From positions 366 to 64,365 of the forward strand of contig DAIDMV010000002.1 of NCBI GenBank assembly GCA_027448765.1: a DNA stretch of 64,000 bases, written 5' to 3'. Below the pieces are notes generated by a model that made no database searches, had not been told where the DNA came from, and worked only from the letters and a program-made list of their open reading frames with translations. The stretch comes from a bacterium. GTDB taxonomy: Bacteria; Patescibacteriota; Saccharimonadia; Saccharimonadales; UBA4665. Both the position numbers and the translations under genes were made by a program. This document shows positions 1 through 64,000 of the stretch, one piece after another (within the stretch, counting starts at the first letter, position 1; the number at the start of each line of letters is the position of its first letter).

Positions 1-142
1 TCAAAGGAATAACAAACTATACAAGATTAATAGGTCGGTTATTAACTGTTAACATTAATTAGGTCAAATAGTTTTATGTTTTTAGTCAAGAATTCAATTA
101 ATGATTTTGTAAGATTTTATTGATTTGTTAGTATGAAGATTA

Positions 143-511
143 GTGATGCATAAAGTTGCAGTAATTGAAGACAACCTTAATATCCAAAATATCTATAAGT
201 TTAAATTGGAATTGGGGGGTTATTTGGTTAAAGTGGCCAATAATGGTCTTGAAGCTTTGAGTCTAATAGAAGATTTCAAACCTGAATTAATTCTATTGGA
301 TTTAAAGATGCCAATAATGGGTGGAGCCGAATTATTATCAAAGTTATATGAACTTCATGAAGAGTTGCCTTTTAAGGTTTTTATTCTGACCAATATCAGT
401 TTTGATGAAGTCCCTACTTCGATTAAATTTTTAAAATACGATAAATATTTAGTCAAAGCTCACTTAACACCTTCTCAGTTATTACAAATGGTTGACGATG
501 TTTTTAAGTAA
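143..511 (+). CDS. Single-domain response regulator (CheY-like receiver, no output domain)
   Basis: 122 aa. Receiver landmarks are VAVIEDN (acidic pocket), LILLDLKMP (phospho-acceptor Asp), FILTN and YLVKA (conserved Lys). No output domain. ATG at 146 is a likelier start than GTG 143. Confidence 0.85.
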   Translation: MMHKVAVIEDNLNIQNIYKFKLELGGYLVKVANNGLEALSLIEDFKPELILLDLKMPIMGGAELLSKLYELHEELPFKVFILTNISFDEVPTSIKFLKYDKYLVKAHLTPSQLLQMVDDVFK

Positions 512-541
512 AAACTTAATTTATCGTTTTATAATTACTAT

Positions 542-1051
542 ATGAGTACTAAAAAAGATAATCTAATCATAAGAATTTCTTCATTGTTATTATTTGGTAT
601 AGCTTTTGGATATGTTGAAGCGGCAGTTGTTTTTTATTTAAGAAAAATTATTCATTTTCATAGTAATTACGATTTAACAAAGTACCACGTTATTTTAAAT
701 TTAAAATTTATCACCTTTGTTGATCCGATTCAAGCTTTATTAATTAATTCAAAAATCAATGAGGTTGAAGTGGTGAGAGAAGCTGCTACTATAGTCATGC
801 TTTTTTGTTTAGCCGTTTTAGTTGGTAAAAATAAATTACAGAAATTAGCGGTTTTTATGATTGGTTTTGCGACCTGGGATTTAGCTTATTATTTATTTTT
901 AAAAATTTTAGATAATTGGCCTAGGAGTTTATTCACTAAAGATGTTTTCTTTTTAATACCAGTTACTTGGATTGGACCGATTCTAACACCACTGATTATA
1001 TCAAGTTTAATTTTGATAGGTGGTATATTTTTGTATGTTAAACAGGATTAG
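542..1051 (+). CDS. Integral membrane protein, unknown function
   Basis: 169 aa with about five hydrophobic helices. No family recognised from sequence alone. The 3' end overlaps the convergent CHAP gene by 14 nt. Confidence 0.6.
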   Translation: MSTKKDNLIIRISSLLLFGIAFGYVEAAVVFYLRKIIHFHSNYDLTKYHVILNLKFITFVDPIQALLINSKINEVEVVREAATIVMLFCLAVLVGKNKLQKLAVFMIGFATWDLAYYLFLKILDNWPRSLFTKDVFFLIPVTWIGPILTPLIISSLILIGGIFLYVKQD

Positions 1052-1580
1052 GTAATGTTTTTTTATAAACTATATTTGGTGGATTATGAATAAAATTGAA
1101 ATATTTTGCTTGCTTGATTGTTAGAGTTTTTTGATCAACCACGTCTAAGCCATAAACATTCATTTCGCTAATCGTCCAATTGTCATTAATTGGATTGACT
1201 TTGATTACAAAAGCAACATGACCTAAAGGAGGTTGAGTTGTTTGCATAATAGAATCAACGCTTGGTGTATGGTTGATAATATAACCATCTTGAGCCGCTC
1301 GTTTAGCCCAAGTATTAGCGTTACCCCAGGTGTTTGGTATTGGTTGACCAATTTGTTGTCTTAATAAATAAACCCAGTAGGTACAGTTACCCCAAGCGTA
1401 ATGGTCCGACGGATCAATCGGACCAGTATAAAGTTGATGATTTAAGCTGATGTTATTATTGCCTATTAAAGCGGAAACAGAAATAATTGGTAGTAATAAT
1501 ATTAAGCTTAGTATTGAAATGGTAATAATTAATTCATATTTTAATTTAGCTGGTGTGAGTTGTCTTTTTAAAAAAATCAT
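1038..1580 (-). CDS. Membrane-anchored CHAP-domain peptidoglycan hydrolase (T4SS-associated)
   Basis: 180 aa with an N-terminal TM anchor. CHAP catalytic Cys context is WGNCTYWVY and His context is LGHVAFVI. It is the last gene of the T4SS-like operon, with a 4-nt overlap with the VirB4 ORF. Confidence 0.8.
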   Translation of the reverse strand: MIFLKRQLTPAKLKYELIITISILSLILLLPIISVSALIGNNNISLNHQLYTGPIDPSDHYAWGNCTYWVYLLRQQIGQPIPNTWGNANTWAKRAAQDGYIINHTPSVDSIMQTTQPPLGHVAFVIKVNPINDNWTISEMNVYGLDVVDQKTLTIKQAKYFNFIHNPPNIVYKKTLPNPV

Positions 1581-3289
1581 GATTGATAAATTTCATTAGG
1601 ATTGGTAGTAATAATTGGGTGTTCATGTTTACTGGCTGTGATTTTTACTGCTACATGGTAGGTATCAGCAATAATTAAAGCTTCTCCCTGGTCAGATGTT
1701 AAAAGAAAGTTTTCTTCAAATTCACTGAGATTAAATTCTTGAACAACATTTTTAATTGTCGTTGAGTCTTGTCTCATTAATATTCTTAAACTACTTTGAG
1801 AAGCAATAACTTTTCCATATTCGTTATTAAGAAAATCATTAGCTTGTTGAGAAATAATAGATACTCCTAGATAATATTTTCGTGACCGTCTAGTTAACCC
1901 GGCGATAAATTTAGCACTTTCTTCGTGTTGCATTAATAGCCACCCTTCGTCGATGATTAATAATCTTTTTTTGGGATTTAATTTAACTTGATAATTTACA
2001 AAATTAGAAATAATCATGATCACTAATTGTCTTAAATTATCAGCAATATCCTTAATATCAAAGATAATTAAATTATTAGCCAGATCAATATTAGTTTGAA
2101 AATTAAATATTTCTTTTAAACTACCAGATATAAATTTTTCCAGACGGTTAGCCAAATTCTGGCTACCTAATTCTTTAACTTCATCATATAGATTTTGTAG
2201 AATTGGGGTCTCTTCTTTAAATTTTTCATAAATGTTGATGATAGCTTTATCTAGAATTGATTTATCTTCTGAATTTAAACCATCAACCATCAACGATATA
2301 ATTGAGATAATATTTTGGATATGATCAGACAATGATTCTTTTGTTTGGTGACTTAGTTCAAGGTCAAATAAATTAATTTTTTGTTTTGAGTTTGTTGATA
2401 ATTGAATATATGTGCCGTCAAATTCTTCGGATAATTTTTTATATTCTTGTTCTGGATCAATGATAATAACTTGAACATCTTTAATTAATTGCCTCATTAT
2501 TTCTATTTTCATCGCATAGCTTTTACCAGATCCTGATTGAGCAAAAATAATTGAGTTAGCATTATTTAAATTAAAGCGATCAATAATCACCAAAGAGTTA
2601 TTGTTTTTATTAACACCATATAAAATACCGTTTTCTTGAACCAATTCACTGCTAATAAACGGAAAAGTTAGTGATAAAGCCGTACTGTCTAAGTTTCTTT
2701 TTTGATTGATTAGATCTTTGGCTTTGGGCAGAGTCGATTCATAGGCATCTAATTGTTGGTAGGTAGCATTTTTTGTATAAAAAAGATGACTGGCTAGAAT
2801 AGTTTCAATATTTTTTGTTTTTTCTTCCAAGTCGTTTAAATTGTTAGCTTTAATAGTAATATAGATACCAATTTGGAATAATTTTTCTTGACCTCGCATA
2901 ATTTTATCCCTTAACGATATAGCTGATTGGAGAGGATCAGCTATATCTGGACCAATTAGCTTACCGTTTTTGCGCATTAATCTTTTGGTTGACTCTAGTT
3001 CGGTGATTTTTCTTTGTAGTTTGGGCAAAGCGTCGATACTATTAATTAAATCAATATGATAGCTTAAGTCTATATCGTGGTTGTAATTAATTAGATTATT
3101 TAACCACCCGGTTGAGGCTACATAGGGATAACCTGAAATAAAAATTGTTTTTAAAAGTTGATTATTAATATTTAAGTGATGAGTGTTTTCTTCTAGTCCA
3201 GAGTAACTAATTAAGTCTAGATGATCTTGTTGACCTAATAAAAAATTATTATTTTTAGGATGATTATTTTTTAGTTTAATTTTAATCAT
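1577..3289 (-). CDS. virB4: VirB4/TraE-family type IV secretion ATPase (ATPase part)
   Basis: 570 aa. Walker A is AQSGSGKSY and Walker B is LLIIDEGW. The GYPYVASTGWLNNL...DLSYHI block is typical of Gram-positive-type VirB4. It has 4-nt overlaps with both neighbours. Confidence 0.85.
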   Translation of the reverse strand: MIKIKLKNNHPKNNNFLLGQQDHLDLISYSGLEENTHHLNINNQLLKTIFISGYPYVASTGWLNNLINYNHDIDLSYHIDLINSIDALPKLQRKITELESTKRLMRKNGKLIGPDIADPLQSAISLRDKIMRGQEKLFQIGIYITIKANNLNDLEEKTKNIETILASHLFYTKNATYQQLDAYESTLPKAKDLINQKRNLDSTALSLTFPFISSELVQENGILYGVNKNNNSLVIIDRFNLNNANSIIFAQSGSGKSYAMKIEIMRQLIKDVQVIIIDPEQEYKKLSEEFDGTYIQLSTNSKQKINLFDLELSHQTKESLSDHIQNIISIISLMVDGLNSEDKSILDKAIINIYEKFKEETPILQNLYDEVKELGSQNLANRLEKFISGSLKEIFNFQTNIDLANNLIIFDIKDIADNLRQLVIMIISNFVNYQVKLNPKKRLLIIDEGWLLMQHEESAKFIAGLTRRSRKYYLGVSIISQQANDFLNNEYGKVIASQSSLRILMRQDSTTIKNVVQEFNLSEFEENFLLTSDQGEALIIADTYHVAVKITASKHEHPIITTNPNEIYQS

Positions 3290-3900
3290 ATTATCCCCTT
3301 TTTCAAGTTCTTAATTAATTCTTGATTGATTGGTTGAATTTTATAAATATCGGGATTATAAATTTCATAAAATAAATTAAAGATATCTAAACTGGTTAAT
3401 CGTTTAGTCGATAGTTTTAATTTGGTTAAGTTTTTTTGAATGATATCGCAGTTAATGTTTAATTTATCCTTAGCTTCGATATAGTTATTATTGAAATCGT
3501 CAAGAGGTATAATTAGATAAAATAATCTAGTTAAAATTTTGTTTTTGTGACTTAGATTATTAACAAAGTCGATATAATTATTAATTTGATTTTTGTACTT
3601 AATATAATTAGCTTTATTTTTTAACGACGCTCTAAAATTTGATGTGTAAGTTTTAAGATCTAATTCCCTAACCTGAATATAAATTTGGATTCGTGAAGGT
3701 AGTGCGTTTAAAAAATTTTGATAAATTTCGGTTATTATATCTTTTTCTGATTCACTTTTTAATTCAAAATTAATAGTTGATATTTGAATAATTGCTCGGT
3801 AACGGTGGTCGGAAAGATGAAGTAAATCATCTTCAATACTAACAATGTCTAGCTGTTGTTTTGACGAAGCTTTAGTATTATTTTTTAAAAAATCTAACAT
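3286..3900 (-). CDS. VirB4 N-terminal-domain-like protein (separate ORF upstream of the ATPase)
   Basis: 204 aa. IVSIEDDLLHLSDHRYRAIIQISTINFELKSESEKDII..YQNFLNAL resembles, from memory of the family, the extreme N-terminus of full-length Gram-positive VirB4 proteins. ATGA overlap with the ATPase ORF. 204+570 aa is about the full-length VirB4 size. Confidence 0.5.
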   Translation of the reverse strand: MLDFLKNNTKASSKQQLDIVSIEDDLLHLSDHRYRAIIQISTINFELKSESEKDIITEIYQNFLNALPSRIQIYIQVRELDLKTYTSNFRASLKNKANYIKYKNQINNYIDFVNNLSHKNKILTRLFYLIIPLDDFNNNYIEAKDKLNINCDIIQKNLTKLKLSTKRLTSLDIFNLFYEIYNPDIYKIQPINQELIKNLKKGII

Positions 3901-4372
3901 AAATTTTTCCTTGTTTAGTGATTTTAAAACTAAAATTAGAACTTTTTTGATCAGTTAAATTATCAATAGAAATTGTCTGAAATTTATTTATCTTTGGTTG
4001 ATTGATTTTATGATGATTATTTTTTTTAGGTTTTTTGAAATCTTGGAGATTATAATTTGATGATAGTTGCTTGAATTGATTTTTATTAAAAACGTAGTAT
4101 CTTGGCCTTAAAAGATAAAGTATGATTACGATGAGCCAATTTAAGATAAGCTTATTGTTAAGTCTAATTGCTAGTGCACTGATTGAACTGATTAACAAAA
4201 CCATCAGTATTATTTTATAAACATCAATACTGTTAAATGGAGGAAAAATTAAATAAATGATAAATGATAGGATCAATGGAATTATTAATATAATTAATTG
4301 ATTAAGACTTAAATTATGAGTGATGTGATCCTCTATATTAATTACTTGGGAGGGAATATTAGTAGTTTTCAT
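3878..4372 (-). CDS. PrgI/VirB3-like small membrane protein (assigned by context)
   Basis: 164 aa with two adjacent TM helices near the N-terminus and then a basic, Asn-rich tail. It lies between the VirB6-like and VirB4 genes, as PrgI/VirB3-type components do. Confidence 0.45.
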   Translation of the reverse strand: MKTTNIPSQVINIEDHITHNLSLNQLIILIIPLILSFIIYLIFPPFNSIDVYKIILMVLLISSISALAIRLNNKLILNWLIVIILYLLRPRYYVFNKNQFKQLSSNYNLQDFKKPKKNNHHKINQPKINKFQTISIDNLTDQKSSNFSFKITKQGKIYVRFFKK

Positions 4373-4374
4373 AG

Positions 4375-5556
4375 TTATTTCACAATATTAATGACATAAT
4401 TAGATAATTTTCTGATCGCTTTTGGCGTAACTGAAACGAAATCAAGTTCCATTAACATTTTTTGAGTTTTTAGAAGTGTAATCAGTGTTGCTATTCCAAC
4501 AATTGAGGGCATTAACGGATTAAAATTTTTGGTGTTGTTATCAATTAAACTGCTTAAAATAATCGAAGCTAAAAGTAAAATAATGACATGAACAAATAAA
4601 ACAAAAATTGTTGAAAAGTAAGTTTTAACGCTGATTGTAACGAAATCTCTAAAACTGGGTAGTAAACTTAATAGAAAAATTAAAGGTGAGAGAATGGCGC
4701 CTAAATAGAGCACTACTAAACGCATAATATAATAAACTAATAAGATGACGCATAAGATAACAAAAATTAGTAAAATTAACATACTGACTAAACTTAATCC
4801 ATTACTAGACTTAGCTACTTGATTTAGAATATTCCAAACAGTTAATTTGGGAAAACTATTGTAAAGAGCTTGAACCATATAGTTTGATAGGTTGATTATT
4901 AAATCTATGATAAAAATTGAAGAGTTCATTAAGATAAAGGTAAAAATTATGACTGGGGCCATGTTTTTTAAAGAGATGTCCTCAAGTCCTAGACTTGAAC
5001 TGGTAATGATGTGTAAACCTAAAAGTGTAATCATTAAGATCATCAAGCTGTCGGCAATCCCAACTATGACTAACCAAATTTTTAAAACACTTTGGTTGCT
5101 AGCCATTAATGGTGTTGAGTGGGTAAAGTATATTAGTGCCTGAATAAATGGTTGAGCAATAGAAAAAACTATATTTTTTAATAGACCGATAATACTGTCG
5201 ATTATAATAGTAACAATTCCGTTTTTTGTTGGCTGAACCTTAAGACTCCTAATTGCTGGTACGCTGGCTGTTGTGACATGGCTAGAAAGATTGTAATTCT
5301 GCCACAAAAAATGAACTAAAAAAGCTGAGGCGATAACGATAATAAGCCCAATAATTGATTTTTTAATAATAATTTTAGCATGAAGAAGTTTTTCTGGATT
5401 ACCGGCACTGGTCATATATTCAAAACCAGCTTGAATTAGGAAGAAAGTTGTTAAGAGACCGGCCAAAACACTTAAACCTAAGATAATTGGTTGAATTTGA
5501 TTAATTAAATTCTGATTTAGATTAACTAAATTAAATATTTCAAAAAAATTATTCAT
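4375..5556 (-). CDS. VirB6/TrbL-like polytopic membrane protein with N-terminal pilin-like module
   Basis: 393 aa with many TM segments. Position and topology match VirB6/TrbL. N-terminal residues repeat the pilin-like motif of the upstream gene (GFEYMTSAGNPEKLLHAK versus GFIYITSTGNPTKLEKAK). Confidence 0.6.
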   Translation of the reverse strand: MNNFFEIFNLVNLNQNLINQIQPIILGLSVLAGLLTTFFLIQAGFEYMTSAGNPEKLLHAKIIIKKSIIGLIIVIASAFLVHFLWQNYNLSSHVTTASVPAIRSLKVQPTKNGIVTIIIDSIIGLLKNIVFSIAQPFIQALIYFTHSTPLMASNQSVLKIWLVIVGIADSLMILMITLLGLHIITSSSLGLEDISLKNMAPVIIFTFILMNSSIFIIDLIINLSNYMVQALYNSFPKLTVWNILNQVAKSSNGLSLVSMLILLIFVILCVILLVYYIMRLVVLYLGAILSPLIFLLSLLPSFRDFVTISVKTYFSTIFVLFVHVIILLLASIILSSLIDNNTKNFNPLMPSIVGIATLITLLKTQKMLMELDFVSVTPKAIRKLSNYVINIVK

Positions 5557-5558
5557 CT

Positions 5559-5903
5559 TTATCCCCCAAAGGCGCTGGTGGCTAACTGAGTAACAATATT
5601 AGATAAAACGAAAGCCGCTATCGTAATTGCTAAACCTAGACTAGAAAACAGTAATGTTTTTTTAGCTTTTTCTAGTTTTGTTGGATTACCGGTACTAGTG
5701 ATATAAATAAACCCCCCTATAACAAAAAAGCCGGTCGCTACAAGACCGGCTAAACCTGCTATTGCTTGGATAATTGTTTTTAAAAAATTATCCACTGACC
5801 CCAGGCCAACTGGCGAGGCCGCTAGAGCTTGATTGGGGATAATAATCTCGAGAAAAAGAACGCTAAAGAAGAGCTTTATTTTAAGTTTGTTTAAGTTTTT
5901 CAT
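5559..5903 (-). CDS. T4SS pilin-like protein (VirB2/TrbC-like architecture)
   Basis: 114 aa. A signal peptide ends at QALA-AS, and two hydrophobic helices flank the short loop TSTGNPTKLEKAKK. It is the first gene of the cluster. AAGGAG lies upstream of the ATG. Confidence 0.6.
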   Translation of the reverse strand: MKNLNKLKIKLFFSVLFLEIIIPNQALAASPVGLGSVDNFLKTIIQAIAGLAGLVATGFFVIGGFIYITSTGNPTKLEKAKKTLLFSSLGLAITIAAFVLSNIVTQLATSAFGG

Positions 5904-6076
5904 CTTAATACTCCTTTAATTGACAGGAGTATCACACAATATTTATATAAATGCAATAATATTTTAAAACATAAGAAATTTAAATTTAAATTTATATGAT
6001 TATGAAACGTTGACTATTTTACAAAAAGCTGGGTTTTTTCTATTTAATGATAAAATTATTATAATCTATTGTGATT

Positions 6077-6709
6077 ATGAATAAAATTAAAATTAAAGTC
6101 AGAAGTTTAATAGCTAAATTTGCCAAGTTAATTGATCATTTTTCGGCTGGACAGATTACACCAAATTTTGTGACATATTTTGGTTTAGTTGGTTTTTTAT
6201 TAGTTGGCTATTTAATTATTGTTAATCAAAATATTTTAGCTGCTATTTTTTTAATAATTTTTGGATTATTTGATACCCTTGATGGTGAATTAGCTCGATT
6301 ACAAAAAAGTGATTCGACAAAAGGTATGTTGTTGGATGCTAGTACTGATCGCTTGAAAGAAATAATCTTACTGGCTGCTTTAGCTTTTCAAATTGTGTCT
6401 AGATATCATCAACATCAACCGATTGACGCTTTAGTAGTTGTTCTAGCTTTAGGTACTTCAATTTTAATTAGTTATGTTAAAGCCAAAGGTGAAGCGATTT
6501 TAGCTAGTCAAGATAAAAACATCAGTCATCAAAAATTAAATCGTATTTTTGGCGGTGGTTTAATGAGTTATGAGTTTCGAACTGTTATTGTAATTGTAGC
6601 TTTATTTTTTAATTTAATTATTCCTGCTTTAGTAGTGATCATTGTTTTGGGAACCTATACTTACTTGTTTCGTTTTTTTAAAATTATGAAATATTTGTCT
6701 AGTGAATAA
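6077..6709 (+). CDS. CDP-alcohol phosphatidyltransferase family protein
   Basis: Exact signature D-x2-DG-x2-AR-x8-G-x3-D-x3-D (DTLDGELARLQKSDSTKGMLLDASTD). Polytopic. The ORF track starts at GTG 6071; ATG 6077 is likelier. Confidence 0.9.
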   Translation: MNKIKIKVRSLIAKFAKLIDHFSAGQITPNFVTYFGLVGFLLVGYLIIVNQNILAAIFLIIFGLFDTLDGELARLQKSDSTKGMLLDASTDRLKEIILLAALAFQIVSRYHQHQPIDALVVVLALGTSILISYVKAKGEAILASQDKNISHQKLNRIFGGGLMSYEFRTVIVIVALFFNLIIPALVVIIVLGTYTYLFRFFKIMKYLSSE

Positions 6710-7346
6710 CTTAAAAATAGATTTGCATACCCATTCTACGGCATCACCAGACGGTTCTTTGAATCGCAATGATTATGATTTTATGCTAAAAAATAATTTA
6801 TTAAATTATATCGCTGTGACTGATCACAACACAATCAAACAAGCTCAAATAATTCAAAATAAACTGGGTCAGCAAATTATCGTTGGCGAAGAAATTTTAA
6901 CTCAAGAAGGTGAAATTATTGGTTTATTTTTAACTAAACTTATTCCAGCTAACTTAAGCCTTCAAGAGACTATATCTTTAATTAAAAAGCAGTCGGGCCT
7001 AGTTTATTTACCCCACCCTCTTGAGTCTCAACGTCATGGCTTAAGTTTTCAAACAGTTCAAAAATTTATCTCTTCGATTGATATTATAGAATGTTATAAT
7101 GGTAGAAGTTTATTAAATAATCATCATCGGAAAATAATTGACATGATTGAAGAGTTTGGGTTGGTTGGAGCGGCTAGTAGTGACAGTCATGGAAGAATTG
7201 GTTTTGGTCGGACTTATTCAATTATTGAGGATGGCGAGATTGATCAGAACAATTTGGTGGCAACTTTAAAAACAGCGAACTATCATTATCGACCAGCCGG
7301 TTTGATAGCCAGATTATATCCAACTATTAATCGTTTAAGAAAATGA
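6702..7346 (+). CDS. PHP-domain metal-dependent phosphoesterase
   Basis: 214 aa with the N-terminal PHP motif DLHTHSTASPDG and later His/Asp ligand motifs (VTDHN, HPLE, SDSHG). The GTG start overlaps the upstream gene by 8 nt. Confidence 0.8.
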   Translation: MNNLKIDLHTHSTASPDGSLNRNDYDFMLKNNLLNYIAVTDHNTIKQAQIIQNKLGQQIIVGEEILTQEGEIIGLFLTKLIPANLSLQETISLIKKQSGLVYLPHPLESQRHGLSFQTVQKFISSIDIIECYNGRSLLNNHHRKIIDMIEEFGLVGAASSDSHGRIGFGRTYSIIEDGEIDQNNLVATLKTANYHYRPAGLIARLYPTINRLRK

Positions 7347-7903
7347 TTAAAGATTTACTATTTGTTTTATACTTTTTTGCCCCAGTTGGTTTGGCTAATA
7401 TGGTGCCACCAATTTTAAGTAAAGTTGCTTTCTTGAAAGATTTAAATTTTCCAATTGATTTTAATTATCAATTTCGAGGTAAACCTATCTTTGGCAGTCA
7501 TAAAACTTGGCGTGGATTAATTGGAGGTATCGTTGTAGCTATATTGGTCTTGTGGCTAGAAGTTTATATTTTCAATCATAGTCATTTTATTCAAAGCATT
7601 ACGCCAAAAGATATTAATTATCGTACCCTACCGATCTTGTTGCTTGGTTTTTTATTTGGTTTTGGAGCTTTGATGGGTGATGCTGTCGAAAGTTTTTTTA
7701 AACGTCAAATTGGTATTGAAGCCGGTAAGAGTTTATTCTTTTTTGATCAAACTGATTATATATTAGGAGCTATTTTAACTACTTTTTGGATAGTTAGTTT
7801 AGACTTCAAGCGTTATGTTCTGTTAGTTATTAGTTTTTTTATGCTACATGTAGTTTTTAGTTTAATCGGATATTTAATTAAAGTTAAAAATTCACCACTT
7901 TAA
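7343..7903 (+). CDS. CarS-family (CDP-archaeol synthase-like, DUF46) membrane cytidylyltransferase
   Basis: 186 aa with about 5 TM helices. YFFAPVGLANMVPPIL, PIDF..F.GKPIFGSHKTWRG and GDAVESFFKRQIGIEAGKSLFFFDQTDYILGA match the conserved CarS blocks as I recall them. ATGA overlap with the PHP gene. Confidence 0.75.
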   Translation: MIKDLLFVLYFFAPVGLANMVPPILSKVAFLKDLNFPIDFNYQFRGKPIFGSHKTWRGLIGGIVVAILVLWLEVYIFNHSHFIQSITPKDINYRTLPILLLGFLFGFGALMGDAVESFFKRQIGIEAGKSLFFFDQTDYILGAILTTFWIVSLDFKRYVLLVISFFMLHVVFSLIGYLIKVKNSPL

Positions 7904-8517
7904 TTTTTTGTAATAATTGCTAGATTTTCTATTTGTTTAATTTGAACTTTTTGATGTTTAAAAAATACATCTATAGCCCTACTAACACCAGGTAAAGCCT
8001 CTCTATTGTAATCATCGATTATAATAGTCCCTTTTTTATTAAAAACTGGCCAAATTAATTTTAATGAGTCTAAAATTGAAAAATAAAAATCACCATCTAA
8101 AAAAGCAAAATAAATTTTTTTTGGTAATTCTTGACCAGTTAATTGGTTAAACCAAGCTTTGGTAATGTGTGGTAAGGCTAAATTATTTTTTTTAAAATTA
8201 GTGATCAGGTTGTTTTTAGAACAGCTTAATTGAAATTTTTGAAATTGATCCCCGGCTACCGAAAGATCTTCAGATGTTTTATCTGGTAATCCTTGGAATG
8301 AATCGTAGACAAAAAAATTTGATGGTTGATTATAATTAATTAATAATTTCTGAATAAAAAGACTGGTGGTACCAACATAACAACCCATTTCTACGACACT
8401 ACCATCTAACTGTTGATTAATATTATTTTCTAAATTATCAAGTATAATTTTTATTTTACTTTTATTGATTTGATCAGAGACTAAATTGATTTGGTTAATG
8501 ATGGAACTAGTTAACAT
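7900..8517 (-). CDS. Class I SAM-dependent methyltransferase, TylF/MycF-like
   Basis: 205 aa with VVEMGCYVGTTS (motif I-like) and the acidic motifs AFLDGDFY and IIIDDY. Confidence 0.65.
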   Translation of the reverse strand: MLTSSIINQINLVSDQINKSKIKIILDNLENNINQQLDGSVVEMGCYVGTTSLFIQKLLINYNQPSNFFVYDSFQGLPDKTSEDLSVAGDQFQKFQLSCSKNNLITNFKKNNLALPHITKAWFNQLTGQELPKKIYFAFLDGDFYFSILDSLKLIWPVFNKKGTIIIDDYNREALPGVSRAIDVFFKHQKVQIKQIENLAIITKN

Positions 8518-8892
8518 CTATTTAATATTTTCAATAAATTCAGCTAGTTCAGTTGGTGTTAAATTGGCCTTAATAATATATCCATCAGCCTTTTTTTCGA
8601 TTGATTCTTTAACTTCTTTTCTTTCTTCTAGGTTAGTGGCAATTATAATTTTGGCTTTTAAATTATAATTATTTTTTAAATCGTTTAATACGTCAATTCC
8701 ATTCATTCCTGGTATCATGAGGTCAAGAATAATAATGTCATACTGATCAGTTTTAGCTAATTTAACTGCTTCTAAACCGTTGGCGGTATTGTCGATCTGA
8801 AAGCCTTTTTTTCGCAGGGCTCTTAAGTAAAGCTCAGTGATAAAGAATTCGTCTTCGACTAGTAGAATTTTTTTATTTTGATTATTAGCCAT
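8518..8892 (-). CDS. Single-domain response regulator (receiver only)
   Basis: 124 aa with LLVEDEFF, IILDLMIPGMNG, IIATN and YIIKA. It lies immediately downstream of the histidine kinase. Confidence 0.85.
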   Translation of the reverse strand: MANNQNKKILLVEDEFFITELYLRALRKKGFQIDNTANGLEAVKLAKTDQYDIIILDLMIPGMNGIDVLNDLKNNYNLKAKIIIATNLEERKEVKESIEKKADGYIIKANLTPTELAEFIENIK

Positions 8893-8929
8893 AAACTTAC
8901 TTTATCATAAATCCTTATAATTTATTAAA

Positions 8930-10456
8930 CTAACTTCGGTACAGTGAATGATTTTTAATCCAGCCATGAGCAGTTGAAGTAAAATCTTGGTTAGAGTTAA
9001 AGTCGGGATTTTTTGCTTTAAATTGATTAACTGTTAAAACCGTAAAATGAATATCTGTTCCCTGGTTGACTTTACTGTTTACCCAAATTGAACCTGATTG
9101 AGCCTGGACAATTGATCGACATAAGTACAGACCCAGTCCAGTTCCGCCAATCTGTGAGCGATTATGATGATCTCGATAGTATTTTGTAAAAATATGTTCT
9201 AAGATATTAGCGTTAATCCCTACACCAAAATCTTCAACAATTGTTTCAACTATACCAGCTTGATTTAAAAAGCTTTTAACATTAATTACTTTCGAATTGT
9301 TGGAATATTTAATAGCATTGTCGATTAAGTTAGACAGAACTTCAATTGTTGAAATTTTATCAATAGCAACTAATGGTAAATTGGGATCAATTTTAAGGTT
9401 AATAACAATACCTCTAACTAGAGCTCTAATTTGGAGTGATTTAATTGCTTCGGTTAATGTTAATGCCCAGTCTTCTGGGTGAATATTAAGTTTTAACTGA
9501 TCATTATCAATGCGCGAAACGTTTAAAACATTATTAACGAATGCAGTTAATTGTTGAGCAGTGGCGTCCATTTTAACTAGAAAATCTTTTAATTCTAAAT
9601 TATCATACGAAACTAATTCTTCTTTCATGATCTCAATGTAACCTCTCAATAACGTTAAAGGTGTTCTAAGTTCGTGAATACTAAGAGCGACATAGCTGAC
9701 AGCTTGATCGTCTTGTTGGTATTCCCTTGTGCGATCAATAATCATTAAAATTAATTCAATTTGATAATTATTCTGGTTATTAAAATAGACCGCTAAATCA
9801 AATTGTTTTTCTGGTAAATTGTTTTGAATATTCATTTTAATTCTTGAAAAAATCTTAAAATCAGTAATTCTTTTTTGCCTAATTTTGTTAATCCAGTTTT
9901 CTAAATTTTCTTGATCACTAAAAATCATGTCAGTTAAATCGTCTAGTGATTGGTTTAAAATATCTGATAAATTTTTGTTGATATATTTAGCAAATAATTG
10001 GTTAGAAAAAATAATTTTGTTTTGATCGTTAATGATTAATGTTGGCAGAGGTAAATTATTAAAAATAAAATTTAGTTTATCTTTAGTATGGTTGTTTTGA
10101 ATTGGTTTGTCGACCAATGTAATTAATTGTTGGTTAAGATTAGTCATGAAAGATTTGCCAGTTTTTAGTTTGTTAATATCAGGAGATTCAAGATCATTTT
10201 GAGGACTAAAATGAACAATAGCCTGCCAGATAAATTTTAATGGTTCTAACGTCGATTGAATAACACTATTAATCACAAAACTTAGGATTATTAAATTTAG
10301 AAGTATAATTAAAAGTAAATAAATTAATTCGTTAGTGTGTAATAAATTATGACTTAGAAAGTAGCGATAAGTTAAAAAAGATAAGCTTTCAATTATAAAA
10401 ACTACTATCACTAAGAAAACAATTTTTCTTCTTTTAATTGATTTAATTTCTTCCAC
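8930..10456 (-). CDS. Sensor histidine kinase (2 TM, PAS-like, HisKA, HATPase_c)
   Basis: 508 aa. H-box SIHELRTPLT, N-box LIDNAIKYS, G1 DFGVGI, G2 GGTGLGL. Confidence 0.9.
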   Translation of the reverse strand: MEEIKSIKRRKIVFLVIVVFIIESLSFLTYRYFLSHNLLHTNELIYLLLIILLNLIILSFVINSVIQSTLEPLKFIWQAIVHFSPQNDLESPDINKLKTGKSFMTNLNQQLITLVDKPIQNNHTKDKLNFIFNNLPLPTLIINDQNKIIFSNQLFAKYINKNLSDILNQSLDDLTDMIFSDQENLENWINKIRQKRITDFKIFSRIKMNIQNNLPEKQFDLAVYFNNQNNYQIELILMIIDRTREYQQDDQAVSYVALSIHELRTPLTLLRGYIEIMKEELVSYDNLELKDFLVKMDATAQQLTAFVNNVLNVSRIDNDQLKLNIHPEDWALTLTEAIKSLQIRALVRGIVINLKIDPNLPLVAIDKISTIEVLSNLIDNAIKYSNNSKVINVKSFLNQAGIVETIVEDFGVGINANILEHIFTKYYRDHHNRSQIGGTGLGLYLCRSIVQAQSGSIWVNSKVNQGTDIHFTVLTVNQFKAKNPDFNSNQDFTSTAHGWIKNHSLYRS

Positions 10457-10461
10457 GTTTA

Positions 10462-11889
10462 TTATTTTTTTAATTCTTTAATCGTGTCAGCAATTCTTCT
10501 GAGGCAAGTTTCTTGACCTAAAATTTGCATAGTATCACTCAGTCCTGGACTGTGAGGAGATTGTGTGGTGGCAATTCTAATTAAACTAAATAAGATATTT
10601 GGTTTTTGATTAGTTTGGACTAGCAATTGATTAAGTTTAGTCATTAAATTTTGATCAAATGGAGTAGCTTTTAATTCTTGTTCTGAGACTTGTAATAAAT
10701 TTATTAAGATATCTTTTGGTAAATTTTTTAATTGTTTATCTTGAAAAATTAAATCAAGATTAATTAATTGATCTTCAAAAAAATAACTACTTAATTCGCT
10801 AATCTCTTGACCATATCTAATTCGATCTTGAAAAATTTTGGCAACTTTTAATAAATAATCTGGTGGAAAATTATTAGTTGATTTTGGCCAGAATGGTTGG
10901 AGTAGTTCTAGTAATTGATCGTCGGATAGTTTTTTAATATATTGGGCATTCATCCAGTCTAATCTTTTTTGATCAAATTTAGCACCACTTTTTTGAATAC
11001 GATGAATATCAAATTTTTCAGTAATTTCTTGGATTGAAAAAATTTCTTGAGTGCTACCATCATTCCAGCCTAATGTAACTAAAAAATTCAACAGAGCATC
11101 TTTTAAGTAGCCGGCGTTCATATATTCTAAAATATCTTTGGCGCCGTCTCTTTTAGATAATTTTTTATTACCATTATCATTCATGATTGGTGGCAAAGTA
11201 ACTAGTAATGGTTTTTCGATATCAAGTGCTTCATAAAGATTGAGAAATTTTGGGACTGAAGCGATGAACTCATTTGATCTAATAACATGGGAACATTTCA
11301 TTAAATAATCATCGACAATATGGGCAAAATTGTAGGTTGGGTATCCATCAGATTTAATTAAAATAAAATCATCAACGGCTTCTGGGCCAGCCGATAAGTC
11401 ACCCATTACTTCGTCGTGCCAAAAATATGGCTTAGGGTTTGATAAAAATCTTAGTGGTTGGCCAACCTGCCATTGATTTTTAGTAGTTGGTCGGTAGTCT
11501 CGAAATAAAAATGGCCTTTTGTTTTCTTTGGCTAAATTTCTAAATTGATTTAATTCTTCTTGAGTAGTTAGGTCGGCATAGGCTCGACCTTGATTTAATA
11601 ATTTTATTGCCCATTGATGATATATTTCTAGCCTTTGACTTTGTCTATATGGACCGTAAGGACCATCAATATCTGGGCCTTCGTCATAGTTAATACCAAG
11701 ACTGTTAAGAGTCCTTATAATATGATCAACTGAGTCTTTAACTAATCTATTTTGATCAGTGTCTTCAATTCTTAATATAAATTTACCATTAGATTGCTTG
11801 GCAATTAAATAAGCGAAAAGTGCCGTTCTAACTCCTCCAGCATGCATATAACCGGTCGGACTTGGCGCAAATCGTGTTCTAATCATCAT
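10462..11889 (-). CDS. gltX: Glutamyl-tRNA synthetase
   Basis: 475 aa with RFAPSPTGYMHAGGVRTALF (HIGH region) and KLSKR (KMSKS). Confidence 0.95.
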   Translation of the reverse strand: MMIRTRFAPSPTGYMHAGGVRTALFAYLIAKQSNGKFILRIEDTDQNRLVKDSVDHIIRTLNSLGINYDEGPDIDGPYGPYRQSQRLEIYHQWAIKLLNQGRAYADLTTQEELNQFRNLAKENKRPFLFRDYRPTTKNQWQVGQPLRFLSNPKPYFWHDEVMGDLSAGPEAVDDFILIKSDGYPTYNFAHIVDDYLMKCSHVIRSNEFIASVPKFLNLYEALDIEKPLLVTLPPIMNDNGNKKLSKRDGAKDILEYMNAGYLKDALLNFLVTLGWNDGSTQEIFSIQEITEKFDIHRIQKSGAKFDQKRLDWMNAQYIKKLSDDQLLELLQPFWPKSTNNFPPDYLLKVAKIFQDRIRYGQEISELSSYFFEDQLINLDLIFQDKQLKNLPKDILINLLQVSEQELKATPFDQNLMTKLNQLLVQTNQKPNILFSLIRIATTQSPHSPGLSDTMQILGQETCLRRIADTIKELKK

Positions 11890-11913
11890 TATATTATATA
11901 TATTTTTAATAAT

Positions 11914-12780
11914 TTAGACAGATTCAACAATAGATATTATTTGTTGAATAGATAGAGTTTTATCATGATTATTGAGTTTGTACCAGATATTGTGATTGAG
12001 CCATGTTGCATTGTTAGTTGAGCTGAGATAAACAATGGTTTTGTTGACTTTAATTTTTTGGTAAGTTCCATAATTATAGAGAACAAATTTTTTAATAACT
12101 TGATATGGATTTGAAGCCGTGATTTTAGATTCATTGATTTGATAGTTTTGATTATCGATATTGCTTTTAAAATAATCAGTAAAATTATTCTTTTGAAAAT
12201 TTTGATTTATATTTGAATAACCGGGCAATATGTAACTAGGTAAAGATGTACTAAAACCGACTTTTTGATTTTCTTTTAATAAGAAATTTTTTTGGTTTTG
12301 TTGAAGATTAAGATAGCCAAGTAGAGCTACTAACATAACAACGGCTACTAAACCAACTTGAATTTTATAGTTGAATTTTTTTGATTTTTTAGCAACGTGA
12401 TTAATTTGATTTGATTTTTTTTGATTCTGCAAGGCTTTTTCATAGGCTAATTCAAAAATAGCTTGACTTGGTTCAGCTGTTGGTCGTTCGGTCTCGGTAT
12501 TTTTAAAATTATAACCTGGTGGTGGTAAATTTGATTTTTCTTGATTTTTGGAAGTTGAAAAATTAAGATTAAATTTTTGGATTTGATTCGATTTGGGAAA
12601 TTTTTGACTTCTTTCAAGTCGATTTGGCAGACTATTGTTGATTCGAATAGGCTGTTTAACTAGGTCAGATATTAGGTTAGGTGGTTTTTTTAAATTATCA
12701 CGTCTTAAAGTAGTAGAATGAATAGTTTGATGAGCGGTAATATTATTAATCTTTTTAGAGTTTTTTTTGTTTTCTGTCAT
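11914..12780 (-). CDS. Membrane-anchored hypothetical protein
   Basis: 288 aa. The N-terminal half is basic and Asn/Gln-rich, followed by one TM (VGLVAVVMLVALLGYL) and an extracytoplasmic C-terminal domain. No family recognised. Confidence 0.6.
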   Translation of the reverse strand: MTENKKNSKKINNITAHQTIHSTTLRRDNLKKPPNLISDLVKQPIRINNSLPNRLERSQKFPKSNQIQKFNLNFSTSKNQEKSNLPPPGYNFKNTETERPTAEPSQAIFELAYEKALQNQKKSNQINHVAKKSKKFNYKIQVGLVAVVMLVALLGYLNLQQNQKNFLLKENQKVGFSTSLPSYILPGYSNINQNFQKNNFTDYFKSNIDNQNYQINESKITASNPYQVIKKFVLYNYGTYQKIKVNKTIVYLSSTNNATWLNHNIWYKLNNHDKTLSIQQIISIVESV

Positions 12781-12880
12781 TGTTTTAATCCACTTATGTT
12801 AATTTTAACGCCTCTTGTCTTTAGTTGCAAGTAGTTAGATAATTATTATTATGTCAAAAATTAGTGAAACCATATAAATA

Positions 12881-14362
12881 ATGGATTATTTAAATACCGA
12901 TAAAGCTCGTCGCCAAAAAATTTTATTATTAACTGGCTATGTTTTAATTGCAATTATGGTTGTTTTATCAACTTTAATCTTGGTCTATATTACCGAAGGC
13001 TATAGAATTTCTAAAAACGGCGTGATTCAAAACGGTTTGGTTTTCTTTGATTCTCAACCTAATCCAGCCAACATTTATGTTAATAATAAATTACAACCTT
13101 CAACGACTAATACTAGTTTTTTACTACCTAGTGGTCTTTATAATATTAAGATTTCAGCTCAAGGTTATATGAGTTGGCGTCGTCAAATTCAAGTGATTGG
13201 TGGCACGGTTCAAAATTATGATTATCCATTTTTATTTCCTAGAAAATTGATTACTCATAGTATCGATGTTTTTTCGGCTCAGCCTCAATTTGTCTCTCAG
13301 TCACCTAACCGTCAGTATATGATGGTTCAAAGCACTAACACTCCCACAAATTTTGATATTTTTAATCTCAATTCACCGACATCTGCACCTCAGATTATCT
13401 CTGTCCCGAGCAATGTTTTATATCCCAATTTGGCGCCAACGACTATCAGTAACCAAAGTTGGCAATTAATCCAGTGGTCTACTGATAATCAAAATGTTTT
13501 ATTGCAGTATAACTTTAATCAAACATCAGAATTTATTCTAGTCAATATTGGTAATCCAGCCAAAAGCGTTAATTTGTCTCAGTTGTTTCAAACTTATAAT
13601 TTTAATTCTATAAGTCTGGTTAACAATCAGTATAATTTGTATGATTTGTATAACACAAACACTAAAGTTTTAGATCAAGTTAACTTAAGTAGTCCACTGG
13701 TAATTAATTCTGTCTTAAGCCAAGTGTTAGCTTATAAGAGTTATTTAACCAATACGACTTTATATGTCACAACTCTTAACGCTCCTAGCGGTACAGCCTT
13801 AGTTGAAGAGGAGGTTGGTTCAACAAATTATTATATTGAAAAAATATCGCTCGCTTCCTCATATTTGCTTGATTTAACAGATTATAATGGTGTCCAATAC
13901 GTTGTAGTTGGTCAAAACAATAATCCCGACATCAATATTTATCAAGATCCAGTTGATCAAATTATTAACGACCCCACTCAGAAGCCTTTCCCCATTCAAG
14001 TCTTAAGAGTTAATAATCCAAATTATCTAAGTTTTTCCAGCAATGCTCAATTTGTCATGGTAGAAAGTGGGAATCATTTTGCGGTTTATAACGAACAAAG
14101 TGGCTCAGCTTATAATTATATCGTGCCTTATTCATTACAAGCTCCCCAAGTTCATGCTACCTGGATGGATGGCGATAGAATTGTTTATATTACCAATAAT
14201 CATCTTTTGGTTTTTGATTTTAACGATCAAAATATTCATATTTTAGTGCCAGCCAGTAGTCAGTACTTACCATTTTTTGATAGTAATTACCAATATATTT
14301 ATACGATTATTAATAAAAAAGGCCTAGGTTATTTAACCCAAACCGCCACCTTCGTTCCCTAG
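12881..14362 (+). CDS. PEGA-domain membrane-anchored protein
   Basis: 493 aa with an N-terminal TM. PEGA-like block: SQPNPANIYVNNKLQPSTTNTSFLLPSGLYNIKISAQGYMSWRRQIQV. The C-terminal region is long and beta-rich. Confidence 0.7.
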   Translation: MDYLNTDKARRQKILLLTGYVLIAIMVVLSTLILVYITEGYRISKNGVIQNGLVFFDSQPNPANIYVNNKLQPSTTNTSFLLPSGLYNIKISAQGYMSWRRQIQVIGGTVQNYDYPFLFPRKLITHSIDVFSAQPQFVSQSPNRQYMMVQSTNTPTNFDIFNLNSPTSAPQIISVPSNVLYPNLAPTTISNQSWQLIQWSTDNQNVLLQYNFNQTSEFILVNIGNPAKSVNLSQLFQTYNFNSISLVNNQYNLYDLYNTNTKVLDQVNLSSPLVINSVLSQVLAYKSYLTNTTLYVTTLNAPSGTALVEEEVGSTNYYIEKISLASSYLLDLTDYNGVQYVVVGQNNNPDINIYQDPVDQIINDPTQKPFPIQVLRVNNPNYLSFSSNAQFVMVESGNHFAVYNEQSGSAYNYIVPYSLQAPQVHATWMDGDRIVYITNNHLLVFDFNDQNIHILVPASSQYLPFFDSNYQYIYTIINKKGLGYLTQTATFVP

Positions 14363-14366
14363 TTCT

Positions 14367-15602
14367 CTAGTCTCTAAACGAATAAAGCCATTTAATGGCT
14401 ACAATAATAAAGACGGTTACGATTAATAGTCCGATAATTTTATTAGTTAAGGAACTAAATACTTGTGAAAATAAACTCGGCCCATTGTTTGGTAGTTTGG
14501 TTGGTATTTGAAAATTGTTAACAGTTTTAGGGTTAGTATTATTGCTAGGATTGGGATAAATTTGTTTACCGATTACAATTAATCTATAAAGTGATGTACC
14601 TGGTGGGTCACAAGTGATTAATGTGGCGGTAGCGGTTTGGCCTGGTACTGGTCCTAGAACGCCGACATCGTTTGGCGAAACATCAAAATGAGAGATAACT
14701 TTATAGGTATAGATTTTATCATTATAAGTTAAATAAAAGGTGTCTCCATCAACTAGAGTGTGGAGCAAAACAAATGCAAATTTGTATTTACCAGGGTTTA
14801 AAATATTATTAGCCGAATGGCCGAAGTAAACCGCGTTACCATTTTGACCAGGTAAAACAGTAGTTGGAAAGTGAACAACGCCGCTTTCTAAATTATTTTC
14901 TATGATATATTCATTGGTTGTGTTGACGTTATAGTGGATCGGTATTTGAACATTAATTTTAGGAATGATAACTTCTGGTGTTGGTGATGGGGCTTGATTA
15001 TTAGCGGTTAAAATTAGTGGTGTAGCCGAAGCAACAGAACTTGGTTGAATAAAAGGCGTAATAATGATTTGATTAAAAAAGCTAAATAAGAAAATAAAAA
15101 TAGCTAAAAAACCTATACTTAGGCCAAAAATTAGAGCTTTTAAATGAGCTTTAAAATGAAAATGTTTTTTTTGGTTATCGTAGTAAGTTGGTTGATAACG
15201 GATAGAGCGATCAGATTGTTTAATCAAGCGGTTTAAAAAATTTTTTCTTTGATTGACGATATTTGATTTATGTTCAGCTAAATTTTTTTGATAATTAGCG
15301 TTTTGTTTTTCGATACGTTGATTAGTTGTTTCATAAAATTCTTGCCAAACAATTAATTTTTCTTGATCAGGTAATTGCAGATAATAATTGTGCCATTCAG
15401 TTTGAATTTCAGCAATATCTTTACCAGAATTCATCAGTGATTGGATAAAATGTTGATGTGGACTCGGGTTGGGTTGAATTTCTCGAATTAATTCTTCGTC
15501 TAAAACATTAGGACTATCACCATAGATTTTATTAAGTCTTTGTTTTAAAAAATCTACAGCTTTTGAGTTATTGAGATCTTTGGAGGATTTTGATGGTTGC
15601 AT
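14367..15602 (-). CDS. Sortase-family transpeptidase with long N-terminal extension
   Basis: 411 aa. Catalytic His is in YFGHSAN, Cys in TLITCDPPGT and Arg in YRLIVIGK. There is one TM before the catalytic domain and a C-terminal TM. Confidence 0.8.
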   Translation of the reverse strand: MQPSKSSKDLNNSKAVDFLKQRLNKIYGDSPNVLDEELIREIQPNPSPHQHFIQSLMNSGKDIAEIQTEWHNYYLQLPDQEKLIVWQEFYETTNQRIEKQNANYQKNLAEHKSNIVNQRKNFLNRLIKQSDRSIRYQPTYYDNQKKHFHFKAHLKALIFGLSIGFLAIFIFLFSFFNQIIITPFIQPSSVASATPLILTANNQAPSPTPEVIIPKINVQIPIHYNVNTTNEYIIENNLESGVVHFPTTVLPGQNGNAVYFGHSANNILNPGKYKFAFVLLHTLVDGDTFYLTYNDKIYTYKVISHFDVSPNDVGVLGPVPGQTATATLITCDPPGTSLYRLIVIGKQIYPNPSNNTNPKTVNNFQIPTKLPNNGPSLFSQVFSSLTNKIIGLLIVTVFIIVAIKWLYSFRD

Positions 15603-15663
15603 TATATCTTAGAAGATTACCTTTTTATTATATTATAGTAATCTGCTATAATCTAATTTGTTA

Positions 15664-15750
15664 GCCGCGGTGGTGGAATTGGTAGACACGCTGGACTCAA
15701 AATCCTGTGAGATTTATCTCGTGACGGTTCAAGTCCGTCTCGCGGCACCA
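15664..15750 (+). tRNA. tRNA-Leu (anticodon CAA), type II with long variable arm, CCA encoded
   Basis: Hand-folded. Acceptor GCCGCGG/TCGCGGC, anticodon loop CUCAAAA, variable arm GAGAU-UU-AUCUC, T arm GACGG-TTCAAGT-CCGTC, then ACCA. Confidence 0.9.
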
Positions 15751-16514
15751 GAATTGATAAAATCATAGATTGCACAAGTAATCGATTCAAAAATTTTATT
15801 ATAATTATTGGCCAGATAGTAACTACTTAGAATATTTAAATTAGTTTCCCAATTTTCGGTATTTATTGCTTCTGTCAGACTAATTTTACCGTCATAAAAA
15901 GCTATTAAATTTTGATTAAATTCTGTAATTAAAGCTAGTTTAAATTGTTGACAAAAATGATCGATGATTTGAATTATTTTTGTCAATTCCATGTTAGAAG
16001 TAATGGCTTGGTGGTAATGAAAATTTCTTAATAATTTTTGTAAATTTTTAAATTGGATAATGATGACTGTTTGATTTGGTTGAAAGTTATCAATAATAGC
16101 ATCATGACTAATAACTTTTATTTTATTGATCTCATTAATAATTTTTTCAATTAAGATAATAGTTTCGCTATTGGTTGTAAAACCACCAATCATTGACAGA
16201 ATATCACTATCGAGACTAAGATCTTCAATTAAGCTAAATGTTTCTAGACTAAACGCCCCACTTTGATTAGACGGTGCAAAAATGAGATTGGATTGGTGTT
16301 CTTGAAAAATCTTTCTTAAGCTATTTGGTAAAACTACATGTAGTTGATGATATTTTTTTTGTTGCAGTAAATTATAAGCCGTTGATATTTGTTTAAAATC
16401 AGTACTACTACCACCAATTAAACAAAAATTATTAGCACTAATTTGACTAACGGGTTGATCCCAAAATAAATCAGGAAATAATGGTTGATTAATGTTTTGT
16501 CTTTGCCAGTACAT
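15729..16514 (-). CDS. Hypothetical protein with weak YjeF-C/carbohydrate-kinase-like resemblance
   Basis: 261 aa. LIGGSSTDF, MIGGFTTNSET and VISHDAI loosely parallel the NAD(P)HX-dehydratase blocks. The last 22 nt are antisense to the tRNA-Leu 3' end. Confidence 0.45.
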   Translation of the reverse strand: MYWQRQNINQPLFPDLFWDQPVSQISANNFCLIGGSSTDFKQISTAYNLLQQKKYHQLHVVLPNSLRKIFQEHQSNLIFAPSNQSGAFSLETFSLIEDLSLDSDILSMIGGFTTNSETIILIEKIINEINKIKVISHDAIIDNFQPNQTVIIIQFKNLQKLLRNFHYHQAITSNMELTKIIQIIDHFCQQFKLALITEFNQNLIAFYDGKISLTEAINTENWETNLNILSSYYLANNYNKIFESITCAIYDFINSGAARRT

Positions 16515-17226
16515 ATTGATTATCTTGATAAGTTAATTGATAGTTAACGTTTTTTCTTTCGATTACAATTTTCCAATGTTTAGATTGAGCTAGATCAAAA
16601 AGTGATTGATTGGGATTAAAGGCAATTGGATTCTCGACATAATTCAAAATATATTGATCTCCTAAAGTATCACCAACGGCGTAACTATTTTTATTACTAA
16701 GGTTATATTTTGTAATTAATTGTTTTAAAGCTTTTAGCTTTTGTTGACCAGTCATAACGATGAGCTGAGATTTTTTATTATTGTCAGTTAGATTACTGCC
16801 AGCAAAGTCATCAATTCGATAATATCGAGCTATTAATTTGACAATATCTTTTGGCGAGCCGGAGATAAAAAAAATAGCATAATTTTTAGTCTGTAATTCT
16901 TTAATTAAATTTAAGGTATAGCTGTGAACTTGATCTTTATAAATACTAAAAACGTTTTGACAGATTTGATTAAAATCATCAGAGTTAATTTTATAAACAA
17001 TGCGAGCAGTTTCATTGATTAAATGTTTTTCATATTTTTCGAAACTTTCTTTTGTTTGTCGATTTTTCCAGTCTTGTTTATATTGATTGATAGTTTGAAT
17101 TTGTTGGTCGGTTAATAGCTTGAGATTAATTAATTCGTCAATAATAGCATGGTATAGCTGCCATCTAATTAACGTACCATCAAGATCAAAAACAGCGTAT
17201 TTAGTTTTTAGTTTTTCTGTATCCAT
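16489..17226 (-). CDS. HAD-superfamily hydrolase (subfamily IB-like)
   Basis: 245 aa with motif I AVFDLDGTL, motif II FISGS and a late GDTLGD. Confidence 0.8.
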   Translation of the reverse strand: MDTEKLKTKYAVFDLDGTLIRWQLYHAIIDELINLKLLTDQQIQTINQYKQDWKNRQTKESFEKYEKHLINETARIVYKINSDDFNQICQNVFSIYKDQVHSYTLNLIKELQTKNYAIFFISGSPKDIVKLIARYYRIDDFAGSNLTDNNKKSQLIVMTGQQKLKALKQLITKYNLSNKNSYAVGDTLGDQYILNYVENPIAFNPNQSLFDLAQSKHWKIVIERKNVNYQLTYQDNQYVLAKTKH

Positions 17227-18143
17227 GTAGAAATCCTTTCTGACAGTTCAATTTCTTGTCCATTGAAGCTGTGATCGGCTTGATTAATAATTTCATAATT
17301 TATGAATTTTTCAGTAGTTGCTCCAAGATTTTTTTTAATTAATTGAAAAATGTTTGCGGGTCCATTGAAAGGTATAGTAAATTCATCTAATTGTCCAAAG
17401 ATCATTAGAAGATTTCGATCAATACTGTTTAATTCTTGAAATATTTTTTTGTGCCCCAATCTTTTAAAACTGGCTTCATAATAAGGAAAAATATTATAGC
17501 TGCCATCAGGATTTAGCATATCAAAGCAAGACTGAGCTGACATTGGATAGCAGCCAGAATATTTCGGCATTTTTTTAAACGGTTTATCAAGATTAATAAT
17601 TTGTTTAGCTAGCTTAAGACTAGTAAAAAATTTGTCTTGCAAATTAAGATAATTACAGCCAACATCGTCACTGGCTCCAAGTAAAATATAGGCTGTTACG
17701 TGATCTTTTTTTTGGTTTTTATAATGATATAGAATTGCCTTATTGGCGCCAGTTGAATGACCAATTAAATAAATTTTTTGGTATCCCTGTTGTTGGACAA
17801 AATTAATCGCTCCGTCAATGTCTTTTAGACAGTCTATAATTAGTTCGTTAGTCCAACCTCCTTTAAAATGTATTGATTGATCATCTTTAAATTTTAAATA
17901 TTTTTGATTATGGGCTCCACGGTTATTAAAAGCTAAAAAACTAATTTGATTTGAGTTTAATTGATTAGCTAATTGGTTTATTAGCTTTGGTTTATAGAAG
18001 ACACCATTATCGCCCATACCATGTAACCAAATAGCAATTTTTTTAGTTTTAAGTTGTTGGTTTTCAAATAATAGCCCAGGTAAAATAAGTTGGTCGGTAG
18101 TGATTACTTCAACTAATTTTGTCATTTTAATTTTGTAATTCAA
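17208..18143 (-). CDS. Alpha/beta-fold hydrolase
   Basis: 311 aa with nucleophile elbow GHSTGA, an oxyanion-region HGMGDN and a late DH. Confidence 0.75.
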   Translation of the reverse strand: MNYKIKMTKLVEVITTDQLILPGLLFENQQLKTKKIAIWLHGMGDNGVFYKPKLINQLANQLNSNQISFLAFNNRGAHNQKYLKFKDDQSIHFKGGWTNELIIDCLKDIDGAINFVQQQGYQKIYLIGHSTGANKAILYHYKNQKKDHVTAYILLGASDDVGCNYLNLQDKFFTSLKLAKQIINLDKPFKKMPKYSGCYPMSAQSCFDMLNPDGSYNIFPYYEASFKRLGHKKIFQELNSIDRNLLMIFGQLDEFTIPFNGPANIFQLIKKNLGATTEKFINYEIINQADHSFNGQEIELSERISTWIQKN

Positions 18144-18924
18144 TTGAAATTGGACAATGGTCGGAGCCTAGGATATCAGAGTGGATTTGAGAGGTAATAA
18201 TTTTTTTAGATAGTCTTTGTGATGAAAGAAAATAATCGATTCTCCAACCAATATTACGTTGTCTAGCTTGGGCAAAATGACTCCACCAGGTATATTGATT
18301 GATTTCACTAGGATGTAATGATCGAAAGGTATCAATAAAACCCGATTCAATAAAATTATCTAAACCTTGTCTTTCTTGATCGGTAAAGCCTTTTTTACCT
18401 CGATTAGTTTTGGGATTAGCTAAATCGATTTCTTGGTGTGCTACATTAAAATCTCCACCAACTACAATTGGTTTTTTTTGGTCTAGTTGCCTTAAATAAT
18501 CTAAAAACAGAGGATCCCATTCCTTATATCTTAATTTTAGACGACTTAGATCATTCTTAGCGTTAGGCGTATAAACGCTAACTAAATAAAAATTTTTAAA
18601 TTCTGCCGTAATCACTCTTCCCTCTTGATTGGGGTTGCCATATAAATCAGTTTCAAAATGATTTTTAGTTATTAATTCTTCTGGTAAATTGTATGAGACT
18701 TTAATTGGTGGCTGCTTAGTTAAAATAGCCGTACCACTATAGCCAGCTTTTTCAGCTGGATTCAGAAAAACTTGATAGTCGGTTAAAAAATTAACCTGAT
18801 CTTTTTTGGCTTTAATTTCTTGCAAACAAATTATGTCAGGTTGAGTTTGATCTATAAATTTTGACCAGGCACCTTTATTGTAAACCGCTCTAATACCGTT
18901 AACATTCCAAGAAAAAATCTTCAT
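18127..18924 (-). CDS. xth: Exodeoxyribonuclease III
   Basis: 265 aa with MKIFSWNVNGIRA, LQEIK, GGDFNVAH and SDHCPI. Confidence 0.92.
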   Translation of the reverse strand: MKIFSWNVNGIRAVYNKGAWSKFIDQTQPDIICLQEIKAKKDQVNFLTDYQVFLNPAEKAGYSGTAILTKQPPIKVSYNLPEELITKNHFETDLYGNPNQEGRVITAEFKNFYLVSVYTPNAKNDLSRLKLRYKEWDPLFLDYLRQLDQKKPIVVGGDFNVAHQEIDLANPKTNRGKKGFTDQERQGLDNFIESGFIDTFRSLHPSEINQYTWWSHFAQARQRNIGWRIDYFLSSQRLSKKIITSQIHSDILGSDHCPISIELQN

Positions 18925-18993
18925 CTGTTTAATTATAAACTTTTCTGGTCACTATTTACAGATGATAAAAAAAACGGTAGTATTTTAATTTAG

Positions 18994-19713
18994 ATGTCTC
19001 AATCAAGTAGCAAAAGAATTTTACTTAAAATTTCTGGAGAACAATTAGCTGGTGATTTTGAGGGTGGTATTGATCCTAAAACTGGTTTATGGTTAGCTCA
19101 ACAACTAAAATTAGTTTTTGAGCATAATATTGAAATTGTGATTGTGGTGGGTGGAGGTAATTTTGCCAGAGGTTCTAGGTTAGCGGGTCATGGCATAAAA
19201 AGAGTCACCGCTGATCACATTGGCATGCTAGGTACGATGATGAATGCCTTAGCTTTAACAGATATTTTTGAAAATAACAATTTGCCAACTAGATGTTTGT
19301 CGAGTATTTTTGCCGAACAAGTAGCCGAACCTTTCATCCATCGTTTAGCTAATAAACATTTAGAAAAAGGTCGTATTGTGATTATTGCCGGCGGTATTGG
19401 TCGACCGTTTTTAACGACTGATACGGCAGCCGTTTCACTGGCCTTAGAATTAAATTGCCAAGTAGTTTTAAAGGCTACTAAAGTTAACGGAATTTTTGAT
19501 AAAGATCCTGAAAAATATCCCGAAGCCGTTAAAATTAATAAAATGACTTTTGCGCAGGCCGTTGAAGATCGTAACATTAAAGTTATGGATAAAGCTGCGC
19601 TTGGTTTAGCTATGGAATACAAATTGCCAATTATTGTGCTCGATGCTATGAAAGACCGGGCACTTTATAAAACTATTGTTACAGAATCAATTGAAGGAAC
19701 GATTGTTAGTTAA
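18994..19713 (+). CDS. pyrH: UMP kinase
   Basis: 239 aa with LKISGEQLAG, VVGGGNFARG and TTDTAA. Confidence 0.95.
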   Translation: MSQSSSKRILLKISGEQLAGDFEGGIDPKTGLWLAQQLKLVFEHNIEIVIVVGGGNFARGSRLAGHGIKRVTADHIGMLGTMMNALALTDIFENNNLPTRCLSSIFAEQVAEPFIHRLANKHLEKGRIVIIAGGIGRPFLTTDTAAVSLALELNCQVVLKATKVNGIFDKDPEKYPEAVKINKMTFAQAVEDRNIKVMDKAALGLAMEYKLPIIVLDAMKDRALYKTIVTESIEGTIVS

Positions 19714-19741
19714 TTTTTGAGATTTAAAATTGTAATTTATT

Positions 19742-19829
19742 TGGCGGAGAGAGAGGGATTCGAACCCTCGAGAGTGTTAACTCAACACGCTTTCCATGCG
19801 TGCGCCATAGGCCACTAGGCGACCTCTCC
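19742..19829 (-). tRNA. tRNA-Ser (anticodon GGA), type II, CCA encoded
   Basis: The reverse complement folds by hand. Acceptor GGAGAGG/TCTCTCC, anticodon stem CACGC/GCGTG with loop AUGGAAA, long variable arm, T arm GAGGG-TTCGAAT-CCCTC, then GCCA. Confidence 0.9.
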
Positions 19830-19867
19830 AATCAAATTATTATAGCTAATTCATGCCTGAAATTAAA

Positions 19868-20488
19868 CTAAATATATCTCTTATAATAATACCAAAAATG
19901 CTTTAAGATTAAAGCTGCAATGATTAGTAGCCATAATATAAGAATGTCGAGATGGTGTTTGGTGATGAAAACTTTAAGATGATTAAAAAAATTATTATTT
20001 GGTAAATTAATATAACCATTTTCAATGTTGTAAAGTGTTATATACCAAAAGGTTGTAATTGTGGTGACCCAAACGATCATACAATACGGACAAAGAGCAT
20101 TAATATGATAGACGCTTTCATAAAAAAGCCAGTGAACAAAAACTACACCAAACAAGGCACCAGCTTCTAGACCGAGCCAAAACCATCTTTTAACAATAGT
20201 ACCAACTTTCATAATAACGCCAATGGTTAGCAAGATTGCAAAAGCCGCTAAACCAAGAATTGGATTGGAAAAACCAAAAACTGCCGCTTCTTTGGTTTGC
20301 ATGACGTTACCACAACTAATAATAGGATCAATATTACAATTTAATTGGTAGTGTGGATTTTTTAATAAATGAATTTCATCCGTAATTAAAGTGAAAGCAC
20401 AATAAAGTCCAATTAGACCACCAATAATTAAAATATAAGGTAGAATTCTAGCAAATTTAGTAGCTTTTTGTTTAACGACTTTTTCCAT
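19868..20488 (-). CDS. Vitamin K epoxide reductase (VKOR)-family membrane protein
   Basis: 206 aa, polytopic, with the loop Cys pair CNIDPIISC and the CPYC redox motif. Confidence 0.8.
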   Translation of the reverse strand: MEKVVKQKATKFARILPYILIIGGLIGLYCAFTLITDEIHLLKNPHYQLNCNIDPIISCGNVMQTKEAAVFGFSNPILGLAAFAILLTIGVIMKVGTIVKRWFWLGLEAGALFGVVFVHWLFYESVYHINALCPYCMIVWVTTITTFWYITLYNIENGYINLPNNNFFNHLKVFITKHHLDILILWLLIIAALILKHFWYYYKRYI

Positions 20489-20515
20489 TCTTAAGCATTA
20501 TTATATCAATTTTGA

Positions 20516-21685
20516 TTAGTCAGCACAACCACCTGTGCTGACTAGTTTTTGATTATTTTTATTGTGGTTAAAATAACTTATGACTTTATTGGCTGTTAAA
20601 GCATAACCAATATGATAATAGGTAGTTGATTGAGCGAAAACAATTCCCATCACTTGACCTGTTTGATTAATTAATGGACCACCAGAATTACCTGGAATAA
20701 CTTTAGCGTGTATTTCGTAGATTGAGCGAGTGGTAGTATTGTTGCCGTAAATATTTTGTCCAGTTGCCATTAGTTGATTAAGTATTGAGGCGCCAACAAC
20801 TGTCAGATTGCCGCCACCTGGATAACCTAAAACAGCACCAGGAGTTCCATCGGCAAAAATATTGGATGATAAAGTTAGAGCTTTTAGCCGAAGATTACTA
20901 ACTCTTAAAAGTGCTAAATCAAAATTTGGGTTGAAATAAACAGTTCTAGCTTCAAGTGTTTGTCCAGATAAAGTAGTAATATATGGATGAAGAATACCGG
21001 CTACGACATGAGCATTGGTCATAATTAAATTTTTTTGAACTACGAAACCCGAACCTTCTACAATACCACCACATCCCTGTCCAACAATTTTCACTACTGA
21101 AGGCTCATCAGCTGAAATAGCCGGTTTAAAATTTTTTAAATTCGGAATTGGTATGTTTTTAGTTAGGGTTGGTTCACCCTGTAAGAACACTTGAGGAATT
21201 CCGTTAGGATCAATAATATGGCCCAGATCAGCTATGATTGCTGGTGCTGGTGGTAGATGACGGTTTAAATATGAAATAATTTTTGAATTATTAAGATCAA
21301 TTTGAAGTTGTGGAATAGAAAAGGAATTTAACAAGGCTACACCTAACCAAATTGCTAAAAGAACGGTAATAATACTCATTAAAGAACCCAAAATTCCGTC
21401 TAGAAAATTAATTTTAATAATTAATAATTTTCGTTTAATTTTAATAGCATAATGTTCTAAAATTGTGACACCAATAAAAGCTAGACCTAAAGTTGTCAAA
21501 AGAGCAATAAATGATCTTTCGAAGGAAGTATGAGCAAATTCGATCGTAAATCTTTCTAGATAAGCACCTAATAATAAACCACCAACAAAACCAACGGTTG
21601 AAAAAAATTGTCGTACAAAACCAATATTATAGCCTCTAATTAAGCTAATGATTAAAACAATAATGATGATAATATCTATTAACAT
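20516..21685 (-). CDS. CvpA-family membrane domain fused to a trypsin-like (S1C) serine protease
   Basis: 389 aa with 4 N-terminal TM helices. The protease domain has TNAHVV (His), DLALLRV (Asp) and GNSGGPL (Ser), an architecture like MarP-type proteases. Confidence 0.85.
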   Translation of the reverse strand: MLIDIIIIIVLIISLIRGYNIGFVRQFFSTVGFVGGLLLGAYLERFTIEFAHTSFERSFIALLTTLGLAFIGVTILEHYAIKIKRKLLIIKINFLDGILGSLMSIITVLLAIWLGVALLNSFSIPQLQIDLNNSKIISYLNRHLPPAPAIIADLGHIIDPNGIPQVFLQGEPTLTKNIPIPNLKNFKPAISADEPSVVKIVGQGCGGIVEGSGFVVQKNLIMTNAHVVAGILHPYITTLSGQTLEARTVYFNPNFDLALLRVSNLRLKALTLSSNIFADGTPGAVLGYPGGGNLTVVGASILNQLMATGQNIYGNNTTTRSIYEIHAKVIPGNSGGPLINQTGQVMGIVFAQSTTYYHIGYALTANKVISYFNHNKNNQKLVSTGGCAD

Positions 21686-23055
21686 AGGATTTCTTGCTTA
21701 GCTTGTCCTTTGGGGTATTGCTTTAAATTTTCTGGATGATTTTGCCAATAATCTATGATTGGTTGTAAAATCCGCCAGCTATCAATAATTTCATTAGAAG
21801 TCGCAAACAGATTATTGTCTCCTCTGAACGAATCTAGTAAAACTTTTTCGTATGGGTCTGGTTGATAATGATGAGAAAATGAGTTTTTGTAACTAAAATC
21901 CATAGTAGTAGTTTGGATTTTCTGATCTAAGCCGGGTTTTTTAACAGATAGACAAATATCTATGCCTTCATTAGGCTGTAGCCTAAAAGTAAGTTGATTA
22001 GTATGTTGTTCGTTAACGGCTGAAAAGTTGATAATTATTTCTGATTTTTTTTCGTTTAAAGCTTTACCAGTAGTTAATCTGATTGGTACGCCTTTCCAGA
22101 TGCTATTTTGAATTTCAAGTTGAATCGAAGCAAAGGTTTCGGTGGTTGAATTAGGATTATTGACCTCTTGTTTATAACCCTCGTATTGTGCTCGAAAGGT
22201 ATTAGTGGCTAATGTTTTTTCGTTATTCATTGGTTGAATATTAGCTAGTAGGCTATGTCGAGCTAAATGAATACTGTCATTATTTTTAAGATCAGTTGGT
22301 AATGTCATGGTCGTAACGGTTAACAATTGAAAAAGATGACTTTGAATTTGATCTCTTAAGGCGCCAGTGTGTTCATAAAAATCGACTCGATCTTCAATGT
22401 CGATAGACTCTAAGGTATTGATTTCAATGCTAGCGATATGTTGGTTATTCCAAGCTGTTTGAAATAAGGGATTATAACGTCGAAAAATTAAAATATTTTG
22501 AACGGTTTCTTTAGCTAGATAATGATCAATTCGAAAAATTTGCTGATCGGCAAAATATTGATTAGTTAATCTGATCAGTTGTTGAGCACTAGTTAGATCG
22601 TAGCCAAATGGTTTTTCGACTAGTAGTCTAGTTTGAACAGAATCATTAAATTGGTTTAATTGATTTGAACCCAGTTTAGTAATAATAGTTCCAAAAATTT
22701 CTGGTGGAATTGATAAATAGAATAATAAATGAAGTTTCAATGATTGATCTTGAACGATAATTTGGAGTTTTTGGTAAAGATTTTTATAAGCTTGATCATC
22801 ACTAGAATCAAACTGTTGGACTTCGAAAATTTTTTTGAAATCATTGTATTGTGATTGGTTGTCTTGAGGAACATCACTGTTAAGAAAAATTTGATCAATT
22901 TGAATTTCTCTTCTCGATAAACCAATAATTTTAAAATTTTTTGGTAATAGATTGTTACTATACAGGGCATAAAGAGCTGGTAAGACTTTTTTTTGAGCTA
23001 AATTGCCACTGATGCCAAAGATAATTAAAATGGTCATTGAGTTGGAATCATTCAT
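21679..23055 (-). CDS. zwf: Glucose-6-phosphate dehydrogenase
   Basis: 458 aa with the IFGISGNLA dinucleotide fold, VEKPFG and RIDHYLAKE. Confidence 0.95.
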   Translation of the reverse strand: MNDSNSMTILIIFGISGNLAQKKVLPALYALYSNNLLPKNFKIIGLSRREIQIDQIFLNSDVPQDNQSQYNDFKKIFEVQQFDSSDDQAYKNLYQKLQIIVQDQSLKLHLLFYLSIPPEIFGTIITKLGSNQLNQFNDSVQTRLLVEKPFGYDLTSAQQLIRLTNQYFADQQIFRIDHYLAKETVQNILIFRRYNPLFQTAWNNQHIASIEINTLESIDIEDRVDFYEHTGALRDQIQSHLFQLLTVTTMTLPTDLKNNDSIHLARHSLLANIQPMNNEKTLATNTFRAQYEGYKQEVNNPNSTTETFASIQLEIQNSIWKGVPIRLTTGKALNEKKSEIIINFSAVNEQHTNQLTFRLQPNEGIDICLSVKKPGLDQKIQTTTMDFSYKNSFSHHYQPDPYEKVLLDSFRGDNNLFATSNEIIDSWRILQPIIDYWQNHPENLKQYPKGQAKQEILC

Positions 23056-23056
23056 T

Positions 23057-23965
23057 TTATTTATTTAAATCATGTCCACCAAATTTGTTTCTCATAGCCG
23101 CTAAAAGTTTGGTAGCAAAATTAATTTGTCCGTGTTGAGATTCGACTCTAATGTCGAAAGATTTTTGAATCACTGGCATTGGTAGATTGATTTCATCGGC
23201 TGTTTCAAGTGCCCATTTCGCTTCACCGCTTTCGTGAACAAAACCATCAATACCATCAAGTTCAGGGTTGTCGTTAAAAATTTCTAAACAGAGTGAATTG
23301 AGCCAAGATGTAATCACGCTGTGATGTTGCCAAACTTCAGCCGCATCTTTTAGATTTATTTCTTTAAATGGGCCATTTTTAAGTAAATTATAGCCTTCAG
23401 CTAAACTTTCCATCATGCCGTATTCGATAGCATTATGGGTCATTTTAACAAAGTGGCCGGTGCCATTTTGACCAAAATATTTATAGTCACCTTCCGGTTT
23501 AGCCAGACTTTTAACGATTGGTTCGATTAATTCAAAATTTGCTCGTTGATTGGCTCCGATCATCATTGAAAAACCATTTTTGTAACCGTGAATACCACCA
23601 CTAGTTCCAATATCAATCAGATTATGGCCTAGTGATTCAACCATTTGAGCTCTTTTGATTGTTTGACGGTAATCTGAATTACCACCATCGATAATTAGAC
23701 TATTTTTTGGTAAAAATTGATCCCATTGATTGATTTGTTCATCAACAATTTCAGCTGGAAGCATAATCCATAAAATGATTGGTTCTTGATGACCAAATAA
23801 CTCAATAGCTTGTTTTTTATGTTGAGTAATACTAGCCCCAAGTTCTTGAGCCTTTTGAAGTGGTTCTAAACTTCGATTGATAGCAATAACTTGATGATTA
23901 TCTTCGCATAATTTTTGGACTATTTGGTAACCCATTTTGCCTAAGCCTTGGACAATAATTTTCAT
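23057..23965 (-). CDS. gnd: 6-phosphogluconate dehydrogenase, short (about 300 aa) form
   Basis: 302 aa with the GLGKMG Rossmann motif, GTSGG and HFVKMTHNAIEYG. Confidence 0.9.
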   Translation of the reverse strand: MKIIVQGLGKMGYQIVQKLCEDNHQVIAINRSLEPLQKAQELGASITQHKKQAIELFGHQEPIILWIMLPAEIVDEQINQWDQFLPKNSLIIDGGNSDYRQTIKRAQMVESLGHNLIDIGTSGGIHGYKNGFSMMIGANQRANFELIEPIVKSLAKPEGDYKYFGQNGTGHFVKMTHNAIEYGMMESLAEGYNLLKNGPFKEINLKDAAEVWQHHSVITSWLNSLCLEIFNDNPELDGIDGFVHESGEAKWALETADEINLPMPVIQKSFDIRVESQHGQINFATKLLAAMRNKFGGHDLNK

Positions 23966-24642
23966 GAAATATTAACTCCTATCCATTTATTATATACAAA
24001 AACCTGATTTAATTCATTTAAATAATTAGCTGGAAAATTATTTATATCATTAGAATTAGATTGATGTAGTTGTTTAATAATAGTTTCTTTAGAATCATCT
24101 AAAGCCACTAGATTGATTTGATCAAAACTTTTAAATGAAGTTAGATTGAAAGTAATTCTAGTAAAAGGTTGAGAGTTATAAGCACTAATAGTTTTTGGGG
24201 TTTGAATGGCTGGTGATTTAGGTAGTATGCCGGCAATATGTCCGTCTAGTCCTAAGCCAATTTGAACAATAGTTGTTGATTGTTGATTGATTGAGATAAT
24301 TTTTTTATTAAAATTTTTAACAGTTTCTTCAAGGGACAGATTGTTAGGATCTAAAATACTAATTAATCTAGCTTTTTTGGCTTGGAAATTGGCTTGAAGT
24401 AATTGAAAAAAATTTGAATCAGGATGATTGAAACGACCATATCTTTCGTCAACTAAACTAATGGTTAATTTAGCACTTAAATCGCTTGGTATTTGTTCCA
24501 TGATAGCTACTTCTAAATCGATGTTAGATCCACCCGACAATAACCATAAAGTTGAATCGTTTTGTTTTAATGCTGTTATTAAGCTTTGAGAAATATTATC
24601 AATAACCTGACGACTATTGTTGATTAAGTAATATTGAATCAT
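23962..24642 (-). CDS. pgl: 6-phosphogluconolactonase
   Basis: LSGGS and GLGLDGHIAGILP motifs. The track ORF extends to 24690, but ATG at 24642 (MIQYY...) abuts the upstream stop at 24644 and removes a 47-nt overlap. Confidence 0.8.
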   Translation of the reverse strand: MIQYYLINNSRQVIDNISQSLITALKQNDSTLWLLSGGSNIDLEVAIMEQIPSDLSAKLTISLVDERYGRFNHPDSNFFQLLQANFQAKKARLISILDPNNLSLEETVKNFNKKIISINQQSTTIVQIGLGLDGHIAGILPKSPAIQTPKTISAYNSQPFTRITFNLTSFKSFDQINLVALDDSKETIIKQLHQSNSNDINNFPANYLNELNQVFVYNKWIGVNIS

Positions 24643-24643
24643 A

Positions 24644-25378
24644 TTAATTTCTAAGTTCGATTTTAATAAACCCTTCAGCAAAATCGACACCTATATTTTG
24701 ACCAATTGTAGCGGCATTAGCTTTGAGCCAGACTGAAACTTGATCAATATTATCGATTTGGCTACGATGTTGTTCCAAAGCTTTAATTTTAAGATCAATG
24801 GTTGTCGTGATGTCGACGATAAAATTTTGTTGATTAAAATTGGTTAACAGAATTGTTTTAGTTTTATGTGGCATAAATCCAGCTGCAAAAAGTTCGGGAT
24901 ATGCTAAATGATCTCGAGCGAAAGGATAAATACAATCCAGAGCTGCTTGACCAGCTACTCGATGGTCAGGATGATTAATTGAGCCTCTTTGACTAGAGTA
25001 TAAGACACTGGGGTCCATTGTAATAATTGTATCTGGTTTGACCGTTCTAATAATTTTAATGATATCTTTTTTGAGATCATCATTATTGACCAGATGTCCA
25101 TCGGGGTAATTTAAAAAATAAACTTCTTTACCACCTAGTATGTTGAGTGCGTTTTTTTGTTCTTGTTTTCTAGTTTGAGACAAATCTTGTCGTTTTAGTT
25201 TGGTGTCAGTGGTTCCCTGGCCACCATCAGATAAGATTAAATAGTGAATTTCGGCACCTTGCGAAGCATAATAAGCCATAGTGCCGGCTGCTGAAAAATC
25301 TAAATCATCTGGATGGGCTGCAATGCCTAAAATGATTTGTGGTTTAATTGTGTCTTTGGTTGTATAGTTTTTTGTCAT
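24644..25378 (-). CDS. PIG-L/LmbE-family deacetylase
   Basis: 244 aa with AAHPDDLDF and HPDH zinc-ligand motifs. Confidence 0.85.
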   Translation of the reverse strand: MTKNYTTKDTIKPQIILGIAAHPDDLDFSAAGTMAYYASQGAEIHYLILSDGGQGTTDTKLKRQDLSQTRKQEQKNALNILGGKEVYFLNYPDGHLVNNDDLKKDIIKIIRTVKPDTIITMDPSVLYSSQRGSINHPDHRVAGQAALDCIYPFARDHLAYPELFAAGFMPHKTKTILLTNFNQQNFIVDITTTIDLKIKALEQHRSQIDNIDQVSVWLKANAATIGQNIGVDFAEGFIKIELRN

Positions 25379-25502
25379 GGTGTTATTTTAACAAAATAAA
25401 TTAATAATTGCTGAGTAAATTGAACATAGTTTTTTTATCTGAATTAAAAACTTGGGGTTTATTTTTAGATCTTAAAGTTTGTTTTAAGCTTATCGATAGA
25501 TT

Positions 25503-26192
25503 ATGATAAGTACAATGAGTTCTATGATTAAGTTTAATTATGTTAGTAAAATTTATGGCAAAAGACCTAATGATTTTGTGGCCATTGATGATATAAGCCT
25601 CGAAGTTGAAGCTGGTGAGAGTTTAGCTGTAGTCGGTAAATCTGGTTCCGGAAAATCAACTTTGGTTCATTTGATGGCTTTACTGGATCGTCCAACTAAA
25701 GGCGAGATTTTTATAAATAATAAAAACAGCACTAAATTGCCTAGTAAAAAAATTGATGGTTTAAGAAATAAAAATTTTGGCTTCGTTTTTCAGCAATTTT
25801 TTTTAAATCCTCAAGATTCAGTTATGTCTAACGTGGTTTTACCTTTAATGATTGGTGGAATTAGTCGTTCAGAAAGAAATAAAAGAGGTATTGCAGCCTT
25901 AGAAGATGTTGATTTATTGGAAAAAAGTCATGAAAAAGCCGTTAATTTAAGTGGTGGTCAAAAACAACGATTATGTATAGCCAGGGCTTTAATTAATCAA
26001 CCAACTGTTATATTTGCCGACGAACCAACAGGTAATCTTGATTCTGTTAACGGAAAAATGGTTGAAGACCTTTTATTTCGTTTAAATAAAGAAAAGAAAA
26101 TTACACTTATTATTGTTACTCATGATGAAGACTTGGCTAAAAAGTGTCAGCGAAAAATTAATATTCAAGACGGAAAATTGGTGAAAAAATAA
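25503..26192 (+). CDS. ABC transporter ATP-binding protein (MacB/LolD-like)
   Basis: Walker A GKSGSGKST, signature LSGGQKQR, Walker B IFADEPTGNLD. Confidence 0.92.
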   Translation: MISTMSSMIKFNYVSKIYGKRPNDFVAIDDISLEVEAGESLAVVGKSGSGKSTLVHLMALLDRPTKGEIFINNKNSTKLPSKKIDGLRNKNFGFVFQQFFLNPQDSVMSNVVLPLMIGGISRSERNKRGIAALEDVDLLEKSHEKAVNLSGGQKQRLCIARALINQPTVIFADEPTGNLDSVNGKMVEDLLFRLNKEKKITLIIVTHDEDLAKKCQRKINIQDGKLVKK

Positions 26193-26193
26193 T

Positions 26194-27495
26194 ATGAAAT
26201 TATTTGATTTATTAGTTATGGCCAACTCTAGCTTATGGCATAATAAGCTTAGAACCTTTTTAACTGTTTTAGCGATTTTTATTGGGGCTACTACTTTAAG
26301 TTTAACTAATGGTATTGGTTCTGGAGTTAAGACTTATATAAACTCTCAGATTTCTAATTTGGGTAACCCGTATTCATTAACTATTACTGCTAATAAAAAA
26401 TCAGCACATAAATTCGGAGCAAGTTCGAGTAATGGTCTAACTGTTTATAATCCAAACCAACGAAAAATTCTTGGGTCTTTTGGTCAAAGTTCAGTTGCTT
26501 TAACTAACCAAGATATAGCAAAAATTGCATCAATTAAAAACATTCAACTAGTCAATCCGGTTTATAGTATTTCACCTGATTATATTCAACATGCCAATAG
26601 TCAGAAATATAGTTTTTTGGTTGCTCAATCCTTCGGTAATCTTAAGCTTGATTTAGTTCGGGGCCAGAATGTTAATAACAGTATTAATCAACCTCAAATT
26701 ACAATCCCTGTTAATGATATCTCTAATCTTGATTTGGGAAGTTCTAGTCAAGCTATTGGCCAAAAGGTCCAAATTGCAATTTCTAACAATTTAGGTCAAA
26801 AATCAGTCTTTAGTGCCACTATTGTTGGAGTTCAACAAACTACTTTAATTGGCTCAACTCAGATTTATGTCAATAATTATCTAGCTACGCAGTTACAAAA
26901 TTATCAACAAGAAGGCTTGCCAACTTATAGCCAAAATGTTTATAAATCATTAGAAGCGATTTATCCATCTAATTTATCAACTAAACAACTTAATCAATTA
27001 ATTAGTACCTTAAATCAAGACGGCTATAAGGCTCAAACTATTCAAAATAGAGTTCAAACTGTTTTTACGGTCATTAATTCGGCAACTGATGTCTTAGATT
27101 TTTTTGCTATTATCACCTTAGTTGCAGCTTCTTTTGGCATCATTAATACGTTATTAATGTCAGTTCAAGAAAGAACCAGAGAGATTGGTCTAATGAAAGC
27201 TTTGGGCTTAAGTCGATCAAAAATTTTTACATTATTTAGTATTGAAGCAGCTTTGATTGGATTTTGGGGTAGTTTTCTGGGTATTTTGTTCGCTAATTTG
27301 ATTGGCAGTATAGTTAATAAAATAGTTTCTAATGGTTTTTTGAAATCGTTCCCTGGCTTAAATTTATTTACTTTCCCAGCCCAGTCTTCGATTATTATAA
27401 TTATCGTGATTATTGTGGTAGCATTTTTGGCCGGAACATTACCAGCTAGACGAGCTGCTAACAAGGATGCAATTGAAGCTCTTAGGTATGAATAG
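26194..27495 (+). CDS. ABC transporter permease, FtsX/MacB-type
   Basis: 433 aa. One N-terminal TM, a large extracytoplasmic domain, and three C-terminal TM helices (FtsX topology). 1-nt gap from the ATPase gene. Confidence 0.85.
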   Translation: MKLFDLLVMANSSLWHNKLRTFLTVLAIFIGATTLSLTNGIGSGVKTYINSQISNLGNPYSLTITANKKSAHKFGASSSNGLTVYNPNQRKILGSFGQSSVALTNQDIAKIASIKNIQLVNPVYSISPDYIQHANSQKYSFLVAQSFGNLKLDLVRGQNVNNSINQPQITIPVNDISNLDLGSSSQAIGQKVQIAISNNLGQKSVFSATIVGVQQTTLIGSTQIYVNNYLATQLQNYQQEGLPTYSQNVYKSLEAIYPSNLSTKQLNQLISTLNQDGYKAQTIQNRVQTVFTVINSATDVLDFFAIITLVAASFGIINTLLMSVQERTREIGLMKALGLSRSKIFTLFSIEAALIGFWGSFLGILFANLIGSIVNKIVSNGFLKSFPGLNLFTFPAQSSIIIIIVIIVVAFLAGTLPARRAANKDAIEALRYE

Positions 27496-27538
27496 ATAAT
27501 TTGTTGATGCTAACAAGCAAAAGCTTTATTATGATAAT

Positions 27539-29122
27539 ATGAGTCAGTTAATCGATAGTAATGCTTGGCAAAATTTAATTAATCTGCAAGATAAATATCA
27601 AAAAACATCAATTAAAGATTTGTTTGATAATGATCCTGATCGGGCAAATCGTTATAGTTTTCAACTAGATGATTTAATGATTGATTTGTCTAAGAATTTA
27701 ATCAATCAAGAAATTGTTGATAATTTAATAAAATTAGCTGAATCGGCTAATTTAAGTCAATCGATAGAATCATTTTTTAAAGGTGATAAATTAAATTATA
27801 CTGAAAACCGTCCAGCTCTTCATTTTTTATTGCGTGATCTCAGTCAATCACCTTTTATCTTAGACGGTCTTGATTTAAAACTAAAAGTTAATCAAGTTCT
27901 TGATCGAATGAAAGATTTCAGTCAAAAAATTAATCAATCTGAATTATTTGGCTGTAGCGGTAAGGTTATAAAGAATATTGTTAATATCGGTATTGGCGGC
28001 TCTGATCTTGGACCAGAAAGCGTTTATTTGGCTTTAAGTGATTATGCTAACCCTCGTTTAGTAATAAGATTTATTTCTAATATTGATTATGATAATTTTT
28101 ATACTGTATTAAAAGATTTAGATCCAGCCGAGACAATCTTTTTGATTTCGTCAAAAACTTTTTCAACCGACGAAACCATCGCCAATGCTTTATCGGCTAA
28201 AGCTTGGTTGAGTCAGGCGCTAGGGCCAGATTCTTTTAAGGATCATCTTTTCGCCATTACGGCTAATCCTGATCAAGCCCACCAATTTGGTATATCGACT
28301 GATCATATTTTCGAATTTTGGGATTGGGTTGGTGGACGTTATTCGGTTTGTTCAGCGATAGGTTTAATTATTATGATCAGTATTGGCTGGTCAAATTTTC
28401 ATGAATTTTTAACTGGATTTTATCAAGTTGATCAACACTTTAAAACTACTCCCCTTGTTACCAATGTACCTGTTCTATTGGCTTTAATTAGTATTTGGTA
28501 TCATAATTTTTGGAATTATCGAACTGAAGCTATAATTCCGTATAGTTATCATTTGAGCTTATTACCAGCTTATTTACAACAAGCTGTCATGGAAAGTAAC
28601 GGAAAAAATGTTAATAAAAATGGACAAGTCGTCGACTATTTAACTTCCCCGGTTGTTTGGGGTCAATCTGGTACTAATGCTCAGCATGCTTTTTTTCAAC
28701 TTTATCATCAAGGTACGGAAATTGTACCAGTTGATTTTATTGGTTTTATGTCTTCGACTTATGACGATTCTAAACACCGCAGCAAACTCTTAGCCAATAT
28801 GTTGGCTCAAGCTCAAGCTTTGGCTTTTGGACGAACCGATCAAGTTACAGATATGAATCGTCAGTTTTTTGGTAATCGACCGAGTAATATATTTTTAGCT
28901 AAATCTTTAAGCCCTAAAGCCTTGGGACAGATCATTGGACTTTATGAAGCTAAAATATTTTGTCAAGGTATTATTTGGCAAATTAATTCATTTGATCAAT
29001 ATGGAGTTGAACTTGGTAAGGTATTAGCTGGTCAAATAGAAAATGGACTTAATGCATCAAATCATCATTTTGATTTTGATTCTTCAACTAATTTGTTGCT
29101 TAATTATATACAAAAAAAATAA
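27539..29122 (+). CDS. pgi: Glucose-6-phosphate isomerase
   Basis: 527 aa with IGIGGSDLGP, SKTFST.ET and MESNGK. Confidence 0.95.
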   Translation: MSQLIDSNAWQNLINLQDKYQKTSIKDLFDNDPDRANRYSFQLDDLMIDLSKNLINQEIVDNLIKLAESANLSQSIESFFKGDKLNYTENRPALHFLLRDLSQSPFILDGLDLKLKVNQVLDRMKDFSQKINQSELFGCSGKVIKNIVNIGIGGSDLGPESVYLALSDYANPRLVIRFISNIDYDNFYTVLKDLDPAETIFLISSKTFSTDETIANALSAKAWLSQALGPDSFKDHLFAITANPDQAHQFGISTDHIFEFWDWVGGRYSVCSAIGLIIMISIGWSNFHEFLTGFYQVDQHFKTTPLVTNVPVLLALISIWYHNFWNYRTEAIIPYSYHLSLLPAYLQQAVMESNGKNVNKNGQVVDYLTSPVVWGQSGTNAQHAFFQLYHQGTEIVPVDFIGFMSSTYDDSKHRSKLLANMLAQAQALAFGRTDQVTDMNRQFFGNRPSNIFLAKSLSPKALGQIIGLYEAKIFCQGIIWQINSFDQYGVELGKVLAGQIENGLNASNHHFDFDSSTNLLLNYIQKK

Positions 29123-29150
29123 ACCGGAATATAAAATCCGGTTTATTATA
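29121..29150 (+). terminator. Rho-independent terminator of pgi
   Basis: AAACCGGA (29121-29128) pairs with TCCGGTTT (29137-29144) around an 8-nt loop, followed by the T-rich ATTATATTT. Confidence 0.75.
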
Positions 29151-29279
29151 TTTGTTGATTTGTGAATGGCTTTTCTCCAATACGAGACTTTATTGTGGCG
29201 AGCTATTAAAGTCTGACTAATTGCTTTGCGGTCTATATTAAATTTGGTATAGACTTATATTGCCATAACTGTGTTGGTT

Positions 29280-30182
29280 TTAAGGTTTCTTGTTATTGAT
29301 AGGTTTCTTGTTATTGCTAGGATTGTTATTGTTCATATTGCTAGGATTGTTATTGTTGTTATTGCTAGGATTGTTATTGTTCATATTGCTAGGATTGTTA
29401 TTGTTCATATTGCTAGGATTGTTATTGTTCATATTGCTAGGATTGTTATTGTTGTTCTGGGAATTTTTTGTATTGTGTGAGTTGACTGTGTTATTAGAAT
29501 GACTGTTAGAGGTATTGTTGTTGTTAGATTTGGTTTGATTATAGCTATTGTTGTTCTTAGTAGTTTGATTATTTGATTGAATAGTATTATTGGACTTAAC
29601 AGTATTGCCATTATTGTTGTGTGAAGCAATGGTGTTGCCATTGTTGTTGTTTGAGTTTAATGGTGCGTTATTGGTGTTGTTAGAATATAAATTATTGTTG
29701 GATTTAACAGTTTTATTAAAACTGTTGCTAGTGTTGTAACTATCAGTGTAAGTATTGTTAGTTGTGGTTGTGTCGTTAGTGGTTGAAGTATTAGTTTCAG
29801 TATTGTAAGTGTAAGTATCGTAAGAATCTGTAGTTACAATTCTTGAAATTGGCATTTCTGAACCATTGGCATAATCGCCGACAGCACTGTTTGAATCTGG
29901 ATTAGTGTTAGTTGCGCTAGATGTGTTGCTGCCATTAGAACTAGTAACGGTGACTGATCCATTGCTTTGTTGAGTAGCTGGATTAGAGCAAGTATTAGAA
30001 TTACTATTTGTTTTTTGAGTATCAGAAATATTTTTCATGATACCTGTTGATAAAACATTGAATTGTGCTTTAACGATGTCTGTAGTAATTAAAACAGAAA
30101 TTAAAATTACTAAAGGTAAACCAATCATTAAAATCAAAAGATTTGTATTGATTGCAATATTGGAAGAATTAAATTTAGGCAT
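29280..30182 (-). CDS. Membrane-anchored Asn/Ser/Thr-rich low-complexity surface protein with C-terminal octapeptide repeats
   Basis: 300 aa with an N-terminal TM anchor (LLILMIGLPLVILISVLI). The rest is dominated by N, S and T. The C-terminus carries six copies of NNNNPSN(M/N). AAGGAG RBS. Confidence 0.75.
   Translation of the reverse strand: MPKFNSSNIAINTNLLILMIGLPLVILISVLITTDIVKAQFNVLSTGIMKNISDTQKTNSNSNTCSNPATQQSNGSVTVTSSNGSNTSSATNTNPDSNSAVGDYANGSEMPISRIVTTDSYDTYTYNTETNTSTTNDTTTTNNTYTDSYNTSNSFNKTVKSNNNLYSNNTNNAPLNSNNNNGNTIASHNNNGNTVKSNNTIQSNNQTTKNNNSYNQTKSNNNNTSNSHSNNTVNSHNTKNSQNNNNNPSNMNNNNPSNMNNNNPSNMNNNNPSNNNNNNPSNMNNNNPSNNKKPINNKKP
29313..29456. repeat. Six head-to-tail copies of a 24-bp unit inside the surface-protein gene
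   Basis: The unit ATTGCTAGGATTGTTATTGTTCAT starts at 29313, 29337, 29361, 29385, 29409 and 29433. Copies 2 and 6 end GTT instead of CAT. An 18-bp unit AGGTTTCTTGTTATTGNT x2 lies immediately upstream (29283-29318). Confidence 0.9.
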
Positions 30183-30437
30183 AATACCCCTTCTCCTTGA
30201 TTAATTAATAAACTCCACCTCCAACTCTATTACTAGAGTTTAATAAGCGCTTATACTGATATTTATTTAATACCTATATTTACAAAAATGCAATAATGTT
30301 TTAAAACATTAGCGTTTTATTTCTGTAATTTTTATCTGTTAGTCCGTTGTATATAAAACTTTTACTGATGTCTAGCTGATTTTTTTTGTAATAAATTTTT
30401 ATTTAGGTCTAATTATTTGTATAATTAAAAATTAGTT

Positions 30438-31400
30438 ATGAAATTAGTTATTTTTATACCTTGCTTAAATGAGGAACAAACCTTACCCATCGTTATCGAT
30501 TCGATTCCAAAAAAAATTAAAGGCATTGATAAAATTGAAATTTTAGTTATTGATGATGGTTCAACCGATAAAACATCAGCTGTAGCGAAAAAATTAGGCG
30601 TAACTCGTATCATTAGACATGTTGGCAATAAAGGTCTAGCCTATTCGTTCCGCGACGGCATCAGGGGTTCTTTAGAAATGGGTGCCGACATCATTGTTTT
30701 AACCGATGGAGATAATCAATACCCTCAAGAACGAATTCCGGATCTAATTCAACCAATCTTAAATCAAACAGCTGATTTAGTGATTGCCGATCGGCAAATT
30801 GATAAGATCCCTCATTTTACTAACTTTAAAAAGTTTTTACAAAAATTTGGTACTTGGGTTCTAAATAATGCGGCTGGTACTGATTTACCAGATGGTACAT
30901 CTGGTTTTCGAGCTTTTTCAAAAGAAGCAGCTATCGATATTAATCTGATTACTAGATATAGTTTTGGGATGGAAACAGCTATTCAGGCTGGCAATAAACG
31001 TCAAAGAATAGCAACAATTAAAATTAAAACTAATCCTAAAACTCGAGAATCTCGCTTAATGAGTTCTGATCTAGGTCATGCTAAAAAGTCAGCCGTGGCT
31101 ATCATGAGGGGTTATTTGATGTATAAACCCTATGTCGTCTTTATTACACTCGGTTTTATTATGTTATTAGTTGGTTTGGTGCCTTTTGTTAATTATTTGA
31201 TAATCTTTTTAACCACTAAACATCCAGGTGGACCGCATCATATTCAGTCATTATTATTGGGTGTAGTTTTTTTGGTAGCTTCATTCTTCTCGTTTGCTTT
31301 AGCACTTTTAGCTGATTTGATTAGAATTAATCGTTCTTTACTAGAAGATGTTTTAGAACATCAAAGAAGAGTTGAATATATTAAAAAAACCAAAAATTAG
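30438..31400 (+). CDS. GT2 polyprenol-phosphate glycosyltransferase (Ppm1/DPM1/GtrB-like)
   Basis: 320 aa with FIPCLNEE, VIDDGSTD and TDGDNQY, plus two C-terminal TM helices. Confidence 0.85.
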   Translation: MKLVIFIPCLNEEQTLPIVIDSIPKKIKGIDKIEILVIDDGSTDKTSAVAKKLGVTRIIRHVGNKGLAYSFRDGIRGSLEMGADIIVLTDGDNQYPQERIPDLIQPILNQTADLVIADRQIDKIPHFTNFKKFLQKFGTWVLNNAAGTDLPDGTSGFRAFSKEAAIDINLITRYSFGMETAIQAGNKRQRIATIKIKTNPKTRESRLMSSDLGHAKKSAVAIMRGYLMYKPYVVFITLGFIMLLVGLVPFVNYLIIFLTTKHPGGPHHIQSLLLGVVFLVASFFSFALALLADLIRINRSLLEDVLEHQRRVEYIKKTKN

Positions 31401-32910
31401 ACGAGTAGTGTTTTTTACCTTCAATAATAACGTGTTTGGTGATATGTTTAGCGGTTTTATTGATCGTTTTAACAGTCTGATTATTGATGAGCCAGCTATC
31501 TTCGCTTCTAGATATAAAGGTTAAGACACCACCACCTTCTAAGAACATTAAAACTATAATAATAGCTAAAAAAACTTTAACTTTTGGATGATGTTTTAAT
31601 AATTTGATTAAAAAGAATCCACCAATTGAAGCCATAAAGAGCAAAATTGGAATTAAATAGCGGCCGTTCATTAATTCCAGGACATTAGTATACAGGTAGG
31701 TTTGAAAACCTTCAAAAATTAAGGCAATTAAATAGATTACGATGACTAGAATCATTAAATTGATATAGTCATTGGTCTTAAAGATTTTTTTCCGGTATTT
31801 TATTAAAGCAAATATGACTATAGCGGCTAGAATTAAGAAAGCAGCACTTGGTAGTGGCAGTGGTGGATAATTAGAGAAATGAGTTTTTACTCCACTAACC
31901 GAGAAGAATAAACGATACCAAATCCAATAAACCCATTGTCCTAAATAAATAATAAAATTTTTATTTGGTTTGTAGGCGTTGTTAATTAATTCTTGATGGG
32001 TGACATAATTATGAAACCAAACACTATATGATGAGCATTGAGCCACACTGAGGACGTCATTGCATGGTGGATTAATAGTGTGATATTGAATTAAATTAAG
32101 ACCATCCCTTTGAAAAAATAAAGCTGCGGCAATCACAAAAAAAACTATAATCAGTAGCTTGGATAATTTAGAAATTGATTTAAAATTGTTTTTTAAGTTT
32201 AACCACATGTTTTTAAAAGATTTATCTGATACCTGATAAATTACAAAAATTAAATAAATTCCGATACCGGCCGCAATTGGTTCGTAAGCAAATTTGACTA
32301 ATGAAGCAAAAATAGCCAATATTACAATTGAAGCTAGAAGATTAATATTGAATTGTTTTTTTCTGAGTTGTTTGATGGCTTTAGCGCTTAAATAGGCAGT
32401 TAAGCCGGTCATTAAAAACATCATATTGTCATAATTAATTTGACCGGCCAGTTGTGGTACGATTGGAATAAGAGTAAAGATTAAAATCGATAGATTAGTA
32501 TAAATTTTTGATAGACCAATTTCCAGCATAAATTTATAAAAATAAATTAGACCAATCGTAAATAAAACAACGTCGATTAATCTTAGAAAAATAACTTGGC
32601 TGATTTGATTATGGACGAAGTTAGCATAAATTCTATAAGGAAAACTCATCAGATAATGATAAAGATACGAGGGGTGGACGGCGACATCACCATATGGATT
32701 GCCTCCCCGAGGTTGTTTAGTTAAAAATGGTGACAAATGACGGGCATAAATTCTGATTAACCCAAAATGAAAATTTTCATCAAAAGCTTGAGGATAAGCT
32801 GCTGAAATAGAAATCCAAACGGCCTCTAAAATAAAAAATACTAAAATTGTTATAAAGAAATAATTAGACTTAAAATAACTATTAAATTTCTCCTTAATCT
32901 TTGTTCTCAT
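31381..32910 (-). CDS. GT-C membrane glycosyltransferase, PMT (GT39)-like
   Basis: 509 aa with more than 10 TM helices. The first extracytoplasmic loop carries AFDENFHFGLIRIYA, matching the PMT signature FDE.HF....Y. Confidence 0.65.
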   Translation of the reverse strand: MRTKIKEKFNSYFKSNYFFITILVFFILEAVWISISAAYPQAFDENFHFGLIRIYARHLSPFLTKQPRGGNPYGDVAVHPSYLYHYLMSFPYRIYANFVHNQISQVIFLRLIDVVLFTIGLIYFYKFMLEIGLSKIYTNLSILIFTLIPIVPQLAGQINYDNMMFLMTGLTAYLSAKAIKQLRKKQFNINLLASIVILAIFASLVKFAYEPIAAGIGIYLIFVIYQVSDKSFKNMWLNLKNNFKSISKLSKLLIIVFFVIAAALFFQRDGLNLIQYHTINPPCNDVLSVAQCSSYSVWFHNYVTHQELINNAYKPNKNFIIYLGQWVYWIWYRLFFSVSGVKTHFSNYPPLPLPSAAFLILAAIVIFALIKYRKKIFKTNDYINLMILVIVIYLIALIFEGFQTYLYTNVLELMNGRYLIPILLFMASIGGFFLIKLLKHHPKVKVFLAIIIVLMFLEGGGVLTFISRSEDSWLINNQTVKTINKTAKHITKHVIIEGKKHYSSNFWFF

Positions 32911-32997
32911 ATGATTATTTAATTATTATAGCTTAATAACTGGAATTAAACTTAAAAAATATTACAGTTCGTTAGTTTGAAGTTGTACAATGAATTG

Positions 32998-33897
32998 ATG
33001 AAGAAAAAGTTGCAAATATTTTTTTCAATTTTAATTGTTTTAGTCACTATTTACATTTTTACAGATTATGTTATTAAACATCATCAAATTATTAGTCGCT
33101 TGTTGAAGGTTAATCCGTTGGAAATTATTTTAATCATCTTGCTTTATAGTCTTATTTTTGTGATTTTGTATTATCTTTTAAAGTTTATGGTTCAATATTT
33201 TGATATTAATATTGATAAGAAAGATAATTTATTATTAAATGCTTATTCTTTACTAGCCAATTTTTCTTTTTTTGGTCAGGCTGGTCCTGGTATCAGGGCT
33301 ATTTATTTACGTAATAAATTTAAACTAGCTATTAAAAAATTTATTTTTATAACTCTAATTTATTATTCTTTTTATTCGGTGATTGCGGTCTGTTTAATTT
33401 TATTTGGCAGTAGCTTGAAACTAATTTGGTCGATTTTAATTATTTTGATTGTGGTAAGTGCCAATTTTATAGTTATTAAGTGGTATTTAAAAAAACGCCA
33501 ATTAGATCGCCAGAAACATCTTTTATCGATTAAAAATTTAGTTTATATTTTTTTAGCTACTTTAGCTCAACTAATAATTCAGACGATTATTTATATGATT
33601 GAGTTAGAGTCGATTGGTAAATTTGCCATCCATCAAATTGTCGCTTACAGTGGTTTTGCTGACCTAGCTTTATTCGCTTCAATTACGCCTGGTGGTATCG
33701 GCATTAGAGAGGCTTTTTTAATTTTTTCTGAAAAAATACATCATATTCCTACGGCTAGTATCGTTTTAGCCAGTCTAATTGATCGTTCTGCTTATTTTAT
33801 TTATCTGATTGTTTTATTGATTATTGTTTTATTGTTTCATGGTTTTAAAAAAATAAAAAAATTAAAATTAAATGATAAAAATGAGCTTGAAAAATAA
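32998..33897 (+). CDS. Flippase-like / LPG-synthase-TM-domain (UPF0104) membrane protein
   Basis: Polytopic, with an ITPGGIGIREAF motif. The track ORF starts at TTG 32977; ATG 32998 is likelier. Confidence 0.6.
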   Translation: MKKKLQIFFSILIVLVTIYIFTDYVIKHHQIISRLLKVNPLEIILIILLYSLIFVILYYLLKFMVQYFDINIDKKDNLLLNAYSLLANFSFFGQAGPGIRAIYLRNKFKLAIKKFIFITLIYYSFYSVIAVCLILFGSSLKLIWSILIILIVVSANFIVIKWYLKKRQLDRQKHLLSIKNLVYIFLATLAQLIIQTIIYMIELESIGKFAIHQIVAYSGFADLALFASITPGGIGIREAFLIFSEKIHHIPTASIVLASLIDRSAYFIYLIVLLIIVLLFHGFKKIKKLKLNDKNELEK

Positions 33898-33925
33898 TTT
33901 AAATAGTGTATTATAAGTATTCGTA

Positions 33926-34249
33926 ATGGAAGAAATAAAAATGGAAAATTCTTCAATTGGTCAAGCTGAAGGTAGGTCTTTGACTTGTGGAGAATATTGC
34001 TCAAAAGTGTCTGACTGTTTAGACCAATTAAGAACTGACATGGGTATCCCAGACTGGGAGTATCAAATTATGATCGCTCAAGCTATTAACTCAACCGATA
34101 GACTTAGTGCGGGCGATTATTCACGAGCCAGAACATATATTAGTCACAAATTAGGTATTGATAGTAGTTTCAAGGATTTAGACGATTTTGCTAAAATATT
34201 ATTAGCTCAGCGTAAAGTTTTTGAATCTATCCATTCCAGATCTAAATAA
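33926..34249 (+). CDS. Hypothetical protein
   Basis: 107 aa, soluble. No family recognised. Looks somewhat less AT-rich than its neighbours (visual impression). Confidence 0.5.
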   Translation: MEEIKMENSSIGQAEGRSLTCGEYCSKVSDCLDQLRTDMGIPDWEYQIMIAQAINSTDRLSAGDYSRARTYISHKLGIDSSFKDLDDFAKILLAQRKVFESIHSRSK

Positions 34250-34251
34250 GT

Positions 34252-34677
34252 TTATTGATTCAAGATATTTTTTATAAATCTTTGAATGATGGTTTGATCA
34301 ATAGCCGTAACGGTAACTTTTTCTTGGGTTGTGCTGAGGATAGCTATTTCTCCGATTTTTTTACCAATAAGAGCTTGGGAAATTGGCGAGTTGGGGCTAG
34401 TATTGTCTGAATCAGGAATTAAATTAGGACACAACTTGGGTAAGCCAACAATGTTAACTTTATATTCATCGTGACTAGATTCAACTGTTATTTGACTGCC
34501 AAGACTAACATATTCATCATCATCTTCGGGTGGTAAAAAAACTTTAAAATTATTTATAATTTGATTTTTGGATGGTGATTCAAGATAAAGCCAATATTCT
34601 AACGATAGGATAACAAATTCTCTGTTTTGGAGTTGTAGAAACGTCTGATTGGGGTAAATTTCTTTTTCTCTACTCAC
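34252..34677 (-). CDS. GreA/GreB C-terminal-domain-like protein
   Basis: 141 aa. SPNSPISQALIGKKIGEIAIL parallels the GreA C-terminal SPIG.AL.GK.VGD block. No N-terminal coiled coil. Confidence 0.55.
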   Translation of the reverse strand: MSREKEIYPNQTFLQLQNREFVILSLEYWLYLESPSKNQIINNFKVFLPPEDDDEYVSLGSQITVESSHDEYKVNIVGLPKLCPNLIPDSDNTSPNSPISQALIGKKIGEIAILSTTQEKVTVTAIDQTIIQRFIKNILNQ

Positions 34678-34736
34678 CTTTTTAGAATACTAAAAAATAT
34701 AAAACTAAGCAGTGATATATCTAACACTTTTGTTGA

Positions 34737-35849
34737 TTAACCACCTATATAACCACCTACGTATTGAACTAACAAGTAAGTCCACAAAATACTAAATAGA
34801 ATAATAGTGAAATTAAAAAACCAGACTTTTTTCTGGCTAATTGACCAAATCATTAATGGAACAGCAAAATCCATTAAGGTGTATCTAGGAAAACCTCCAA
34901 ACTTGCCGCCTATAATGGGGATCATTAAAAATAAAAAGCTATACAGAGCTAGAATTTTATCTTTTTGATACCAGTAGATAACGGAGACAACTACAATAAT
35001 TAAAAAAATTAAATTAAAAATAGAAGTATTGTTCAGGCCACTAAAAAATGAGCTCTGTAGCCAACCATGATTTTTTTGAGTTAATAAAAAAGCTAGACCA
35101 TTGTTATACTTAATTTTTAAATAAAACATATAGCTCAACAGACCAAAAGTGCTAACAGTCACACTTAAAATAATTTTCTTGGGATTTAATTTATTTTTTA
35201 TTAGAATTAGAGCCGACAATGGAATTAAAAAAATACCATTAATCCTGGTAGCTGTGGCTAATAAGATCATTATGCTGGCTTTAATATACTTATTTTTAAG
35301 GCTAAAATAGAAAGCACCCAGGGCTAAAAAAGCAAACAGAGCTTCCGTAAAAGTACTTAACATAAAAATGGCACTAGGAAAAAGTGCCCACAGAATTGTT
35401 GCTTTTATAATCTCGGTTCGATTTGTGAGATTAAAATAATTTTTAACAATTTTAATATAAAAATATAAAGCACCAACAAAACTAGCCCAAGACAGCAATA
35501 ACCCACTATCCAAATAAGAATGAGCTACGTTATTGATCAATCTAACCATTAATGGATATAATGGAAAAAAATTAACTAAATAGAAGTGATTATAGCCATA
35601 TTTGGCGATATTGAGATAAATTACGCCATCCCAATTAGCCAGAAACTTAAGGTAGTTTTTAGAAAGATAAAGATTACCGATTTGTTTGGTGACGGGAATA
35701 ATTTGATTATTTTCATAGCCTAAAAAAATAGTTACGATTAAAATTGGTAAAAAAATTACTAATGCCCAAAAAATATCTTCTTGACTTAATTGTTTGCAAT
35801 GACTTTTAAAAATTAGGAACCACTTCTTTAGTTTTGATTCATAAAACAT
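34737..35849 (-). CDS. GT-C membrane mannosyltransferase, PIG-V-like
   Basis: 370 aa, polytopic. ANWDGVIYLNIAKYGY matches the WD..Y..IA..GY motif of PIG-V-type enzymes. Confidence 0.6.
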   Translation of the reverse strand: MFYESKLKKWFLIFKSHCKQLSQEDIFWALVIFLPILIVTIFLGYENNQIIPVTKQIGNLYLSKNYLKFLANWDGVIYLNIAKYGYNHFYLVNFFPLYPLMVRLINNVAHSYLDSGLLLSWASFVGALYFYIKIVKNYFNLTNRTEIIKATILWALFPSAIFMLSTFTEALFAFLALGAFYFSLKNKYIKASIMILLATATRINGIFLIPLSALILIKNKLNPKKIILSVTVSTFGLLSYMFYLKIKYNNGLAFLLTQKNHGWLQSSFFSGLNNTSIFNLIFLIIVVVSVIYWYQKDKILALYSFLFLMIPIIGGKFGGFPRYTLMDFAVPLMIWSISQKKVWFFNFTIILFSILWTYLLVQYVGGYIGG

Positions 35850-35872
35850 GATTATAAATTATTGTAACATCG

Positions 35873-37132
35873 TTAAGAGTTGGCTTCTAGCAATAGGCTA
35901 AAATATTCAGTACCACCAAAAGGAATTTTTTGTTTAATTTTTTGTTTAGCCTCTAAGCTGTTAGCGGTCGTGATTTGAAAATTACCATATTGATGATTAA
36001 TATCATCGATAGCTGTGGTTAAGTCGTTTGTTTGATTAACTTGATCTAATAAACTTAATTGATTACGACTAGTTTTTTGAAGTTGATAGCAACTTATACC
36101 AATTGTTTGAATTGTTAAATTGGGTCGTTGATTAAAAAGATAAAGGGCTTTAGAGTAAATATCATGATCACTAAAGAAGCTTAATTTAAACATTTTTCTT
36201 TTTAACCAATTCTCATGATTAGTAAAAATCATCCACACCAAAACTCCCCTAGCGTCAACATTTTTGTACCTCATTTTTTTACCGGTAGTTTGACATAAAA
36301 ATTGAAGATATGAGTTTAATTTATCGGTTTGATTGGTCGGATGATCAAGCACCCATTGACGACCAACCTGACCGAGTCGAGTTGTTAGGTCATCAACTTC
36401 ATAACCTCGTAATCTCTGGTACCAATCTTCGCCGATAGTACTTCGAAAGACCAAATTTTTAAGAGTTTGATGAGAAGCTTGTAAGAAATCTAGTGGTTGA
36501 TAAATTTGAACTGCGTTAAGTCGAGCAGCATAGTGTTCGGCAATACCTGGTAAATCTGTTAACTGGAGTTGTCGGTAGGTTGATACTAGGTTATGATGGT
36601 CGATTATATCTAGACCGTCTGGCTTGTGTAGAGAGCTGGCTAACTTGGCTAAGAACTGATTAGGTCCAATACCAATATTAATCGTTGTATAATGGCCTAT
36701 TTGATCTCTAACTGCCTGTTTAATATCTTGAGCTATGTTGGTTAATGATTGCTGGTGGAGGCTTGTTGGAGTATTGTGAAAATCAATCATGCCTTCATCG
36801 ATACTCTTCATTTTGATTTTAGGTGAATAATATTGCATGATTTTCATTAATTGTTGATAAACGTAATGATATTTAGGTGGATCACTTTCTAGAACAATAA
36901 TGTTGGGTATGATAGTTTTGACTTCCTCTAAATTCATACCAACTTTAGCCCCTTGTTGTTTAGCTTCATGTGATAGAGCAATTAAACAACACCGCTTAGA
37001 TAGTCGATTAGTAATGCCAATTGGTCGATGTCTTAATGATGGATGGGCTTGTTGTTCAATAGTGGCGAAGGCACTATTAAGGTCAATGTGCATAATGAGA
37101 GGTTTCTCATGATTCAAGTCTGGATTAAACAT
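35873..37132 (-). CDS. Y-family DNA polymerase (UmuC/DinB-like)
   Basis: 419 aa with MHIDLNSAFATIEQ (UmuC-like D.NSF.A..E), SIDEGMIDF and IGIGPNQFLAKLASSLHKPDG. Confidence 0.85.
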   Translation of the reverse strand: MFNPDLNHEKPLIMHIDLNSAFATIEQQAHPSLRHRPIGITNRLSKRCCLIALSHEAKQQGAKVGMNLEEVKTIIPNIIVLESDPPKYHYVYQQLMKIMQYYSPKIKMKSIDEGMIDFHNTPTSLHQQSLTNIAQDIKQAVRDQIGHYTTINIGIGPNQFLAKLASSLHKPDGLDIIDHHNLVSTYRQLQLTDLPGIAEHYAARLNAVQIYQPLDFLQASHQTLKNLVFRSTIGEDWYQRLRGYEVDDLTTRLGQVGRQWVLDHPTNQTDKLNSYLQFLCQTTGKKMRYKNVDARGVLVWMIFTNHENWLKRKMFKLSFFSDHDIYSKALYLFNQRPNLTIQTIGISCYQLQKTSRNQLSLLDQVNQTNDLTTAIDDINHQYGNFQITTANSLEAKQKIKQKIPFGGTEYFSLLLEANS

Positions 37133-37376
37133 TGATGAGAGCCACTAATTTCCAACTTAAAGAGCTGGTATTAAATTCTAATTGATAATCAGTTTGACCA
37201 TCACTAACATTAAAAATATAAAGTATTTTTTGACCACTATGAGTCGGATGCTGTAAACCGACTTCTTTAACAGTAATTAATTGATTTTTGTAATAGAATT
37301 TAGCTGGATAACAATGATTATTTTTAAAAACAGCAATCACCTGAGTTGGTTGATTAATATAAACAGTCGGGTCCAT
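37125..37376 (-). CDS. Small hypothetical protein translationally coupled to the Y-family polymerase
   Basis: 83 aa. AGGAGAAG RBS. 8-nt overlap with the polymerase start. No family recognised. Confidence 0.55.
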   Translation of the reverse strand: MDPTVYINQPTQVIAVFKNNHCYPAKFYYKNQLITVKEVGLQHPTHSGQKILYIFNVSDGQTDYQLEFNTSSLSWKLVALINV

Positions 37377-37542
37377 AAACTTCTCCTAATAATTAATTTT
37401 GAGTTGACGGATTTATAATTATTAGAGTTGAAATTGATAAAAAATTTAACCGTCGATAATTTTCTTAACAATTTAACTAAGAAGTTTAAAGAGATGATCA
37501 GGGCCCGGAGGATGACTATCTACTAGCCATTATAGTACTTTT

Positions 37543-38925
37543 TTAATTAAGTTTGTATTTATTAAAAGTAATTTGTCTAGCTAGTTGATGATCGACAATC
37601 GGTAAAGGATAATCAACACCAATTAAACAGTTACTACTAACCTGCTGACTGATTGGCATTATCCATGGTTGAGCTAAAAATTGACTAGGAACTTGAGTCA
37701 AGGCTGGTAAATATTTCTTAACGTATTGGCCAGTTTGATCGTAAGTTGTTTGTTGTTTAATCGGATTATAAAAACGTCTAAACATTGGGGCTGGATCAAC
37801 CCCAACTGAAGTAACCCACTGCCAATTACCATTATTACTGGCTATGTCATGATCAACTAAATATTTTTCAAAATACTGTTGACCAAGACGCCAATCTATA
37901 TCTAAGTCTTTAGTTAAAAAAGAAGCTACAATTAATCTGGCCCTATTATGGATGAAACCCTCTAGTCTTAACTGTTTCATAGCACTGTCAATGATCGGGT
38001 AACCAGTTTGTGAATTTTGCCAAGCCTCTAAATAGATTGGATTATTAGTCCATTGTAGGTTGCGATATTTAGTTTGGAACTCTTGTTTTAAATTATCTGG
38101 ATAATGATAGAGAATGTAGGCATAAAATTCACGCCAACAAATTTGTCGTAACCAAGCGGTTGAATTCATTGAAGGCTTAAGACTGGCTTCAATCATTAAA
38201 GGACTGATGGTGCCGAAATTTAAATCAGCTGATAAACGAGAAGTACCATCGACACTCAGATCGTCATGATTCTTGAGATAATCATGTAGTTGAGTAGTTA
38301 GAAAATGATCTAACCGTTGATTGGCTGAGTCTTCGCCACCATGGATTTTGTTGGGTGACAGATCGTTAGATTTTATAAATTGATTTAAATAGTTTGGTTG
38401 CAATGTTTTGATATTTTTTTGTGGTAAATGACAATGAATTGGTGTTGGACTGATTAAGCGTCTTTTTTGAGCTAACCAATTATGGTAAAAAGGTGTAAAA
38501 ATTTGATAGTGTTGTTGATTTTTAGTTACAATTTTATCTAGGTTATCCACAATATATTGCCCAGGAAATTGTTTAACAGTTAAGCCTTTTTTAGCTAATT
38601 GATGATAAGTTAGCTGGAGCTTAGGATCATAGTTAAGAGTAGTATAAATTTGATCAATTTTATATTCTTGAGCTAATTGACTTAAAGTATCTAAATAATT
38701 ACCATCTCTTAAAATTAATTGACCACCTATTTTTTTGATCTTTTGATCTAAATTTGCTAGACACTCCATTAAAAAATGATTATGATTTGATGATTTTTTA
38801 CTTAATTGATGTTGATCGAAAATAAAGATGGGAATAATAGATTGATGGTCTTGGCTGGCTTGACTAAGAGCCGGATGATCACTAAGTCGTAAGATTGTAT
38901 TAAACCAGACAATAGCTTGAGACAT
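37543..38925 (-). CDS. phr: Deoxyribodipyrimidine photolyase
   Basis: 460 aa with WFNTILRLSDHPAL, WREFY and GFIHNRARLIVASFLTKDL. Confidence 0.92.
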   Translation of the reverse strand: MSQAIVWFNTILRLSDHPALSQASQDHQSIIPIFIFDQHQLSKKSSNHNHFLMECLANLDQKIKKIGGQLILRDGNYLDTLSQLAQEYKIDQIYTTLNYDPKLQLTYHQLAKKGLTVKQFPGQYIVDNLDKIVTKNQQHYQIFTPFYHNWLAQKRRLISPTPIHCHLPQKNIKTLQPNYLNQFIKSNDLSPNKIHGGEDSANQRLDHFLTTQLHDYLKNHDDLSVDGTSRLSADLNFGTISPLMIEASLKPSMNSTAWLRQICWREFYAYILYHYPDNLKQEFQTKYRNLQWTNNPIYLEAWQNSQTGYPIIDSAMKQLRLEGFIHNRARLIVASFLTKDLDIDWRLGQQYFEKYLVDHDIASNNGNWQWVTSVGVDPAPMFRRFYNPIKQQTTYDQTGQYVKKYLPALTQVPSQFLAQPWIMPISQQVSSNCLIGVDYPLPIVDHQLARQITFNKYKLN

Positions 38926-38945
38926 TCTTAAGAATGGACTGGTCG

Positions 38946-39854
38946 TTAAGTTAAATGATTGATTATTTTTTCAATACTACTAGAAGTTTCTCGAATATTA
39001 TTGGCAATAAAACTTTTAACTGGTCGGTAGGTTGTTGAAACGGTTGAAGTGCCAACTAAAAATAAAATAATAGCAATACTGAAACCAATTCTTGGCCTTA
39101 GTTTTTTAGTTTGAGTATTTCTAAAGGCTGGTGCTGTCCCGATAACTTCTTTTTTAAAGATTTTATTAATATAGTAGGCACCTAAATAATAAAATAAGAA
39201 AGTCACAAAGAAATTATAATAAAAACCTTTTTTAAGTCGTCTAGCTGATGTTAGACTTGGGTTTCTTGGTAAAAATTTAATTTGACCGAAATTTTTTAAT
39301 TGATGTAGAACATGTAATTCATCACCACCTTGCATGGCAATTAAATTATAGCCTTTAAAAAATGATTTTTTGAAGGCTAAGTTAGTTGCTGTTACATAAT
39401 AAGGGTGCTTAACGATAAGACTGTAAAAATAATCAGATATAAATAAGAATTTGGTGTAAGTTTTGCCCCACCAAGGTCCATCAAGATATTGACATGGACC
39501 GGCTACGGCGACTAAATTAGGATTTTTGACGAATGATTGGTGAATATTTTCTAACCAGTTTGGTTTAAAGACAGTGTCGGAATCAGTTGAAATGATTATT
39601 TCCCCTGTTGCGGCATTAGCGCCAGCTTGTCTGGCAAAACAAACTCCAGGTCGACTTTCTTGAACTAATTTAACATTTGGAAATTGACGGATAATTTCGA
39701 CTGAATTATCGGTAGAGTTATTGTCGACTACAATAATTTCGGGTTTTAAATCAGTCTGCTGCTGAGTTAAGGAATTTAAGCAATTATAGATGTAAGCAGC
39801 TTCATTATAACAGGGTATAACGATGCTGTAATGATAATTTCCACTACTTTTCAT
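38946..39854 (-). CDS. GT2 glycosyltransferase
   Basis: 302 aa with SIVIPCYNEA, VVDNNSTD and TDSDT, plus C-terminal TM helices. Confidence 0.85.
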   Translation of the reverse strand: MKSSGNYHYSIVIPCYNEAAYIYNCLNSLTQQQTDLKPEIIVVDNNSTDNSVEIIRQFPNVKLVQESRPGVCFARQAGANAATGEIIISTDSDTVFKPNWLENIHQSFVKNPNLVAVAGPCQYLDGPWWGKTYTKFLFISDYFYSLIVKHPYYVTATNLAFKKSFFKGYNLIAMQGGDELHVLHQLKNFGQIKFLPRNPSLTSARRLKKGFYYNFFVTFLFYYLGAYYINKIFKKEVIGTAPAFRNTQTKKLRPRIGFSIAIILFLVGTSTVSTTYRPVKSFIANNIRETSSSIEKIINHLT

Positions 39855-39933
39855 TGCTAGTAATTATACAGCAAAATTTCAGATTTTAAAAGCTTTTTAT
39901 GTTTATTTATTATTTGATTTAATTGACGAAAGA

Positions 39934-42813
39934 TTATTTTTTGAGTTGTAATTGACAGTCATAATCATCAAACTTAATATCAACGGTTAAATCTGGCTGA
40001 TCAATCGTTTGGTTTAGTTTGGTTGTCAGAGTTTCTTCCATGATTAAGTTTTTTTGATGTTCAGTCGTCTGTTGGATAATTTGGTGATTTGACGTAATGA
40101 TTAACTGAATACGATCATCTACCTGATAATTAGCTTGTTTACGAGCACTTTGAATGTGACGAATTAGTTCCCTGGCTAAGCCTTCTTCTATTAATTGATC
40201 ATTGAGCTTAATATCTAGATCAATCTCATTACCCCATTTTACTTCTTTGACATTGAGTTCATCGGCGATGAGACTTTTATAATAATCAGGTAATTTGGGT
40301 ACGGTAAAACTAGCTAATGGCTGACGTACTTTAATTTTTTGGCTAGCTCGAAGAGCTAAACCTTGATTAATATAGTCCCTAGCTTGAGTCATATTATCTA
40401 GTAAGGTTTGGTCAATTTTTTGAGTTGATGGCCAGTCACTGAGATGGACAGATGTTGGTAATGAAGTTTTGTGAGTTAGTTGTCGCCATATATGGTCGCT
40501 TAAAAAAGGTGAAAACGGAGCTAGTAATTGACAGATAGTGATCAAACTATAGTAAAGAGTTTCGTAAGCTTCGGTTTTGTCTAGGTTGTTGTCACTTTTC
40601 CAGAACCTTCTTCTGGAACGACGAATATACCAATTGCTCAGATCGTCAAGCAGATCAGTGATTTGCTCTGATGCTTTATCTATTCGATAGTTATCTAAAT
40701 GAGTGGTTATTTTTTTAATAACTTGATTAAGCCTGGCTATAATCCATTGATCTAATAAATTTTGACTTTTAGGAACCTGACCAGGATGTTGAGGTGTAAA
40801 ATGATCGACATCAGCGTAGAGTTGATAAAAATTAAAACTGTTATTCAGGGTCATAAAAACTTTTCGTTGAATGTCTCGAAGATGATTAGAAATAAACCTA
40901 ACGTCTTCTCCGTGAACAATTGGTGAGCTAGCCATAAAAAACCTTAGAGTATCTACGCCAAAATTATCAAAAGTTTCATCCATAGGAGCATAGTTCTTTT
41001 TTCTTTTAGATAGTTTTTGACCATCGGCTGCTACTACCCAACCACTACTAATAACATTTTTAAAGGCTGGTTGATCAAATAAACTGACAGCCAAAACATG
41101 AAGAGTATAAAACCAGCCTCTAGTTTGATCAATAGCTTCAGCGATAAAATCAGCTGGAAAAACTTTTTGCCAGTCAATATCTTGGTTAAAAGGATAATGA
41201 TCTTGACCGTAAGGCATCGAACCTGACTCAAACCAACAATCAAAAACTTCTGGAATTCGTCTAGCGATTTTACCTGAGTCGGTTTTAATTTCAACTTGAT
41301 CAATATAGGGTCGATGTAGATCGGTTATTTTGCTAGCATCAACTGCCCTTTCCTTTAGTTCTTTAAGGCTACCGATAATAACAGTTTCTTCTCCGTCGTC
41401 GGTTTGCCAGATCGGTAATGGTGAACCCCAGAATCGATTGCGAGAGATTGACCAATCGCGAGCGTTTTCGAGCCAATTACCAAAGCGACCATCTTTAATA
41501 TGATTCGGTGTCCAGTTAATTTTTTGATTATTGTCTATTAATTTTGGAACAAGATGACTAACCCTGACTAGCCAAGAATCAGTGGCGTAATAAAGTAATG
41601 GTGTATCACAACGCCAACAAAAAGGATAAGTGTGTTTAAAAGTTTCGGCGGCAAAAACATGATTCGATTTTGTTAACAGTTCAATGATTAAATTGTCGGC
41701 TGTTTTAAAGAATTTACCAGCAATATTTTCAGGTAAGCCAAGGTTAGTTTTAATTTTGCCGTATTCGTCTAGAGTAATTAGAATTGGTAATTTGAATTTT
41801 TGACCTAGTTTTAAATCATCTTCACCGAAAGCTGGTGCAACATGTAAGACACCTGAACCATCTTCAATGCTAACAAAATCAGCTGGCCAAACTTTGTATA
41901 AATTATCTTTATAGATCTCGTCTTTTATGTTGCTTAATTTGAAAAGTGGTTGATAACTAAGACCAACTAGATCTTGACCTTTGACTTGGCGAATTATTTT
42001 GTAGTTATCGCTATTAAGGCAGGCCAAACAGTTTTTAGCTAAAATTAAAGTCTCGTCTTGATGATTATCATCTTGTAGGGCGACATAGAGATAATCAGCA
42101 TCAGGATTAACCGCAATAGCACTGTTACCAGGTAAACTCCAAGGTGTAGTTGTCCAACCCAATAAATAGGCGTCTTGGTCGGTTATTTTAAATTTAACGT
42201 ATAAACTTGGATCACTAACATTGTCTTGATAACCTTGATTGAGTTCAAAATTAGATAACGGGGTTGCACAACGAGGACAATATGGTGAAGATCTAAAGTC
42301 TTTATAGACTAAACCTTTTTCAAAAATAGTTTTAAAAACCCACCAAACTGATTCGATATAGTTTTCATCCATAGTTGTGTAGGTCTGAGTGTAATCAGCC
42401 CACCGACCCAATCGAATAAAGAGAGCTTCCCAGATTTCTTTGTATTTAAAAACCGATTCTTTACATTCTTGGTTGAATTTTTCAATGCCATATTTTTCAA
42501 TGTCTTGCTTACCGCTAAAACCGTGTTCTTTTTCAATTGCATATTCGATCGGCAATCCATGTGTATCCCAGCCGACTCTTCTTTTAACTAAAAAGCCTTG
42601 CATGGTTTTATAGCGAGTTATACTGTCTTTAATGGTTGTTTGAACGACATGACCATAGTGAGGTAAGCCGTTAGCAAATGGTGGACCATCATAAAATGTA
42701 AATTCTGATCGACCCTTTCGATTATCTAGACTTTTTTGAAAAGTTTGTTCATCAGCCCAAACTTTCAGTATGTTTTCTTCAATTTCAGCTAAAAAATGTT
42801 TTTGTGTTGGCAT
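39934..42813 (-). CDS. ileS: Isoleucyl-tRNA synthetase (type-2-like motifs)
   Basis: 959 aa with GPPFANGLPHYGHV (HYGH variant of HIGH) and KLSKRKKN (KMSKR-type KMSKS). Confidence 0.95.
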   Translation of the reverse strand: MPTQKHFLAEIEENILKVWADEQTFQKSLDNRKGRSEFTFYDGPPFANGLPHYGHVVQTTIKDSITRYKTMQGFLVKRRVGWDTHGLPIEYAIEKEHGFSGKQDIEKYGIEKFNQECKESVFKYKEIWEALFIRLGRWADYTQTYTTMDENYIESVWWVFKTIFEKGLVYKDFRSSPYCPRCATPLSNFELNQGYQDNVSDPSLYVKFKITDQDAYLLGWTTTPWSLPGNSAIAVNPDADYLYVALQDDNHQDETLILAKNCLACLNSDNYKIIRQVKGQDLVGLSYQPLFKLSNIKDEIYKDNLYKVWPADFVSIEDGSGVLHVAPAFGEDDLKLGQKFKLPILITLDEYGKIKTNLGLPENIAGKFFKTADNLIIELLTKSNHVFAAETFKHTYPFCWRCDTPLLYYATDSWLVRVSHLVPKLIDNNQKINWTPNHIKDGRFGNWLENARDWSISRNRFWGSPLPIWQTDDGEETVIIGSLKELKERAVDASKITDLHRPYIDQVEIKTDSGKIARRIPEVFDCWFESGSMPYGQDHYPFNQDIDWQKVFPADFIAEAIDQTRGWFYTLHVLAVSLFDQPAFKNVISSGWVVAADGQKLSKRKKNYAPMDETFDNFGVDTLRFFMASSPIVHGEDVRFISNHLRDIQRKVFMTLNNSFNFYQLYADVDHFTPQHPGQVPKSQNLLDQWIIARLNQVIKKITTHLDNYRIDKASEQITDLLDDLSNWYIRRSRRRFWKSDNNLDKTEAYETLYYSLITICQLLAPFSPFLSDHIWRQLTHKTSLPTSVHLSDWPSTQKIDQTLLDNMTQARDYINQGLALRASQKIKVRQPLASFTVPKLPDYYKSLIADELNVKEVKWGNEIDLDIKLNDQLIEEGLARELIRHIQSARKQANYQVDDRIQLIITSNHQIIQQTTEHQKNLIMEETLTTKLNQTIDQPDLTVDIKFDDYDCQLQLKK

Positions 42814-43012
42814 AGAACAATCTCCTTATAAGTTATTTTTCGGATCCAGATCAACTGGAGGTACCATCCGAATTCTGTTTTTATGTAAAACAGCCCTTAA
42901 TTGGAGGTTGTAACGGACCTAAATCGCCATAGTTCTAATGAGAAATAAAAAATATTTCCGTTCTTCTAGGAGCTAACGGTTGATAGCCGCTATGATTATT
43001 TATCACGCTTCA
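42814..43012 (-). promoter_or_regulatory. Candidate T-box leader RNA (Ile specifier) of ileS
   Basis: On the minus strand, a hairpin UAGCGG-CUAUCAA-CCGUUA (42992-42974) presents AUC followed by A. A stem III-like hairpin is CUGUUUU-ACAUA-AAAACAG (42893-42875). A T-box-like sequence is AAUUCGGAUGGUACCUCC (42874-42857). The helix UUCGGA/UCCGAA plus UCCAG/CUGGA carries a 7-nt bulge UGGUACC (42872-42839). No U-tract follows. Confidence 0.6.
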
Positions 43013-43018
43013 TTGTTT

Positions 43019-43047
43019 ATTTTAACTTTTAGAATTCGTTAAGTCAA
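43019..43047 (-). promoter_or_regulatory. Sigma-70-type promoter of the ileS leader
   Basis: Minus strand TTGACT, a 17-nt spacer, then TAAAAT. Confidence 0.6.
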
Positions 43048-43132
43048 TTATGTGTAGAGGTTCATATAATGAGATGAGCGTCACTTGCTTGTCTTATAAG
43101 CTAGTTTTAAATTTATTTGAGTCTTAAGTAAT

Positions 43133-44860
43133 TTAACGTTTGTTTGAAACATTTTTTGTTTTAGTCGGACTAATTTTATTCATAATCGGTAATCCGAGCA
43201 TTTTAAAAGCTTTCTCCATAATTAAAATATAGGCTTCCAATATGGTCAATCTAAAGTTTTGATTTGGGCTATCGAGAATTTGATCATTTTCGTAGAATTG
43301 ATTAAATAGTTGGCTGAGTTCATATAAATAATTACAGATAAGGTTTGGTTTAAGTTGATGGGTACTTTGCAGGACTAAATTAGGATAGTCTAAAAATTTT
43401 AGAATTAGTCGTTTTTCGAATTGATCAAGTTGACTAGTTATTTGATCTTGGTGTTTTTGAGCTTTTTGCAAAATGGATTTAGCTCTGACTAAAGAATATT
43501 GTAGATAAACTCCAGTGTTACCTTTTAACTTAATTGATTCTTGAGGATCGAAAATCAAATCTGGTCCAATTTGTTGTTTTAAGAAACTATATTTAATAGC
43601 GCTTAAAACCAAATCAAAATCGGGCTTAGTTTGACTTACCTGCTGAGTAGTTCGTTGAACTAGATCAATTAAATCATAGGCCTGAATAAAATTACCCTTT
43701 CGACTACTCATTTTAATGCCGCCAACTAATTTAACATTACCGTGGGTAAGATGAATGGTTTTTTGGGATAATTCTGGTTTAATTTGTTCCATTGCTTTTA
43801 AGATAACTTTCATATATTCTTGAATGTCGTTACCGGTGATAATAATCGATTGGTCAAAATGATAGTCTTGCCACTTTAATAAATTAAGACCAATATCTTT
43901 GGTTTCGTAAGTTGGTAAACCTTGTTGATTGATAAAGACTCGACTGTGTAGGCCGTATTTTTCACCAGGAAAAATAACAGCTCCTTGACTGGTTTCAAAG
44001 TGACCTTTTTGAAGTTGTTCTTGAACAGTTTTAAGACCAATACTAAATGTCTGGCTTTCTGGATAATACTTATCAAATTTAACGTTGATGGTTTGATAGA
44101 ATTGATCAAAATAATCATAACTCCATTGTCGACAAGTCCAATAAATTTGAGCTAAATTAGATTGATGATCCTGTTCGGCTTGAATTTGATAAATCTTTTG
44201 ATTGATAAGTTTAATTTCTTCTGCCACCGATTGCTCTTGTTCATAAACTGTATTACCTTCGATATAACACTGTACCAACCATTCAACTCGTTGATTATTG
44301 GGCACGGTGTTTAATTTATCCGGAAATTCGCCGCCCAAACTTTTAATAATGCCCCAGATTGATTTGGCAACATGGAGCCCAACATCACCGCCAAAATTGA
44401 CGCGATAAACTTGACCGCCAGCTTGTTCGATAATGTTAGAGATAGCATCTCCGATGATACTGGTGTAAAGATGGCCAACGTGCAAGACTTTAAATGGATT
44501 CGGGTCAGAAAATTCGGTTACAATTTTTTGATTTTTATATAATTCAGTTTGTCCAAAATGATTTTGATTGATAGTTTGCCTTAATTCATCAATGATAGTT
44601 TGATCAGCTAGATAAATGTTAATAAAACCAGGTGGTTTAGTTTCAATCTTTTGAAATGAAAATTGATCTTGTAGTTGATGACTAATTGTTTCAGCAATTT
44701 GAAGAGGATTTTGTTTTAAAGTTTTAGCTAGTTGCAAAGCAATGTTGGTAGAATAATCACCAAATTTTTCATCAGGTTTAGTGATGATCGGGTCAGTTTC
44801 TAAATGATAATTTTCAAGAATAATTTTTTGCAAATAAACTTTAATTTGGTCTTCAGTCAT
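43133..44860 (-). CDS. argS: Arginyl-tRNA synthetase
   Basis: 575 aa with PNPFKVLHVGHL (HIGH) and KMSSRKGN (KMSKS-like). Confidence 0.95.
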   Translation of the reverse strand: MTEDQIKVYLQKIILENYHLETDPIITKPDEKFGDYSTNIALQLAKTLKQNPLQIAETISHQLQDQFSFQKIETKPPGFINIYLADQTIIDELRQTINQNHFGQTELYKNQKIVTEFSDPNPFKVLHVGHLYTSIIGDAISNIIEQAGGQVYRVNFGGDVGLHVAKSIWGIIKSLGGEFPDKLNTVPNNQRVEWLVQCYIEGNTVYEQEQSVAEEIKLINQKIYQIQAEQDHQSNLAQIYWTCRQWSYDYFDQFYQTINVKFDKYYPESQTFSIGLKTVQEQLQKGHFETSQGAVIFPGEKYGLHSRVFINQQGLPTYETKDIGLNLLKWQDYHFDQSIIITGNDIQEYMKVILKAMEQIKPELSQKTIHLTHGNVKLVGGIKMSSRKGNFIQAYDLIDLVQRTTQQVSQTKPDFDLVLSAIKYSFLKQQIGPDLIFDPQESIKLKGNTGVYLQYSLVRAKSILQKAQKHQDQITSQLDQFEKRLILKFLDYPNLVLQSTHQLKPNLICNYLYELSQLFNQFYENDQILDSPNQNFRLTILEAYILIMEKAFKMLGLPIMNKISPTKTKNVSNKR

Positions 44861-44881
44861 GATTAAAATAATAGCATTAAT

Positions 44882-45748
44882 CTAATAATTAATAATTTGA
44901 AAAAATTTTTTATATCTATAATCTAACATTTTTGTGATTGATTCTTTAGATTGAAAAGCATCATGGATCAATTCAAGGCTTATTTTTTTTGTTAAGTTGG
45001 ATTCGCGCGTTCTTGATAGGTCTTCTTTAAAGAAAACTAGTTTGATATTAAGAGGATTAGGATTCAAGGATGAAGGTATGTCACTGCGGCTAGTTTTTAA
45101 TTGAATTTTATGTAACTCATCAAGACTAGTTGATAGAATTTTAATATCAAAAGAAGCTTCAGCTGCTTTATTTAGTAAATCTCCTCCATGGTCGTCATTG
45201 ATTAATGTTGGTAAAGCAAATTGATGAGTTATGTGATATCGTCGATTAATTAAAGTGGTTAATAAAATCTCGTTAAAATGACCATAAATCTGTCGGTATT
45301 GGCTATTATCGTGGTACTTACTGTGATCATCAAGTTGTTGTAAAATTAACGAGTACCTTCGGATTAGATCAATATTATTAGTTTGAAATGTATCCATTTC
45401 TTTTAAACTGGGTGCCTTTTTTTGAATATAAGTTAGGTCAATTAAATCTAGTTGTTGGTGACGAAATTCAGTTTCAAATTTTATGTTATAAGGAACGATT
45501 GGATTTCTATAAATTTCTTCTAAATATGTTTTTGATAAAATTAAACTTTTTGAATTTTGTCGTTTGATTGATTCCAAGATGCCTAATTCGGCAATTAAGT
45601 AGTGTCCAGCCGGGAAATTTTTATCAAGCTCTTCGGCAGCGGTAAAAAAATTAATTGTACCGTCAAGATATTGATTGGCTATAACTCTAGAGCTTAAAGT
45701 AGCGTACTTTTCTGGGTATGTTTTGCCTGCTTTAATTTCAGCGTGCAT
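44882..45748 (-). CDS. Hypothetical protein
   Basis: 288 aa, soluble. No family recognised. 21 nt upstream of argS on the same strand. Confidence 0.6.
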   Translation of the reverse strand: MHAEIKAGKTYPEKYATLSSRVIANQYLDGTINFFTAAEELDKNFPAGHYLIAELGILESIKRQNSKSLILSKTYLEEIYRNPIVPYNIKFETEFRHQQLDLIDLTYIQKKAPSLKEMDTFQTNNIDLIRRYSLILQQLDDHSKYHDNSQYRQIYGHFNEILLTTLINRRYHITHQFALPTLINDDHGGDLLNKAAEASFDIKILSTSLDELHKIQLKTSRSDIPSSLNPNPLNIKLVFFKEDLSRTRESNLTKKISLELIHDAFQSKESITKMLDYRYKKFFQIINY

Positions 45749-45852
45749 AATTATTTACCTCTACTATAATTTTATCACACAATAAATTGTATAATTGTCT
45801 AACTATAAATAATTTTTATGTATTTAGAATTGTTTTAGCTTACAATGTGATT

Positions 45853-47040
45853 ATGAGTATTAATCAAGATAAAGCATTTTTAGATAACCAGACTATCTGT
45901 ACTGGTTTGTCGGGTAATGAGATTTACTGCCTTAATTTGTATGGCTTTCAACCGGGTAATCTATTGGTTGGTAATAGTGTTTTTGCTTTAGGTTTGATTA
46001 GTGGTATGACTTCATCAATCAGAACTACTATTGGAGGTGAAATCAAACAATTGACTAAGATGATAGCCGAAGGTCGAAGATTAAGTTTAAGTCGTTTTGA
46101 AGAAGAATTAAAGAAAACTAATGGTGTAGGTGCGACCGGTTTAAGTAGTCAAATAATATTTCATGCTGGTAATGTTGAATTTTTATCAATTGGTTCAACC
46201 GTTCATCGACAAGACAATGATCTAGGTCAAGCTTTTACTACGGCTTCAGATGGACAAGAATTATTTTGTCAGTTAGATATGGGCTATGCTCCTATTAAAT
46301 TTGTTTTTGGTAATGTGGCTTATTCAATTGGCTTTATGAAAAGTTTTTTTGGTGGATTAAAACAAATTACGAGAGGAGAAGTCAAACAATATAGTGATAT
46401 TTTTGATACGACTCGTCGATTAGCTTTAACAAGAATTATGGATGAAGCTAAATCCTTTCAAGCTAATTCAGTTATCGGTATTAAAACAACTATTTTGCCA
46501 CTTGGGCCTCAAGGTATTCAGGAAATGGTTATGGTTGGGACAGCTAGTTATAACCAACAGCTAGAGTCTTTAGCTCAACAATATGAAACTGTTTTAACTA
46601 GTAATTTAAACGCTGAAGAGATGTGGAATTTATCTCAAGTCGGTTATGCGCCAGTAGGTTTACTGCTTAGTACCAGTGTTTATTCATTAGGTTTTATTGG
46701 TGGTATTAAAGCTAGCTTAAAAAATTTAATTAAAGGTGAAATTTCTGATTTAACTGATATGATTTACGGTGCCAGACAAAAGGCTATTGAAAAATTACAA
46801 AATCAGGCCAACGATTTAGGTGCTAATTTGGTGGTTGGAATTAAAACCTATATTTATGATCTTGGTAGTGGCTTGATTGAATTTTTAGCTATTGGTACAG
46901 CTGTCAAAAAGGTAGAAACTTTAAAAACTAATTCTAACCAACTACCGGTTCAAGCTGTTATAAAAGAAAAAAATACCTTCATTAATAGTTATGATGCTCT
47001 TTATGACTATAGTTTACAAAATCAAAATCCTAAGGTTTGA
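45853..47040 (+). CDS. Protein with three tandem YbjQ/UPF0145-like domains
   Basis: Three internal repeats of about 110 aa each end in ...G(A/N)..(V/G)IKT.I..LG....E....GTA. The track ORF starts at TTG 45787; ATG 45853 (MSINQDK) is likelier. Confidence 0.65.
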   Translation: MSINQDKAFLDNQTICTGLSGNEIYCLNLYGFQPGNLLVGNSVFALGLISGMTSSIRTTIGGEIKQLTKMIAEGRRLSLSRFEEELKKTNGVGATGLSSQIIFHAGNVEFLSIGSTVHRQDNDLGQAFTTASDGQELFCQLDMGYAPIKFVFGNVAYSIGFMKSFFGGLKQITRGEVKQYSDIFDTTRRLALTRIMDEAKSFQANSVIGIKTTILPLGPQGIQEMVMVGTASYNQQLESLAQQYETVLTSNLNAEEMWNLSQVGYAPVGLLLSTSVYSLGFIGGIKASLKNLIKGEISDLTDMIYGARQKAIEKLQNQANDLGANLVVGIKTYIYDLGSGLIEFLAIGTAVKKVETLKTNSNQLPVQAVIKEKNTFINSYDALYDYSLQNQNPKV

Positions 47041-47069
47041 TTGATGTTAGGCTGTGTTAAGATGAGTTG

Positions 47070-47981
47070 ATGTTTGTTCAACGGAAAAAAAATAATATTT
47101 CTTATTTAGTAGTTGCATTATTGTTTTTAATCATTATTACTTTGGCTGCTTGGTTAGTTTGGCATGATCTGTTCAATCAAAATCGAACTAGTCACAACCC
47201 GAACTCAGTCAGTGGTAAGGCCTCAATTTCTTCTCAGTCATTAATCGGACATAATTTTATTATGTCGTCTAAAGTTTTAAATGAAATGTCTGCTAATCGG
47301 GTTGTTTTTAATCGTTTAAAAACAGCTTCTATTTATGTTTTAACTAGTCATAAAAATCCACTCACCCAGCAGACCTTAAAATTACATTTAATTTTAACGG
47401 CTGATTATACCTCAGAAGCTAGTTTGCAAACAGCCATTAGCCATCACGCTATTAGTTCTTCAGTTAAGGCGATTCTTTATGATAATGAACCCTGGACCTA
47501 TACACCTCTCGTGGAACAACAAAATCCCCTACTCTATTACCAGAAAGCTGCTAGCTTAGCTCATCAAAATAATTATATTTTTATTGCTACTCCAGTTTTA
47601 AAAAATACATCAGATATTAATTTTTTTACTGCGATTGCTAAAATAAGTAATCTGATTGATATTCAGTCTCAATATGATCAAGCCGTAGCTTCGACTTATG
47701 CTGGACATGTCATTCCTTTGGCCAAAGCAATTAAAGCAGCTAATTCTAAAGTTATTATTTTATCTGGATTGTCGACTAATCCAGCCGCTGGGGTGCCAAC
47801 AGTGACTCAGTTAATTAATGACGCCAAAGCAGTTGACCATTATGTGAGTGGTTATTGGCTTAATGTTCCAGCTTTACCGGCTGTTTGTAAAATTAATCAA
47901 ACTAACTCTCGTAATCATTATAATGGTCGTTGTGCTGGCCCTCAATTTCCACTAGCGATTAAATTTCTCCAGAATCTTTAA
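47070..47981 (+). CDS. Membrane-anchored or secreted hypothetical protein
   Basis: About 303 aa with an N-terminal TM or signal anchor (LVVALLFLIIITLAAWLV). No family recognised. Confidence 0.6.
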   Translation: MFVQRKKNNISYLVVALLFLIIITLAAWLVWHDLFNQNRTSHNPNSVSGKASISSQSLIGHNFIMSSKVLNEMSANRVVFNRLKTASIYVLTSHKNPLTQQTLKLHLILTADYTSEASLQTAISHHAISSSVKAILYDNEPWTYTPLVEQQNPLLYYQKAASLAHQNNYIFIATPVLKNTSDINFFTAIAKISNLIDIQSQYDQAVASTYAGHVIPLAKAIKAANSKVIILSGLSTNPAAGVPTVTQLINDAKAVDHYVSGYWLNVPALPAVCKINQTNSRNHYNGRCAGPQFPLAIKFLQNL

Positions 47982-47983
47982 AT

Positions 47984-50137
47984 TTAGAGATTAATGTCAG
48001 GTAAAATTTTATTAATGAATTTTGGCATATACCAACTTTTATCTTTTAGTAGAAATATGATAGATGGTACCAACATTAATCTTACGACGGTAGCATCGAT
48101 TAAAACACTTGACGATAAACCAATCGATAACATTTTAATAACAATGTCGTTGGAGCTAACAAAAGCAATAAAAACAGTGGCCATGATTAAGGCTGCGCTT
48201 GTAATTAATCGTCCAGTTGATGATAGGCCAAAAATGACGGCTTGATTAGTATTTTTATCTTGTCGCCAAGCGCCTTTTATCCTGGTTAATAAAAATATTT
48301 CATAATCCATTGATAGGCCGAAAATAATAGCAAACATGATGACTGGTACATATGATTCGATCGGGACATTGTGGTTAAGCCCAATTAGAGATCGCCCATA
48401 ACCAAATTGAAAGACAGCTACTAAAACACCGTAAGCGGCTGAAATACTCAATAGATTTAAAATAGCCGCCTGACAGGCTAATATTAAACTTCTGAATGAA
48501 GCCAAAATCAGTATAAAAGCTAAAACAACCACTAGAATAATGACAATTGGTAATGATTGACTAATTTGATTGCTGAAATCTATATAGGATGGACTCTGTC
48601 CGGTAACATAGCCACTTAATTTATACGGTTTGAGGAGATTATTTAATTGATTGTGGTTAATCAGATTATTAAATAAGTTAGTCGTGCTTTGGCTTTGAGG
48701 TGATGAATTGGGAATTAAACTGGCGATTAAGAGTTGATGATTGGCTGTTGGTTTGAAAGGACTAATTGATTTAACGTCATAAATATTTAAAAAAGATTTT
48801 TGGAGTTGTTGGTTCAGTGATTTAAGGTTTTGGTGGCTATGATTAGTTTTGATAACGATAGTAAATGGTCCATTATAACCGACACCAAAATTTTGTTGGA
48901 TTAGATTATACGATTTTGTCGCTGAATAAGAGCTGGGATAAGCTGAACCGTTATCAACAAAACCCAATCTAAGAGAAAAAATCGGTAGTGCTAGTACAAC
49001 AGTAATAATTAAGCCAACTATTAAGAATATAAGTGGTTGACGACTAACTAATTCAGCGTATTTTTGCCAATTATTTTTTTGATTTTTAGTATTTTCGGCG
49101 ACTGTTTTTCTAACTTTAAATCGATCGATTTTTTGACCAATTAAAGCTAATGATGCTGGAGTTAATGTTAAGCTAGCTAACATAGCAACTAAAACTCCAA
49201 AAACTGCGGCCAAACCCAACTTGCCAATAAACGTAATGCCGGTAGCATAAAGTCCTAATAGAGCGATGATAACAGTCGTGCCAGCTACTACAATAGATTT
49301 ACCGCTAGTTCGGGCAGTATAAGCAATGGCATCTAAGGTTGTTTGATGGTCAATTAATTGTTGGCGAAAACGAGTGATTAAAAATAAGATATAATCAATT
49401 CCAACTCCTAGTCCAAGCATGATTGCTAAGGTTGAGGCATCGGTGCTAAAGGTAATAAATTTAGCTACAATTCCTACTATACCAACAGCAATAATAATAC
49501 CGATAATTGAACTTAATAGAGGTAAAATAGCTGCCAATATACTACCAAAACTGATTAACAAAACTATAATGGCGATCACTATACCAATACTTTCTGACTT
49601 TTTGTCGTTTGGCTTGGGTGTTGTTAATTGATCAAATCCCCCACCTAGTTGCACGTCTAGAGGCTCATTTTTTAAATTTTGCAGCTTATTATTTAAACTA
49701 TTTAAAAAATTTTGACTGAGATTAGCTGGGTTTTGATTAATATCGACGTTGATAATAATAGTTGATTGGTTAGTAGAAATACTAGGAGTAATTGGACTAA
49801 AAGGATTTGATACTTGAGTAATATGACTAAGATGACTGATTTGAGATAGATCAAGTAAAATTTTTTTTTGATATTTTCGAATATTTTGATTAGGGCTATT
49901 GATGACAATCTGTCCACTATATTTAGAAAAAGTCGGATCATTTTTTTTAATTAAATTAGATGCTTGTGTGGTTTCTAAATTACTAAGGTTAAGATTGTTA
50001 GAATAAACTGGGGCCAAATACTTCGATAAAGCCGTGGCGCCAATTAAAATAATTAACCAACTTAAAAGAATTAGCTTAAAATTTTTAGATGAAAAAATTG
50101 CAATTTTCTCAATCAGACTTTTTTTATTTTGATTCAT
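47984..50137 (-). CDS. MMPL-family (RND-superfamily) transporter
   Basis: 717 aa. Two blocks of about 6 TM helices are each preceded by a large extracytoplasmic domain, and the block GLGVGIDYILFL / GLSMDYEIFLL is duplicated. Confidence 0.85.
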   Translation of the reverse strand: MNQNKKSLIEKIAIFSSKNFKLILLSWLIILIGATALSKYLAPVYSNNLNLSNLETTQASNLIKKNDPTFSKYSGQIVINSPNQNIRKYQKKILLDLSQISHLSHITQVSNPFSPITPSISTNQSTIIINVDINQNPANLSQNFLNSLNNKLQNLKNEPLDVQLGGGFDQLTTPKPNDKKSESIGIVIAIIVLLISFGSILAAILPLLSSIIGIIIAVGIVGIVAKFITFSTDASTLAIMLGLGVGIDYILFLITRFRQQLIDHQTTLDAIAYTARTSGKSIVVAGTTVIIALLGLYATGITFIGKLGLAAVFGVLVAMLASLTLTPASLALIGQKIDRFKVRKTVAENTKNQKNNWQKYAELVSRQPLIFLIVGLIITVVLALPIFSLRLGFVDNGSAYPSSYSATKSYNLIQQNFGVGYNGPFTIVIKTNHSHQNLKSLNQQLQKSFLNIYDVKSISPFKPTANHQLLIASLIPNSSPQSQSTTNLFNNLINHNQLNNLLKPYKLSGYVTGQSPSYIDFSNQISQSLPIVIILVVVLAFILILASFRSLILACQAAILNLLSISAAYGVLVAVFQFGYGRSLIGLNHNVPIESYVPVIMFAIIFGLSMDYEIFLLTRIKGAWRQDKNTNQAVIFGLSSTGRLITSAALIMATVFIAFVSSNDIVIKMLSIGLSSSVLIDATVVRLMLVPSIIFLLKDKSWYMPKFINKILPDINL

Positions 50138-50198
50138 AATTAAAGCTTAACAATCGAATTTTTTTGTGTCAAGTGACTACATATTATAGACTAATAAT

Positions 50199-50792
50199 AT
50201 GGTTTCTAATAAGAAAAAAATGTTAAGATTAAGAATTATTAAAATAGCTAATAAAAAATTAGCTGAGGGTGGATATAATAATTTATCGATGAGAGAAATT
50301 GGACGTAATTTAGATGTTCCCTTAATTAATATTCAACGTATTTTTAAAACTAAGGATGACCTCTGGCAGGCTTGCATTGATGATTACTTTAATCAAATCA
50401 AAAAGCACTTAGTTGGTTTTGATCATTTAACTATAGATCAAATTATTGTCAATCAACTTAATTTTCAAATTCATCAAAAAAAAACTATACCAGGCATTAC
50501 GGCCACTATTTGGAATGATCATTCGCCAGGTTATCAACACCGACTTAATTATCTTATTAAACAGATTAAACCACTGATTGATCAGATTGAAACTAATATT
50601 AACTGGGCGATTACACAGCAAAAGATCGAACCAATTAATGCTAAATTATTAATTGCCTTTATGTCTGTTGGTATGGCTTCTTTTTTTAGTACTCCTAAAC
50701 AACTAAAAAATGTTTTTGGCTTAGATTTAAACGATCAATTAGTTAGCGATTTAAGTCAGATAATTCTCAAAGGTATTCAGCCAAGTTGTTAA
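50199..50792 (+). CDS. TetR-family transcriptional regulator
   Basis: 197 aa with an N-terminal HTH (YNNLSMREIGRNLDVPLINIQRIFKTKDDLW). Divergent from the MMPL gene. Confidence 0.8.
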   Translation: MVSNKKKMLRLRIIKIANKKLAEGGYNNLSMREIGRNLDVPLINIQRIFKTKDDLWQACIDDYFNQIKKHLVGFDHLTIDQIIVNQLNFQIHQKKTIPGITATIWNDHSPGYQHRLNYLIKQIKPLIDQIETNINWAITQQKIEPINAKLLIAFMSVGMASFFSTPKQLKNVFGLDLNDQLVSDLSQIILKGIQPSC

Positions 50793-50838
50793 TTATAAAT
50801 ATTAGTCGACTAGTCCCTCGTGTATTTGTATAATAATA

Positions 50839-50867
50839 TTGACAAAAAAGATAAAAAGTAGTATTAT
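50839..50867 (+). promoter_or_regulatory. Near-consensus sigma-70-type promoter
   Basis: TTGACA (50839-50844), a 17-nt spacer, then TATTAT (50862-50867). Confidence 0.65.
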
Positions 50868-50880
50868 CTAGAAACTATTA

Positions 50881-50910
50881 AAAATTGATCTGAAAAAAAT
50901 TGATCTGAAA
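50881..50910 (+). repeat. Perfect tandem duplication of a 15-nt unit in the predicted 5' UTR
   Basis: AAAATTGATCTGAAA occurs at 50881-50895 and again at 50896-50910. Confidence 0.9.
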
Positions 50911-50941
50911 TTTTTAATTTAGATTTTAGGAGAATTTTATT

Positions 50942-51934
50942 ATGTCTAGAGAAAGATATAACAACAGAAGTGTAGTCGGAGAAGTGGCCCATGGAATTAA
51001 AAATATTGCTTTGGTTGGTTGTTTAGCCTTTGCTGCTTATGGAGCTTATCATATATATGAGAATGGTCTTAGTATTGGTGGTATTAACTTACCTAAAGCC
51101 AATGGTAAGGCGCATGCTTCCGGTGCGGTGATTGAACCAACATACAAAGAAACGAAAGATATTATTCAATGCAGCAATCAGATTACTGTTGATGTTGGTG
51201 TTAACGTTCATTCTCGATATATGTGGATTAGCGGCGAAAGTGTTAATCATGTTTATCCTGTTAGATATTTAATGTGTGGTAAAAATGGTTTTTCAGCAAA
51301 TCTTAGTGAAACTATTGGTCCAAAAGGTAAAATTGAAAAAATTGTTGCTACTGATCTTAATTATGCCCCAACCAGTGTTGGTGTTGATTTTAATGACGGA
51401 GCTGTTTTGTGTGAGAATTTACCGGCCAATTCATCACTTAAGAGCATTAATCAGGCTGCTTATAACTATAGAAAAGCTAGACATAATCATCAAAATGTTT
51501 CTTGTAATTTTGGAGCCCATACAACAGGTTTAGGTATTGACACTTCAGCTCAAGCTAATAATGATATTTTTGTTGCTATGCAATTCGCTCAAGATGCTGG
51601 TAGTATTAATCCTCTTCCAGAAAAGATTCAAAATGAAGTTGATCAGACCATTAGCCAGGTTAGTTATAATCAATTGCATCAACAATATCCTGAAGCAAAA
51701 ATTGAAGTTTTATTACCGAAACCAGAAAGTCCAGTGCAAGCTATTGAAAATAATTGGCAAGCCAATGCAACAAACATAAAAGCCGGATTACGATCTTATG
51801 ATGTTGTCAGTAAATCAGGTCAAACTTACTTTGATTTTAAATCAATTTATAATTCTGCTGTTGGTCAAATCTTGTTACCTATGAACTTAAATAAGCAAGA
51901 AATTCATAGCTTAAATCAATTCATGCATTCATAA
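50942..51934 (+). CDS. Membrane-anchored hypothetical protein
   Basis: 330 aa. TAGGAGA RBS. One N-terminal TM (IALVGCLAFAAYGAYHIY) and an extracytoplasmic domain with several Cys. No family recognised. Confidence 0.65.
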   Translation: MSRERYNNRSVVGEVAHGIKNIALVGCLAFAAYGAYHIYENGLSIGGINLPKANGKAHASGAVIEPTYKETKDIIQCSNQITVDVGVNVHSRYMWISGESVNHVYPVRYLMCGKNGFSANLSETIGPKGKIEKIVATDLNYAPTSVGVDFNDGAVLCENLPANSSLKSINQAAYNYRKARHNHQNVSCNFGAHTTGLGIDTSAQANNDIFVAMQFAQDAGSINPLPEKIQNEVDQTISQVSYNQLHQQYPEAKIEVLLPKPESPVQAIENNWQANATNIKAGLRSYDVVSKSGQTYFDFKSIYNSAVGQILLPMNLNKQEIHSLNQFMHS

Positions 51935-51945
51935 GGATTAATAAA

Positions 51946-53619
51946 ATGGGTCAACACAGTATTAAGAAACCATTAAATCGAGTAACACGTAATGGTGCTT
52001 GTTTAATGGCTGATAGTAAACAGCTTGTTAAAGAAACTGCTCATAGTTTAGATAATAGAATAAGTAATACGATTCAAATTGTTGATGATAGTATTAGTAA
52101 TGTAGTTTCAGATGCTAGATTAGAAGTTTCTGAATTATCTAAATGTACTCAACAAAAGGTTAAAGAAATAGCTCCTAAAATTATAACTGCTGTTGTTGAT
52201 GAATTGAGCGGATCATATGAAAAGGCAACCCAAGCTAAGGATAATGCAGCGGAACTGATTAAAGAAACTGCTCAAATTGTTGATAGTGGTATCAGTAATA
52301 CAGTTCAAAACAGTAGACAAGAGTTCTCTGATTTCTCTGAACGCATTCAGCAAAAGATCGGAGAAAATACTCCAAAAATTAAAGCATTAGTAGATCGTGA
52401 AATTCAAGAATCTCGTCAAATTGTTAAGCGTGTATATGTCCAATCCTCAGACGTCTTGAAGTCAACTAATTATTCACGAACCGGAAAAGCTGTTGTTGTT
52501 GGAGTTTTTGTTGTTAATGGTTTAGTTCAAACCAATACAGTTAATGCGTCTCAAAATGTTAGATTTAATCAACAACACAATTCATCTCAGTTTGATAATT
52601 TTCAATTAACTGCTTATAAAAAGAGTAAAGTTGACTCAGATTCATCTGGTTTTATACGACAAGTAGCTCAATATGGACAAACCGTATGGACTCTAGGACA
52701 ACAAGATGGTTTTAGTGTTTCGCAGTGGTCTGGAGTTAATCCCGGAGTTAATCCTAACAATATTCTAGCTGGTCAAACTTATAATATTCCAACGACCCCA
52801 ACTCCTGAATCTACACCAACAACTAATACTCCATCTAATGAAGTACCATCAACTCAAAACACTAGTCTATCAACTACTCCACAATCAAATAATACGACCC
52901 CAACTATAAGCCCTCAATCACCTAATCCATCTGATGTAATTCATTCACATGATCACCTATCACAACCAATTATCGCTGGTCCACCACAATCAAATAATCC
53001 TACTACCCAATCGAATGCTAACAGTTTAACGGCAACTTCTTTAAAAAATCAACCGCAAGTACCGGCTACTAACTTAAATCCTTTCTTAAATCCAAATCCT
53101 TTAAGTATCTCTTCTTTGAAAATTAATAATTTAAATAATGCTTTAGAGGGTACTGTCACTATGCAAGAGGTTATAACTTATTTGCAACAAAATTCAACCT
53201 TAAGTGATACTGCTATTGCCGGTATTGTGGGTAATTTAAATTATGAATCGTCGTTAAATACGGAAAGATATGAAAATACTTTTCCGGCTAATGCTTTAAC
53301 CCCAGCTAATAGCTTAACCACTGCTGAATTAAATAATTCTAGTATGGGCTGGGGTTTAGCTCAATGGACACCGGCTGAAAAAATTATCGGCTGGGCCGAA
53401 AATCAAGATTTAAATCCAAACTCAATGTCAACTCAAGTACAGTTTATTGTAGATAATATTCAAAATTCTCCAGCTCTTTATGAAAACCTTATGGCTGCTA
53501 CTAGTCCTTCTGATGCAGCCGATATTTTTATGAAATATTATGAAATGCCTAGTAACTATAACTCAGCTTCTTCTCGAGAAGCTTACGCTAATCAGGCGTT
53601 TTCCGTAATGCAACAATAA
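51946..53619 (+). CDS. LysM-domain cell-wall hydrolase with phage-tail-lysozyme-like C-terminal domain
   Basis: 557 aa. An N-terminal repeat pair is followed by a TM (AVVVGVFVVNGLV), a LysM-like block (GQTVWTLGQQDGFSVSQW...ILAGQTYNIP) and a P/T/S/N-rich linker. The C-terminal AIAGIVGNLNYESS...GWGLAQWT matches the phage tail lysozyme family pattern. Confidence 0.7.
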   Translation: MGQHSIKKPLNRVTRNGACLMADSKQLVKETAHSLDNRISNTIQIVDDSISNVVSDARLEVSELSKCTQQKVKEIAPKIITAVVDELSGSYEKATQAKDNAAELIKETAQIVDSGISNTVQNSRQEFSDFSERIQQKIGENTPKIKALVDREIQESRQIVKRVYVQSSDVLKSTNYSRTGKAVVVGVFVVNGLVQTNTVNASQNVRFNQQHNSSQFDNFQLTAYKKSKVDSDSSGFIRQVAQYGQTVWTLGQQDGFSVSQWSGVNPGVNPNNILAGQTYNIPTTPTPESTPTTNTPSNEVPSTQNTSLSTTPQSNNTTPTISPQSPNPSDVIHSHDHLSQPIIAGPPQSNNPTTQSNANSLTATSLKNQPQVPATNLNPFLNPNPLSISSLKINNLNNALEGTVTMQEVITYLQQNSTLSDTAIAGIVGNLNYESSLNTERYENTFPANALTPANSLTTAELNNSSMGWGLAQWTPAEKIIGWAENQDLNPNSMSTQVQFIVDNIQNSPALYENLMAATSPSDAADIFMKYYEMPSNYNSASSREAYANQAFSVMQQ

Positions 53620-53621
53620 AA

Positions 53622-55049
53622 TTAAAGAGTTCTAATTTTAATTGTATCGGTTGCTCCAGCTACGCCAAGTTTGGAACCGGAAACGTTAATTACTATATCG
53701 CCTTTGTTAAGTATTTTTTGTTCAATTAACCAATCGGTTAGTTTTGTGCCAACCTGTAGAGTTGCTGGCCGAACATAAACTTTTGTAGCGTAAACAATAG
53801 CTAGTTGGTTGGCTATTTTAGGCTCATTTGTGATAGCTAATAATGGTATAATCGGTCGATAACTTGAGATAGATAATGCTGTAGTCCCTGTTTTGGTTTC
53901 TGCGATGATAGCTTGCACTTGTAGTTGGTCGGCTAATGTTATAATAGCGTTTCCTATGGCAGAAGTAATAGTTGGACTAGCTTGTTTTTTGAAAACTACA
54001 TTTAATGGTGTGTGTTGTTCGGTGTAATTAATGACACGTTTCATGGTTTGAATGGATTCTATTGGGTATTTGCCGGCTGCTGTTTCATCACTTAACATGA
54101 CGCAATCAGCTCCAACTAAAACAGCTGTTGCTATATCTGATACCTCAGCTCGAGTTGGGTCTGGCGCTTCAGTCATAGAAGCGAGCATTTGAGTTGCTAC
54201 GATAGTTGGTTTGTTGTACTGAATACCTAAACCAATTATTTCTCTCTGAATAATCGGGACACTTTCAGCAGGAGTTTCGATAGCTAAATCACCCCTTGCT
54301 ACCATAACGGCATCCGTTATTCGTATAATCTTTTCAATATTTTTAACCGCAGCAGGAGTTTCGATTTTAGCAATTATTTTGGCTGAACTTTTTAAGTGGT
54401 TTAATTTCTCTTTTAACAGTAAAATATCATTTTCTGATTGGACAAAACTGAGAGCTACATAGTCGATATCTTGATGAGCTCCATAGGTAATATCTTCTAT
54501 GTCTTTGGCAGTTAAAATATCACCGTTAAGATCTGTATCTGGTAAATTGATACCTTTTCTTTTGATTAGGATGCCGTCGTTTTCAACTTCAACATAAACA
54601 TTACGGTCTTTAATCTCTTTGACGATAGTTTTGATTTTACCGTCATAGAGCATGATTCTTTCGCCTTTTTGGACTTTTAGGCTTAAATCATATTGGACTG
54701 GTAGTGATTCAACGTCATTAGGTTTTTGAGATTGATGGAAATAAAAGGCTAATTTTTGTCCAGTCTTGACATTAAAAATACCATCAAAATCACCAAGTCT
54801 AATTTTTGGTCCTTGTAGGTCTTGAATAATGGCTACGGGTTTATTGAGTTTTTCTGAAGCATATCTAATCCAACTAATTTGTTGATCTCGTTCGCTATAT
54901 GTTCCATGGGAAAAATTAAGACGAATACCGTTGGCGCCGGCTTGGATTAGATTTTCTATCATTTCATAGCTATTTGTCGCCGGACCAAGGGTTACGATTA
55001 TTTTAGTTCTTTTATATTCTTTAATGTTAATTGGTTTTGATTGATCCAT
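53622..55049 (-). CDS. pyk: Pyruvate kinase
   Basis: 475 aa with RTKIIVTLGPAT, NFSHG and MVARGDLAIE. Confidence 0.95.
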   Translation of the reverse strand: MDQSKPINIKEYKRTKIIVTLGPATNSYEMIENLIQAGANGIRLNFSHGTYSERDQQISWIRYASEKLNKPVAIIQDLQGPKIRLGDFDGIFNVKTGQKLAFYFHQSQKPNDVESLPVQYDLSLKVQKGERIMLYDGKIKTIVKEIKDRNVYVEVENDGILIKRKGINLPDTDLNGDILTAKDIEDITYGAHQDIDYVALSFVQSENDILLLKEKLNHLKSSAKIIAKIETPAAVKNIEKIIRITDAVMVARGDLAIETPAESVPIIQREIIGLGIQYNKPTIVATQMLASMTEAPDPTRAEVSDIATAVLVGADCVMLSDETAAGKYPIESIQTMKRVINYTEQHTPLNVVFKKQASPTITSAIGNAIITLADQLQVQAIIAETKTGTTALSISSYRPIIPLLAITNEPKIANQLAIVYATKVYVRPATLQVGTKLTDWLIEQKILNKGDIVINVSGSKLGVAGATDTIKIRTL

Positions 55050-55098
55050 AAGCCAAGTATTATATAGAAACTTTAATTTGATGTCTAGACGACAGCTA

Positions 55099-55923
55099 TT
55101 ATTTTAGAGATTCGAGGTCTTCTTGGTCTAAAGTAATTTGAAGAGCTGCCATATTTTCTTCAAGGTGTTGAATCGAATTTGTTCCAGGGATTGGTAGAAT
55201 GACAGGTGATTGATTCAATAACCACGCTAAAGCAATTTGATGAACTGAAGCATGATGTTTTTTAGCTATATCCTCTAAACGACTTAAGTTACTTCCATCA
55301 CCACCAATTGGGAAATATGGAATAAAAATTATCTGATTGGCTGTACAGTAATCTAAGATATTTTGGTTTTGGCTTTGATTGATAATGTTATATCGGTTTT
55401 GAACGCTGACAATTTCAGTCATTTGTTGAGCTTTTTGCAGTTGTTCTAAGCTAACATTACTTAAACCGATATTTTTAATTTTACCTTCATCTTTAAGATC
55501 TATTAAAGTTTGGAGTGATTCTTCGAAAGGCACCTTGCTGTCTGGTGAATGCAGTTGATATAAATCAATTGAATCGACGTGAAGTCTTTCTAGGCTACCT
55601 TCAAGAGCTTCTTTTAAGTGTTCTGGACGGCCATCTGGAGTCCATTGACCAGGACCCTGTCTAGTTAACCCACCTTTAGTAGCAATGACTAGGTCGGAAT
55701 AAGGGTGTAGTGCTTCATAGATTAAGTTTTCTGAAACATTTGGTCCATATGCATCAGCCGTATCGATAAAGTTTACTCCCAATTCTACGGCTTTTTTTAA
55801 GACCGCAATTGATTCTTGATGGTTTTTGGGTTCTCCCCAAATACCGTCACCTGTAATTCGCATGGCTCCGTAGCCTAAGCGATTAACTTGAAAATTACCT
55901 AATTTTAATTGATTATTAGTCAT
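55099..55923 (-). CDS. Aldo/keto reductase
   Basis: 274 aa with LGYGAMRITG, FIDTADAYG and GLSNVS. Confidence 0.9.
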   Translation of the reverse strand: MTNNQLKLGNFQVNRLGYGAMRITGDGIWGEPKNHQESIAVLKKAVELGVNFIDTADAYGPNVSENLIYEALHPYSDLVIATKGGLTRQGPGQWTPDGRPEHLKEALEGSLERLHVDSIDLYQLHSPDSKVPFEESLQTLIDLKDEGKIKNIGLSNVSLEQLQKAQQMTEIVSVQNRYNIINQSQNQNILDYCTANQIIFIPYFPIGGDGSNLSRLEDIAKKHHASVHQIALAWLLNQSPVILPIPGTNSIQHLEENMAALQITLDQEDLESLK

Positions 55924-55994
55924 ATTGATTCCCTCTTTATTTAGTTGTCTTATTAAATTATAATTTATAAAGATAATTTTTGGCTTAGAGATTA

Positions 55995-56114
55995 TTAATT
56001 AACAATAAAGCCTAACATAAAGCCAAAAATAAAAACTATTATAATAAGAGTGATAACTATATCTAAACCAATTTGTTTAATTTCTTTGATTTCTGTTTCA
56101 GTTTTTTGTTTCAT
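55995..56114 (-). CDS. Possible 39-aa single-TM peptide (below the ORF-track threshold)
   Basis: MKQKTETEIKEIKQIGLDIVITLIIIVFIFGFMLGFIVN, between the NUDIX and AKR genes. No clear RBS. Confidence 0.25.
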   Translation of the reverse strand: MKQKTETEIKEIKQIGLDIVITLIIIVFIFGFMLGFIVN

Positions 56115-56122
56115 AACCAGAT

Positions 56123-56554
56123 CTAATTAACCATATTTTTATAGTCAATAAAACTTTTTAAACTTAAATCAAACGTTTCGGCTAAATTTAAATTGAAAGC
56201 TTCTTGTGGACTGAGCCATTGACTGTCAAAATGTTTGTCTTGATTGAGTTTTATATTGCCACCAATAAGTTTAGTGTAAACATTAAAATAGATGTAATGA
56301 GCTGATCTTTTAAAATCTTTTGAATCAATTAATTCACCAAAATTAAAAGTTGCAATAGGTTCAACATCTAAGTTGAGTTCATGTTTAATCTGTCGTTGAG
56401 CGGCGTTTAAAATTGTTTCACCAGGTAAAATTAAACCACCTGGCAAAACATATTTTTCAGTCCAATTTTTTGATTTCGTTAAGAAAACTTTATTCTCTTG
56501 ATTTTCAACTATAACACCACAGACAACTTCAATACCTTTAGGATATTCATTCAT
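56123..56554 (-). CDS. NUDIX hydrolase
   Basis: 143 aa with a degenerate Nudix box, PGGLILPGETILNAAQRQIKHELNL. Confidence 0.75.
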   Translation of the reverse strand: MNEYPKGIEVVCGVIVENQENKVFLTKSKNWTEKYVLPGGLILPGETILNAAQRQIKHELNLDVEPIATFNFGELIDSKDFKRSAHYIYFNVYTKLIGGNIKLNQDKHFDSQWLSPQEAFNLNLAETFDLSLKSFIDYKNMVN

Positions 56555-56744
56555 TTTTATAGTATAACATTAAAGTTATTGATGGTTGGTCCTCCTTTTT
56601 TATAAAGTATTTCTTTTAAAAGGGGTACGTCATTCTTGTAAATAAAACAATCGATTAGTCTTAAACTTTCACAAAGTAAAGGTGATTGGATTAATCAAAT
56701 GTAGTCTCCTTGTATTTATTATTTCAGGCTATTATTATCTAATT

Positions 56745-57569
56745 ATGAATAAAAAAATAGTTAGATCCCATGGTTTTTCGCTAGGTTATGTTCTAGGCTT
56801 TATGGTGTTAATTGTAGTTATAATTTTTATCGGATACTATGTTTTTAAAAATACAAATAATCAACAAACTTCATCTACGACTCACAAAAACAATGTTGTT
56901 AGAGTGCAATGGGCGAGTTTTACAGATCAAAAGACTTCCTTGTCTTTTAGATATCCTACTAGTTGGAAATTAAACAAATTGAAAACTAATAGTAACGCTT
57001 CTGCTTCGAATACAATCTATGAAGCCTATAGTTTAGTGTCACCAAACAACAACGAACTATATATTTCTAATACTAATGTTGGCGGTAAGGGAGGCGCGGC
57101 TTCTAATTGTAGTGCGGCTGCTTTTTCCTTGAACGATCCTTGTGTTTCTCAAAAAGTTTATTCTGCTTTAAAGGTTGCTAATCCTTCTTATAATATTTTA
57201 TCGGCCTCTAATTTTTTGTATCACCTCAATCCATATATTCTAGAAGAAAAGTATAATCCTGGTCGACAAACTCATGATTATTTCCCTCTAGCTGGCTATA
57301 ATGGAATTGCGAGCTCTAACCAATTTAAGAATCTTAATTATCAGTCAAACACTAATAGTTATTTAATTTGTTATGAACCATATAATACAGGTTTATCGCC
57401 TACCCCTGGCGTTAGTCAATATCTATATTTAGGCTATCCTTGCAATTATGATGGCACTGGTTTGAGTGCAATTTACAGAGTTCAAAATAAGGCTAGTTTT
57501 CAATCGTCAAACGCAAAACTGGCAATTCAAGTCATGCAATCAATTAGTTTTAAACCTTCTACAAAGTAA
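56745..57569 (+). CDS. Membrane-anchored or secreted hypothetical protein
   Basis: N-terminal TM (LGYVLGFMVLIVVIIFIGYYVF) and a Cys-containing extracytoplasmic domain. The track ORF starts at GTG 56682; ATG 56745 (MNKKIV) is likelier. Confidence 0.6.
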   Translation: MNKKIVRSHGFSLGYVLGFMVLIVVIIFIGYYVFKNTNNQQTSSTTHKNNVVRVQWASFTDQKTSLSFRYPTSWKLNKLKTNSNASASNTIYEAYSLVSPNNNELYISNTNVGGKGGAASNCSAAAFSLNDPCVSQKVYSALKVANPSYNILSASNFLYHLNPYILEEKYNPGRQTHDYFPLAGYNGIASSNQFKNLNYQSNTNSYLICYEPYNTGLSPTPGVSQYLYLGYPCNYDGTGLSAIYRVQNKASFQSSNAKLAIQVMQSISFKPSTK

Positions 57570-57681
57570 GGGTGATTAGATTAATTAAATTAAAATCATA
57601 AGAGCATTTTAATGATATTGCTCGCAAGTTAGGTTACTGTCATCTATTAAATGAATACAATATTTTTGCCAGTGTTCAATA

Positions 57682-57710
57682 TTGACGTATTTATACTTAA
57701 GTACTATAAT
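57682..57710 (+). promoter_or_regulatory. Near-consensus sigma-70-type promoter of the 57739-59457 operon
   Basis: TTGACG (57682-57687), a 17-nt spacer, then TATAAT (57705-57710). A GGAG RBS lies 8 nt before ATG 57739. Confidence 0.7.
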
Positions 57711-57738
57711 ATAGTAATTAAGTAAATGGAGTTATGTT

Positions 57739-58335
57739 ATGGAACAACAAAGTCTTGAAGTGCAAGGGTCTATTTTGCCAATTTTAACAACCGGAGAATT
57801 GGATTGGAAAAGTGTTTATCAAATGGAAATATCTGAATCAGCTTTATTAGCGTTGGCTAAGAATGAATCAGATGATTGTCTGGGTGATGGTCGAGCTTTT
57901 CGTGCTATTAAATCCGGTTTTAATTTTGTTCAAACCTTACTTACCAAATCTGAACAAGTTCCGTCTAGCAATTGTCCTGTTAAAACTATGGGTGATGTCG
58001 TTGAATTGGTCGCTGTTTTTAGGGAGAATAATCCAAAACCTGAAACTGTTCAACATGTTTTAGATCAGGGACACGAAGTTACTAAAGTCGGCTTAATTAT
58101 TGAATCTAGTCGTGACCTTGGTATTAGTATTGATAATTTTTGTGCATTAGTTCAACTATATGCTGGAGATATTGATTATGCTAGGGATCAAGTCGAAAAA
58201 ATAGTAGATGCCATACCCGAAAATAAGCATAAGGTGAGACATGCTAGAGTTAATGATTTTATCGAAAGGCTTCGAGCAGGTGTGTTTGATGATGGTCAAG
58301 ATATAGAATTTGTTGACGAAGAGGTCGCTAATTAA
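57739..58335 (+). CDS. Acidic hypothetical protein (partner of the J-domain protein)
   Basis: 198 aa, soluble and acidic, with a C-terminal DDGQDIEFVDEEVAN. No family recognised. Confidence 0.65.
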   Translation: MEQQSLEVQGSILPILTTGELDWKSVYQMEISESALLALAKNESDDCLGDGRAFRAIKSGFNFVQTLLTKSEQVPSSNCPVKTMGDVVELVAVFRENNPKPETVQHVLDQGHEVTKVGLIIESSRDLGISIDNFCALVQLYAGDIDYARDQVEKIVDAIPENKHKVRHARVNDFIERLRAGVFDDGQDIEFVDEEVAN

Positions 58336-58341
58336 TTTACT

Positions 58342-59457
58342 ATGAGTCCTAAGAAAACCACCAATTCTTTCAGTGATGCCTTAGACGCCATAAATCGTGA
58401 GCGTAATCCCTTAGGAGCATTATTTTGTTCTCCAGAGTTGGTTAGGCGACTTAGCGATGAGGAAGCTTTAAAGATTGTGGTTAATGGTATATATAAGGCT
58501 TTGATGATGCAGTATCATCCAGATAGAGGTGTGACGAAAAATTCAACTAGCACGGATTTATTAACTGGTTTTCGGGCTGCTAAAGAAAAAATAGAGCAGG
58601 ATCCTTCAAAAGCTCGGCAAGAATTTTTATCTCTTCAAAAAACTAAAAAAAATGTTAAAACTGTGGATAAATCTATACTTGAACCAACAAGAGAAGTTTT
58701 ACCACGAAATTTTGTTCAAGAGTCTACAGCTAGCCGTTTATTCGAAGCCTTTATGTCTCGCGAAACAATTAAAGACATTGATTCGGCAAGAATTTTATTT
58801 CAGCCAATGCAATTAAAAGGTAAAGATCAATTATTATCAGTTCAGACTGACCGTGGAAAATCTAACCTAACATTGATGCAGTATGATAATAGCTTTGAGT
58901 TTAATCAGGAGCTTTTAGGGTATTTTAATGATATTGAAAACAAAATTGGACATCAGCCTGTCGCTCTATATGTTTCAAAAAAATCGGCTGATATTGTATC
59001 TCGCGATGGTCATTTAATTGGCATCGAAGGAGCTGAACTTAGACAATATGCCTTTGAAGAAGGTTGGTACCAAATTAAGGGTGAGAAAACTGCCAGCCGT
59101 GATTTTAGAAGTTTAATTCACTTTAAGCCCTTAGATCAAAAAACACAACCAATTCAATTATTTGGTAGTGTACCTCAAGATATTGAAAGAAAAAATGGAT
59201 TTAAAAAATTGGACGGTTATTACGATGATGCAGATATCGTTTATGGTTCATTATCGGGTCAAAATGTCGGTCAACGAACGATTCCGACTTGGGAGATTGA
59301 GTTGTTGATACCTAATAGTATGTTCACTGATATTTTAAACCAGGGTTCATTAAAGCCAATTTTTGAACCAACCGCCGCCACTATTGGAGAATTAAAAAAT
59401 GGACATAAATTAATTTTAGGTCAAGCAATTACTTCGGCAGTGACTTATAGAAAATAG
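58342..59457 (+). CDS. J-domain protein with an uncharacterised C-terminal domain of about 270 aa
   Basis: 371 aa. NPLGALF...SDEEALKIVVNGIYKALMMQYHPDRG...FRAAKEKIEQD follows the J-domain helix II / HPD / helix III pattern, with the HPD codons at 58516-58524. 6-nt gap from the upstream gene. Confidence 0.65.
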   Translation: MSPKKTTNSFSDALDAINRERNPLGALFCSPELVRRLSDEEALKIVVNGIYKALMMQYHPDRGVTKNSTSTDLLTGFRAAKEKIEQDPSKARQEFLSLQKTKKNVKTVDKSILEPTREVLPRNFVQESTASRLFEAFMSRETIKDIDSARILFQPMQLKGKDQLLSVQTDRGKSNLTLMQYDNSFEFNQELLGYFNDIENKIGHQPVALYVSKKSADIVSRDGHLIGIEGAELRQYAFEEGWYQIKGEKTASRDFRSLIHFKPLDQKTQPIQLFGSVPQDIERKNGFKKLDGYYDDADIVYGSLSGQNVGQRTIPTWEIELLIPNSMFTDILNQGSLKPIFEPTAATIGELKNGHKLILGQAITSAVTYRK

Positions 59458-59583
59458 ATTGATTGTAAACGCGATTAAGAATTTTATTTTAGTGTTAAGT
59501 TTTGCAAGAATTATCACAAAACTTGCGTCATACTACAAATCAATTTAAAATAAACATAATCATTAAAATAAAGGAATAAATCA

Positions 59584-60453
59584 GTGCTATCATCAAATTC
59601 TAACAATATCGCGCTAGGCCATAGTCCTGTAAGTAGTGGTTCAGCTGCCCTTGTAGCTATTATATTTGCCGTAGTATGTATTATTGTGTATTTTTTTACG
59701 GCTTTTGTCTTGAGTAAAATCTTTCATAAAGCAAATCGTAAAAAGAGCCTAGCCTATATTCCTGTTTATAATTATTGGATACTTTTTGAAATTGCTGGTT
59801 TACCTGGCTGGTTAGTTTTTTTATACATTTTATCAGTTATTCCGATAATTGGTTATTTGATTGCTTTTATTCTAGGAATAATTTTAGCAGTTAAACTAGC
59901 TAAAAAATTTAATAAATCAATGGTTTTTACTATCTTTGGTTTAATTATTTTTAACGTTGTCGGTTATCTAATGTTAGCATTTGGTAAAGCACAATATAAC
60001 ACTTCAGATGTTCCACCAACTGGCGGAGGCACTACACCCAATCAATTAGATCAAGCAACGACTCAGTCACCTCAGAACGACCTGTCTTCTAACATAATAA
60101 CCCCTAACATGAATGTAACTTCAGATGTTCCACCAGCCGTAGTAGCTGAACCCAATCAAGTTTATAGTGATTCACTGGTTAATCAGACGATACCAAACGT
60201 TGACGTGCCTGAAGCTGTAAATCCTATGTCAACTAATGATCCAGTAGTTATTTCCAATCCAATGGAATCATCAAATGCAGCGATTAATAATCAGCCTAGT
60301 GTAACAAATACTGATAACATGAATCAGGTCAATCCAACAGATAATCTAGCTCAGCCAGCCGAAGATAGCTCTTCTTCTAATAGTTCACCATCATTCCCTG
60401 CACCAGAAAATCAATCAACTGAAACTCAAGATTCATCTCAAAGTAATTTTTAA
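59584..60453 (+). CDS. Small polytopic membrane domain (DUF5684-like) with a long P/S/T/N-rich tail
   Basis: 289 aa. YIPVYNYWILFEIAGLPGW resembles the DUF5684 motif as I recall it. GTG start with AAGGA 9 nt upstream. Confidence 0.55.
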   Translation: MLSSNSNNIALGHSPVSSGSAALVAIIFAVVCIIVYFFTAFVLSKIFHKANRKKSLAYIPVYNYWILFEIAGLPGWLVFLYILSVIPIIGYLIAFILGIILAVKLAKKFNKSMVFTIFGLIIFNVVGYLMLAFGKAQYNTSDVPPTGGGTTPNQLDQATTQSPQNDLSSNIITPNMNVTSDVPPAVVAEPNQVYSDSLVNQTIPNVDVPEAVNPMSTNDPVVISNPMESSNAAINNQPSVTNTDNMNQVNPTDNLAQPAEDSSSSNSSPSFPAPENQSTETQDSSQSNF

Positions 60454-60676
60454 TTTTTATAAATTAATTAACCCTAAAATTGATTTTAATGAATTTTTTG
60501 AAATAATTAAATATCAAAATTTAGAGAATATTAGACGAGTTATATTGATATTTTATTATTTGTAATGAATCCGCACAAAAACATTTTTAACGATTTGGAT
60601 AGTTTGACGTTAAATTTTGATTCTAGAAACATTAGTGAACTTATTAGTTTAAAAGTGTTATAAACAAAAAAATAGA

Positions 60677-61450
60677 TTATAATTTTAGTAATTTTAATAT
60701 TATAAACCGTGGAATTTTATTTAAAATTTTAAATTTTTGTTCAGATATTTGTTCCATTTTTGGTAGTGGTTTAGGTTCAACAATATTGGCAATAACAAAT
60801 CCAGCATTAGTAGCTTCTTGACTGATTTCACCAATGGGTTTATGCCATGTTGTGATGGCGAAATCAGCCTCTCTCGGTAATGTTTTAGGGTTCATGTAGT
60901 CACCTTTAATTAAAACTTCATTGGTTTGTTTATTTTTTGAGTATGATATTTCTCGACTGTGTATTTGTTCGTTACGGTTAATTATTTCCATAGCCGTACT
61001 AACAGGATGATTACATGAAAATAAAAAATATGAATTAGGTTTTAAGATTCTATAGACCTCTTGAAACACTTTTGTCCAATTTTCTATATAATGAATGGCT
61101 AAACTTGAATAAGCAAAATCAAAACTTTGATTTTCAAAAATTAAATTTTCCATATTCATGACTTGAAACTGATATGTAGGATAGGTTTTTTTAGCCATTT
61201 TTATCATATTGGTCGATATATCGATTCCGGTAATTTGCTTGGCACCTTGTTGAGCTAAATAATCACAGTCCTCTCCACTACCACAACCTAAACTAATGAC
61301 AGACATATTTTTTAAATCGGGCAATAAATTATACATAGCTGGTTTTTCATAAAGTGAGTGATAAATAGAATCATCAGGATTACGAACGTGAGCAGTATAT
61401 TGTTTGTAATTTTGATTATACCAATCAATTGAAATCTTATCTGTTGACAT
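60677..61450 (-). CDS. Class I SAM-dependent methyltransferase
   Basis: Motif I is VISLGCGSGED, followed by DIS and an acidic loop. The track ORF starts at TTG 61486; ATG 61450 (MSTDK) is likelier. Confidence 0.8.
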   Translation of the reverse strand: MSTDKISIDWYNQNYKQYTAHVRNPDDSIYHSLYEKPAMYNLLPDLKNMSVISLGCGSGEDCDYLAQQGAKQITGIDISTNMIKMAKKTYPTYQFQVMNMENLIFENQSFDFAYSSLAIHYIENWTKVFQEVYRILKPNSYFLFSCNHPVSTAMEIINRNEQIHSREISYSKNKQTNEVLIKGDYMNPKTLPREADFAITTWHKPIGEISQEATNAGFVIANIVEPKPLPKMEQISEQKFKILNKIPRFIILKLLKL

Positions 61451-61613
61451 CGAAATTAGTTTAACAAAATTTATTAAAAATCTCAATTTAGGTCGTTGAA
61501 TATGATATATCCTTTGAAAACCAAGTTAATTACCAAACCAACAAATCAATTGACAGAGTTATGATTAATTATAAATCGAAAATAAAATGATCTAATGTTA
61601 GTCTATTGTTGAT

Positions 61614-62015
61614 ATGAAGACAGTGGCTAAAATAATTATTCGTGATAACAATTCTAAAATTCTTGTATTAACGCGAAGTAGTACTCATCCAATTTTTGCT
61701 AATCATTTAGATTTTCCTGGAGGCGAAGTAGAATTAAATGAAAACAACAAATTGGCAATAGTTCGTGAAGCCAAGGAAGAAACAGGATTAATTTTATCTT
61801 TAACAAAAATTAAAGTCTTGTTTAACAAAAAAATAAACGATGACCTGTTTTATATTCTTTATAGTTATTCATTAAATGAGAGTGACCCACGGTTAATCAT
61901 GAGTTGGGAGCATAGTTCATATCTATGGATTAATCAGGGTCAGTTATTAAAAGAGCCACTCCCGCCTAAGGTTGATCCTTATTATAAAAATGTCATAGAT
62001 TTTTTGAATAGTTAA
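61614..62015 (+). CDS. NUDIX hydrolase
   Basis: 133 aa with the canonical Nudix box GGEVELNENNKLAIVREAKEETGL. Confidence 0.85.
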   Translation: MKTVAKIIIRDNNSKILVLTRSSTHPIFANHLDFPGGEVELNENNKLAIVREAKEETGLILSLTKIKVLFNKKINDDLFYILYSYSLNESDPRLIMSWEHSSYLWINQGQLLKEPLPPKVDPYYKNVIDFLNS

Positions 62016-62297
62016 AAATTTCAATATAGCGAATATTTTATTTAACTCACTGTAATGTGGAATTGTGCATTTATTGCTTTTAGGTAGTTTTTTTATTTAT
62101 AAGATATCAAAAACTGCATATAAAATCTTAGAACAGAGTTTATTTTCTATATAATGTCAGGGTTGTCATTGGGTGTGGCTATAATGGTTTGCAAAGAGCG
62201 TGGGATTTTTGAGATTGCAGTCTGTCTAATTAATGGGTCCCATATAGTCTTTTAGTTGAGCTTTGTAGCTAATTTGGAGAAGCGTTGCACAATTAAT

Positions 62298-62447
62298 CTA
62301 GGACTTTCGTCTGCTTGCAAACAGGCTATAAATGAATAAAATAATTGCGATTATGAGGAGAATGTGAATCAATCCCCCACCTATATGAACCACAAAAAAC
62401 CCCAAAGCCCATAATATGACTAAAATAATGGCGATAGTTATTAACAT
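62298..62447 (-). CDS. lmo0937-family-like small membrane protein (49 aa, absent from the ORF track)
   Basis: The hand translation MLITIAIILVILWALGFFVVHIGGGLIHILLIIAIILFIYSLFASRRKS matches the LW.LGF....GG.IH.LL.IA pattern of that family. Confidence 0.6.
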   Translation of the reverse strand: MLITIAIILVILWALGFFVVHIGGGLIHILLIIAIILFIYSLFASRRKS

Positions 62448-62593
62448 AATAAACCTTTCACTGATTAATTTTGTGAAATGAAGCCCGGTTGCTGTAGTGA
62501 CATCTTTTGATGTTGCTTGTAGCCTAGTGACTCATTGTTTTTATAATAGTCCTTACTGCTTTGATGGTCTGTGTTCAAGATCACGAGACCTAG

Positions 62594-63248
62594 TTTTCTG
62601 TTATTGTCTGGCATTGGGTTGGTTATGAGTCTAGTTATACTTGGTCAGAGCTACTGCAACAGCTACCAGCCCCGACAATCGTAGTCTGTGATGGTCAGAA
62701 AGGCATACTACTAGCTATTGCTCGTTGTTGGTCGACTACCAAGGTCCAACGCTGTATAATTCCATGTCTGGCAGAACATTAGAACCAAGCTAACCCTGCA
62801 TCCCCAAACTGAAGCTGGGGTAGAACTATTACAACTCACCAAAGATTTACTGAAAGGTATTAAAACTAAAGAAGAAGCCAGTAAGTGGATCAGACAACTT
62901 AAAGCCTGGGAACAAACCTATGGTGATTTCATCAAGGAACGAACATATATATCTATTCCAGTCCCCAACCAAAGAAAATGGTGGTATACACACAGAGGGT
63001 TAAGATCAGCTTACAAACAGCTAGATAAACTAATTAAAGATAAACAGTTATTTACTTATCTAGAAACTGATCTTACTGAAGAATTAATCCCTAAAACTAC
63101 TAATTATGTAGAGGGTGGTATTAACTCTCAACTTAGAACCAAATTGAAGCTTCATAGAGGCATGAATGAAGAGCATCAAAGACGACTAGTTGACTGGTAT
63201 CTTTATAGCCGAACTAAAGACCAAAAACCAACACGAAATTTCCTATAA
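62594..63248 (+). pseudogene. 5'-truncated, frameshifted DDE transposase remnant (IS256/mutator-like motifs)
   Basis: Frame A (62594-62782) reads ...WSELLQQLPAPTIVVCDGQKGILLAIARCWSTTKVQRCII then stops. The +1 frame from about 62760 continues FHVWQNIRTKL...TNYVEGGINSQLRTKLKLHRGMNEEHQRRLVDWYLY to the stop at 63246-63248. The DG..G...A....W....QRC..H...N pattern is transposase-like. No start codon and no inverted repeats identified. Confidence 0.6.
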
Positions 63249-63465
63249 CTTCCATTAACAAATCTTCCTTAGCTACAGAATCATTATTAAGTATGGAAAT
63301 AGTCTTATCTTCTAGCAGCTTATTAAGTTCAATTAAATCTAAATTAGTATTAATATTTAAAGTTATATTAATGAAGTCAACGGTGAGCCAAATAGAACGT
63401 AACTGACGATTTATCCTATCCTCACCTCTGTTATTTTGATCTTTTTTAGCGGTTATATTAGTCAT
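63214..63465 (-). CDS. Hypothetical protein, possibly truncated by the adjacent IS remnant
   Basis: 83 aa. A strong RBS (AGGAGG) lies 6 nt before the ATG. The last 11 sense codons and the stop are antisense to the transposase remnant. Confidence 0.45.
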   Translation of the reverse strand: MTNITAKKDQNNRGEDRINRQLRSIWLTVDFINITLNINTNLDLIELNKLLEDKTISILNNDSVAKEDLLMEVIGNFVLVFGL

Positions 63466-63758
63466 TTTATGCCTCCTAGCAAATTATTAGTTTTGATAAC
63501 ATTTTGAGCAGTAATTTTTGCGAAATTAGTATATTCAACAGATATAAATTCTTGTTCATAAGTAATCCGGCTGAAAAGTTTGCTTATTATTAGCCGTAGG
63601 CTATGAAATCAACACAATAAATAGTACAATACAGTAGTCATATTAGATATAATTTAGATCTGCTGAATGTCAATTTTGAATTTTGGCAAAGAACTATATT
63701 TACAACTTCTAGAAACACCCTGCAATAGTGATAATTTTTAATACATACAGGAGCAGCA

Positions 63759-64000
63759 ATGGTTACAGAAAGATTTAAAGATATAACGCTTCCATTAACA
63801 GGATTTAGGGACTCCGTTGGTCACGAGGTAAGGATCATGCGTTTTCTACAGACCACATATGCGGATTTATTTACCAAGAGTGGTTACGAGGAAATAATGG
63901 TGCCAATTGTTGAGCGAGCTAGTAGCTTTAGCGAGGAAGTTATAGGTGGTTCGCCTTGGCCAGAATGGGATAAGCGTGGGGTTTTCTATCTCCATCTACA
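63759..64000 (+). CDS. Class II aaRS-like (HisRS/HisZ-like) protein, N-terminal fragment (runs off the window)
   Basis: An AGGAG RBS precedes MVTERF.DITLPLTGFRDSVGHEVRIMRFLQTTYADLFTKSGYEEIMVPIVERASSF, which follows the HisRS/HisZ N-terminal pattern (P.G.RD ... GY.EI..P..E....F). Visibly more G+C-rich than the rest of the window. Confidence 0.5.
   Translation, partial: MVTERFKDITLPLTGFRDSVGHEVRIMRFLQTTYADLFTKSGYEEIMVPIVERASSFSEEVIGGSPWPEWDKRGVFYLHL

What the first reader, a model, noticed from the sequence alone, without database searches (positions are those of the whole stretch)
1038..5903. Minimal six-ORF Gram-positive-type type IV secretion-like operon without relaxase, coupling protein or VirB8-like gene in view
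- **Layout.** Six co-directional ORFs have gaps or overlaps of -23 to +2 nt.
- **Components.** They encode a pilin-like protein, a VirB6-like protein, a PrgI/VirB3-like protein, a two-part VirB4 and a CHAP hydrolase.
- **What is missing.** No VirD4-type coupling ATPase, relaxase, oriT-like repeat or VirB8/TcpC-like gene lies in or next to the cluster inside this window. The left flank is only 1 kb.
- **Interpretation.** A relaxase-less minimal T4SS in a putative epibiont suggests DNA uptake or protein/effector delivery at the host interface rather than classical conjugation. That interpretation is inference.
Basis: partly seen in the sequence, partly recalled or inferred. Interest (0 to 1): 0.6.

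Follow-up and report, generated by a model that had tools for sequence, protein, structure and literature searches.

The report
Accessory type IV secretion operon
This is an intact six-gene core of a Gram-positive-style type IV secretion machine in a tiny Saccharibacteria-like bacterium; it is a second, accessory copy, and in related genomes the same module sits in mobile islands that carry the coupling, candidate DNA-nicking and integration genes missing here.

Summary
Six minus-strand ORFs (1038-5903; spacings +2, +2, -23, -4, -4) encode a VirB2-like pilin, a pilin-domain/VirB6-like protein, PrgI/VirB3, a TrsD-like VirB4 N-domain, VirB4 and a CHAP hydrolase.

This kind of relaxase-less Patescibacteria T4SS is already published (PMC12102498, PMC10633639).

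New context:
- **Second system.** The genome holds two T4SS clusters. The lineage-wide one lies beside dnaA on another contig. The window's cluster is a deeply diverged paralogue (VirB4 37% identical) found in about 12 of 41 relatives.
- **Mobile-island setting.** In other genera the module is followed by a VirD4-type coupling protein. Islands of roughly 10-30 kb also carry a Replic_Relax (MOB_C-like) relaxase candidate and a large serine recombinase abutting a tRNA gene.
- **Same-genus site.** The cluster occupies the 3' side of tRNA-Glu(CUC), and two species show a clean empty site.
- **This genome.** The coupling-protein orthologue lies on other contigs. The relaxase candidate survives only as stubs, and no intact recombinase was found.
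- **Selection.** All six genes are under purifying selection (dN/dS 0.04-0.13).

Best reading: this is the retained transfer-channel core of a conjugative island. Interest is moderate.

The parts
5559..5903 (-). VirB2/TrbC-like T4SS pilin (114 aa): signal peptide plus two hydrophobic helices
   Evidence: PF18895 E 2.6e-10. NF045849 (Mbov_0395 pilin-like) 40.9 bits, cut-off 40. Hydrophobic segments. dN/dS 0.04 against G005.
4375..5556 (-). Polytopic membrane protein (393 aa) with an N-terminal pilin-like domain and a VirB6/TrbL-like body
   Evidence: PF18895 at residues 15-84 (35.7 bits). Weak TrbL_4 (E 0.83) and CD3337/EF1877 (E 0.004) hits. Homologues at 44-98% identity carry precomputed PF18895 + PF19590 TrbL_3, some PF04610. 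The local hmmscan did not reproduce TrbL_3. About 7 hydrophobic helices.
3878..4372 (-). PrgI/VirB3-like small membrane protein (164 aa)
   Evidence: PF12666 E 4.5e-5, 24.4 bits, below the cut-off of 27. Orthologues are listed as PF12666. Same position in every related locus.
3286..3900 (-). TrsD-like protein: the VirB4 N-terminal domain as a separate polypeptide (204 aa)
   Evidence: NF045971 positions 11-171 (E 1.3e-8). NF041427 TrsD E 0.004. The orthologue in L014 hits TrsD at E 7e-11. The split is conserved in all related loci and in a Pontibacillus megaplasmid.
1577..3289 (-). VirB4 ATPase (570 aa; linker plus P-loop domain)
   Evidence: NF045971 348 bits, above the cut-off of 325, positions 189-733. 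PDB 4AG5 VirB4 E 2e-31. Walker A and B intact. dN/dS 0.05.
1038..1580 (-). Membrane-anchored CHAP peptidoglycan hydrolase (180 aa), the VirB1-type wall-opening enzyme
   Evidence: PF05257 E 4.5e-16. One N-terminal hydrophobic helix. An M23 peptidase takes the same slot in many relatives.
5904..6070 (.). Intergenic region upstream of the pilin gene; likely promoter region of the operon
   Evidence: It is the only non-coding gap longer than 2 nt in the cluster. Promoter-like hexamers at 5990-5956 on the minus strand are no more frequent than in shuffled sequence, so this assignment is an inference.

Best explanation
**What it is.** The six ORFs form one translationally coupled operon for the membrane and pilus core of a monoderm-type T4SS.
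- The pilin is exported by Sec.
- The VirB6-like protein forms the membrane channel.
- PrgI/VirB3 and the free TrsD N-domain dock the VirB4 ATPase, which powers assembly.
- The anchored CHAP hydrolase opens the cell wall.
- These roles are inferred from homology.

**Where it sits in the genome.** It is the second, accessory T4SS of a Saccharimonadia-like genome. The lineage-wide, origin-proximal T4SS lies on another contig.

**What the module belongs to.** In relatives it is the transfer-channel part of tRNA-integrated islands. These also encode a VirD4-type coupling protein, a Replic_Relax (MOB_C-like) relaxase candidate and a large serine recombinase, which together make an integrative conjugative element.

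**State in this genome.**
- Only the channel core remains at the genus's tRNA-Glu-side locus.
- The coupling-protein orthologue is encoded elsewhere.
- The relaxase candidate is reduced to stubs.
- No intact recombinase was found.

**Likely working (inferred).** The core is still selected. It probably works with an unlinked coupling protein to pass DNA or protein to contacted cells, but it can no longer move itself.
For: **Shown**
- *Components.* Domain content and intact ATPase motifs.
- *Two systems.*
  - A second cluster lies at C16:138-7935 next to recF-dnaN-dnaA. Its VirB4 is 37% identical to the window's.
  - A six-gene pilin array lies at the end of C8.
  - The two VirB4 types are each monophyletic at 100% support and deeply split.
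- *Distribution.* The long type is in nearly all of 40 relatives. The window's type is in about 12 of the 41 genomes searched, own genome included.
- *Coupling protein.*
  - An 830-910-aa protein directly follows the hydrolase in G008, G016, G017, G028, G031, G032, G039 and three public contigs.
  - It scores PF02534 36 bits, PF10412 30 bits and PF12696 26 bits, all above their cut-offs.
  - Its co-occurrence with the short-type VirB4 gives p = 3e-5.
- *Relaxase candidate.*
  - A Replic_Relax-like family of about 270 aa lies 2-20 kb downstream of the coupling gene, convergent with it, in seven genomes.
  - hhalign against clear Replic_Relax proteins gives E 6e-5 over 217 columns.
- *Recombinase and tRNA.*
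  - A large serine recombinase sits beside the relaxase candidate in six genomes.
  - Its 3' end abuts or overlaps a tRNA gene in each of those six.
- *Same-genus site.*
  - G001 and G002 have a clean empty site: the CDP-OH operon, then 13 nt in G001, then the 3' end of tRNA-Glu(CUC).
  - G007 carries the cluster inserted there.
- *Portable block.* The 7.7-kb module is 85% identical between two contigs whose flanks are unrelated.
- *Own genome.*
  - Coupling-protein orthologue fragments lie on C41 and C14.
  - Relaxase-candidate stubs lie on C3 and C24.
  - IS elements sit at the contig breaks.
- *Selection.* dN/dS is 0.04-0.13 for all six genes, and dS matches the genome baseline.

**Inferred**
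- The subunit roles.
- Co-operation with an unlinked coupling protein.
- Past self-mobility.
Against: - *No transfer evidence.* There is no experimental or read-level evidence of excision or transfer.
- *Weak relaxase assignment.* The relaxase candidate scores only near the Pfam cut-off (24-28 bits, cut-off 25.3). Profile-profile probability is 65% on shallow alignments.
- *No att repeats.* No att-type repeats were found at the G007 island borders.
- *Stand-alone cores.* In 16 more distant public loci the six-gene core often stands alone within +/-10 kb. A coupling protein plus relaxase candidate lies nearby in only 3, and a recombinase in 2. A stand-alone, non-mobile use could therefore be common.
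- *Vertical descent here.* Within the genus the cluster's divergence matches that of its flanks.
- *Fragmented assembly.* The genome is in 97 contigs and 93% complete. The absence of an intact recombinase or relaxase candidate is not certain.
Confidence: 0.65

Rival explanations
1. This is a dedicated, relaxase-independent minimal T4SS used at the host interface for effector or protein delivery or for DNA uptake, and it is not tied to any mobile element.
For: - No relaxase of four major Pfam families was found in this genome or in nine other carriers.
- The six genes are under strong purifying selection and inherited vertically within the genus.
- The six-gene core stands alone in many distant loci.
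- The literature proposes co-option of Patescibacteria T4SSs for non-conjugative roles (PMC12102498, PMC10633639).
- RHS/PA14 toxin genes lie beside the module in two unrelated contexts.
Against: - The published host-interface case concerns the other, origin-proximal system, which this genome also has.
- The window's type is absent from about 70% of relatives, so it cannot be generally required for epibiosis.
- It is statistically and physically linked to a coupling protein, a MOB_C-like protein, a serine recombinase and tRNA sites in relatives.
- Empty sites exist within the genus.
Confidence: 0.22
2. The element is complete in the real genome. The coupling protein, relaxase candidate and recombinase only look missing or split because repeats (IS copies) broke the assembly.
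For: - The coupling-protein gene runs off the ends of contigs C41 and C14 in frame.
- Contig C2 ends in a multi-copy IS 365 b left of the window.
- A small contig, C36, carries a recombinase C-terminus next to tRNA-Asn, the same arrangement as in G007.
- The genome is 93% complete.
Against: - Two relaxase-candidate copies (C3, C24) are truncated by stop codons inside assembled sequence.
- No C-terminal part of that protein is found anywhere in the assembly.
- C36 has 41% G+C against 32% for the genome, so it may belong to another organism.
- In the better-assembled same-genus genome G007, the coupling protein, relaxase candidate and recombinase lie on a different contig from the six-gene cluster. 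The cluster there sits mid-contig.
Confidence: 0.1
3. The cluster is a non-functional, decaying leftover of a mobile element.
For: - Partner genes have been lost or scattered.
- IS elements lie nearby.
- The short-type VirB4 has diverged faster in this genus (59-70% identity to other genera) than among other genera (73-89%).
Against: - All six frames are open and the catalytic motifs are intact.
- dN/dS is 0.04-0.13 against G005 and 0.14-0.24 against G007.
- Tight translational coupling is preserved.
Confidence: 0.03

Closest known systems
Patescibacteria/Saccharibacteria T4SS (Quinonero-Coronel et al. 2025, PMC12102498; Southlakia epibionticum SEML1_0006-0019, Wang et al. 2023, PMC10633639; TM7x, McLean et al. 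2020, PMC7427843)
   Same: - Monoderm (MPF_FATA-like) parts list: TrsD plus VirB4 as two genes, PrgI/VirB3, VirB6, a VirB2-like pilin and a wall hydrolase.
- No outer-membrane core, and no relaxase or coupling protein in the cluster.
   Different: - The described, essential system is origin-proximal and has a multi-gene pilin array. This genome has that system on C16, with a six-gene pilin array at the end of C8.
- The window's cluster is a separate paralogue (VirB4 37% identical).
- It has one pilin gene, a pilin-VirB6 fusion and a patchy distribution.
- In relatives it has an adjacent coupling protein and island context.
- The papers read here do not describe two co-resident types.
Firmicutes/Mollicutes ICE T4SS of the CD1110 / Mbov_0395-0397 families (NCBIfam NF045971, NF045849, NF045975)
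   Same: - VirB4 passes the CD1110 family cut-off.
- The pilin passes the Mbov_0395 pilin-like cut-off.
- A Pontibacillus megaplasmid shows the same order: pilin-like, large membrane protein, small protein, TrsD-like, VirB4 (35% identical), M23 hydrolase.
   Different: - VirB4 is full-length (about 800 aa) in typical CD1110 elements, but split here.
- Those elements have MOB_P or MOB_T relaxases and VirD4 of the CD1115 family. Here, related islands use a Replic_Relax-like candidate.
Actinobacterial plasmid module PrgI-VirB4-T4CP-Replic_Relax-NlpC/P60 (Embleya plasmid NZ_CP108778)
   Same: It combines VirB4, a VirD4-type coupling protein and a replication-relaxation (MOB_C-type) protein with a wall hydrolase, as in the related Saccharimonadia islands.
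   Different: - No pilin gene is annotated there.
- VirB4 is about 31% identical.
- It is plasmid-borne rather than tRNA-integrated with a serine recombinase.

Membership tests
VirB4-based type IV secretion system, monoderm MPF_FATA-like (CD1110 family) | VirB4 ATPase scoring above a curated VirB4 family cut-off, with intact Walker motifs | tested here: met
   NF045971 348 bits, above 325. 4AG5 VirB4 E 2e-31. AQSGSGKS and LLIIDE motifs present.
VirB4-based type IV secretion system, monoderm MPF_FATA-like (CD1110 family) | VirB3/PrgI-like and VirB6-like membrane subunits encoded beside virB4 | tested here: inconclusive
   PrgI scores 24.4 bits, below the cut-off of 27. VirB6 rests on weak direct hits, precomputed TrbL_3/TrbL hits on homologues and topology. 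The local scan did not reproduce TrbL_3.
VirB4-based type IV secretion system, monoderm MPF_FATA-like (CD1110 family) | Cell-wall hydrolase (VirB1 role) in the cluster | tested here: met
   CHAP E 4.5e-16. An M23 peptidase fills the same slot in relatives.
VirB4-based type IV secretion system, monoderm MPF_FATA-like (CD1110 family) | VirB8/TcpC-like subunit | tested here: not met
   PF12642 gave no match in 10 carrier genomes. All six ORFs are otherwise assigned. A structure-based search was not done.
Patescibacteria-clade T4SS as published (PMC12102498) | Separate TrsD-like gene upstream of virB4, and a VirB2-like pilin gene nearby | tested here: met
Patescibacteria-clade T4SS as published (PMC12102498) | VirB4 falls inside the monophyletic Patescibacteria clade | tested here: inconclusive
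   My tree has only four outgroups on long branches. The short and long types are each monophyletic, but their mutual position is unresolved, and an Embleya plasmid VirB4 joins the long type at 86/82.
Patescibacteria-clade T4SS as published (PMC12102498) | Origin-proximal location (near dnaA/dnaN), typical of several classes and of the essential S. epibionticum system | tested here: not met
   The window's cluster lies beside a lipid head-group operon. The dnaA-adjacent cluster is the other one, on C16.
Integrative conjugative element (ICE) | Integrase or recombinase at an island end | tested here: not met
   This genome has no intact copy. Only a 41-aa remnant in the window and a fragment on contig C36 (41% G+C) were found. 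The feature is met in relatives G007, G010, G016, G017, G028 and G031.
Integrative conjugative element (ICE) | Relaxase | tested here: not met
   PF03432, PF01076 and PF02486 were negative. The Replic_Relax-like candidate is present only as truncated stubs in this genome. Full-length candidates occur in relatives, near the Pfam cut-off.
Integrative conjugative element (ICE) | Type IV coupling protein | tested here: inconclusive
   It is not in the window. The orthologue is split over the ends of contigs C41 and C14, so its intactness is unknown. Two paralogues lie on C10 and C12.
Integrative conjugative element (ICE) | Insertion at a defined site, with empty sites in relatives and att repeats | tested here: inconclusive
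   An empty site at the 3' end of tRNA-Glu(CUC) is seen in G001 and G002, against an occupied site in G007. No repeat of the tRNA end was found at the far border. The tRNA is not in this genome's assembly.
   DUF87 is shared by both families, but the protein passes the VirB4 CD1110 cut-off. It aligns to VirB4 over 545 model positions, and its only PDB relatives are VirB4 and TrwK.

The most novel reading that the evidence does not exclude
Saccharimonadia carry two deeply diverged type IV secretion systems with different roles.
- **System one.** The universal, origin-proximal system is tied to epibiotic growth.
- **System two.** The second is an accessory, pilin-bearing system that is the transfer machine of a family of tRNA-integrated conjugative islands.
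  - These islands carry a VirD4-type coupling protein, a MOB_C-like relaxase and a large serine recombinase, together with defence, toxin and metal-resistance cargo.
  - They would be working conjugative elements in ultra-small CPR bacteria.
- **This window.** It shows the stage after capture. The DNA-processing and integration genes are lost or scattered, and the six-gene channel core is kept by selection for a cellular use.
Probability: 0.4. Interest if true: 0.65.

Novelty: new member of a known kind. Interest (0 to 1): 0.42.

Why it matters
- **Assumption in the field.** Published work treats 'the' Patescibacteria T4SS as one relaxase-less system co-opted for epibiosis.
- **What this changes.** Some Saccharimonadia have two systems, and the accessory one keeps the hallmarks of conjugative islands in relatives. 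This would separate two questions now merged: what the essential system exports, and whether CPR bacteria exchange DNA by conjugation.
- **Practical effect.** It warns against reading every CPR virB4 cluster as the host-interface machine.
- **For this window alone.** The result is mostly clarifying. The cluster is a known kind of operon, and its 'missing' partners are explained.

Tried and rejected
- **Separate history of the cluster in G000 versus G005.** Cluster dS (0.7-1.4) exceeded that of the left flank (0.17-0.28), which at first suggested horizontal replacement. Other loci gave a genome baseline of 0.66-0.91. The left flank is therefore the outlier, and the idea was rejected.
- **C72 as a third VirB4.** It is a 615-b contig of 42% G+C, 88% identical to the long type. 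It is probably another strain or organism.
- **Multi-copy 5' end of the relaxase candidate.** This is an assembly-graph overlap of 127 b plus a two-copy 1.3-kb repeat carrying a truncated stub, not hidden full copies.
- **Promoter and terminator scan.** Uninformative at 30% G+C: 41 promoter-like sites found against 36 expected.
- **att repeat search at the G007 island.** Nothing beyond chance.
- **Structure prediction.** Not run. The key relatives came from genome handles, which that tool may refuse, and homologue annotations sufficed for VirB6.
- **Relaxase families not searched.** MOB_F (PF08751), MOB_H (PF07514) and MOB_Q (PF03389).

Full report
**1. Observation**

The window is C2:366-64365 of a 745-kb assembly in 97 contigs, about 32% G+C.

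Six minus-strand ORFs lie at 5559-5903, 4375-5556, 3878-4372, 3286-3900, 1577-3289 and 1038-1580. Spacings are +2, +2, -23, -4 and -4 nt.

Profile searches confirm every component:
- **Pilin.** T4SS_pilin E 2.6e-10. It also passes the NCBIfam Mbov_0395 pilin-like cut-off.
- **393-aa protein.** A pilin-like domain at residues 15-84, followed by about six hydrophobic helices.
- **PrgI.** E 4.5e-5, just below Pfam's cut-off.
- **204-aa protein.** Matches positions 11-171 of the CD1110 VirB4 model.
- **570-aa protein.** Matches positions 189-733 at 348 bits (cut-off 325).
- **CHAP hydrolase.** E 4.5e-16.

The VirB6 call is the weakest:
- Direct hits are marginal.
- Homologues of 44-98% identity carry precomputed T4SS_pilin + TrbL_3, and sometimes TrbL.
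- A local scan of one such homologue did not reproduce TrbL_3.

The ATPase is VirB4, not FtsK/HerA. Its only solved relatives are VirB4 (4AG5, E 2e-31) and TrwK. Its nearest plasmid homologues are annotated as CD1110-family VirB4.

**2. What is already known**

- A 2025 survey of 3,035 Patescibacteria genomes describes this parts list: TrsD, VirB4, PrgI, VirB6, VirB2-like pilins and hydrolases. It also reports the general lack of relaxases (PMC12102498).
- Tn-seq in Southlakia epibionticum showed that the T4SS genes SEML1_0006-0019 are essential for epibiotic growth (PMC10633639).
- The cluster as such is therefore a known kind.

**3. Two systems in one genome**

- *Second cluster.* A search of the whole assembly found a second cluster on C16. 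It encodes PrgI-like (326 aa), TrsD-like (284 aa), VirB4 (627 aa) and 877-aa and 460-aa proteins, followed by recF, dnaN, dnaA, rnpA and yidC.
- *Pilin array.* A six-gene pilin array sits at the end of C8.
- *Equivalence (inference).* I take this origin-proximal cluster to be the counterpart of the published essential system, from its position and its pilin array.
- *Divergence.* The two VirB4 proteins are 37% identical and the TrsD proteins 27%.
- *Distribution among 40 relatives.*
  - The long type is nearly universal.
  - The window's short type was detected in G005, G007, G008, G016, G017, G031, G032 and G039.
  - Fragments at contig ends add G004, G006 and G028.
- *Tree.* Each type is monophyletic at 100% support, with long stems. 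Their relation to four Firmicute and Actinobacterial outgroups is unresolved.
- *Conservation.* The long type is 74-87% identical across the order. The short type is 73-89% identical among other genera, but only 59-70% identical between this genus and the others.

**4. The short type's partners in relatives**

- *Coupling protein.*
  - In G008, G016, G017, G028, G031, G032, G039 and three public contigs, the hydrolase gene is directly followed by an 830-910-aa protein.
  - Its Walker A and B motifs can be read in the sequences printed.
  - It passes the Pfam cut-offs for T4SS-DNA_transf, TrwB_AAD_bind and TraG-D_C.
  - It gives sub-threshold TraD and VirD4 NCBIfam hits.
  - Orthologues at 42% identity or more co-occur with the short-type VirB4: 9 genomes have both, 3 only VirB4, 2 only the coupling protein and 27 neither (p = 3e-5).
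- *Classical relaxases and TcpC.* PF03432, PF01076, PF02486 and PF12642 were negative in ten carriers. The controls rang.
- *Relaxase candidate.*
  - PF13814 (Replic_Relax) is the family annotated beside VirB4 and a coupling protein on an Embleya plasmid. It hit seven carriers.
  - The hits define a family of about 270 aa. It scores 24-28 bits (cut-off 25.3).
  - Against clear Replic_Relax proteins it aligns over 217 columns at E 6e-5, probability 65%.
  - It lies 2-20 kb downstream of the coupling gene, on the opposite strand, in G007, G010, G016, G017, G028, G031 and G039.
  - It is associated with the coupling-protein orthologue (p = 9e-4).
- *Recombinase and tRNA.*
  - A large serine recombinase (Resolvase + Recombinase + Zn ribbon, XisF/Ccr-like) sits next to the relaxase candidate in G007, G010, G016, G017, G028 and G031.
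  - In all six, its 3' end lies within about 90 nt of, or overlaps, a tRNA gene: Asn, Glu, Gln, Ala, Gln and Glu respectively.
- *Cargo.* Genes between and around these parts include BREX, restriction-modification, a KAP NTPase, DndB, RHS/PA14 toxins and metal-resistance genes.
- *Portable block.* Two public contigs share the 7.7-kb module at 85% DNA identity, with unrelated flanks.
- *Reading.* Together this is the architecture of an integrative conjugative element of roughly 10-30 kb.
- *More distant loci.* In 16 more distant species representatives the six-gene core is invariant but often stands alone within +/-10 kb.

**5. This genus and this genome**

*Integration site.*
- In G001 and G002 the CDP-alcohol transferase operon is adjacent to the 3' end of tRNA-Glu(CUC), followed by a histidine kinase gene. 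The gap is 13 nt in G001.
- In G007 the six genes plus four others, including a Fic gene, are inserted exactly there.
- G003 has a different island at the same site.
- G000, G004, G005 and G006 have the cluster beside the same operon.

*State of the partner genes in G000.*
- The coupling-protein orthologue is split over the ends of C41 (N-terminus) and C14 (C-terminus, 58-60% identical), near an IS3-like element.
- Two more distant paralogues lie on C10 and C12.
- The relaxase candidate exists only as stubs of 44-50 codons on C3 and C24.
- No intact recombinase was found.
- tRNA-Glu(CUC) is not in the assembly.
- C2 ends 365 b left of the window, in a multi-copy DDE-transposase IS.

*G007.* The coupling protein, relaxase candidate and recombinase form a separate block beside tRNA-Asn, on another contig.

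*Selection.*
- All six genes are under purifying selection: dN/dS 0.04-0.13 against G005 and 0.14-0.24 against G007.
- Their dS matches other loci of the genome.

**6. Interpretation**

- *Shown.*
  - The component identities.
  - The presence of two systems.
  - The patchy distribution.
  - The physical links in relatives.
  - The empty sites.
  - The purifying selection.
- *Inferred.*
  - The subunit roles, from VirB and Prg homology.
  - That the islands are or were self-transmissible.
  - That the core here works with an unlinked coupling protein.
It fits the other cluster better.

**7. Earlier notes of this scan**

Notes on other genomes report the same island architecture and a second cluster. 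I reached these points independently before reading them and treat them as agreement, not as support.

**8. Verdict**

- The operon is real, intact and of a known kind.
- The 'missing' partners are explained by its origin as the channel module of a conjugative island and by later rearrangement.
- The useful new element is the distinction between two co-resident T4SS types.
- Interest is moderate.

Noticed in passing
own genome contig C16:138-7935, with C8:34438-37035: A second T4SS cluster encodes PrgI-like, TrsD-like, VirB4 (627 aa) and 877-aa and 460-aa proteins. It lies directly beside recF-dnaN-dnaA-rnpA-yidC. A six-gene VirB2-like pilin array sits at a contig end. This is probably the lineage's essential system.
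   Followed up: partly
contig C2:1-127 (just left of the window) and contigs C31, C26, C65, C19, C10, C1: The window's contig starts inside a multi-copy insertion sequence (DDE transposase on C31). Several contigs share it through 127-b overlaps, and it blocks extension of the left flank.
   Followed up: partly
window 143-1051 against L012 (G005): The response-regulator and 169-aa membrane-protein genes left of the cluster have dS 0.17-0.28 against G005. The cluster and other loci have 0.66-1.4. This suggests a recent recombination tract ending at the CHAP gene.
   Followed up: partly
window about 63474-63596, minus strand: A 41-residue stretch is 51% identical to the C-terminus of the island-type large serine recombinase (tBLASTn E 5e-7). 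It may be a remnant of an old integration at the far end of the window.
   Followed up: no
L009:14893-19812 (G017); L014 and L015:1-6702: Giant RHS/YD-repeat proteins with PA14 domains lie next to the short-type T4SS module in two different arrangements. They could be cargo toxins or secretion substrates.
   Followed up: no
L033 (Pontibacillus sp. megaplasmid NZ_CP062975, 351.8-361.4 kb): A Bacillota replicon has the same gene order, including an annotated Mbov_0395 pilin-like protein, a TrsD-like split and an M23 hydrolase. Pilin-bearing monoderm T4SSs are therefore not confined to Patescibacteria and Mollicutes.
   Followed up: partly
L066 and L070 (contig PLZJ01000002.1, 918 kb): One near-complete genome carries two copies of the short-type six-gene module about 400 kb apart. 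Their VirB4 proteins are 60% and 54% identical to the window's.
   Followed up: no
own genome contigs C27-C97 (many 0.5-1.1 kb, G+C 0.38-0.61), for example C72 and C36: Dozens of very short contigs have much higher G+C than the 32% genome. They include a VirB4 fragment (C72) and a recombinase fragment with tRNA-Asn (C36). They probably come from other organisms in the sample.
   Followed up: partly
L047, L048, L051, L006 (genus g1): The 3' side of tRNA-Glu(CUC) is an island hot spot in this genus. It is empty in two species, holds a Fic-gene island in one, and holds the T4SS (plus Fic) in others.
   Followed up: yes
window 5939-5975 and 30276-30312: A first-reader note reports a 37-nt element upstream of the pilin gene that is repeated upstream of a surface-protein gene. 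It could be a shared regulatory site. I did not test it.
   Followed up: no

What the first reader, a model, noticed from the sequence alone, without database searches (positions are those of the whole stretch)
6071..7903. Translationally coupled lipid head-group operon: CDP-alcohol phosphatidyltransferase, PHP phosphoesterase and an archaeal-type CarS-like cytidylyltransferase
- **Coupling.** Three ORFs overlap by 8 nt (6702-6709) and 4 nt (7343-7346), so they are almost certainly co-translated.
- **First ORF.** It carries an exact CDP-alcohol phosphotransferase signature.
- **Third ORF.** It matches the conserved blocks of the CarS/DUF46 family, which in archaea activates unsaturated archaetidic acid with CTP.
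- **Middle ORF.** It is a PHP-fold phosphoesterase.
- **Combined logic.** Together they would give lipid-phosphate activation to a CDP-lipid, then transfer to a phosphorylated alcohol, then dephosphorylation. That is a complete head-group attachment route without a canonical bacterial CdsA or PgpA/B in the operon.
- **Why it matters.** In a reduced epibiont-like genome expected to scavenge acyl or isoprenoid chains, this could remodel host-derived lipids. The substrates (ester or ether lipid; glycerol-P, inositol-P or serine) cannot be read from the sequence.
Basis: partly seen in the sequence, partly recalled or inferred. Interest (0 to 1): 0.65.

Follow-up and report, generated by a model that had tools for sequence, protein, structure and literature searches.

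The report
Inositol-lipid head-group operon with PHP phosphatase
Three overlapping genes in a small, probably epibiotic (Patescibacteria/Saccharimonadia-like) bacterium most likely build phosphatidylinositol-type lipids using an archaeal-style activating enzyme, and the middle gene is a good candidate for the lipid phosphatase of this pathway, which has never been identified in actinobacteria or archaea.

Summary
Three + strand ORFs (6071-6709, 6702-7346, 7343-7903) overlap by 8 and 4 nt.

- **ORF1** is a class I CDP-alcohol phosphotransferase. Its best matches are all enzymes that use inositol-1-phosphate, and it keeps the residues that bind the inositol phosphate.
- **ORF2** is a complete PHP metallo-phosphoesterase.
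- **ORF3** is CarS-like, not CdsA-like, by sequence and by predicted fold.

**Synteny.** The trio recurs in many Patescibacteria at about 45-50% identity, but with variants. It is absent from the annotation of the cultured Saccharibacterium Southlakia.

**New evidence.**
- In Actinomycetota (mostly Thermoleophilia), the same PHP subfamily ends a conserved cluster: PAP2_3, PIP-synthase-like transferase, MIPS, GT4, PHP. In 37 of 40 loci the PHP is fused in frame to the GT4.

**Best reading.** Lipid phosphate is activated to a CDP-lipid by ORF3. ORF1 converts that to phosphatidylinositol phosphate, and ORF2 dephosphorylates it to phosphatidylinositol.

**Unproven.** The PHP role rests on gene context only. 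The lipid tails, and the source of inositol phosphate in this genome, are unknown.

I rate it a new variant of a known pathway, with interest 0.66.

The parts
5904..6070 (+). Intergenic region upstream of the operon, shared with the divergent T4SS-like gene cluster. It presumably holds the promoter.
   Evidence: It lies between the ORF ending at 5903 (- strand) and ORF1. The promoter scan found no more sites than shuffled sequence gives in this AT-rich DNA, so the promoter is inferred, not shown. No Rfam family matches here.
6071..6709 (+). ORF1 (212 aa; alternative ATG start at 6077). A class I CDP-alcohol phosphotransferase of the inositol-phosphate-using type (AIP/PIP-synthase-like).
   Evidence: PF01066 57.8 bits. 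Best NCBIfam matches are archaetidylinositol phosphate synthase (94 bits) and PIP synthase (76 bits), with pgsA at 14-23 bits. All 77 family members match the four inositol-1-P-using CAPT families and none matches pgsA. Invariant D68, D71, G72, R76, G85, D89, D93, R94, S134, K137, K139, R170 and R201 map onto MtPIPS catalytic and inositol-P residues.
6702..7346 (+). ORF2 (214 aa). A soluble PHP-fold metal-dependent phosphoesterase and candidate phosphatidylinositol-phosphate phosphatase.
   Evidence: The family profile matches solved PHP proteins. The AF2 model has pLDDT 95.8 and Foldseek probability 1.0 to PHP structures. The HxH, DH, E, H and DxH residues are invariant in 80 homologues. No hydrophobic segment was found. 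Gene context: between the CAPT and CarS genes here and in relatives, and at the end of PIPS-MIPS-GT4 clusters in Actinomycetota, usually fused to the GT4.
7343..7903 (+). ORF3 (186 aa). A CarS-type integral-membrane CTP:lipid-phosphate cytidylyltransferase.
   Evidence: PF01864 88.2 bits over the full length against PF01148 39.4 bits over part. NCBIfam CDP-archaeol synthase 112 bits against CdsA 23 bits. The profile matches 5GUF at 8.5e-17. The AF2 model has TM 0.66/0.76 to 5GUF and 0.38/0.29 to TmCdsA 4Q2G. Five hydrophobic segments. Invariant G112, D113, S117, F118, K120, R121, D135, Q136 and D138.

Best explanation
The three genes form one translationally coupled operon that attaches an inositol head group to a membrane lipid in three steps.

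1. ORF3, a five-helix CarS-type membrane enzyme, uses CTP to convert a lipid phosphate into a CDP-lipid. The substrate is most probably phosphatidate or a related scavenged glycerolipid phosphate.
2. ORF1, an AIP/PIP-synthase-type CDP-alcohol phosphotransferase, transfers the phosphatidyl group to myo-inositol-1-phosphate. This gives phosphatidylinositol phosphate and CMP.
3. ORF2, a soluble PHP metallo-phosphatase, removes the terminal phosphate to give phosphatidylinositol. That lipid may then be glycosylated.

**Shown here:** the gene structure, the family and fold of each protein, conservation of the catalytic and inositol-phosphate-binding residues, and the gene linkages.

**Inferred:** every substrate, the direction of flow, and above all the PHP protein's role.
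For: **Gene structure.** The overlaps are 8 and 4 nt. Tight stop/start coupling is conserved in relatives.

**ORF1.**
- Exact CAPT motif, with PF01066 above its cut-off.
- The top four NCBIfam families all use inositol-1-P, and this holds for 77 of 77 family members, with no pgsA match.
- Family-invariant R94, S134, K137, K139, R170 and R201 correspond to MtPIPS R94, S132, K135, R137, R155 and R195. The published work describes R155 and R195 as absolutely conserved in PIP synthases and required for inositol-P binding.
- It is 35% identical to a Thermoleophilia CAPT encoded next to MIPS.

**Inositol phosphate supply.** MIPS (PF01658, 76-122 bits) lies directly beside the cluster in six CarS-anchored loci, two of which carry the full trio.

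**ORF3.** It is CarS-like by Pfam, NCBIfam, profile-to-PDB comparison and fold. A CAPT lies within 4 kb in 38 of 50 CarS-anchored loci that have enough flank.

**ORF2.**
- It has an intact PHP active site.
- In every untruncated PHP-anchored Patescibacteria locus it sits with CarS-like, and in all but L012 with an AIPS-like CAPT.
- In Actinomycetota, 37 loci show MIPS then GT4 then PHP, and 30 of these also have the PIPS-like CAPT in reach. In 37 of 40 loci with a GT4 hit, GT4 and PHP share one uninterrupted frame.
- That cluster mirrors the characterised Bacteroides inositol-lipid cluster, with PHP in the place of the PgpA-type PIP phosphatase BT_1525.

**Literature.** The PIP/AIP phosphatase is described as unidentified outside Bacteroides.
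Against: - No biochemical data exist for any of the three proteins.
- ORF1 and ORF3 score below NCBIfam's equivalog cut-offs (94 against 180, 76 against 170, 112 against 148).
- No MIPS gene lies in this 64-kb window, so the source of inositol phosphate in this genome is unknown.
- PHP is missing from about 44% of CarS-anchored loci with enough flank (25 of 57).
- 28 of the 80 PHP homologues (Chloroflexota, Acidimicrobiia, archaea and others) have no CAPT or MIPS within 6 kb.
- The Actinomycetota cluster also encodes a PAP2_3 protein that could itself be the lipid phosphatase.
- Archaeal CarS discriminates against phosphatidate and cannot complement an E. coli cdsA mutant, so use of ester lipids would need a changed specificity.
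- In Southlakia the only annotated CAPT is non-essential and unlinked, and no CarS is annotated.
Confidence: 0.55

Rival explanations
1. The pathway is as described, but ORF2 is not the lipid PIP phosphatase. It could act on a soluble or glycosylated inositol-phosphate conjugate (like the unidentified MshA2 step of mycothiol synthesis). It could hydrolyse the pyrophosphate released by ORF3. Or it could be a PLD/PLC-like diesterase that strips head groups from scavenged host lipids to supply phosphatidate.
For: - PHP enzymes include monoesterases, diesterases and nucleases, and the nearest structures are RNase AM, TM0559, BVU_3505 and PsfC, none of which is a lipid enzyme.
- The GT4 fused to PHP in Actinomycetota matches neither PimA nor MshA models, so its acceptor is unknown.
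- PAP2_3 in the same cluster is an alternative lipid phosphatase.
- CarS/CAPT clusters exist without PHP.
- ORF2 has no membrane segment.
Against: - Pyrophosphatase and PLD-like roles do not explain the PHP's position in Actinomycetota clusters that hold MIPS and a PIP-synthase-like CAPT but no cytidylyltransferase.
- In Patescibacteria this PHP subfamily was always found beside CarS, and all but once beside an inositol-P-type CAPT.
- The parallel with the Bacteroides cluster leaves the PIP phosphatase as the one unfilled role.
Confidence: 0.2
2. The operon makes phosphatidylglycerol or another non-inositol lipid. ORF1 would be a PgsA- or Pss-like enzyme using glycerol-3-phosphate or serine, and ORF2 a PGP phosphatase.
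For: - JGI annotates relatives of ORF1 as phosphatidylglycerophosphate synthase.
- ORF1 is below the AIPS and PIPS equivalog cut-offs.
- No MIPS lies in this window.
- Basic pocket residues could in principle bind any phosphorylated alcohol.
Against: - pgsA models score 14-23 bits against 94 bits for AIPS, and none of the 77 family members matches pgsA at E 1e-5.
- All six inositol-P pocket residues of MtPIPS are conserved.
- MIPS is adjacent in six related loci.
Confidence: 0.1
3. ORF3 is a true archaeal-type enzyme acting on isoprenoid lipids. It would either be a CDP-archaeol synthase on ether lipids or a CTP-dependent polyprenol kinase. The product would then be an archaetidylinositol-like or polyprenyl-linked compound, not a diacyl lipid.
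For: - ORF3 is CarS-like in sequence and fold.
- ORF1 and the divergent CAPT of variant loci score highest to the archaeal AIP synthase model.
- Characterised CarS prefers geranylgeranyl substrates.
- One PHP homologue sits after a UbiA prenyltransferase in a Chloroflexota locus.
- From my own knowledge, the CTP-transferase superfamily includes dolichol and phytol kinases.
Against: - No GGGP/DGGGP synthase or other UbiA-type gene was seen in the 64-kb window or next to the trio in the relatives annotated.
- Patescibacteria are reported to lack lipid synthesis, and the lipids enriched in them in situ were lysolipids thought to come from neighbouring bacteria.
- The coupling to a CAPT requires a CDP-lipid product, not a kinase product.
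Confidence: 0.12

Closest known systems
Mycobacterial/actinobacterial two-step PI pathway (CdsA, then PgsA1/PIP synthase, then an unidentified PIP phosphatase)
   Same: The chemistry is the same: a CDP-lipid plus inositol-1-phosphate gives PIP, which is dephosphorylated to PI. ORF1 keeps the CAPT motif and the MtPIPS inositol-P residues.
   Different: Activation is by a CarS-type enzyme, not CdsA. ORF1 is only distantly related (E about 1e-9 to 6H53) and is below the PIPSynth cut-off. A specific phosphatase candidate (PHP) is encoded in the operon, whereas the mycobacterial one is unknown.
Archaeal archaetidylinositol pathway (CarS, then AIP synthase, then an unidentified AIP phosphatase)
   Same: Both membrane enzymes score best to the archaeal models: CarS PF01864/PRK04032 and AIP synthase NF040950. 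ORF3's fold matches ApCarS 5GUF.
   Different: The host is a bacterium with no sign of ether-lipid genes in the sequence available. Scores are below the equivalog cut-offs. The lipid tails are probably acyl and scavenged, which is inferred.
Bacteroides thetaiotaomicron inositol-lipid cluster BT_1522-BT_1526 (Heaver et al. 2022)
   Same: It clusters MIPS, a PIP synthase and a PIP phosphatase, plus a PAP2-like inositol-phosphoceramide synthase. The Actinomycetota clusters found here have PAP2_3, a PIPS-like CAPT and MIPS in the same way.
   Different: The Bacteroides PIP phosphatase BT_1525 belongs to the PgpA family. Here the corresponding position is held by an unrelated PHP-fold protein. This looks like non-orthologous displacement, which is inferred.
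Characterised PHP phosphoesterases (RNase AM/TrpH, 3',5'-nucleoside bisphosphate phosphatase, histidinol-phosphate phosphatase, YcdX)
   Same: ORF2 has the PHP barrel and the conserved His/Asp/Glu metal-ligand motifs.
   Different: ORF2 is shorter (214 aa) and forms its own subfamily. Homologues in other phyla score 125-190 bits to its profile, against 36 bits for the best solved PHP protein. No characterised PHP enzyme acts on a lipid head group, as far as the literature searches show.

Membership tests
Class I CDP-alcohol phosphotransferase (CAPT, PF01066) | Signature D1xxD2G1xxAR...G2xxxD3xxxD4 | tested here: met
   D68, D71, G72, A75, R76, G85, D89 and D93 are present. All are invariant in 77 homologues except A75, which is 90% or more.
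Class I CDP-alcohol phosphotransferase (CAPT, PF01066) | Pfam score above the gathering cut-off; multi-pass membrane protein | tested here: met
   57.8 bits against a cut-off of 22. The hydropathy scan found five or six hydrophobic segments.
PIP synthase / AIP synthase (inositol-1-phosphate-using CAPT) | Two arginines that bind the phosphate of inositol phosphate (MtPIPS R155 and R195), described as absolutely conserved in PIP synthases | tested here: met
   R170 and R201 are invariant. R201 aligns with MtPIPS R195. R170 aligns with the second Arg of 'RPER' in the MIPS-linked Thermoleophilia CAPT and of 'RDFR' in AF2299.
PIP synthase / AIP synthase (inositol-1-phosphate-using CAPT) | Further pocket residues: MtPIPS R94, S132, K135 and R137 | tested here: met
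   R94, S134, K137 and K139 are invariant.
PIP synthase / AIP synthase (inositol-1-phosphate-using CAPT) | First arginine of the RxxR motif (MtPIPS R152) | tested here: not met
   The position three residues before R170 is Y167 in ORF1 ('SYEFR').
PIP synthase / AIP synthase (inositol-1-phosphate-using CAPT) | Score above the NCBIfam equivalog cut-off | tested here: not met
   AIPS 94.3 bits against 180, and PIPSynth 76.1 against 170. These are still the best-ranked families for all 77 members.
PIP synthase / AIP synthase (inositol-1-phosphate-using CAPT) | Genomic link to inositol-1-phosphate synthase | tested here: inconclusive
   No MIPS in this window. MIPS is adjacent to the cluster in six related loci and to the ORF1-like CAPT in about 30 Actinomycetota loci.
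PIP synthase / AIP synthase (inositol-1-phosphate-using CAPT) | Enzymatic use of CDP-lipid plus inositol-1-P | not testable with these tools
   Needs a biochemical assay.
CDP-archaeol synthase CarS (PF01864) | Full-length Pfam match above the cut-off, and better than CdsA (PF01148) | tested here: met
   88.2 bits (residues 3-184) against 39.4 bits (residues 53-125).
CDP-archaeol synthase CarS (PF01864) | Five-helix CarS fold rather than the nine-helix CdsA fold | tested here: met
   AF2 model with pLDDT 91.7. TM 0.66/0.76 to 5GUF and 0.38/0.29 to 4Q2G. Five hydrophobic segments in 186 aa.
CDP-archaeol synthase CarS (PF01864) | Score above the NCBIfam equivalog cut-off (PRK04032) | tested here: not met
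   112.3 bits against 148.
CDP-archaeol synthase CarS (PF01864) | Substrate is DGGGP (unsaturated archaetidic acid), and ether-lipid genes are present in the genome | tested here: inconclusive
   No GGGPS, DGGGPS or UbiA gene in the 64-kb window. The rest of the genome is unavailable, and substrate use needs an assay.
Bacterial CDP-diacylglycerol synthase CdsA | Full-length match to PF01148 or PRK11624 | tested here: not met
   Only a partial 39-bit Pfam hit, and 23.4 bits against a cut-off of 385 for PRK11624. The fold match to TmCdsA is poor.
PHP metal-dependent phosphoesterase (PF02811) | PHP barrel with conserved HxH, DH, E, H and DxH metal-ligand motifs | tested here: met
   H9, H11, D17, D41, H42, E64, H105, D161 and H163 are invariant. 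Foldseek probability 1.0 to PHP structures. The profile matches PHP entries in the PDB. The single-sequence Pfam score of 22.6 is just below the 26.4 cut-off.
PgpA-type PIP phosphatase (BT_1525) | Homology to the PgpA family | tested here: not met
   No PgpA match in Pfam or NCBIfam for ORF2. ORF2 has a different fold.

The most novel reading that the evidence does not exclude
This PHP subfamily is the long-missing phosphatidylinositol-phosphate (and possibly archaetidylinositol-phosphate) phosphatase. It would be used by Patescibacteria and, as a GT4::PHP fusion, by Actinomycetota (mostly Thermoleophilia). In addition, the Patescibacteria CarS-type enzyme would naturally activate bacterial ester-linked phosphatidate. 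An 'archaeal' head-group pathway would then operate on bacterial, probably host-derived, lipids across the lipid divide.
Probability: 0.35. Interest if true: 0.8.

Novelty: new variant of a known kind. Interest (0 to 1): 0.66.

Why it matters
**A testable candidate for a missing enzyme.** The enzyme that converts PIP to PI has been called unidentified in actinobacteria and archaea in papers from 2015 to 2022. Only a PgpA-type enzyme in Bacteroides is known. A PHP-fold candidate, supported by gene context in two phyla and by a gene fusion, makes that question directly testable.

**Lipid handling in Patescibacteria.** How these bacteria obtain and process membrane lipids is stated to be unresolved. 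A widely conserved head-group operon shows that many of them do more than take up finished host lipids.

**The lipid divide.** A CarS-type enzyme in bacteria that presumably use ester lipids bears on how strictly CarS and CdsA separate archaeal from bacterial substrates.

**Host recognition.** If the product is PI or a glycosylated PI, it resembles the envelope lipids of the actinobacterial hosts of cultured Saccharibacteria. That could matter for attachment or immune recognition, which is speculative.

Tried and rejected
- **Promoter and terminator scan around the operon.** It found no more sites than shuffled AT-rich sequence gives, so it does not define the operon's boundaries.
- **Rfam scan of the window.** Only two tRNAs were found, and no leader RNA upstream of ORF1.
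- **Search for cdsA, plsX/Y/C, fab and MIPS in the window.** None was found, but 64 kb cannot show absence from the genome. The rest of the genome could not be fetched.
- **Taxonomic label from near-identical cluster members.** No organism names were returned. The Patescibacteria/Saccharimonadia assignment rests on the named homologues at about 45-50% identity.
- **Literature searches.** Searches for CarS in CPR, for MIPS in Saccharibacteria and for a PHP-type PIP phosphatase were either noisy or found nothing specific. Coleman et al. 2019 does not mention CarS.
- **PimA versus MshA for the Actinomycetota GT4.** It matches neither model, so this did not separate the 'PI' reading from the 'inositol-P conjugate' reading.
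- **Function from ORF2's fold.** The nearest structures are uncharacterised PHP proteins and RNase AM, so the substrate cannot be read from the fold.
- **'PHP-CarS is the invariant core' (rejected).** It holds when anchored on PHP but fails when anchored on CarS: 25 of 57 loci lack PHP.
- **PgsA/PGP reading (rejected).** Scores and pocket residues argue against it.
Full report
**1. The observation**

The window has 31.6% G+C. One search lists three + strand ORFs exactly as described: 6071-6709 (212 aa, GTG), 6702-7346 (214 aa, GTG) and 7343-7903 (186 aa, ATG). The sequence shows the overlaps. ORF2's GTG start lies in GTGAATAA, 8 nt before the end of ORF1. ORF3's ATG overlaps ORF2's TGA as ATGA.

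ORF1 may start at the ATG at 6077, because the collection holds a 100% identical 210-aa product. Upstream, a T4SS-like cluster runs divergently. Downstream, a TylF-type methyltransferase converges on ORF3 and shares four bases with it (7900-7903). The trio therefore stands as a self-contained three-gene unit.

**2. What each protein is**

*ORF1.*
- It carries an exact DxxDGxxAR(x8)GxxxDxxxD signature and matches PF01066 at 57.8 bits.
- In NCBIfam its best matches are archaetidylinositol phosphate synthase (94 bits), PIP synthase (76), the Bacteroides BT1523-type PIP synthase (50) and di-inositol-phosphate-phosphate synthase (43). All of these use inositol-1-phosphate.
- PgsA and PssA models score only 14-24 bits.
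- Across 77 homologues, 77 match those four families, none matches pgsA and two match pssA.
- The scores are below the equivalog cut-offs, so ORF1 is a relative of characterised AIP and PIP synthases, not a certified orthologue.

*ORF1 pocket residues.* Published structures and mutagenesis define the inositol-phosphate pocket of M. tuberculosis PIP synthase. R155 and R195 are described as absolutely conserved in PIP synthases, and S132, K135, R94 and R137 also contribute.
- In the ORF1 family R94, S134, K137, K139, R170 and R201 are invariant.
- Alignments to 6H53 place R94, S134, K137 and K139 on R94, S132, K135 and R137.
- R201 falls on R195.
- R170 aligns with the second arginine of the RxxR motif in AF2299 ('RDFR') and in a Thermoleophilia homologue ('RPER').
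- The first arginine of RxxR is not kept: it is Y167.

*ORF3.*
- It matches PF01864 (CarS-like) over its whole length at 88 bits. The CdsA family PF01148 matches only residues 53-125 at 39 bits.
- NCBIfam gives CDP-archaeol synthase 112 bits (cut-off 148) and CdsA 23 bits (cut-off 385).
- A family profile matches ApCarS 5GUF at E = 8.5e-17.
- The AlphaFold model (pLDDT 91.7) superposes on 5GUF with TM 0.66/0.76, against 0.38/0.29 for T. maritima CdsA.
- The motif G-D-x3-S-F-x-K-R ... D-Q-x-D is invariant.

*ORF2.*
- It has no hydrophobic segment.
- It is a confident PHP barrel (pLDDT 95.8; Foldseek probability 1.0 to 3E38, RNase AM 7UG9, TM0559 2ANU and PsfC 7RTY).
- H9, H11, D17, D41, H42, E64, H105, D161 and H163 are invariant.
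- No structural neighbour has a lipid function.

**3. Synteny in relatives**

All three proteins have large families of 813, 2536 and 1133 hits. The members that carry source names are from Saccharimonadales, Saccharimonadia or Patescibacteria. They are already labelled 'CDP-archaeol synthase', 'PHP domain-containing protein' and 'CDP-alcohol phosphatidyltransferase family protein'.

*PHP-anchored scan (species-representative genomes).* Twelve Patescibacteria loci were found.
- Seven have the full co-directional trio.
- One is cut after ORF1-ORF2.
- Three have PHP with CarS-like close downstream and a divergent CAPT that is even closer to archaeal AIP synthase (128-154 bits).
- One has PHP-CarS only.
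- Stop and start codons overlap or nearly abut in most of them.

*CarS-anchored scan (metagenome contigs).* The picture is more varied.
- Of 57 loci with at least 700 nt upstream, 32 have PHP adjacent and 25 do not.
- Of 50 loci with at least 1400 nt upstream, 38 have a CAPT within 4 kb: 26 are ORF1-type and 12 are the AIPS-like type, mostly convergent just downstream of CarS.
- The architectures seen are CAPT-PHP-CarS, CAPT-CarS, CarS facing CAPT, CAPT divergent from PHP-CarS, and CarS alone.

The stable core is therefore CarS-like plus an inositol-P-type CAPT, with PHP a frequent third member.

*Southlakia.* The annotation tables of Southlakia epibionticum list one CAPT (non-essential, between topA and dprA), no CarS, and only an RNase-AM-like PHP. 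The operon is widespread but not universal.

**4. Evidence for inositol**

Six CarS-anchored loci carry a myo-inositol-1-phosphate synthase gene directly beside the cluster (PF01658 at 76-122 bits for the five scanned).
- L095 and L127 have the full trio followed by a convergent MIPS.
- L105 has MIPS, then a CAPT, then PHP-CarS.
- L150 has CAPT-CarS-MIPS.
- L152 and L120 have CarS next to MIPS.

The window itself holds no MIPS. It does hold PGI and the oxidative pentose-phosphate genes, so glucose-6-phosphate, the MIPS substrate, is handled.

**5. Evidence for the PHP role**

The PHP-anchored scan also returned homologues at 30-40% identity from other phyla. They score 125-190 bits to the ORF2 family profile, against 36 bits for the best solved PHP protein. 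Eighteen active-site positions are the same residue in all 80 homologues, or in all but a few.

*Actinomycetota cluster.* Forty loci, mostly Thermoleophilia, Solirubrobacterales and Gaiellaceae, share a conserved cluster.
- The order is PAP2_3, then an ORF1-like CAPT (AIPS 138-168 bits, PIPSynth 133-147 bits), then MIPS (TIGR03450, 532 bits), then a GT4 glycosyltransferase, then PHP.
- MIPS is present in all 37 loci that have enough upstream sequence.
- In 37 of 40 loci the GT4 and PHP domains lie in one uninterrupted reading frame. Chance would put about a third in the same frame, so I read these as fusion proteins.

*Parallel with Bacteroides.* This cluster parallels the experimentally characterised Bacteroides inositol-lipid cluster. 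That cluster holds MIPS BT_1526, PIP synthase BT_1523, the PAP2-like inositol-phosphoceramide synthase BT_1522 and the PgpA-type PIP phosphatase BT_1525. Every role has a counterpart except the phosphatase, whose place is taken by PHP.

*Other envelope-related contexts.*
- Sporomusa: LPG_synthase_TM, PHP, then GT87 (the PimE family).
- A Chloroflexota locus: MurJ, UbiA, LPG_synthase_TM, then PHP.
- A deltaproteobacterial locus: GT4 and an O-antigen-ligase-like protein nearby.

In the other 'Other' loci whose neighbours I annotated (L021, L028, L069), the context was uninformative.

**6. Mechanism proposed**

1. ORF3 uses CTP to activate a lipid phosphate to a CDP-lipid.
2. ORF1 transfers the phosphatidyl group to inositol-1-phosphate, giving PIP.
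3. ORF2 removes the terminal phosphate, giving PI.

My estimates are about 0.8 that ORF1 uses inositol phosphate, about 0.8 that ORF3 supplies its CDP-lipid donor, and about 0.55 that ORF2 is the PIP phosphatase. The full statement gets 0.55 at best.

The lipid tails cannot be read from sequence. Archaeal CarS prefers geranylgeranyl substrates and cannot replace E. coli CdsA. Patescibacteria, however, are reported to lack fatty-acid synthesis and probably reuse lipids from neighbouring bacteria. No ether-lipid gene was seen near the trio.

**7. What is already known and what is new**

*Already known.*
- Starr et al. 2018 predicted, from KEGG-type annotation of a rhizosphere Saccharibacterium, that scavenged phosphatidate could go to CDP-DAG and then to PI and PIMs. 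The idea of head-group remodelling and PI in Saccharibacteria is therefore not new.
- Database pipelines already name the three families.

*Not found in the literature library.*
- Any discussion of CarS-type enzymes in Saccharibacteria.
- Any PHP-type PIP phosphatase.

The PIP/AIP phosphatase is described as unidentified in actinobacteria and archaea. The first bacterial one, reported in 2022, is a PgpA-family protein.

*New here.*
- Assignment of the head group.
- The MIPS linkage.
- The PHP subfamily as a candidate PIP phosphatase, supported across phyla and by a fusion.

**8. Limits**

- Everything functional rests on homology and gene context.
- PAP2_3 in the Actinomycetota cluster is an alternative phosphatase.
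- The fused GT4 is neither PimA- nor MshA-like by NCBIfam. The PHP could therefore act on a non-lipid inositol-phosphate conjugate.
- PHP is absent from many CarS/CAPT clusters.
- Twenty-eight PHP homologues lack any inositol context.
- This genome's MIPS and CdsA status is unknown.

**Verdict.** It is a new variant of a known pathway, with interest 0.66.

Noticed in passing
L029-L089 (for example L029:1807-6702 and L089:2752-6651): Actinomycetota MAGs (mostly Thermoleophilia, Solirubrobacterales and Gaiellaceae) carry a conserved cluster: PAP2_3, PIP-synthase-like CAPT, MIPS, GT4, PHP. In 37 of 40 loci GT4 and PHP lie in one reading frame, which suggests a GT4::PHP fusion protein that I did not find described in the literature library.
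   Followed up: yes
L095:2720-5660, L127:2635-6043, L105:1614-4543, L150:3301-5730, L152, L120: The myo-inositol-1-phosphate synthase gene lies directly beside the CAPT/PHP/CarS cluster in six metagenomic relatives. At least some of these bacteria therefore appear to make inositol phosphate themselves.
   Followed up: yes
window 24644-25378 (-), 30438-31400 (+), 32977-33897 (+), 34737-35849 (-), 38946-39854 (-): The window also holds a PIG-L-family deacetylase (closest to BshB1, then MshB and Mca), two GT2 polyprenyl-phosphate-sugar-type transferases, an LPG_synthase_TM (flippase-like) protein and a PIG-V-like GT-C mannosyltransferase. Together with a PI-type synthase they hint at a PI-anchored glycolipid (PIM- or GPI-like). 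LPG_synthase_TM and a GT-C enzyme (GT87) also flank the PHP homologue in Sporomusa (L038).
   Followed up: partly
window 47984-50137 (-): An MMPL/RND transporter whose best NCBIfam match is the MmpL3 trehalose-monomycolate exporter (243 bits, far below the cut-off). It is a possible lipid transporter in an organism thought to scavenge lipids.
   Followed up: no
window 16489-18143 (-): Overlapping HAD hydrolase and alpha/beta hydrolase (Hydrolase_4) genes. The second could be an esterase involved in processing scavenged lipids.
   Followed up: no
window 1038-5903 (-): A T4SS-like cluster divergent from the operon: a 570-aa VirB4-like ATPase (my reading of its sequence; its Pfam domains were not on record), then TraC-like, PrgI-like, TrbL/T4SS_pilin and a small pilin. 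This is the monoderm-conjugation-type system reported for Patescibacteria.
   Followed up: no
window 7900-8517 (-): A TylF-type O-methyltransferase converges on ORF3 and shares four bases with its 3' end (7900-7903). No Pfam-recognisable methyltransferase follows the cluster in the relatives whose neighbours were annotated (L001-L006).
   Followed up: partly
window 51946-53619 (+): A 557-aa protein with a C-terminal phage-tail-lysozyme domain (PF18013, 99 bits). It could be a cell-wall hydrolase aimed at the host.
   Followed up: no
window 21679-24690 (-) and 27539-29122 (+): An oxidative pentose-phosphate operon (G6PD, 6PGD, 6-phosphogluconolactonase) and PGI. Glucose-6-phosphate, the MIPS substrate, is therefore metabolised by this organism.
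   Followed up: no
L010, L018, L019, L105, L154 and L123-L158 (the weak A1 hits): A second CAPT subfamily in Patescibacteria is closer to archaeal AIP synthase (128-154 bits) than ORF1 is. It lies either divergent from PHP-CarS or convergent just downstream of CarS.
   Followed up: partly
L025:1888-6708: In a Chloroflexota MAG the PHP homologue follows MurJ, a UbiA prenyltransferase and LPG_synthase_TM. This recalls pathways in which a phosphorylated group is transferred to a lipid carrier and then dephosphorylated.
   Followed up: no
Southlakia epibionticum ML1 (supplement of PMC10633639): This genetically tractable Saccharibacterium has a single, non-essential, unlinked CAPT (SEML1_0297). 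No CarS, CdsA or MIPS is annotated, so the operon has been lost or was never gained in some host-associated lineages.
   Followed up: partly

Follow-up and report, generated by a model that had tools for sequence, protein, structure and literature searches.

The window considered here is a stretch of 64,000 nt (contig C2, positions 366-64365) of a genome, G000, that belongs to Candidatus Saccharibacteria, order Saccharimonadales. The assembly comprises 745 kb in 97 contigs with 32.5% G+C and 93% completeness, and its nearest relatives are MAGs from lake or sediment. Two genes in this window are each preceded by a copy of a short intergenic block. A preliminary description had placed both copies upstream of minus-strand genes, and the two gene starts, 5903 and 30182, are confirmed. 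The genes, the two blocks and the insertion that surrounds the second are as follows:

1038-5903, minus strand: T4SS pilin operon, Gram-positive-type, accessory
5559-5903, minus strand: T4SS pilin gene (PF18895), 114 aa, first gene of the operon
5939-5975, minus strand: block copy 1, CTTATGTTTTAAAATATTATTGCATTTATATAAATAT on the coding strand, upstream of the T4SS pilin gene
29123-30437, unstranded: clade-specific insertion, 1.3 kb, between pgi (27539-29122) and a GT2 gene (30438-31400)
29280-30182, minus strand: gene for an Asn/Ser/Thr-rich surface protein, 300 aa, N-terminal anchor, orthologues only in G004 and G005
30276-30312, minus strand: block copy 2, CTAATGTTTTAAAACATTATTGCATTTTTGTAAATAT, upstream of the surface-protein gene

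Besides the pilin, the operon codes for a pilin-domain membrane protein, PrgI, a VirB4-like ATPase and a CHAP hydrolase. The Asn/Ser/Thr-rich surface protein has no Pfam match; no homologues were found among 40 relatives beyond those in the sister genomes G004 and G005, and no paralogue of the protein or of the inserted DNA was found elsewhere in the genome. It is rich in N-x-S/T triplets, and its gene adjoins those of a GT2 glycosyltransferase and of a 509-aa protein without a Pfam match (29123-31400, 31381-32910); the protein could be a glycosylation substrate. Against Rfam, the window yields no match at the gathering score other than two tRNAs.

The two 37-mers read as originally quoted, with 33 of 37 positions identical (5939-5975 versus 30276-30312), and a repeat search of the window lengthens the pair to 44 nt at 84% identity (family D7). 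The 22-nt core, ATGCAATAATRTTTTAAAACAT, has two matches in the window with up to three mismatches, as compared to a mean of 0.05 in 100 dinucleotide shuffles, none of which contained two or more. The genome-wide search that had been suggested finds no sites but these two at up to two mismatches across all 97 contigs; the next-best match has three and lies within a coding region. Likewise, a 25-nt position weight matrix (PWM) scores the two sites at 36.0 and 33.4 bits, with the runner-up in the whole genome, at 14.5 bits, inside an ORF, and the 37-mer is the sole blastn match between the 1.3-kb insertion and the genome (E = 9e-7). Thus, the scatter over random positions, genes included, that the preliminary description had named as the damaging outcome is seen neither in the genome search nor with the PWM. 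Conservation at orthologous genes, also proposed as a check, is borne out in both sister genomes: each of them has the block at both loci and two occurrences of the 22-mer in all, one at either gene. More broadly, strong matches to a model of the region number at most one per genome in 251 genomes of the order, the exceptions being the present clade and one other genome. Since no more than two promoters of this genome carry the full 37-mer, a wider regulon for the full block was rejected. While a G+C content of 32.5% might invite an explanation by chance similarity in A/T-rich intergenic DNA, the shuffles, the 18-bit gap down to the next-best site, the blastn E-value and the recurrence of both copies, at the corresponding genes, in the sister genomes have already refuted it, leaving it practically no probability.

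Copy 1 is the core of the predicted promoter region of the T4SS pilin operon. The parts of this region are given here in transcriptional order, with P_A denoting the order-wide pilin promoter:

5965-5976, minus strand: box 12-mer TCTTATGTTTTA with core CTTATG at 5970-5975, the GCTTATG(C) box of Saccharimonadales in its local form
5956-5961, minus strand: TATTAT, alternative -10-like hexamer in the block, 8 nt after the box; candidate inner promoter
5951-5956, minus strand: TTGCAT, -35-like hexamer of P_A
5928-5938, minus strand: extended -10 of P_A, TGTG-T-GATACT, 17 nt past TTGCAT; invariant in five genus genomes

The TTGCAT claimed for the coding strand is present at both sites. The order-wide layout consists of the CTTATG box, an A/T tract, the TTGCAT -35-like hexamer, a spacer of 17-18 nt and an extended -10. 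Upstream of pilin orthologues of 50-70% amino acid identity from many families, the pattern (G)CTTATG-yTaTAAAAnnTAn-TTGCAt-N17/18-TRTGnTAnnnT is kept amid unrelated flanks and is followed by a short leader with GGAGG. An alignment of 29 sequences shows TTATG, the TT of the -35, the TG and the A at -11 to be either invariant or conserved at 90% or more. The -35/extended -10 pair, counted without selecting on the box, occurs in 41 of 62 non-redundant orthologous loci against an estimated expectation of about 4%, and in 17 of these 41 TTATG begins 18-20 nt upstream of the -35. The box word itself (CTTATG/CATAAG) is found 49 times in the 62 upstream regions as compared to 8.1 +/- 2.5 times in shuffles, a 6-fold excess, with control words of the same composition occurring 4-11 times. 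A pattern scan of 401 genomes of the order gave eight matches outside the host genome, seven of them at the pilin, and none for a reversed control pattern; correspondingly, a sequence-only model of the region (R1) has strong matches almost exclusively at pilin promoters. Among members of the genus, the segment between CTTATG and GATACT, both included, stands as a conserved island amid diverged spacer. At site 1, the 17 nt between TTGCAT and GATACT fall in the 16-18 nt range of sigma-A promoters, and the -10 has the A at position 2, the T at position 6 and a preceding TG (TGTG-T-GATACT). TTGCAT agrees with the TTGACA consensus at only three of six positions and is therefore a weak -35; a consensus promoter scanner called P_A at neither site.

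Copy 2 and the surface-protein gene are carried by the 1.3-kb insertion, which is present only in the host genome, G004 and G005; in the same-genus genomes G001, G003, G006 and G007 the gap between pgi and the GT2 gene measures only ~80-100 nt and holds no insertion. The elements at this site are:

30302-30313, minus strand: box 12-mer GCTAATGTTTTA, a variant with A where T is nearly invariant (CTAATG)
30294-30311, unstranded: perfect palindrome TAATGTTTTAAAACATTA, in the host genome only and broken in both sister genomes
30293-30298, minus strand: CATTAT, alternative -10-like hexamer in the block; TATTAT in both sister genomes
30288-30293, minus strand: TTGCAT
30265-30270, minus strand: TTAAAT, 17 nt after TTGCAT; a poor -10, lacking both the A at position 2 and a preceding TG
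30243-30254, unstranded: palindrome ATAAGCGCTTAT, two inverted GCTTAT half-boxes in the surface-protein gene leader, downstream of the block; kept in three genomes

The same leader has a 7-bp hairpin, AACTCTA-ttac-TAGAGTT (30222-30239), conserved in the three genomes. Lacking the key A, TTAAAT leaves copy 2 without a good P_A -10; the alternative hexamer in the block, CATTAT/TATTAT, has the A and the T and is not preceded by TG. The two copies have in common the clade-specific states TGTTTTAAAA (instead of TGyTATAAAA) and ATTATTGCAT. Moreover, of 12 spacer positions after TTGCAT that are essentially free to vary in the order-wide alignment, 10 are identical in the two copies, an agreement for which we estimate a chance of about 1e-4. 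Together, the shared states and the spacer agreement point to copying rather than convergence as the origin of copy 2. Accordingly, we posit that in the ancestor of the host and its two sister genomes 37-45 nt of the pilin promoter region would have been placed before the newly inserted surface-protein gene.

The box at the upstream end of the block has a distribution of its own. Scanning the host genome for [GT]CT[TA]ATG[TC]T[TA]TA gave 10 matches, of which six are genic, about the number expected by chance, and four intergenic. All four of the latter lie directly upstream of envelope genes, namely those for the T4SS pilin, the surface protein, pilM (PF11104) and a type IV pseudopilin (N_methyl). 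By itself, CTTATG shows no enrichment upstream of host genes (15 forward and 15 reverse occurrences, ~17 expected), and we rejected it as a general promoter element of this genome. The pilM promoter reads GCTTATG-T-TATAAT, 7 nt before the ATG, while that of the pseudopilin has the box, 7 nt and TATAAT. With the box just upstream and TATAAT only 6-9 nt ahead of the start codon, both mRNAs are probably leaderless. These two promoters, and the genes behind box-plus-promoter modules in other genomes, are:

C11:14196-14219 and C1:25361-25389 (contigs outside the window): box promoters of pilM and the 518-aa type IV pseudopilin
G313 and G266: ~180-aa secreted proteins ending in LPNTG and a hydrophobic tail
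G268: an LPTTG protein
G021: an anchored S/T/N-rich protein
G149: a secreted DUF11 protein
G001 and G002: a ~70-aa membrane protein behind a near-consensus TTGACT-N16-TATAAT

In G001 and G002 the box stands at the same distance upstream of the promoter as at the pilin. The window sites fall within the GCTTATGC-box class of envelope promoters: each has an oriented, promoter-proximal box (TCTTATGT at site 1 and the variant GCTAATGT at site 2), and the association of the class with pilus and surface genes holds in the host genome (4/4 intergenic matches). They share with the GCTTATGC-box promoters the box, a TTGCA-type hexamer and the bias toward surface genes. They differ in that their box is degenerate and not fused to the -10, that behind it stand a T4SS pilin operon and, at site 2, the gene for an orphan surface protein specific to the clade, and that a 37-nt block around it would have been copied from one to the other. 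In the literature searched we found no description of the (G)CTTATG box or of a T4SS promoter architecture in Saccharibacteria. A further promoter in this genome (C8:28621-28662) has TTGCAT as its -35, a perfect TGCTATAAT and, 21 nt ahead of the -35, CTTATG; it scores 18 bits with R1 and fronts a gene for a 558-aa acidic membrane protein without a Pfam match.

As to where transcription would start, three overlapping -10-like hexamers are possible in such A/T-rich sites. One option is P_A (TTGCAT-17 nt-TGTG-T-GATACT), which is convincing at site 1 and in the relatives and poor at site 2, and which extends beyond the shared block. The other is an inner promoter formed by the box, 8 nt and TATTAT (CATTAT at site 2 of the host), which lies wholly within the shared block. 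It parallels the pseudopilin promoter with its box, 7 nt and TATAAT, would account for the endpoint of the copied block, and would place a proposed anti-Shine-Dalgarno hairpin in the pilin leader. That hairpin (5908-5932) is weak: it has five pairs at -3 kcal/mol, and four members of the genus show no compensatory change. The box with TATAAA as sole promoter, i.e., an upstream extended -10, was set aside and kept as an alternative: the following hexamer is poorly conserved as a -10 and reads TTTAAA in the host clade.

Sigma70_r2 has one match in the genome (91.8 bits, C8:7655-7864; 93%-complete assembly). With a single sigma-70-family gene, the sigma-A holoenzyme is expected to read all these promoters, and one such holoenzyme would serve both the pilin and the surface-protein promoters. 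The element would be a lineage-specific variant of the sigma-A promoter. The box at its upstream end would make it a member of a Saccharibacteria-wide class of envelope-gene promoters, the host set of which would include pilM and the pseudopilin. Given the same sigma factor and an envelope-class box at both sites, the pilin operon and the surface protein are probably under the same box-dependent control, a co-regulation that we deduce from sequence. The presence of the box before surface and pilus genes, both here and in other families, makes linked expression of the pilin and the surface protein plausible. Hence, we favor, with reasonable though far from complete confidence, the interpretation of the pair as a duplicated promoter module: the native promoter region of the pilin, copied before an inserted surface gene, with shared box-dependent control and one sigma-A. 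The box could be read by the polymerase itself, as the pilM box forms the TRTG part of an extended -10, or by a separate factor, as in several lineages multiple copies of the box occur in both orientations in the control region. Going further, we tentatively suggest, while leaning somewhat against it, that the (G)CTTATG(C) box may be the site of a dedicated reader, either a transcription factor or an unusual sigma-A contact, which would define a Saccharibacteria envelope regulon of type IV pili, the T4SS pilin operon and lineage-specific surface proteins. Any newly gained surface gene would then be recruited to the host-contact program by means of a copied promoter cassette, as may have happened with the Asn/Ser/Thr-rich protein.

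Other readings of the pair have to be weighed against the duplicated promoter module. Copy 2 might be a functionless relic carried in by the inserting recombination, with the surface gene transcribed from another signal. Its missing P_A -10, its box altered to CTAATG and its distance of 94 nt from the start codon, versus 36 nt at site 1, would suit such a relic, but the block is correctly oriented and the promoter scanner calls no other sigma-70-type promoter in the 255-nt intergenic region. The three genomes that have site 2 are ~88-90% identical in intergenic sequence, and this closeness means that conservation of the site is no proof of constraint and that purifying selection could go unrevealed; still, the stretch just upstream of copy 2 varies more than the block among the three. 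Box-plus-promoter modules also precede unrelated surface proteins in other families, and on the whole we consider a relic unlikely, though with some claim to attention. That the copies are attachment-site-like direct repeats, or the ends of a small mobile element, flanking a 24-kb island is scarcely credible. They are indeed direct repeats, 24.3 kb apart on one contig; however, G006 and G007, where site 2 is missing, show synteny across the junction of the pilin and CDP-alcohol transferase operons. This site 1 junction is ancestral to the genus, excluding a 24-kb island bounded by the repeats, and the inserted DNA is limited to 1.3 kb around site 2. The interval also includes housekeeping genes such as pgi, the repeats are merely 89% identical, and copy 1 is conserved order-wide as the pilin promoter.

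The palindrome raises the question of an operator. The preliminary description had read the pair as a shared promoter plus an operator co-regulating both genes; of this, the promoter-region block stands and linked expression is plausible, whereas the palindromic operator fails on one-sided conservation. The A/T palindrome reported beside TTGCAT is a perfect 18 nt at site 2 (TAATGTTTTAAAACATTA, 30294-30311) and imperfect at all copies of site 1, and does not hold up as a conserved operator. That the palindrome AATGTTTTAAAACATT next to the -35 serves a dimeric activator or repressor of both genes is in our view decidedly unlikely. The perfect dyad does abut TTGCAT at site 2 and the block is present at two promoters only, but G004 and G005 carry T for C at site 2, which breaks the dyad, and order-wide conservation covers the left end (CTTATG) and does not extend to the mirror half. 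The self-complementarity of TTTTAAAA is a mere result of composition. Moreover, the Xre-type regulator that accompanies the pilin promoter in other lineages has no detectable homologue in this genome, and neither site has another candidate regulator close by: we found no cognate DNA-binding protein there, the neighbors being receiver-only response regulators and enzymes.

Pilin control regions elsewhere in the order display considerable diversity. At 13 related loci (L063, L109, L069, L098, L106, L094 and seven others) a gene for a ~70-aa Xre-type helix-turn-helix protein lies upstream of the pilin promoter, divergently in 12 of the 13 and within ~250 nt in six; tblastn finds no homologue of it in the host genome. 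In other families (L045, L047, L049, L050, L052, L111, L132, L098 and others) an inverted repeat overlaps the pilin -35, with covarying arms such as TTGCA-N4-TGCAA, TTGAC..GTCAA, TTTAC..GTAAA and TTGTA..TACAA. This repeat, which is absent from the genus of the window, might act as an operator, represent the -35 elements of two divergent promoters placed back to back, or form a hairpin at the very start of a transcript. Integrative elements are known to use divergent Xre-type repressor/operator switches, e.g., ImmR of ICEBs1. The 13 loci with the 70-aa Xre-type gene and the -35-overlapping inverted repeat in those lineages recall such switches; the genus of the window, in contrast, has neither the gene nor the repeat. 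The pilin promoters at L066, L084, L090, L092, L095, L099 and L110 lack the CTTATG box and have a different conserved word, AAGTGCCGTCTTG, instead. A gene for an HxlR-like regulator is often found near these loci, several of which are in human-associated or oral-taxon genomes. Finally, in many lineages a second conserved word, the G/C-rich ACCCCTG or ACCCCAT, is found 5-6 nt upstream of the box (L101, L077, L134, L170, L177, L096 and L071); it is absent in the host genome; at L101 and L077, CTTATGCT-N12-AGCATAAG constitutes an 8-bp inverted repeat around the ACCCC word.

Among known systems, the closest to the duplicated promoter module are the Gram-positive extended -10 ('-16 region', TRTGn) promoters of sigma-A. 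Common to both are a -35-like hexamer, a spacing of 17-18 nt and TRTG-n-TAnnnT, in which TG and the A at -11 reach a conservation of 90% or more. As in those with a UP-like tract, there is an A-tract at about -44 to -41, along with a single housekeeping sigma factor, and the pilM box itself forms the TRTG, fused to TATAAT. Unlike them, the Saccharibacteria promoters have a conserved, G/C-containing (G)CTTATG(C) at about -54 to -49, outside the UP-element consensus, which lies 1, 7 or 8 nt from the following hexamer or ~40 nt upstream of the P_A -10 and is confined to a handful of envelope-gene promoters per genome. As for a UP element proper, the A-tract is present, and block and box are not general across the promoters of the genome.

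In pIP501/pSK41-type plasmids the promoter of the T4SS operon overlaps the relaxase site. The Ptra/oriT of these plasmids resembles site 1 as a control region that immediately precedes the leading gene of a T4SS operon of the Gram-positive type, and in some lineages there is a short GCATAAG(T) resemblance to the pSK41 oriT. The host locus differs in having no nick-site core, relaxase or inverted repeat, and in that the second copy serves a gene unrelated to the T4SS. One might nevertheless view the box as the relic of a conjugative oriT, with GCATAAG(T) as the nick-region remnant of an ancestral MPF-FATA element that had its oriT in the transfer-operon promoter, an idea we regard as very improbable. 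The pSK41 oriT reads ...CGTTCGCATAAGTGCGCCCTTA, some Saccharimonadales pilin promoters bear AGCATAAGTG or the inverted repeat CTTATGCT-N12-AGCATAAG, and an oral clade has TAAGTGCCGTCTTG at the corresponding place. These identities extend over 6-9 nt only, with ~0.7 9-mer matches expected by chance on our estimate, and the host block has CATAAG only, on the opposite strand and with no GCGCC core. Compared with the pSK41 oriT, the locus has none of the MOBQ-type nick-region core TAAGTGCGCCCT, the inverted repeat and the relaxase, and no relaxase is among the ORFs annotated around the two sites. A descent of the Patescibacteria T4SS from MPF-FATA conjugation systems, as reported (PMC12102498), would suit such a relic, but the same box precedes type IV pilus and LPXTG genes that are unrelated to DNA transfer.

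Saccharibacteria live on other bacteria, to which they attach. The cultured Southlakia epibionticum requires the T4SS, the T4SS pilins and type IV pili in order to grow on its host (PMC10633639). On the control of Saccharibacteria T4SS or pilus genes, nothing was found in the literature searched, this study included, and the word "promoter" is absent from the T4SS survey PMC12102498. A promoter signature common to pilus, secretion and surface genes would offer a handle for finding the regulator, a means of predicting which orphan surface proteins belong to the host-contact program, and candidate native promoters for new genetic tools. The pilin operon and the surface-protein gene probably share one control signal, and, if copy 2 arose by copying as its sequence suggests, the locus would cleanly illustrate how a new gene is wired into an established expression program via about 40 nt of copied promoter.
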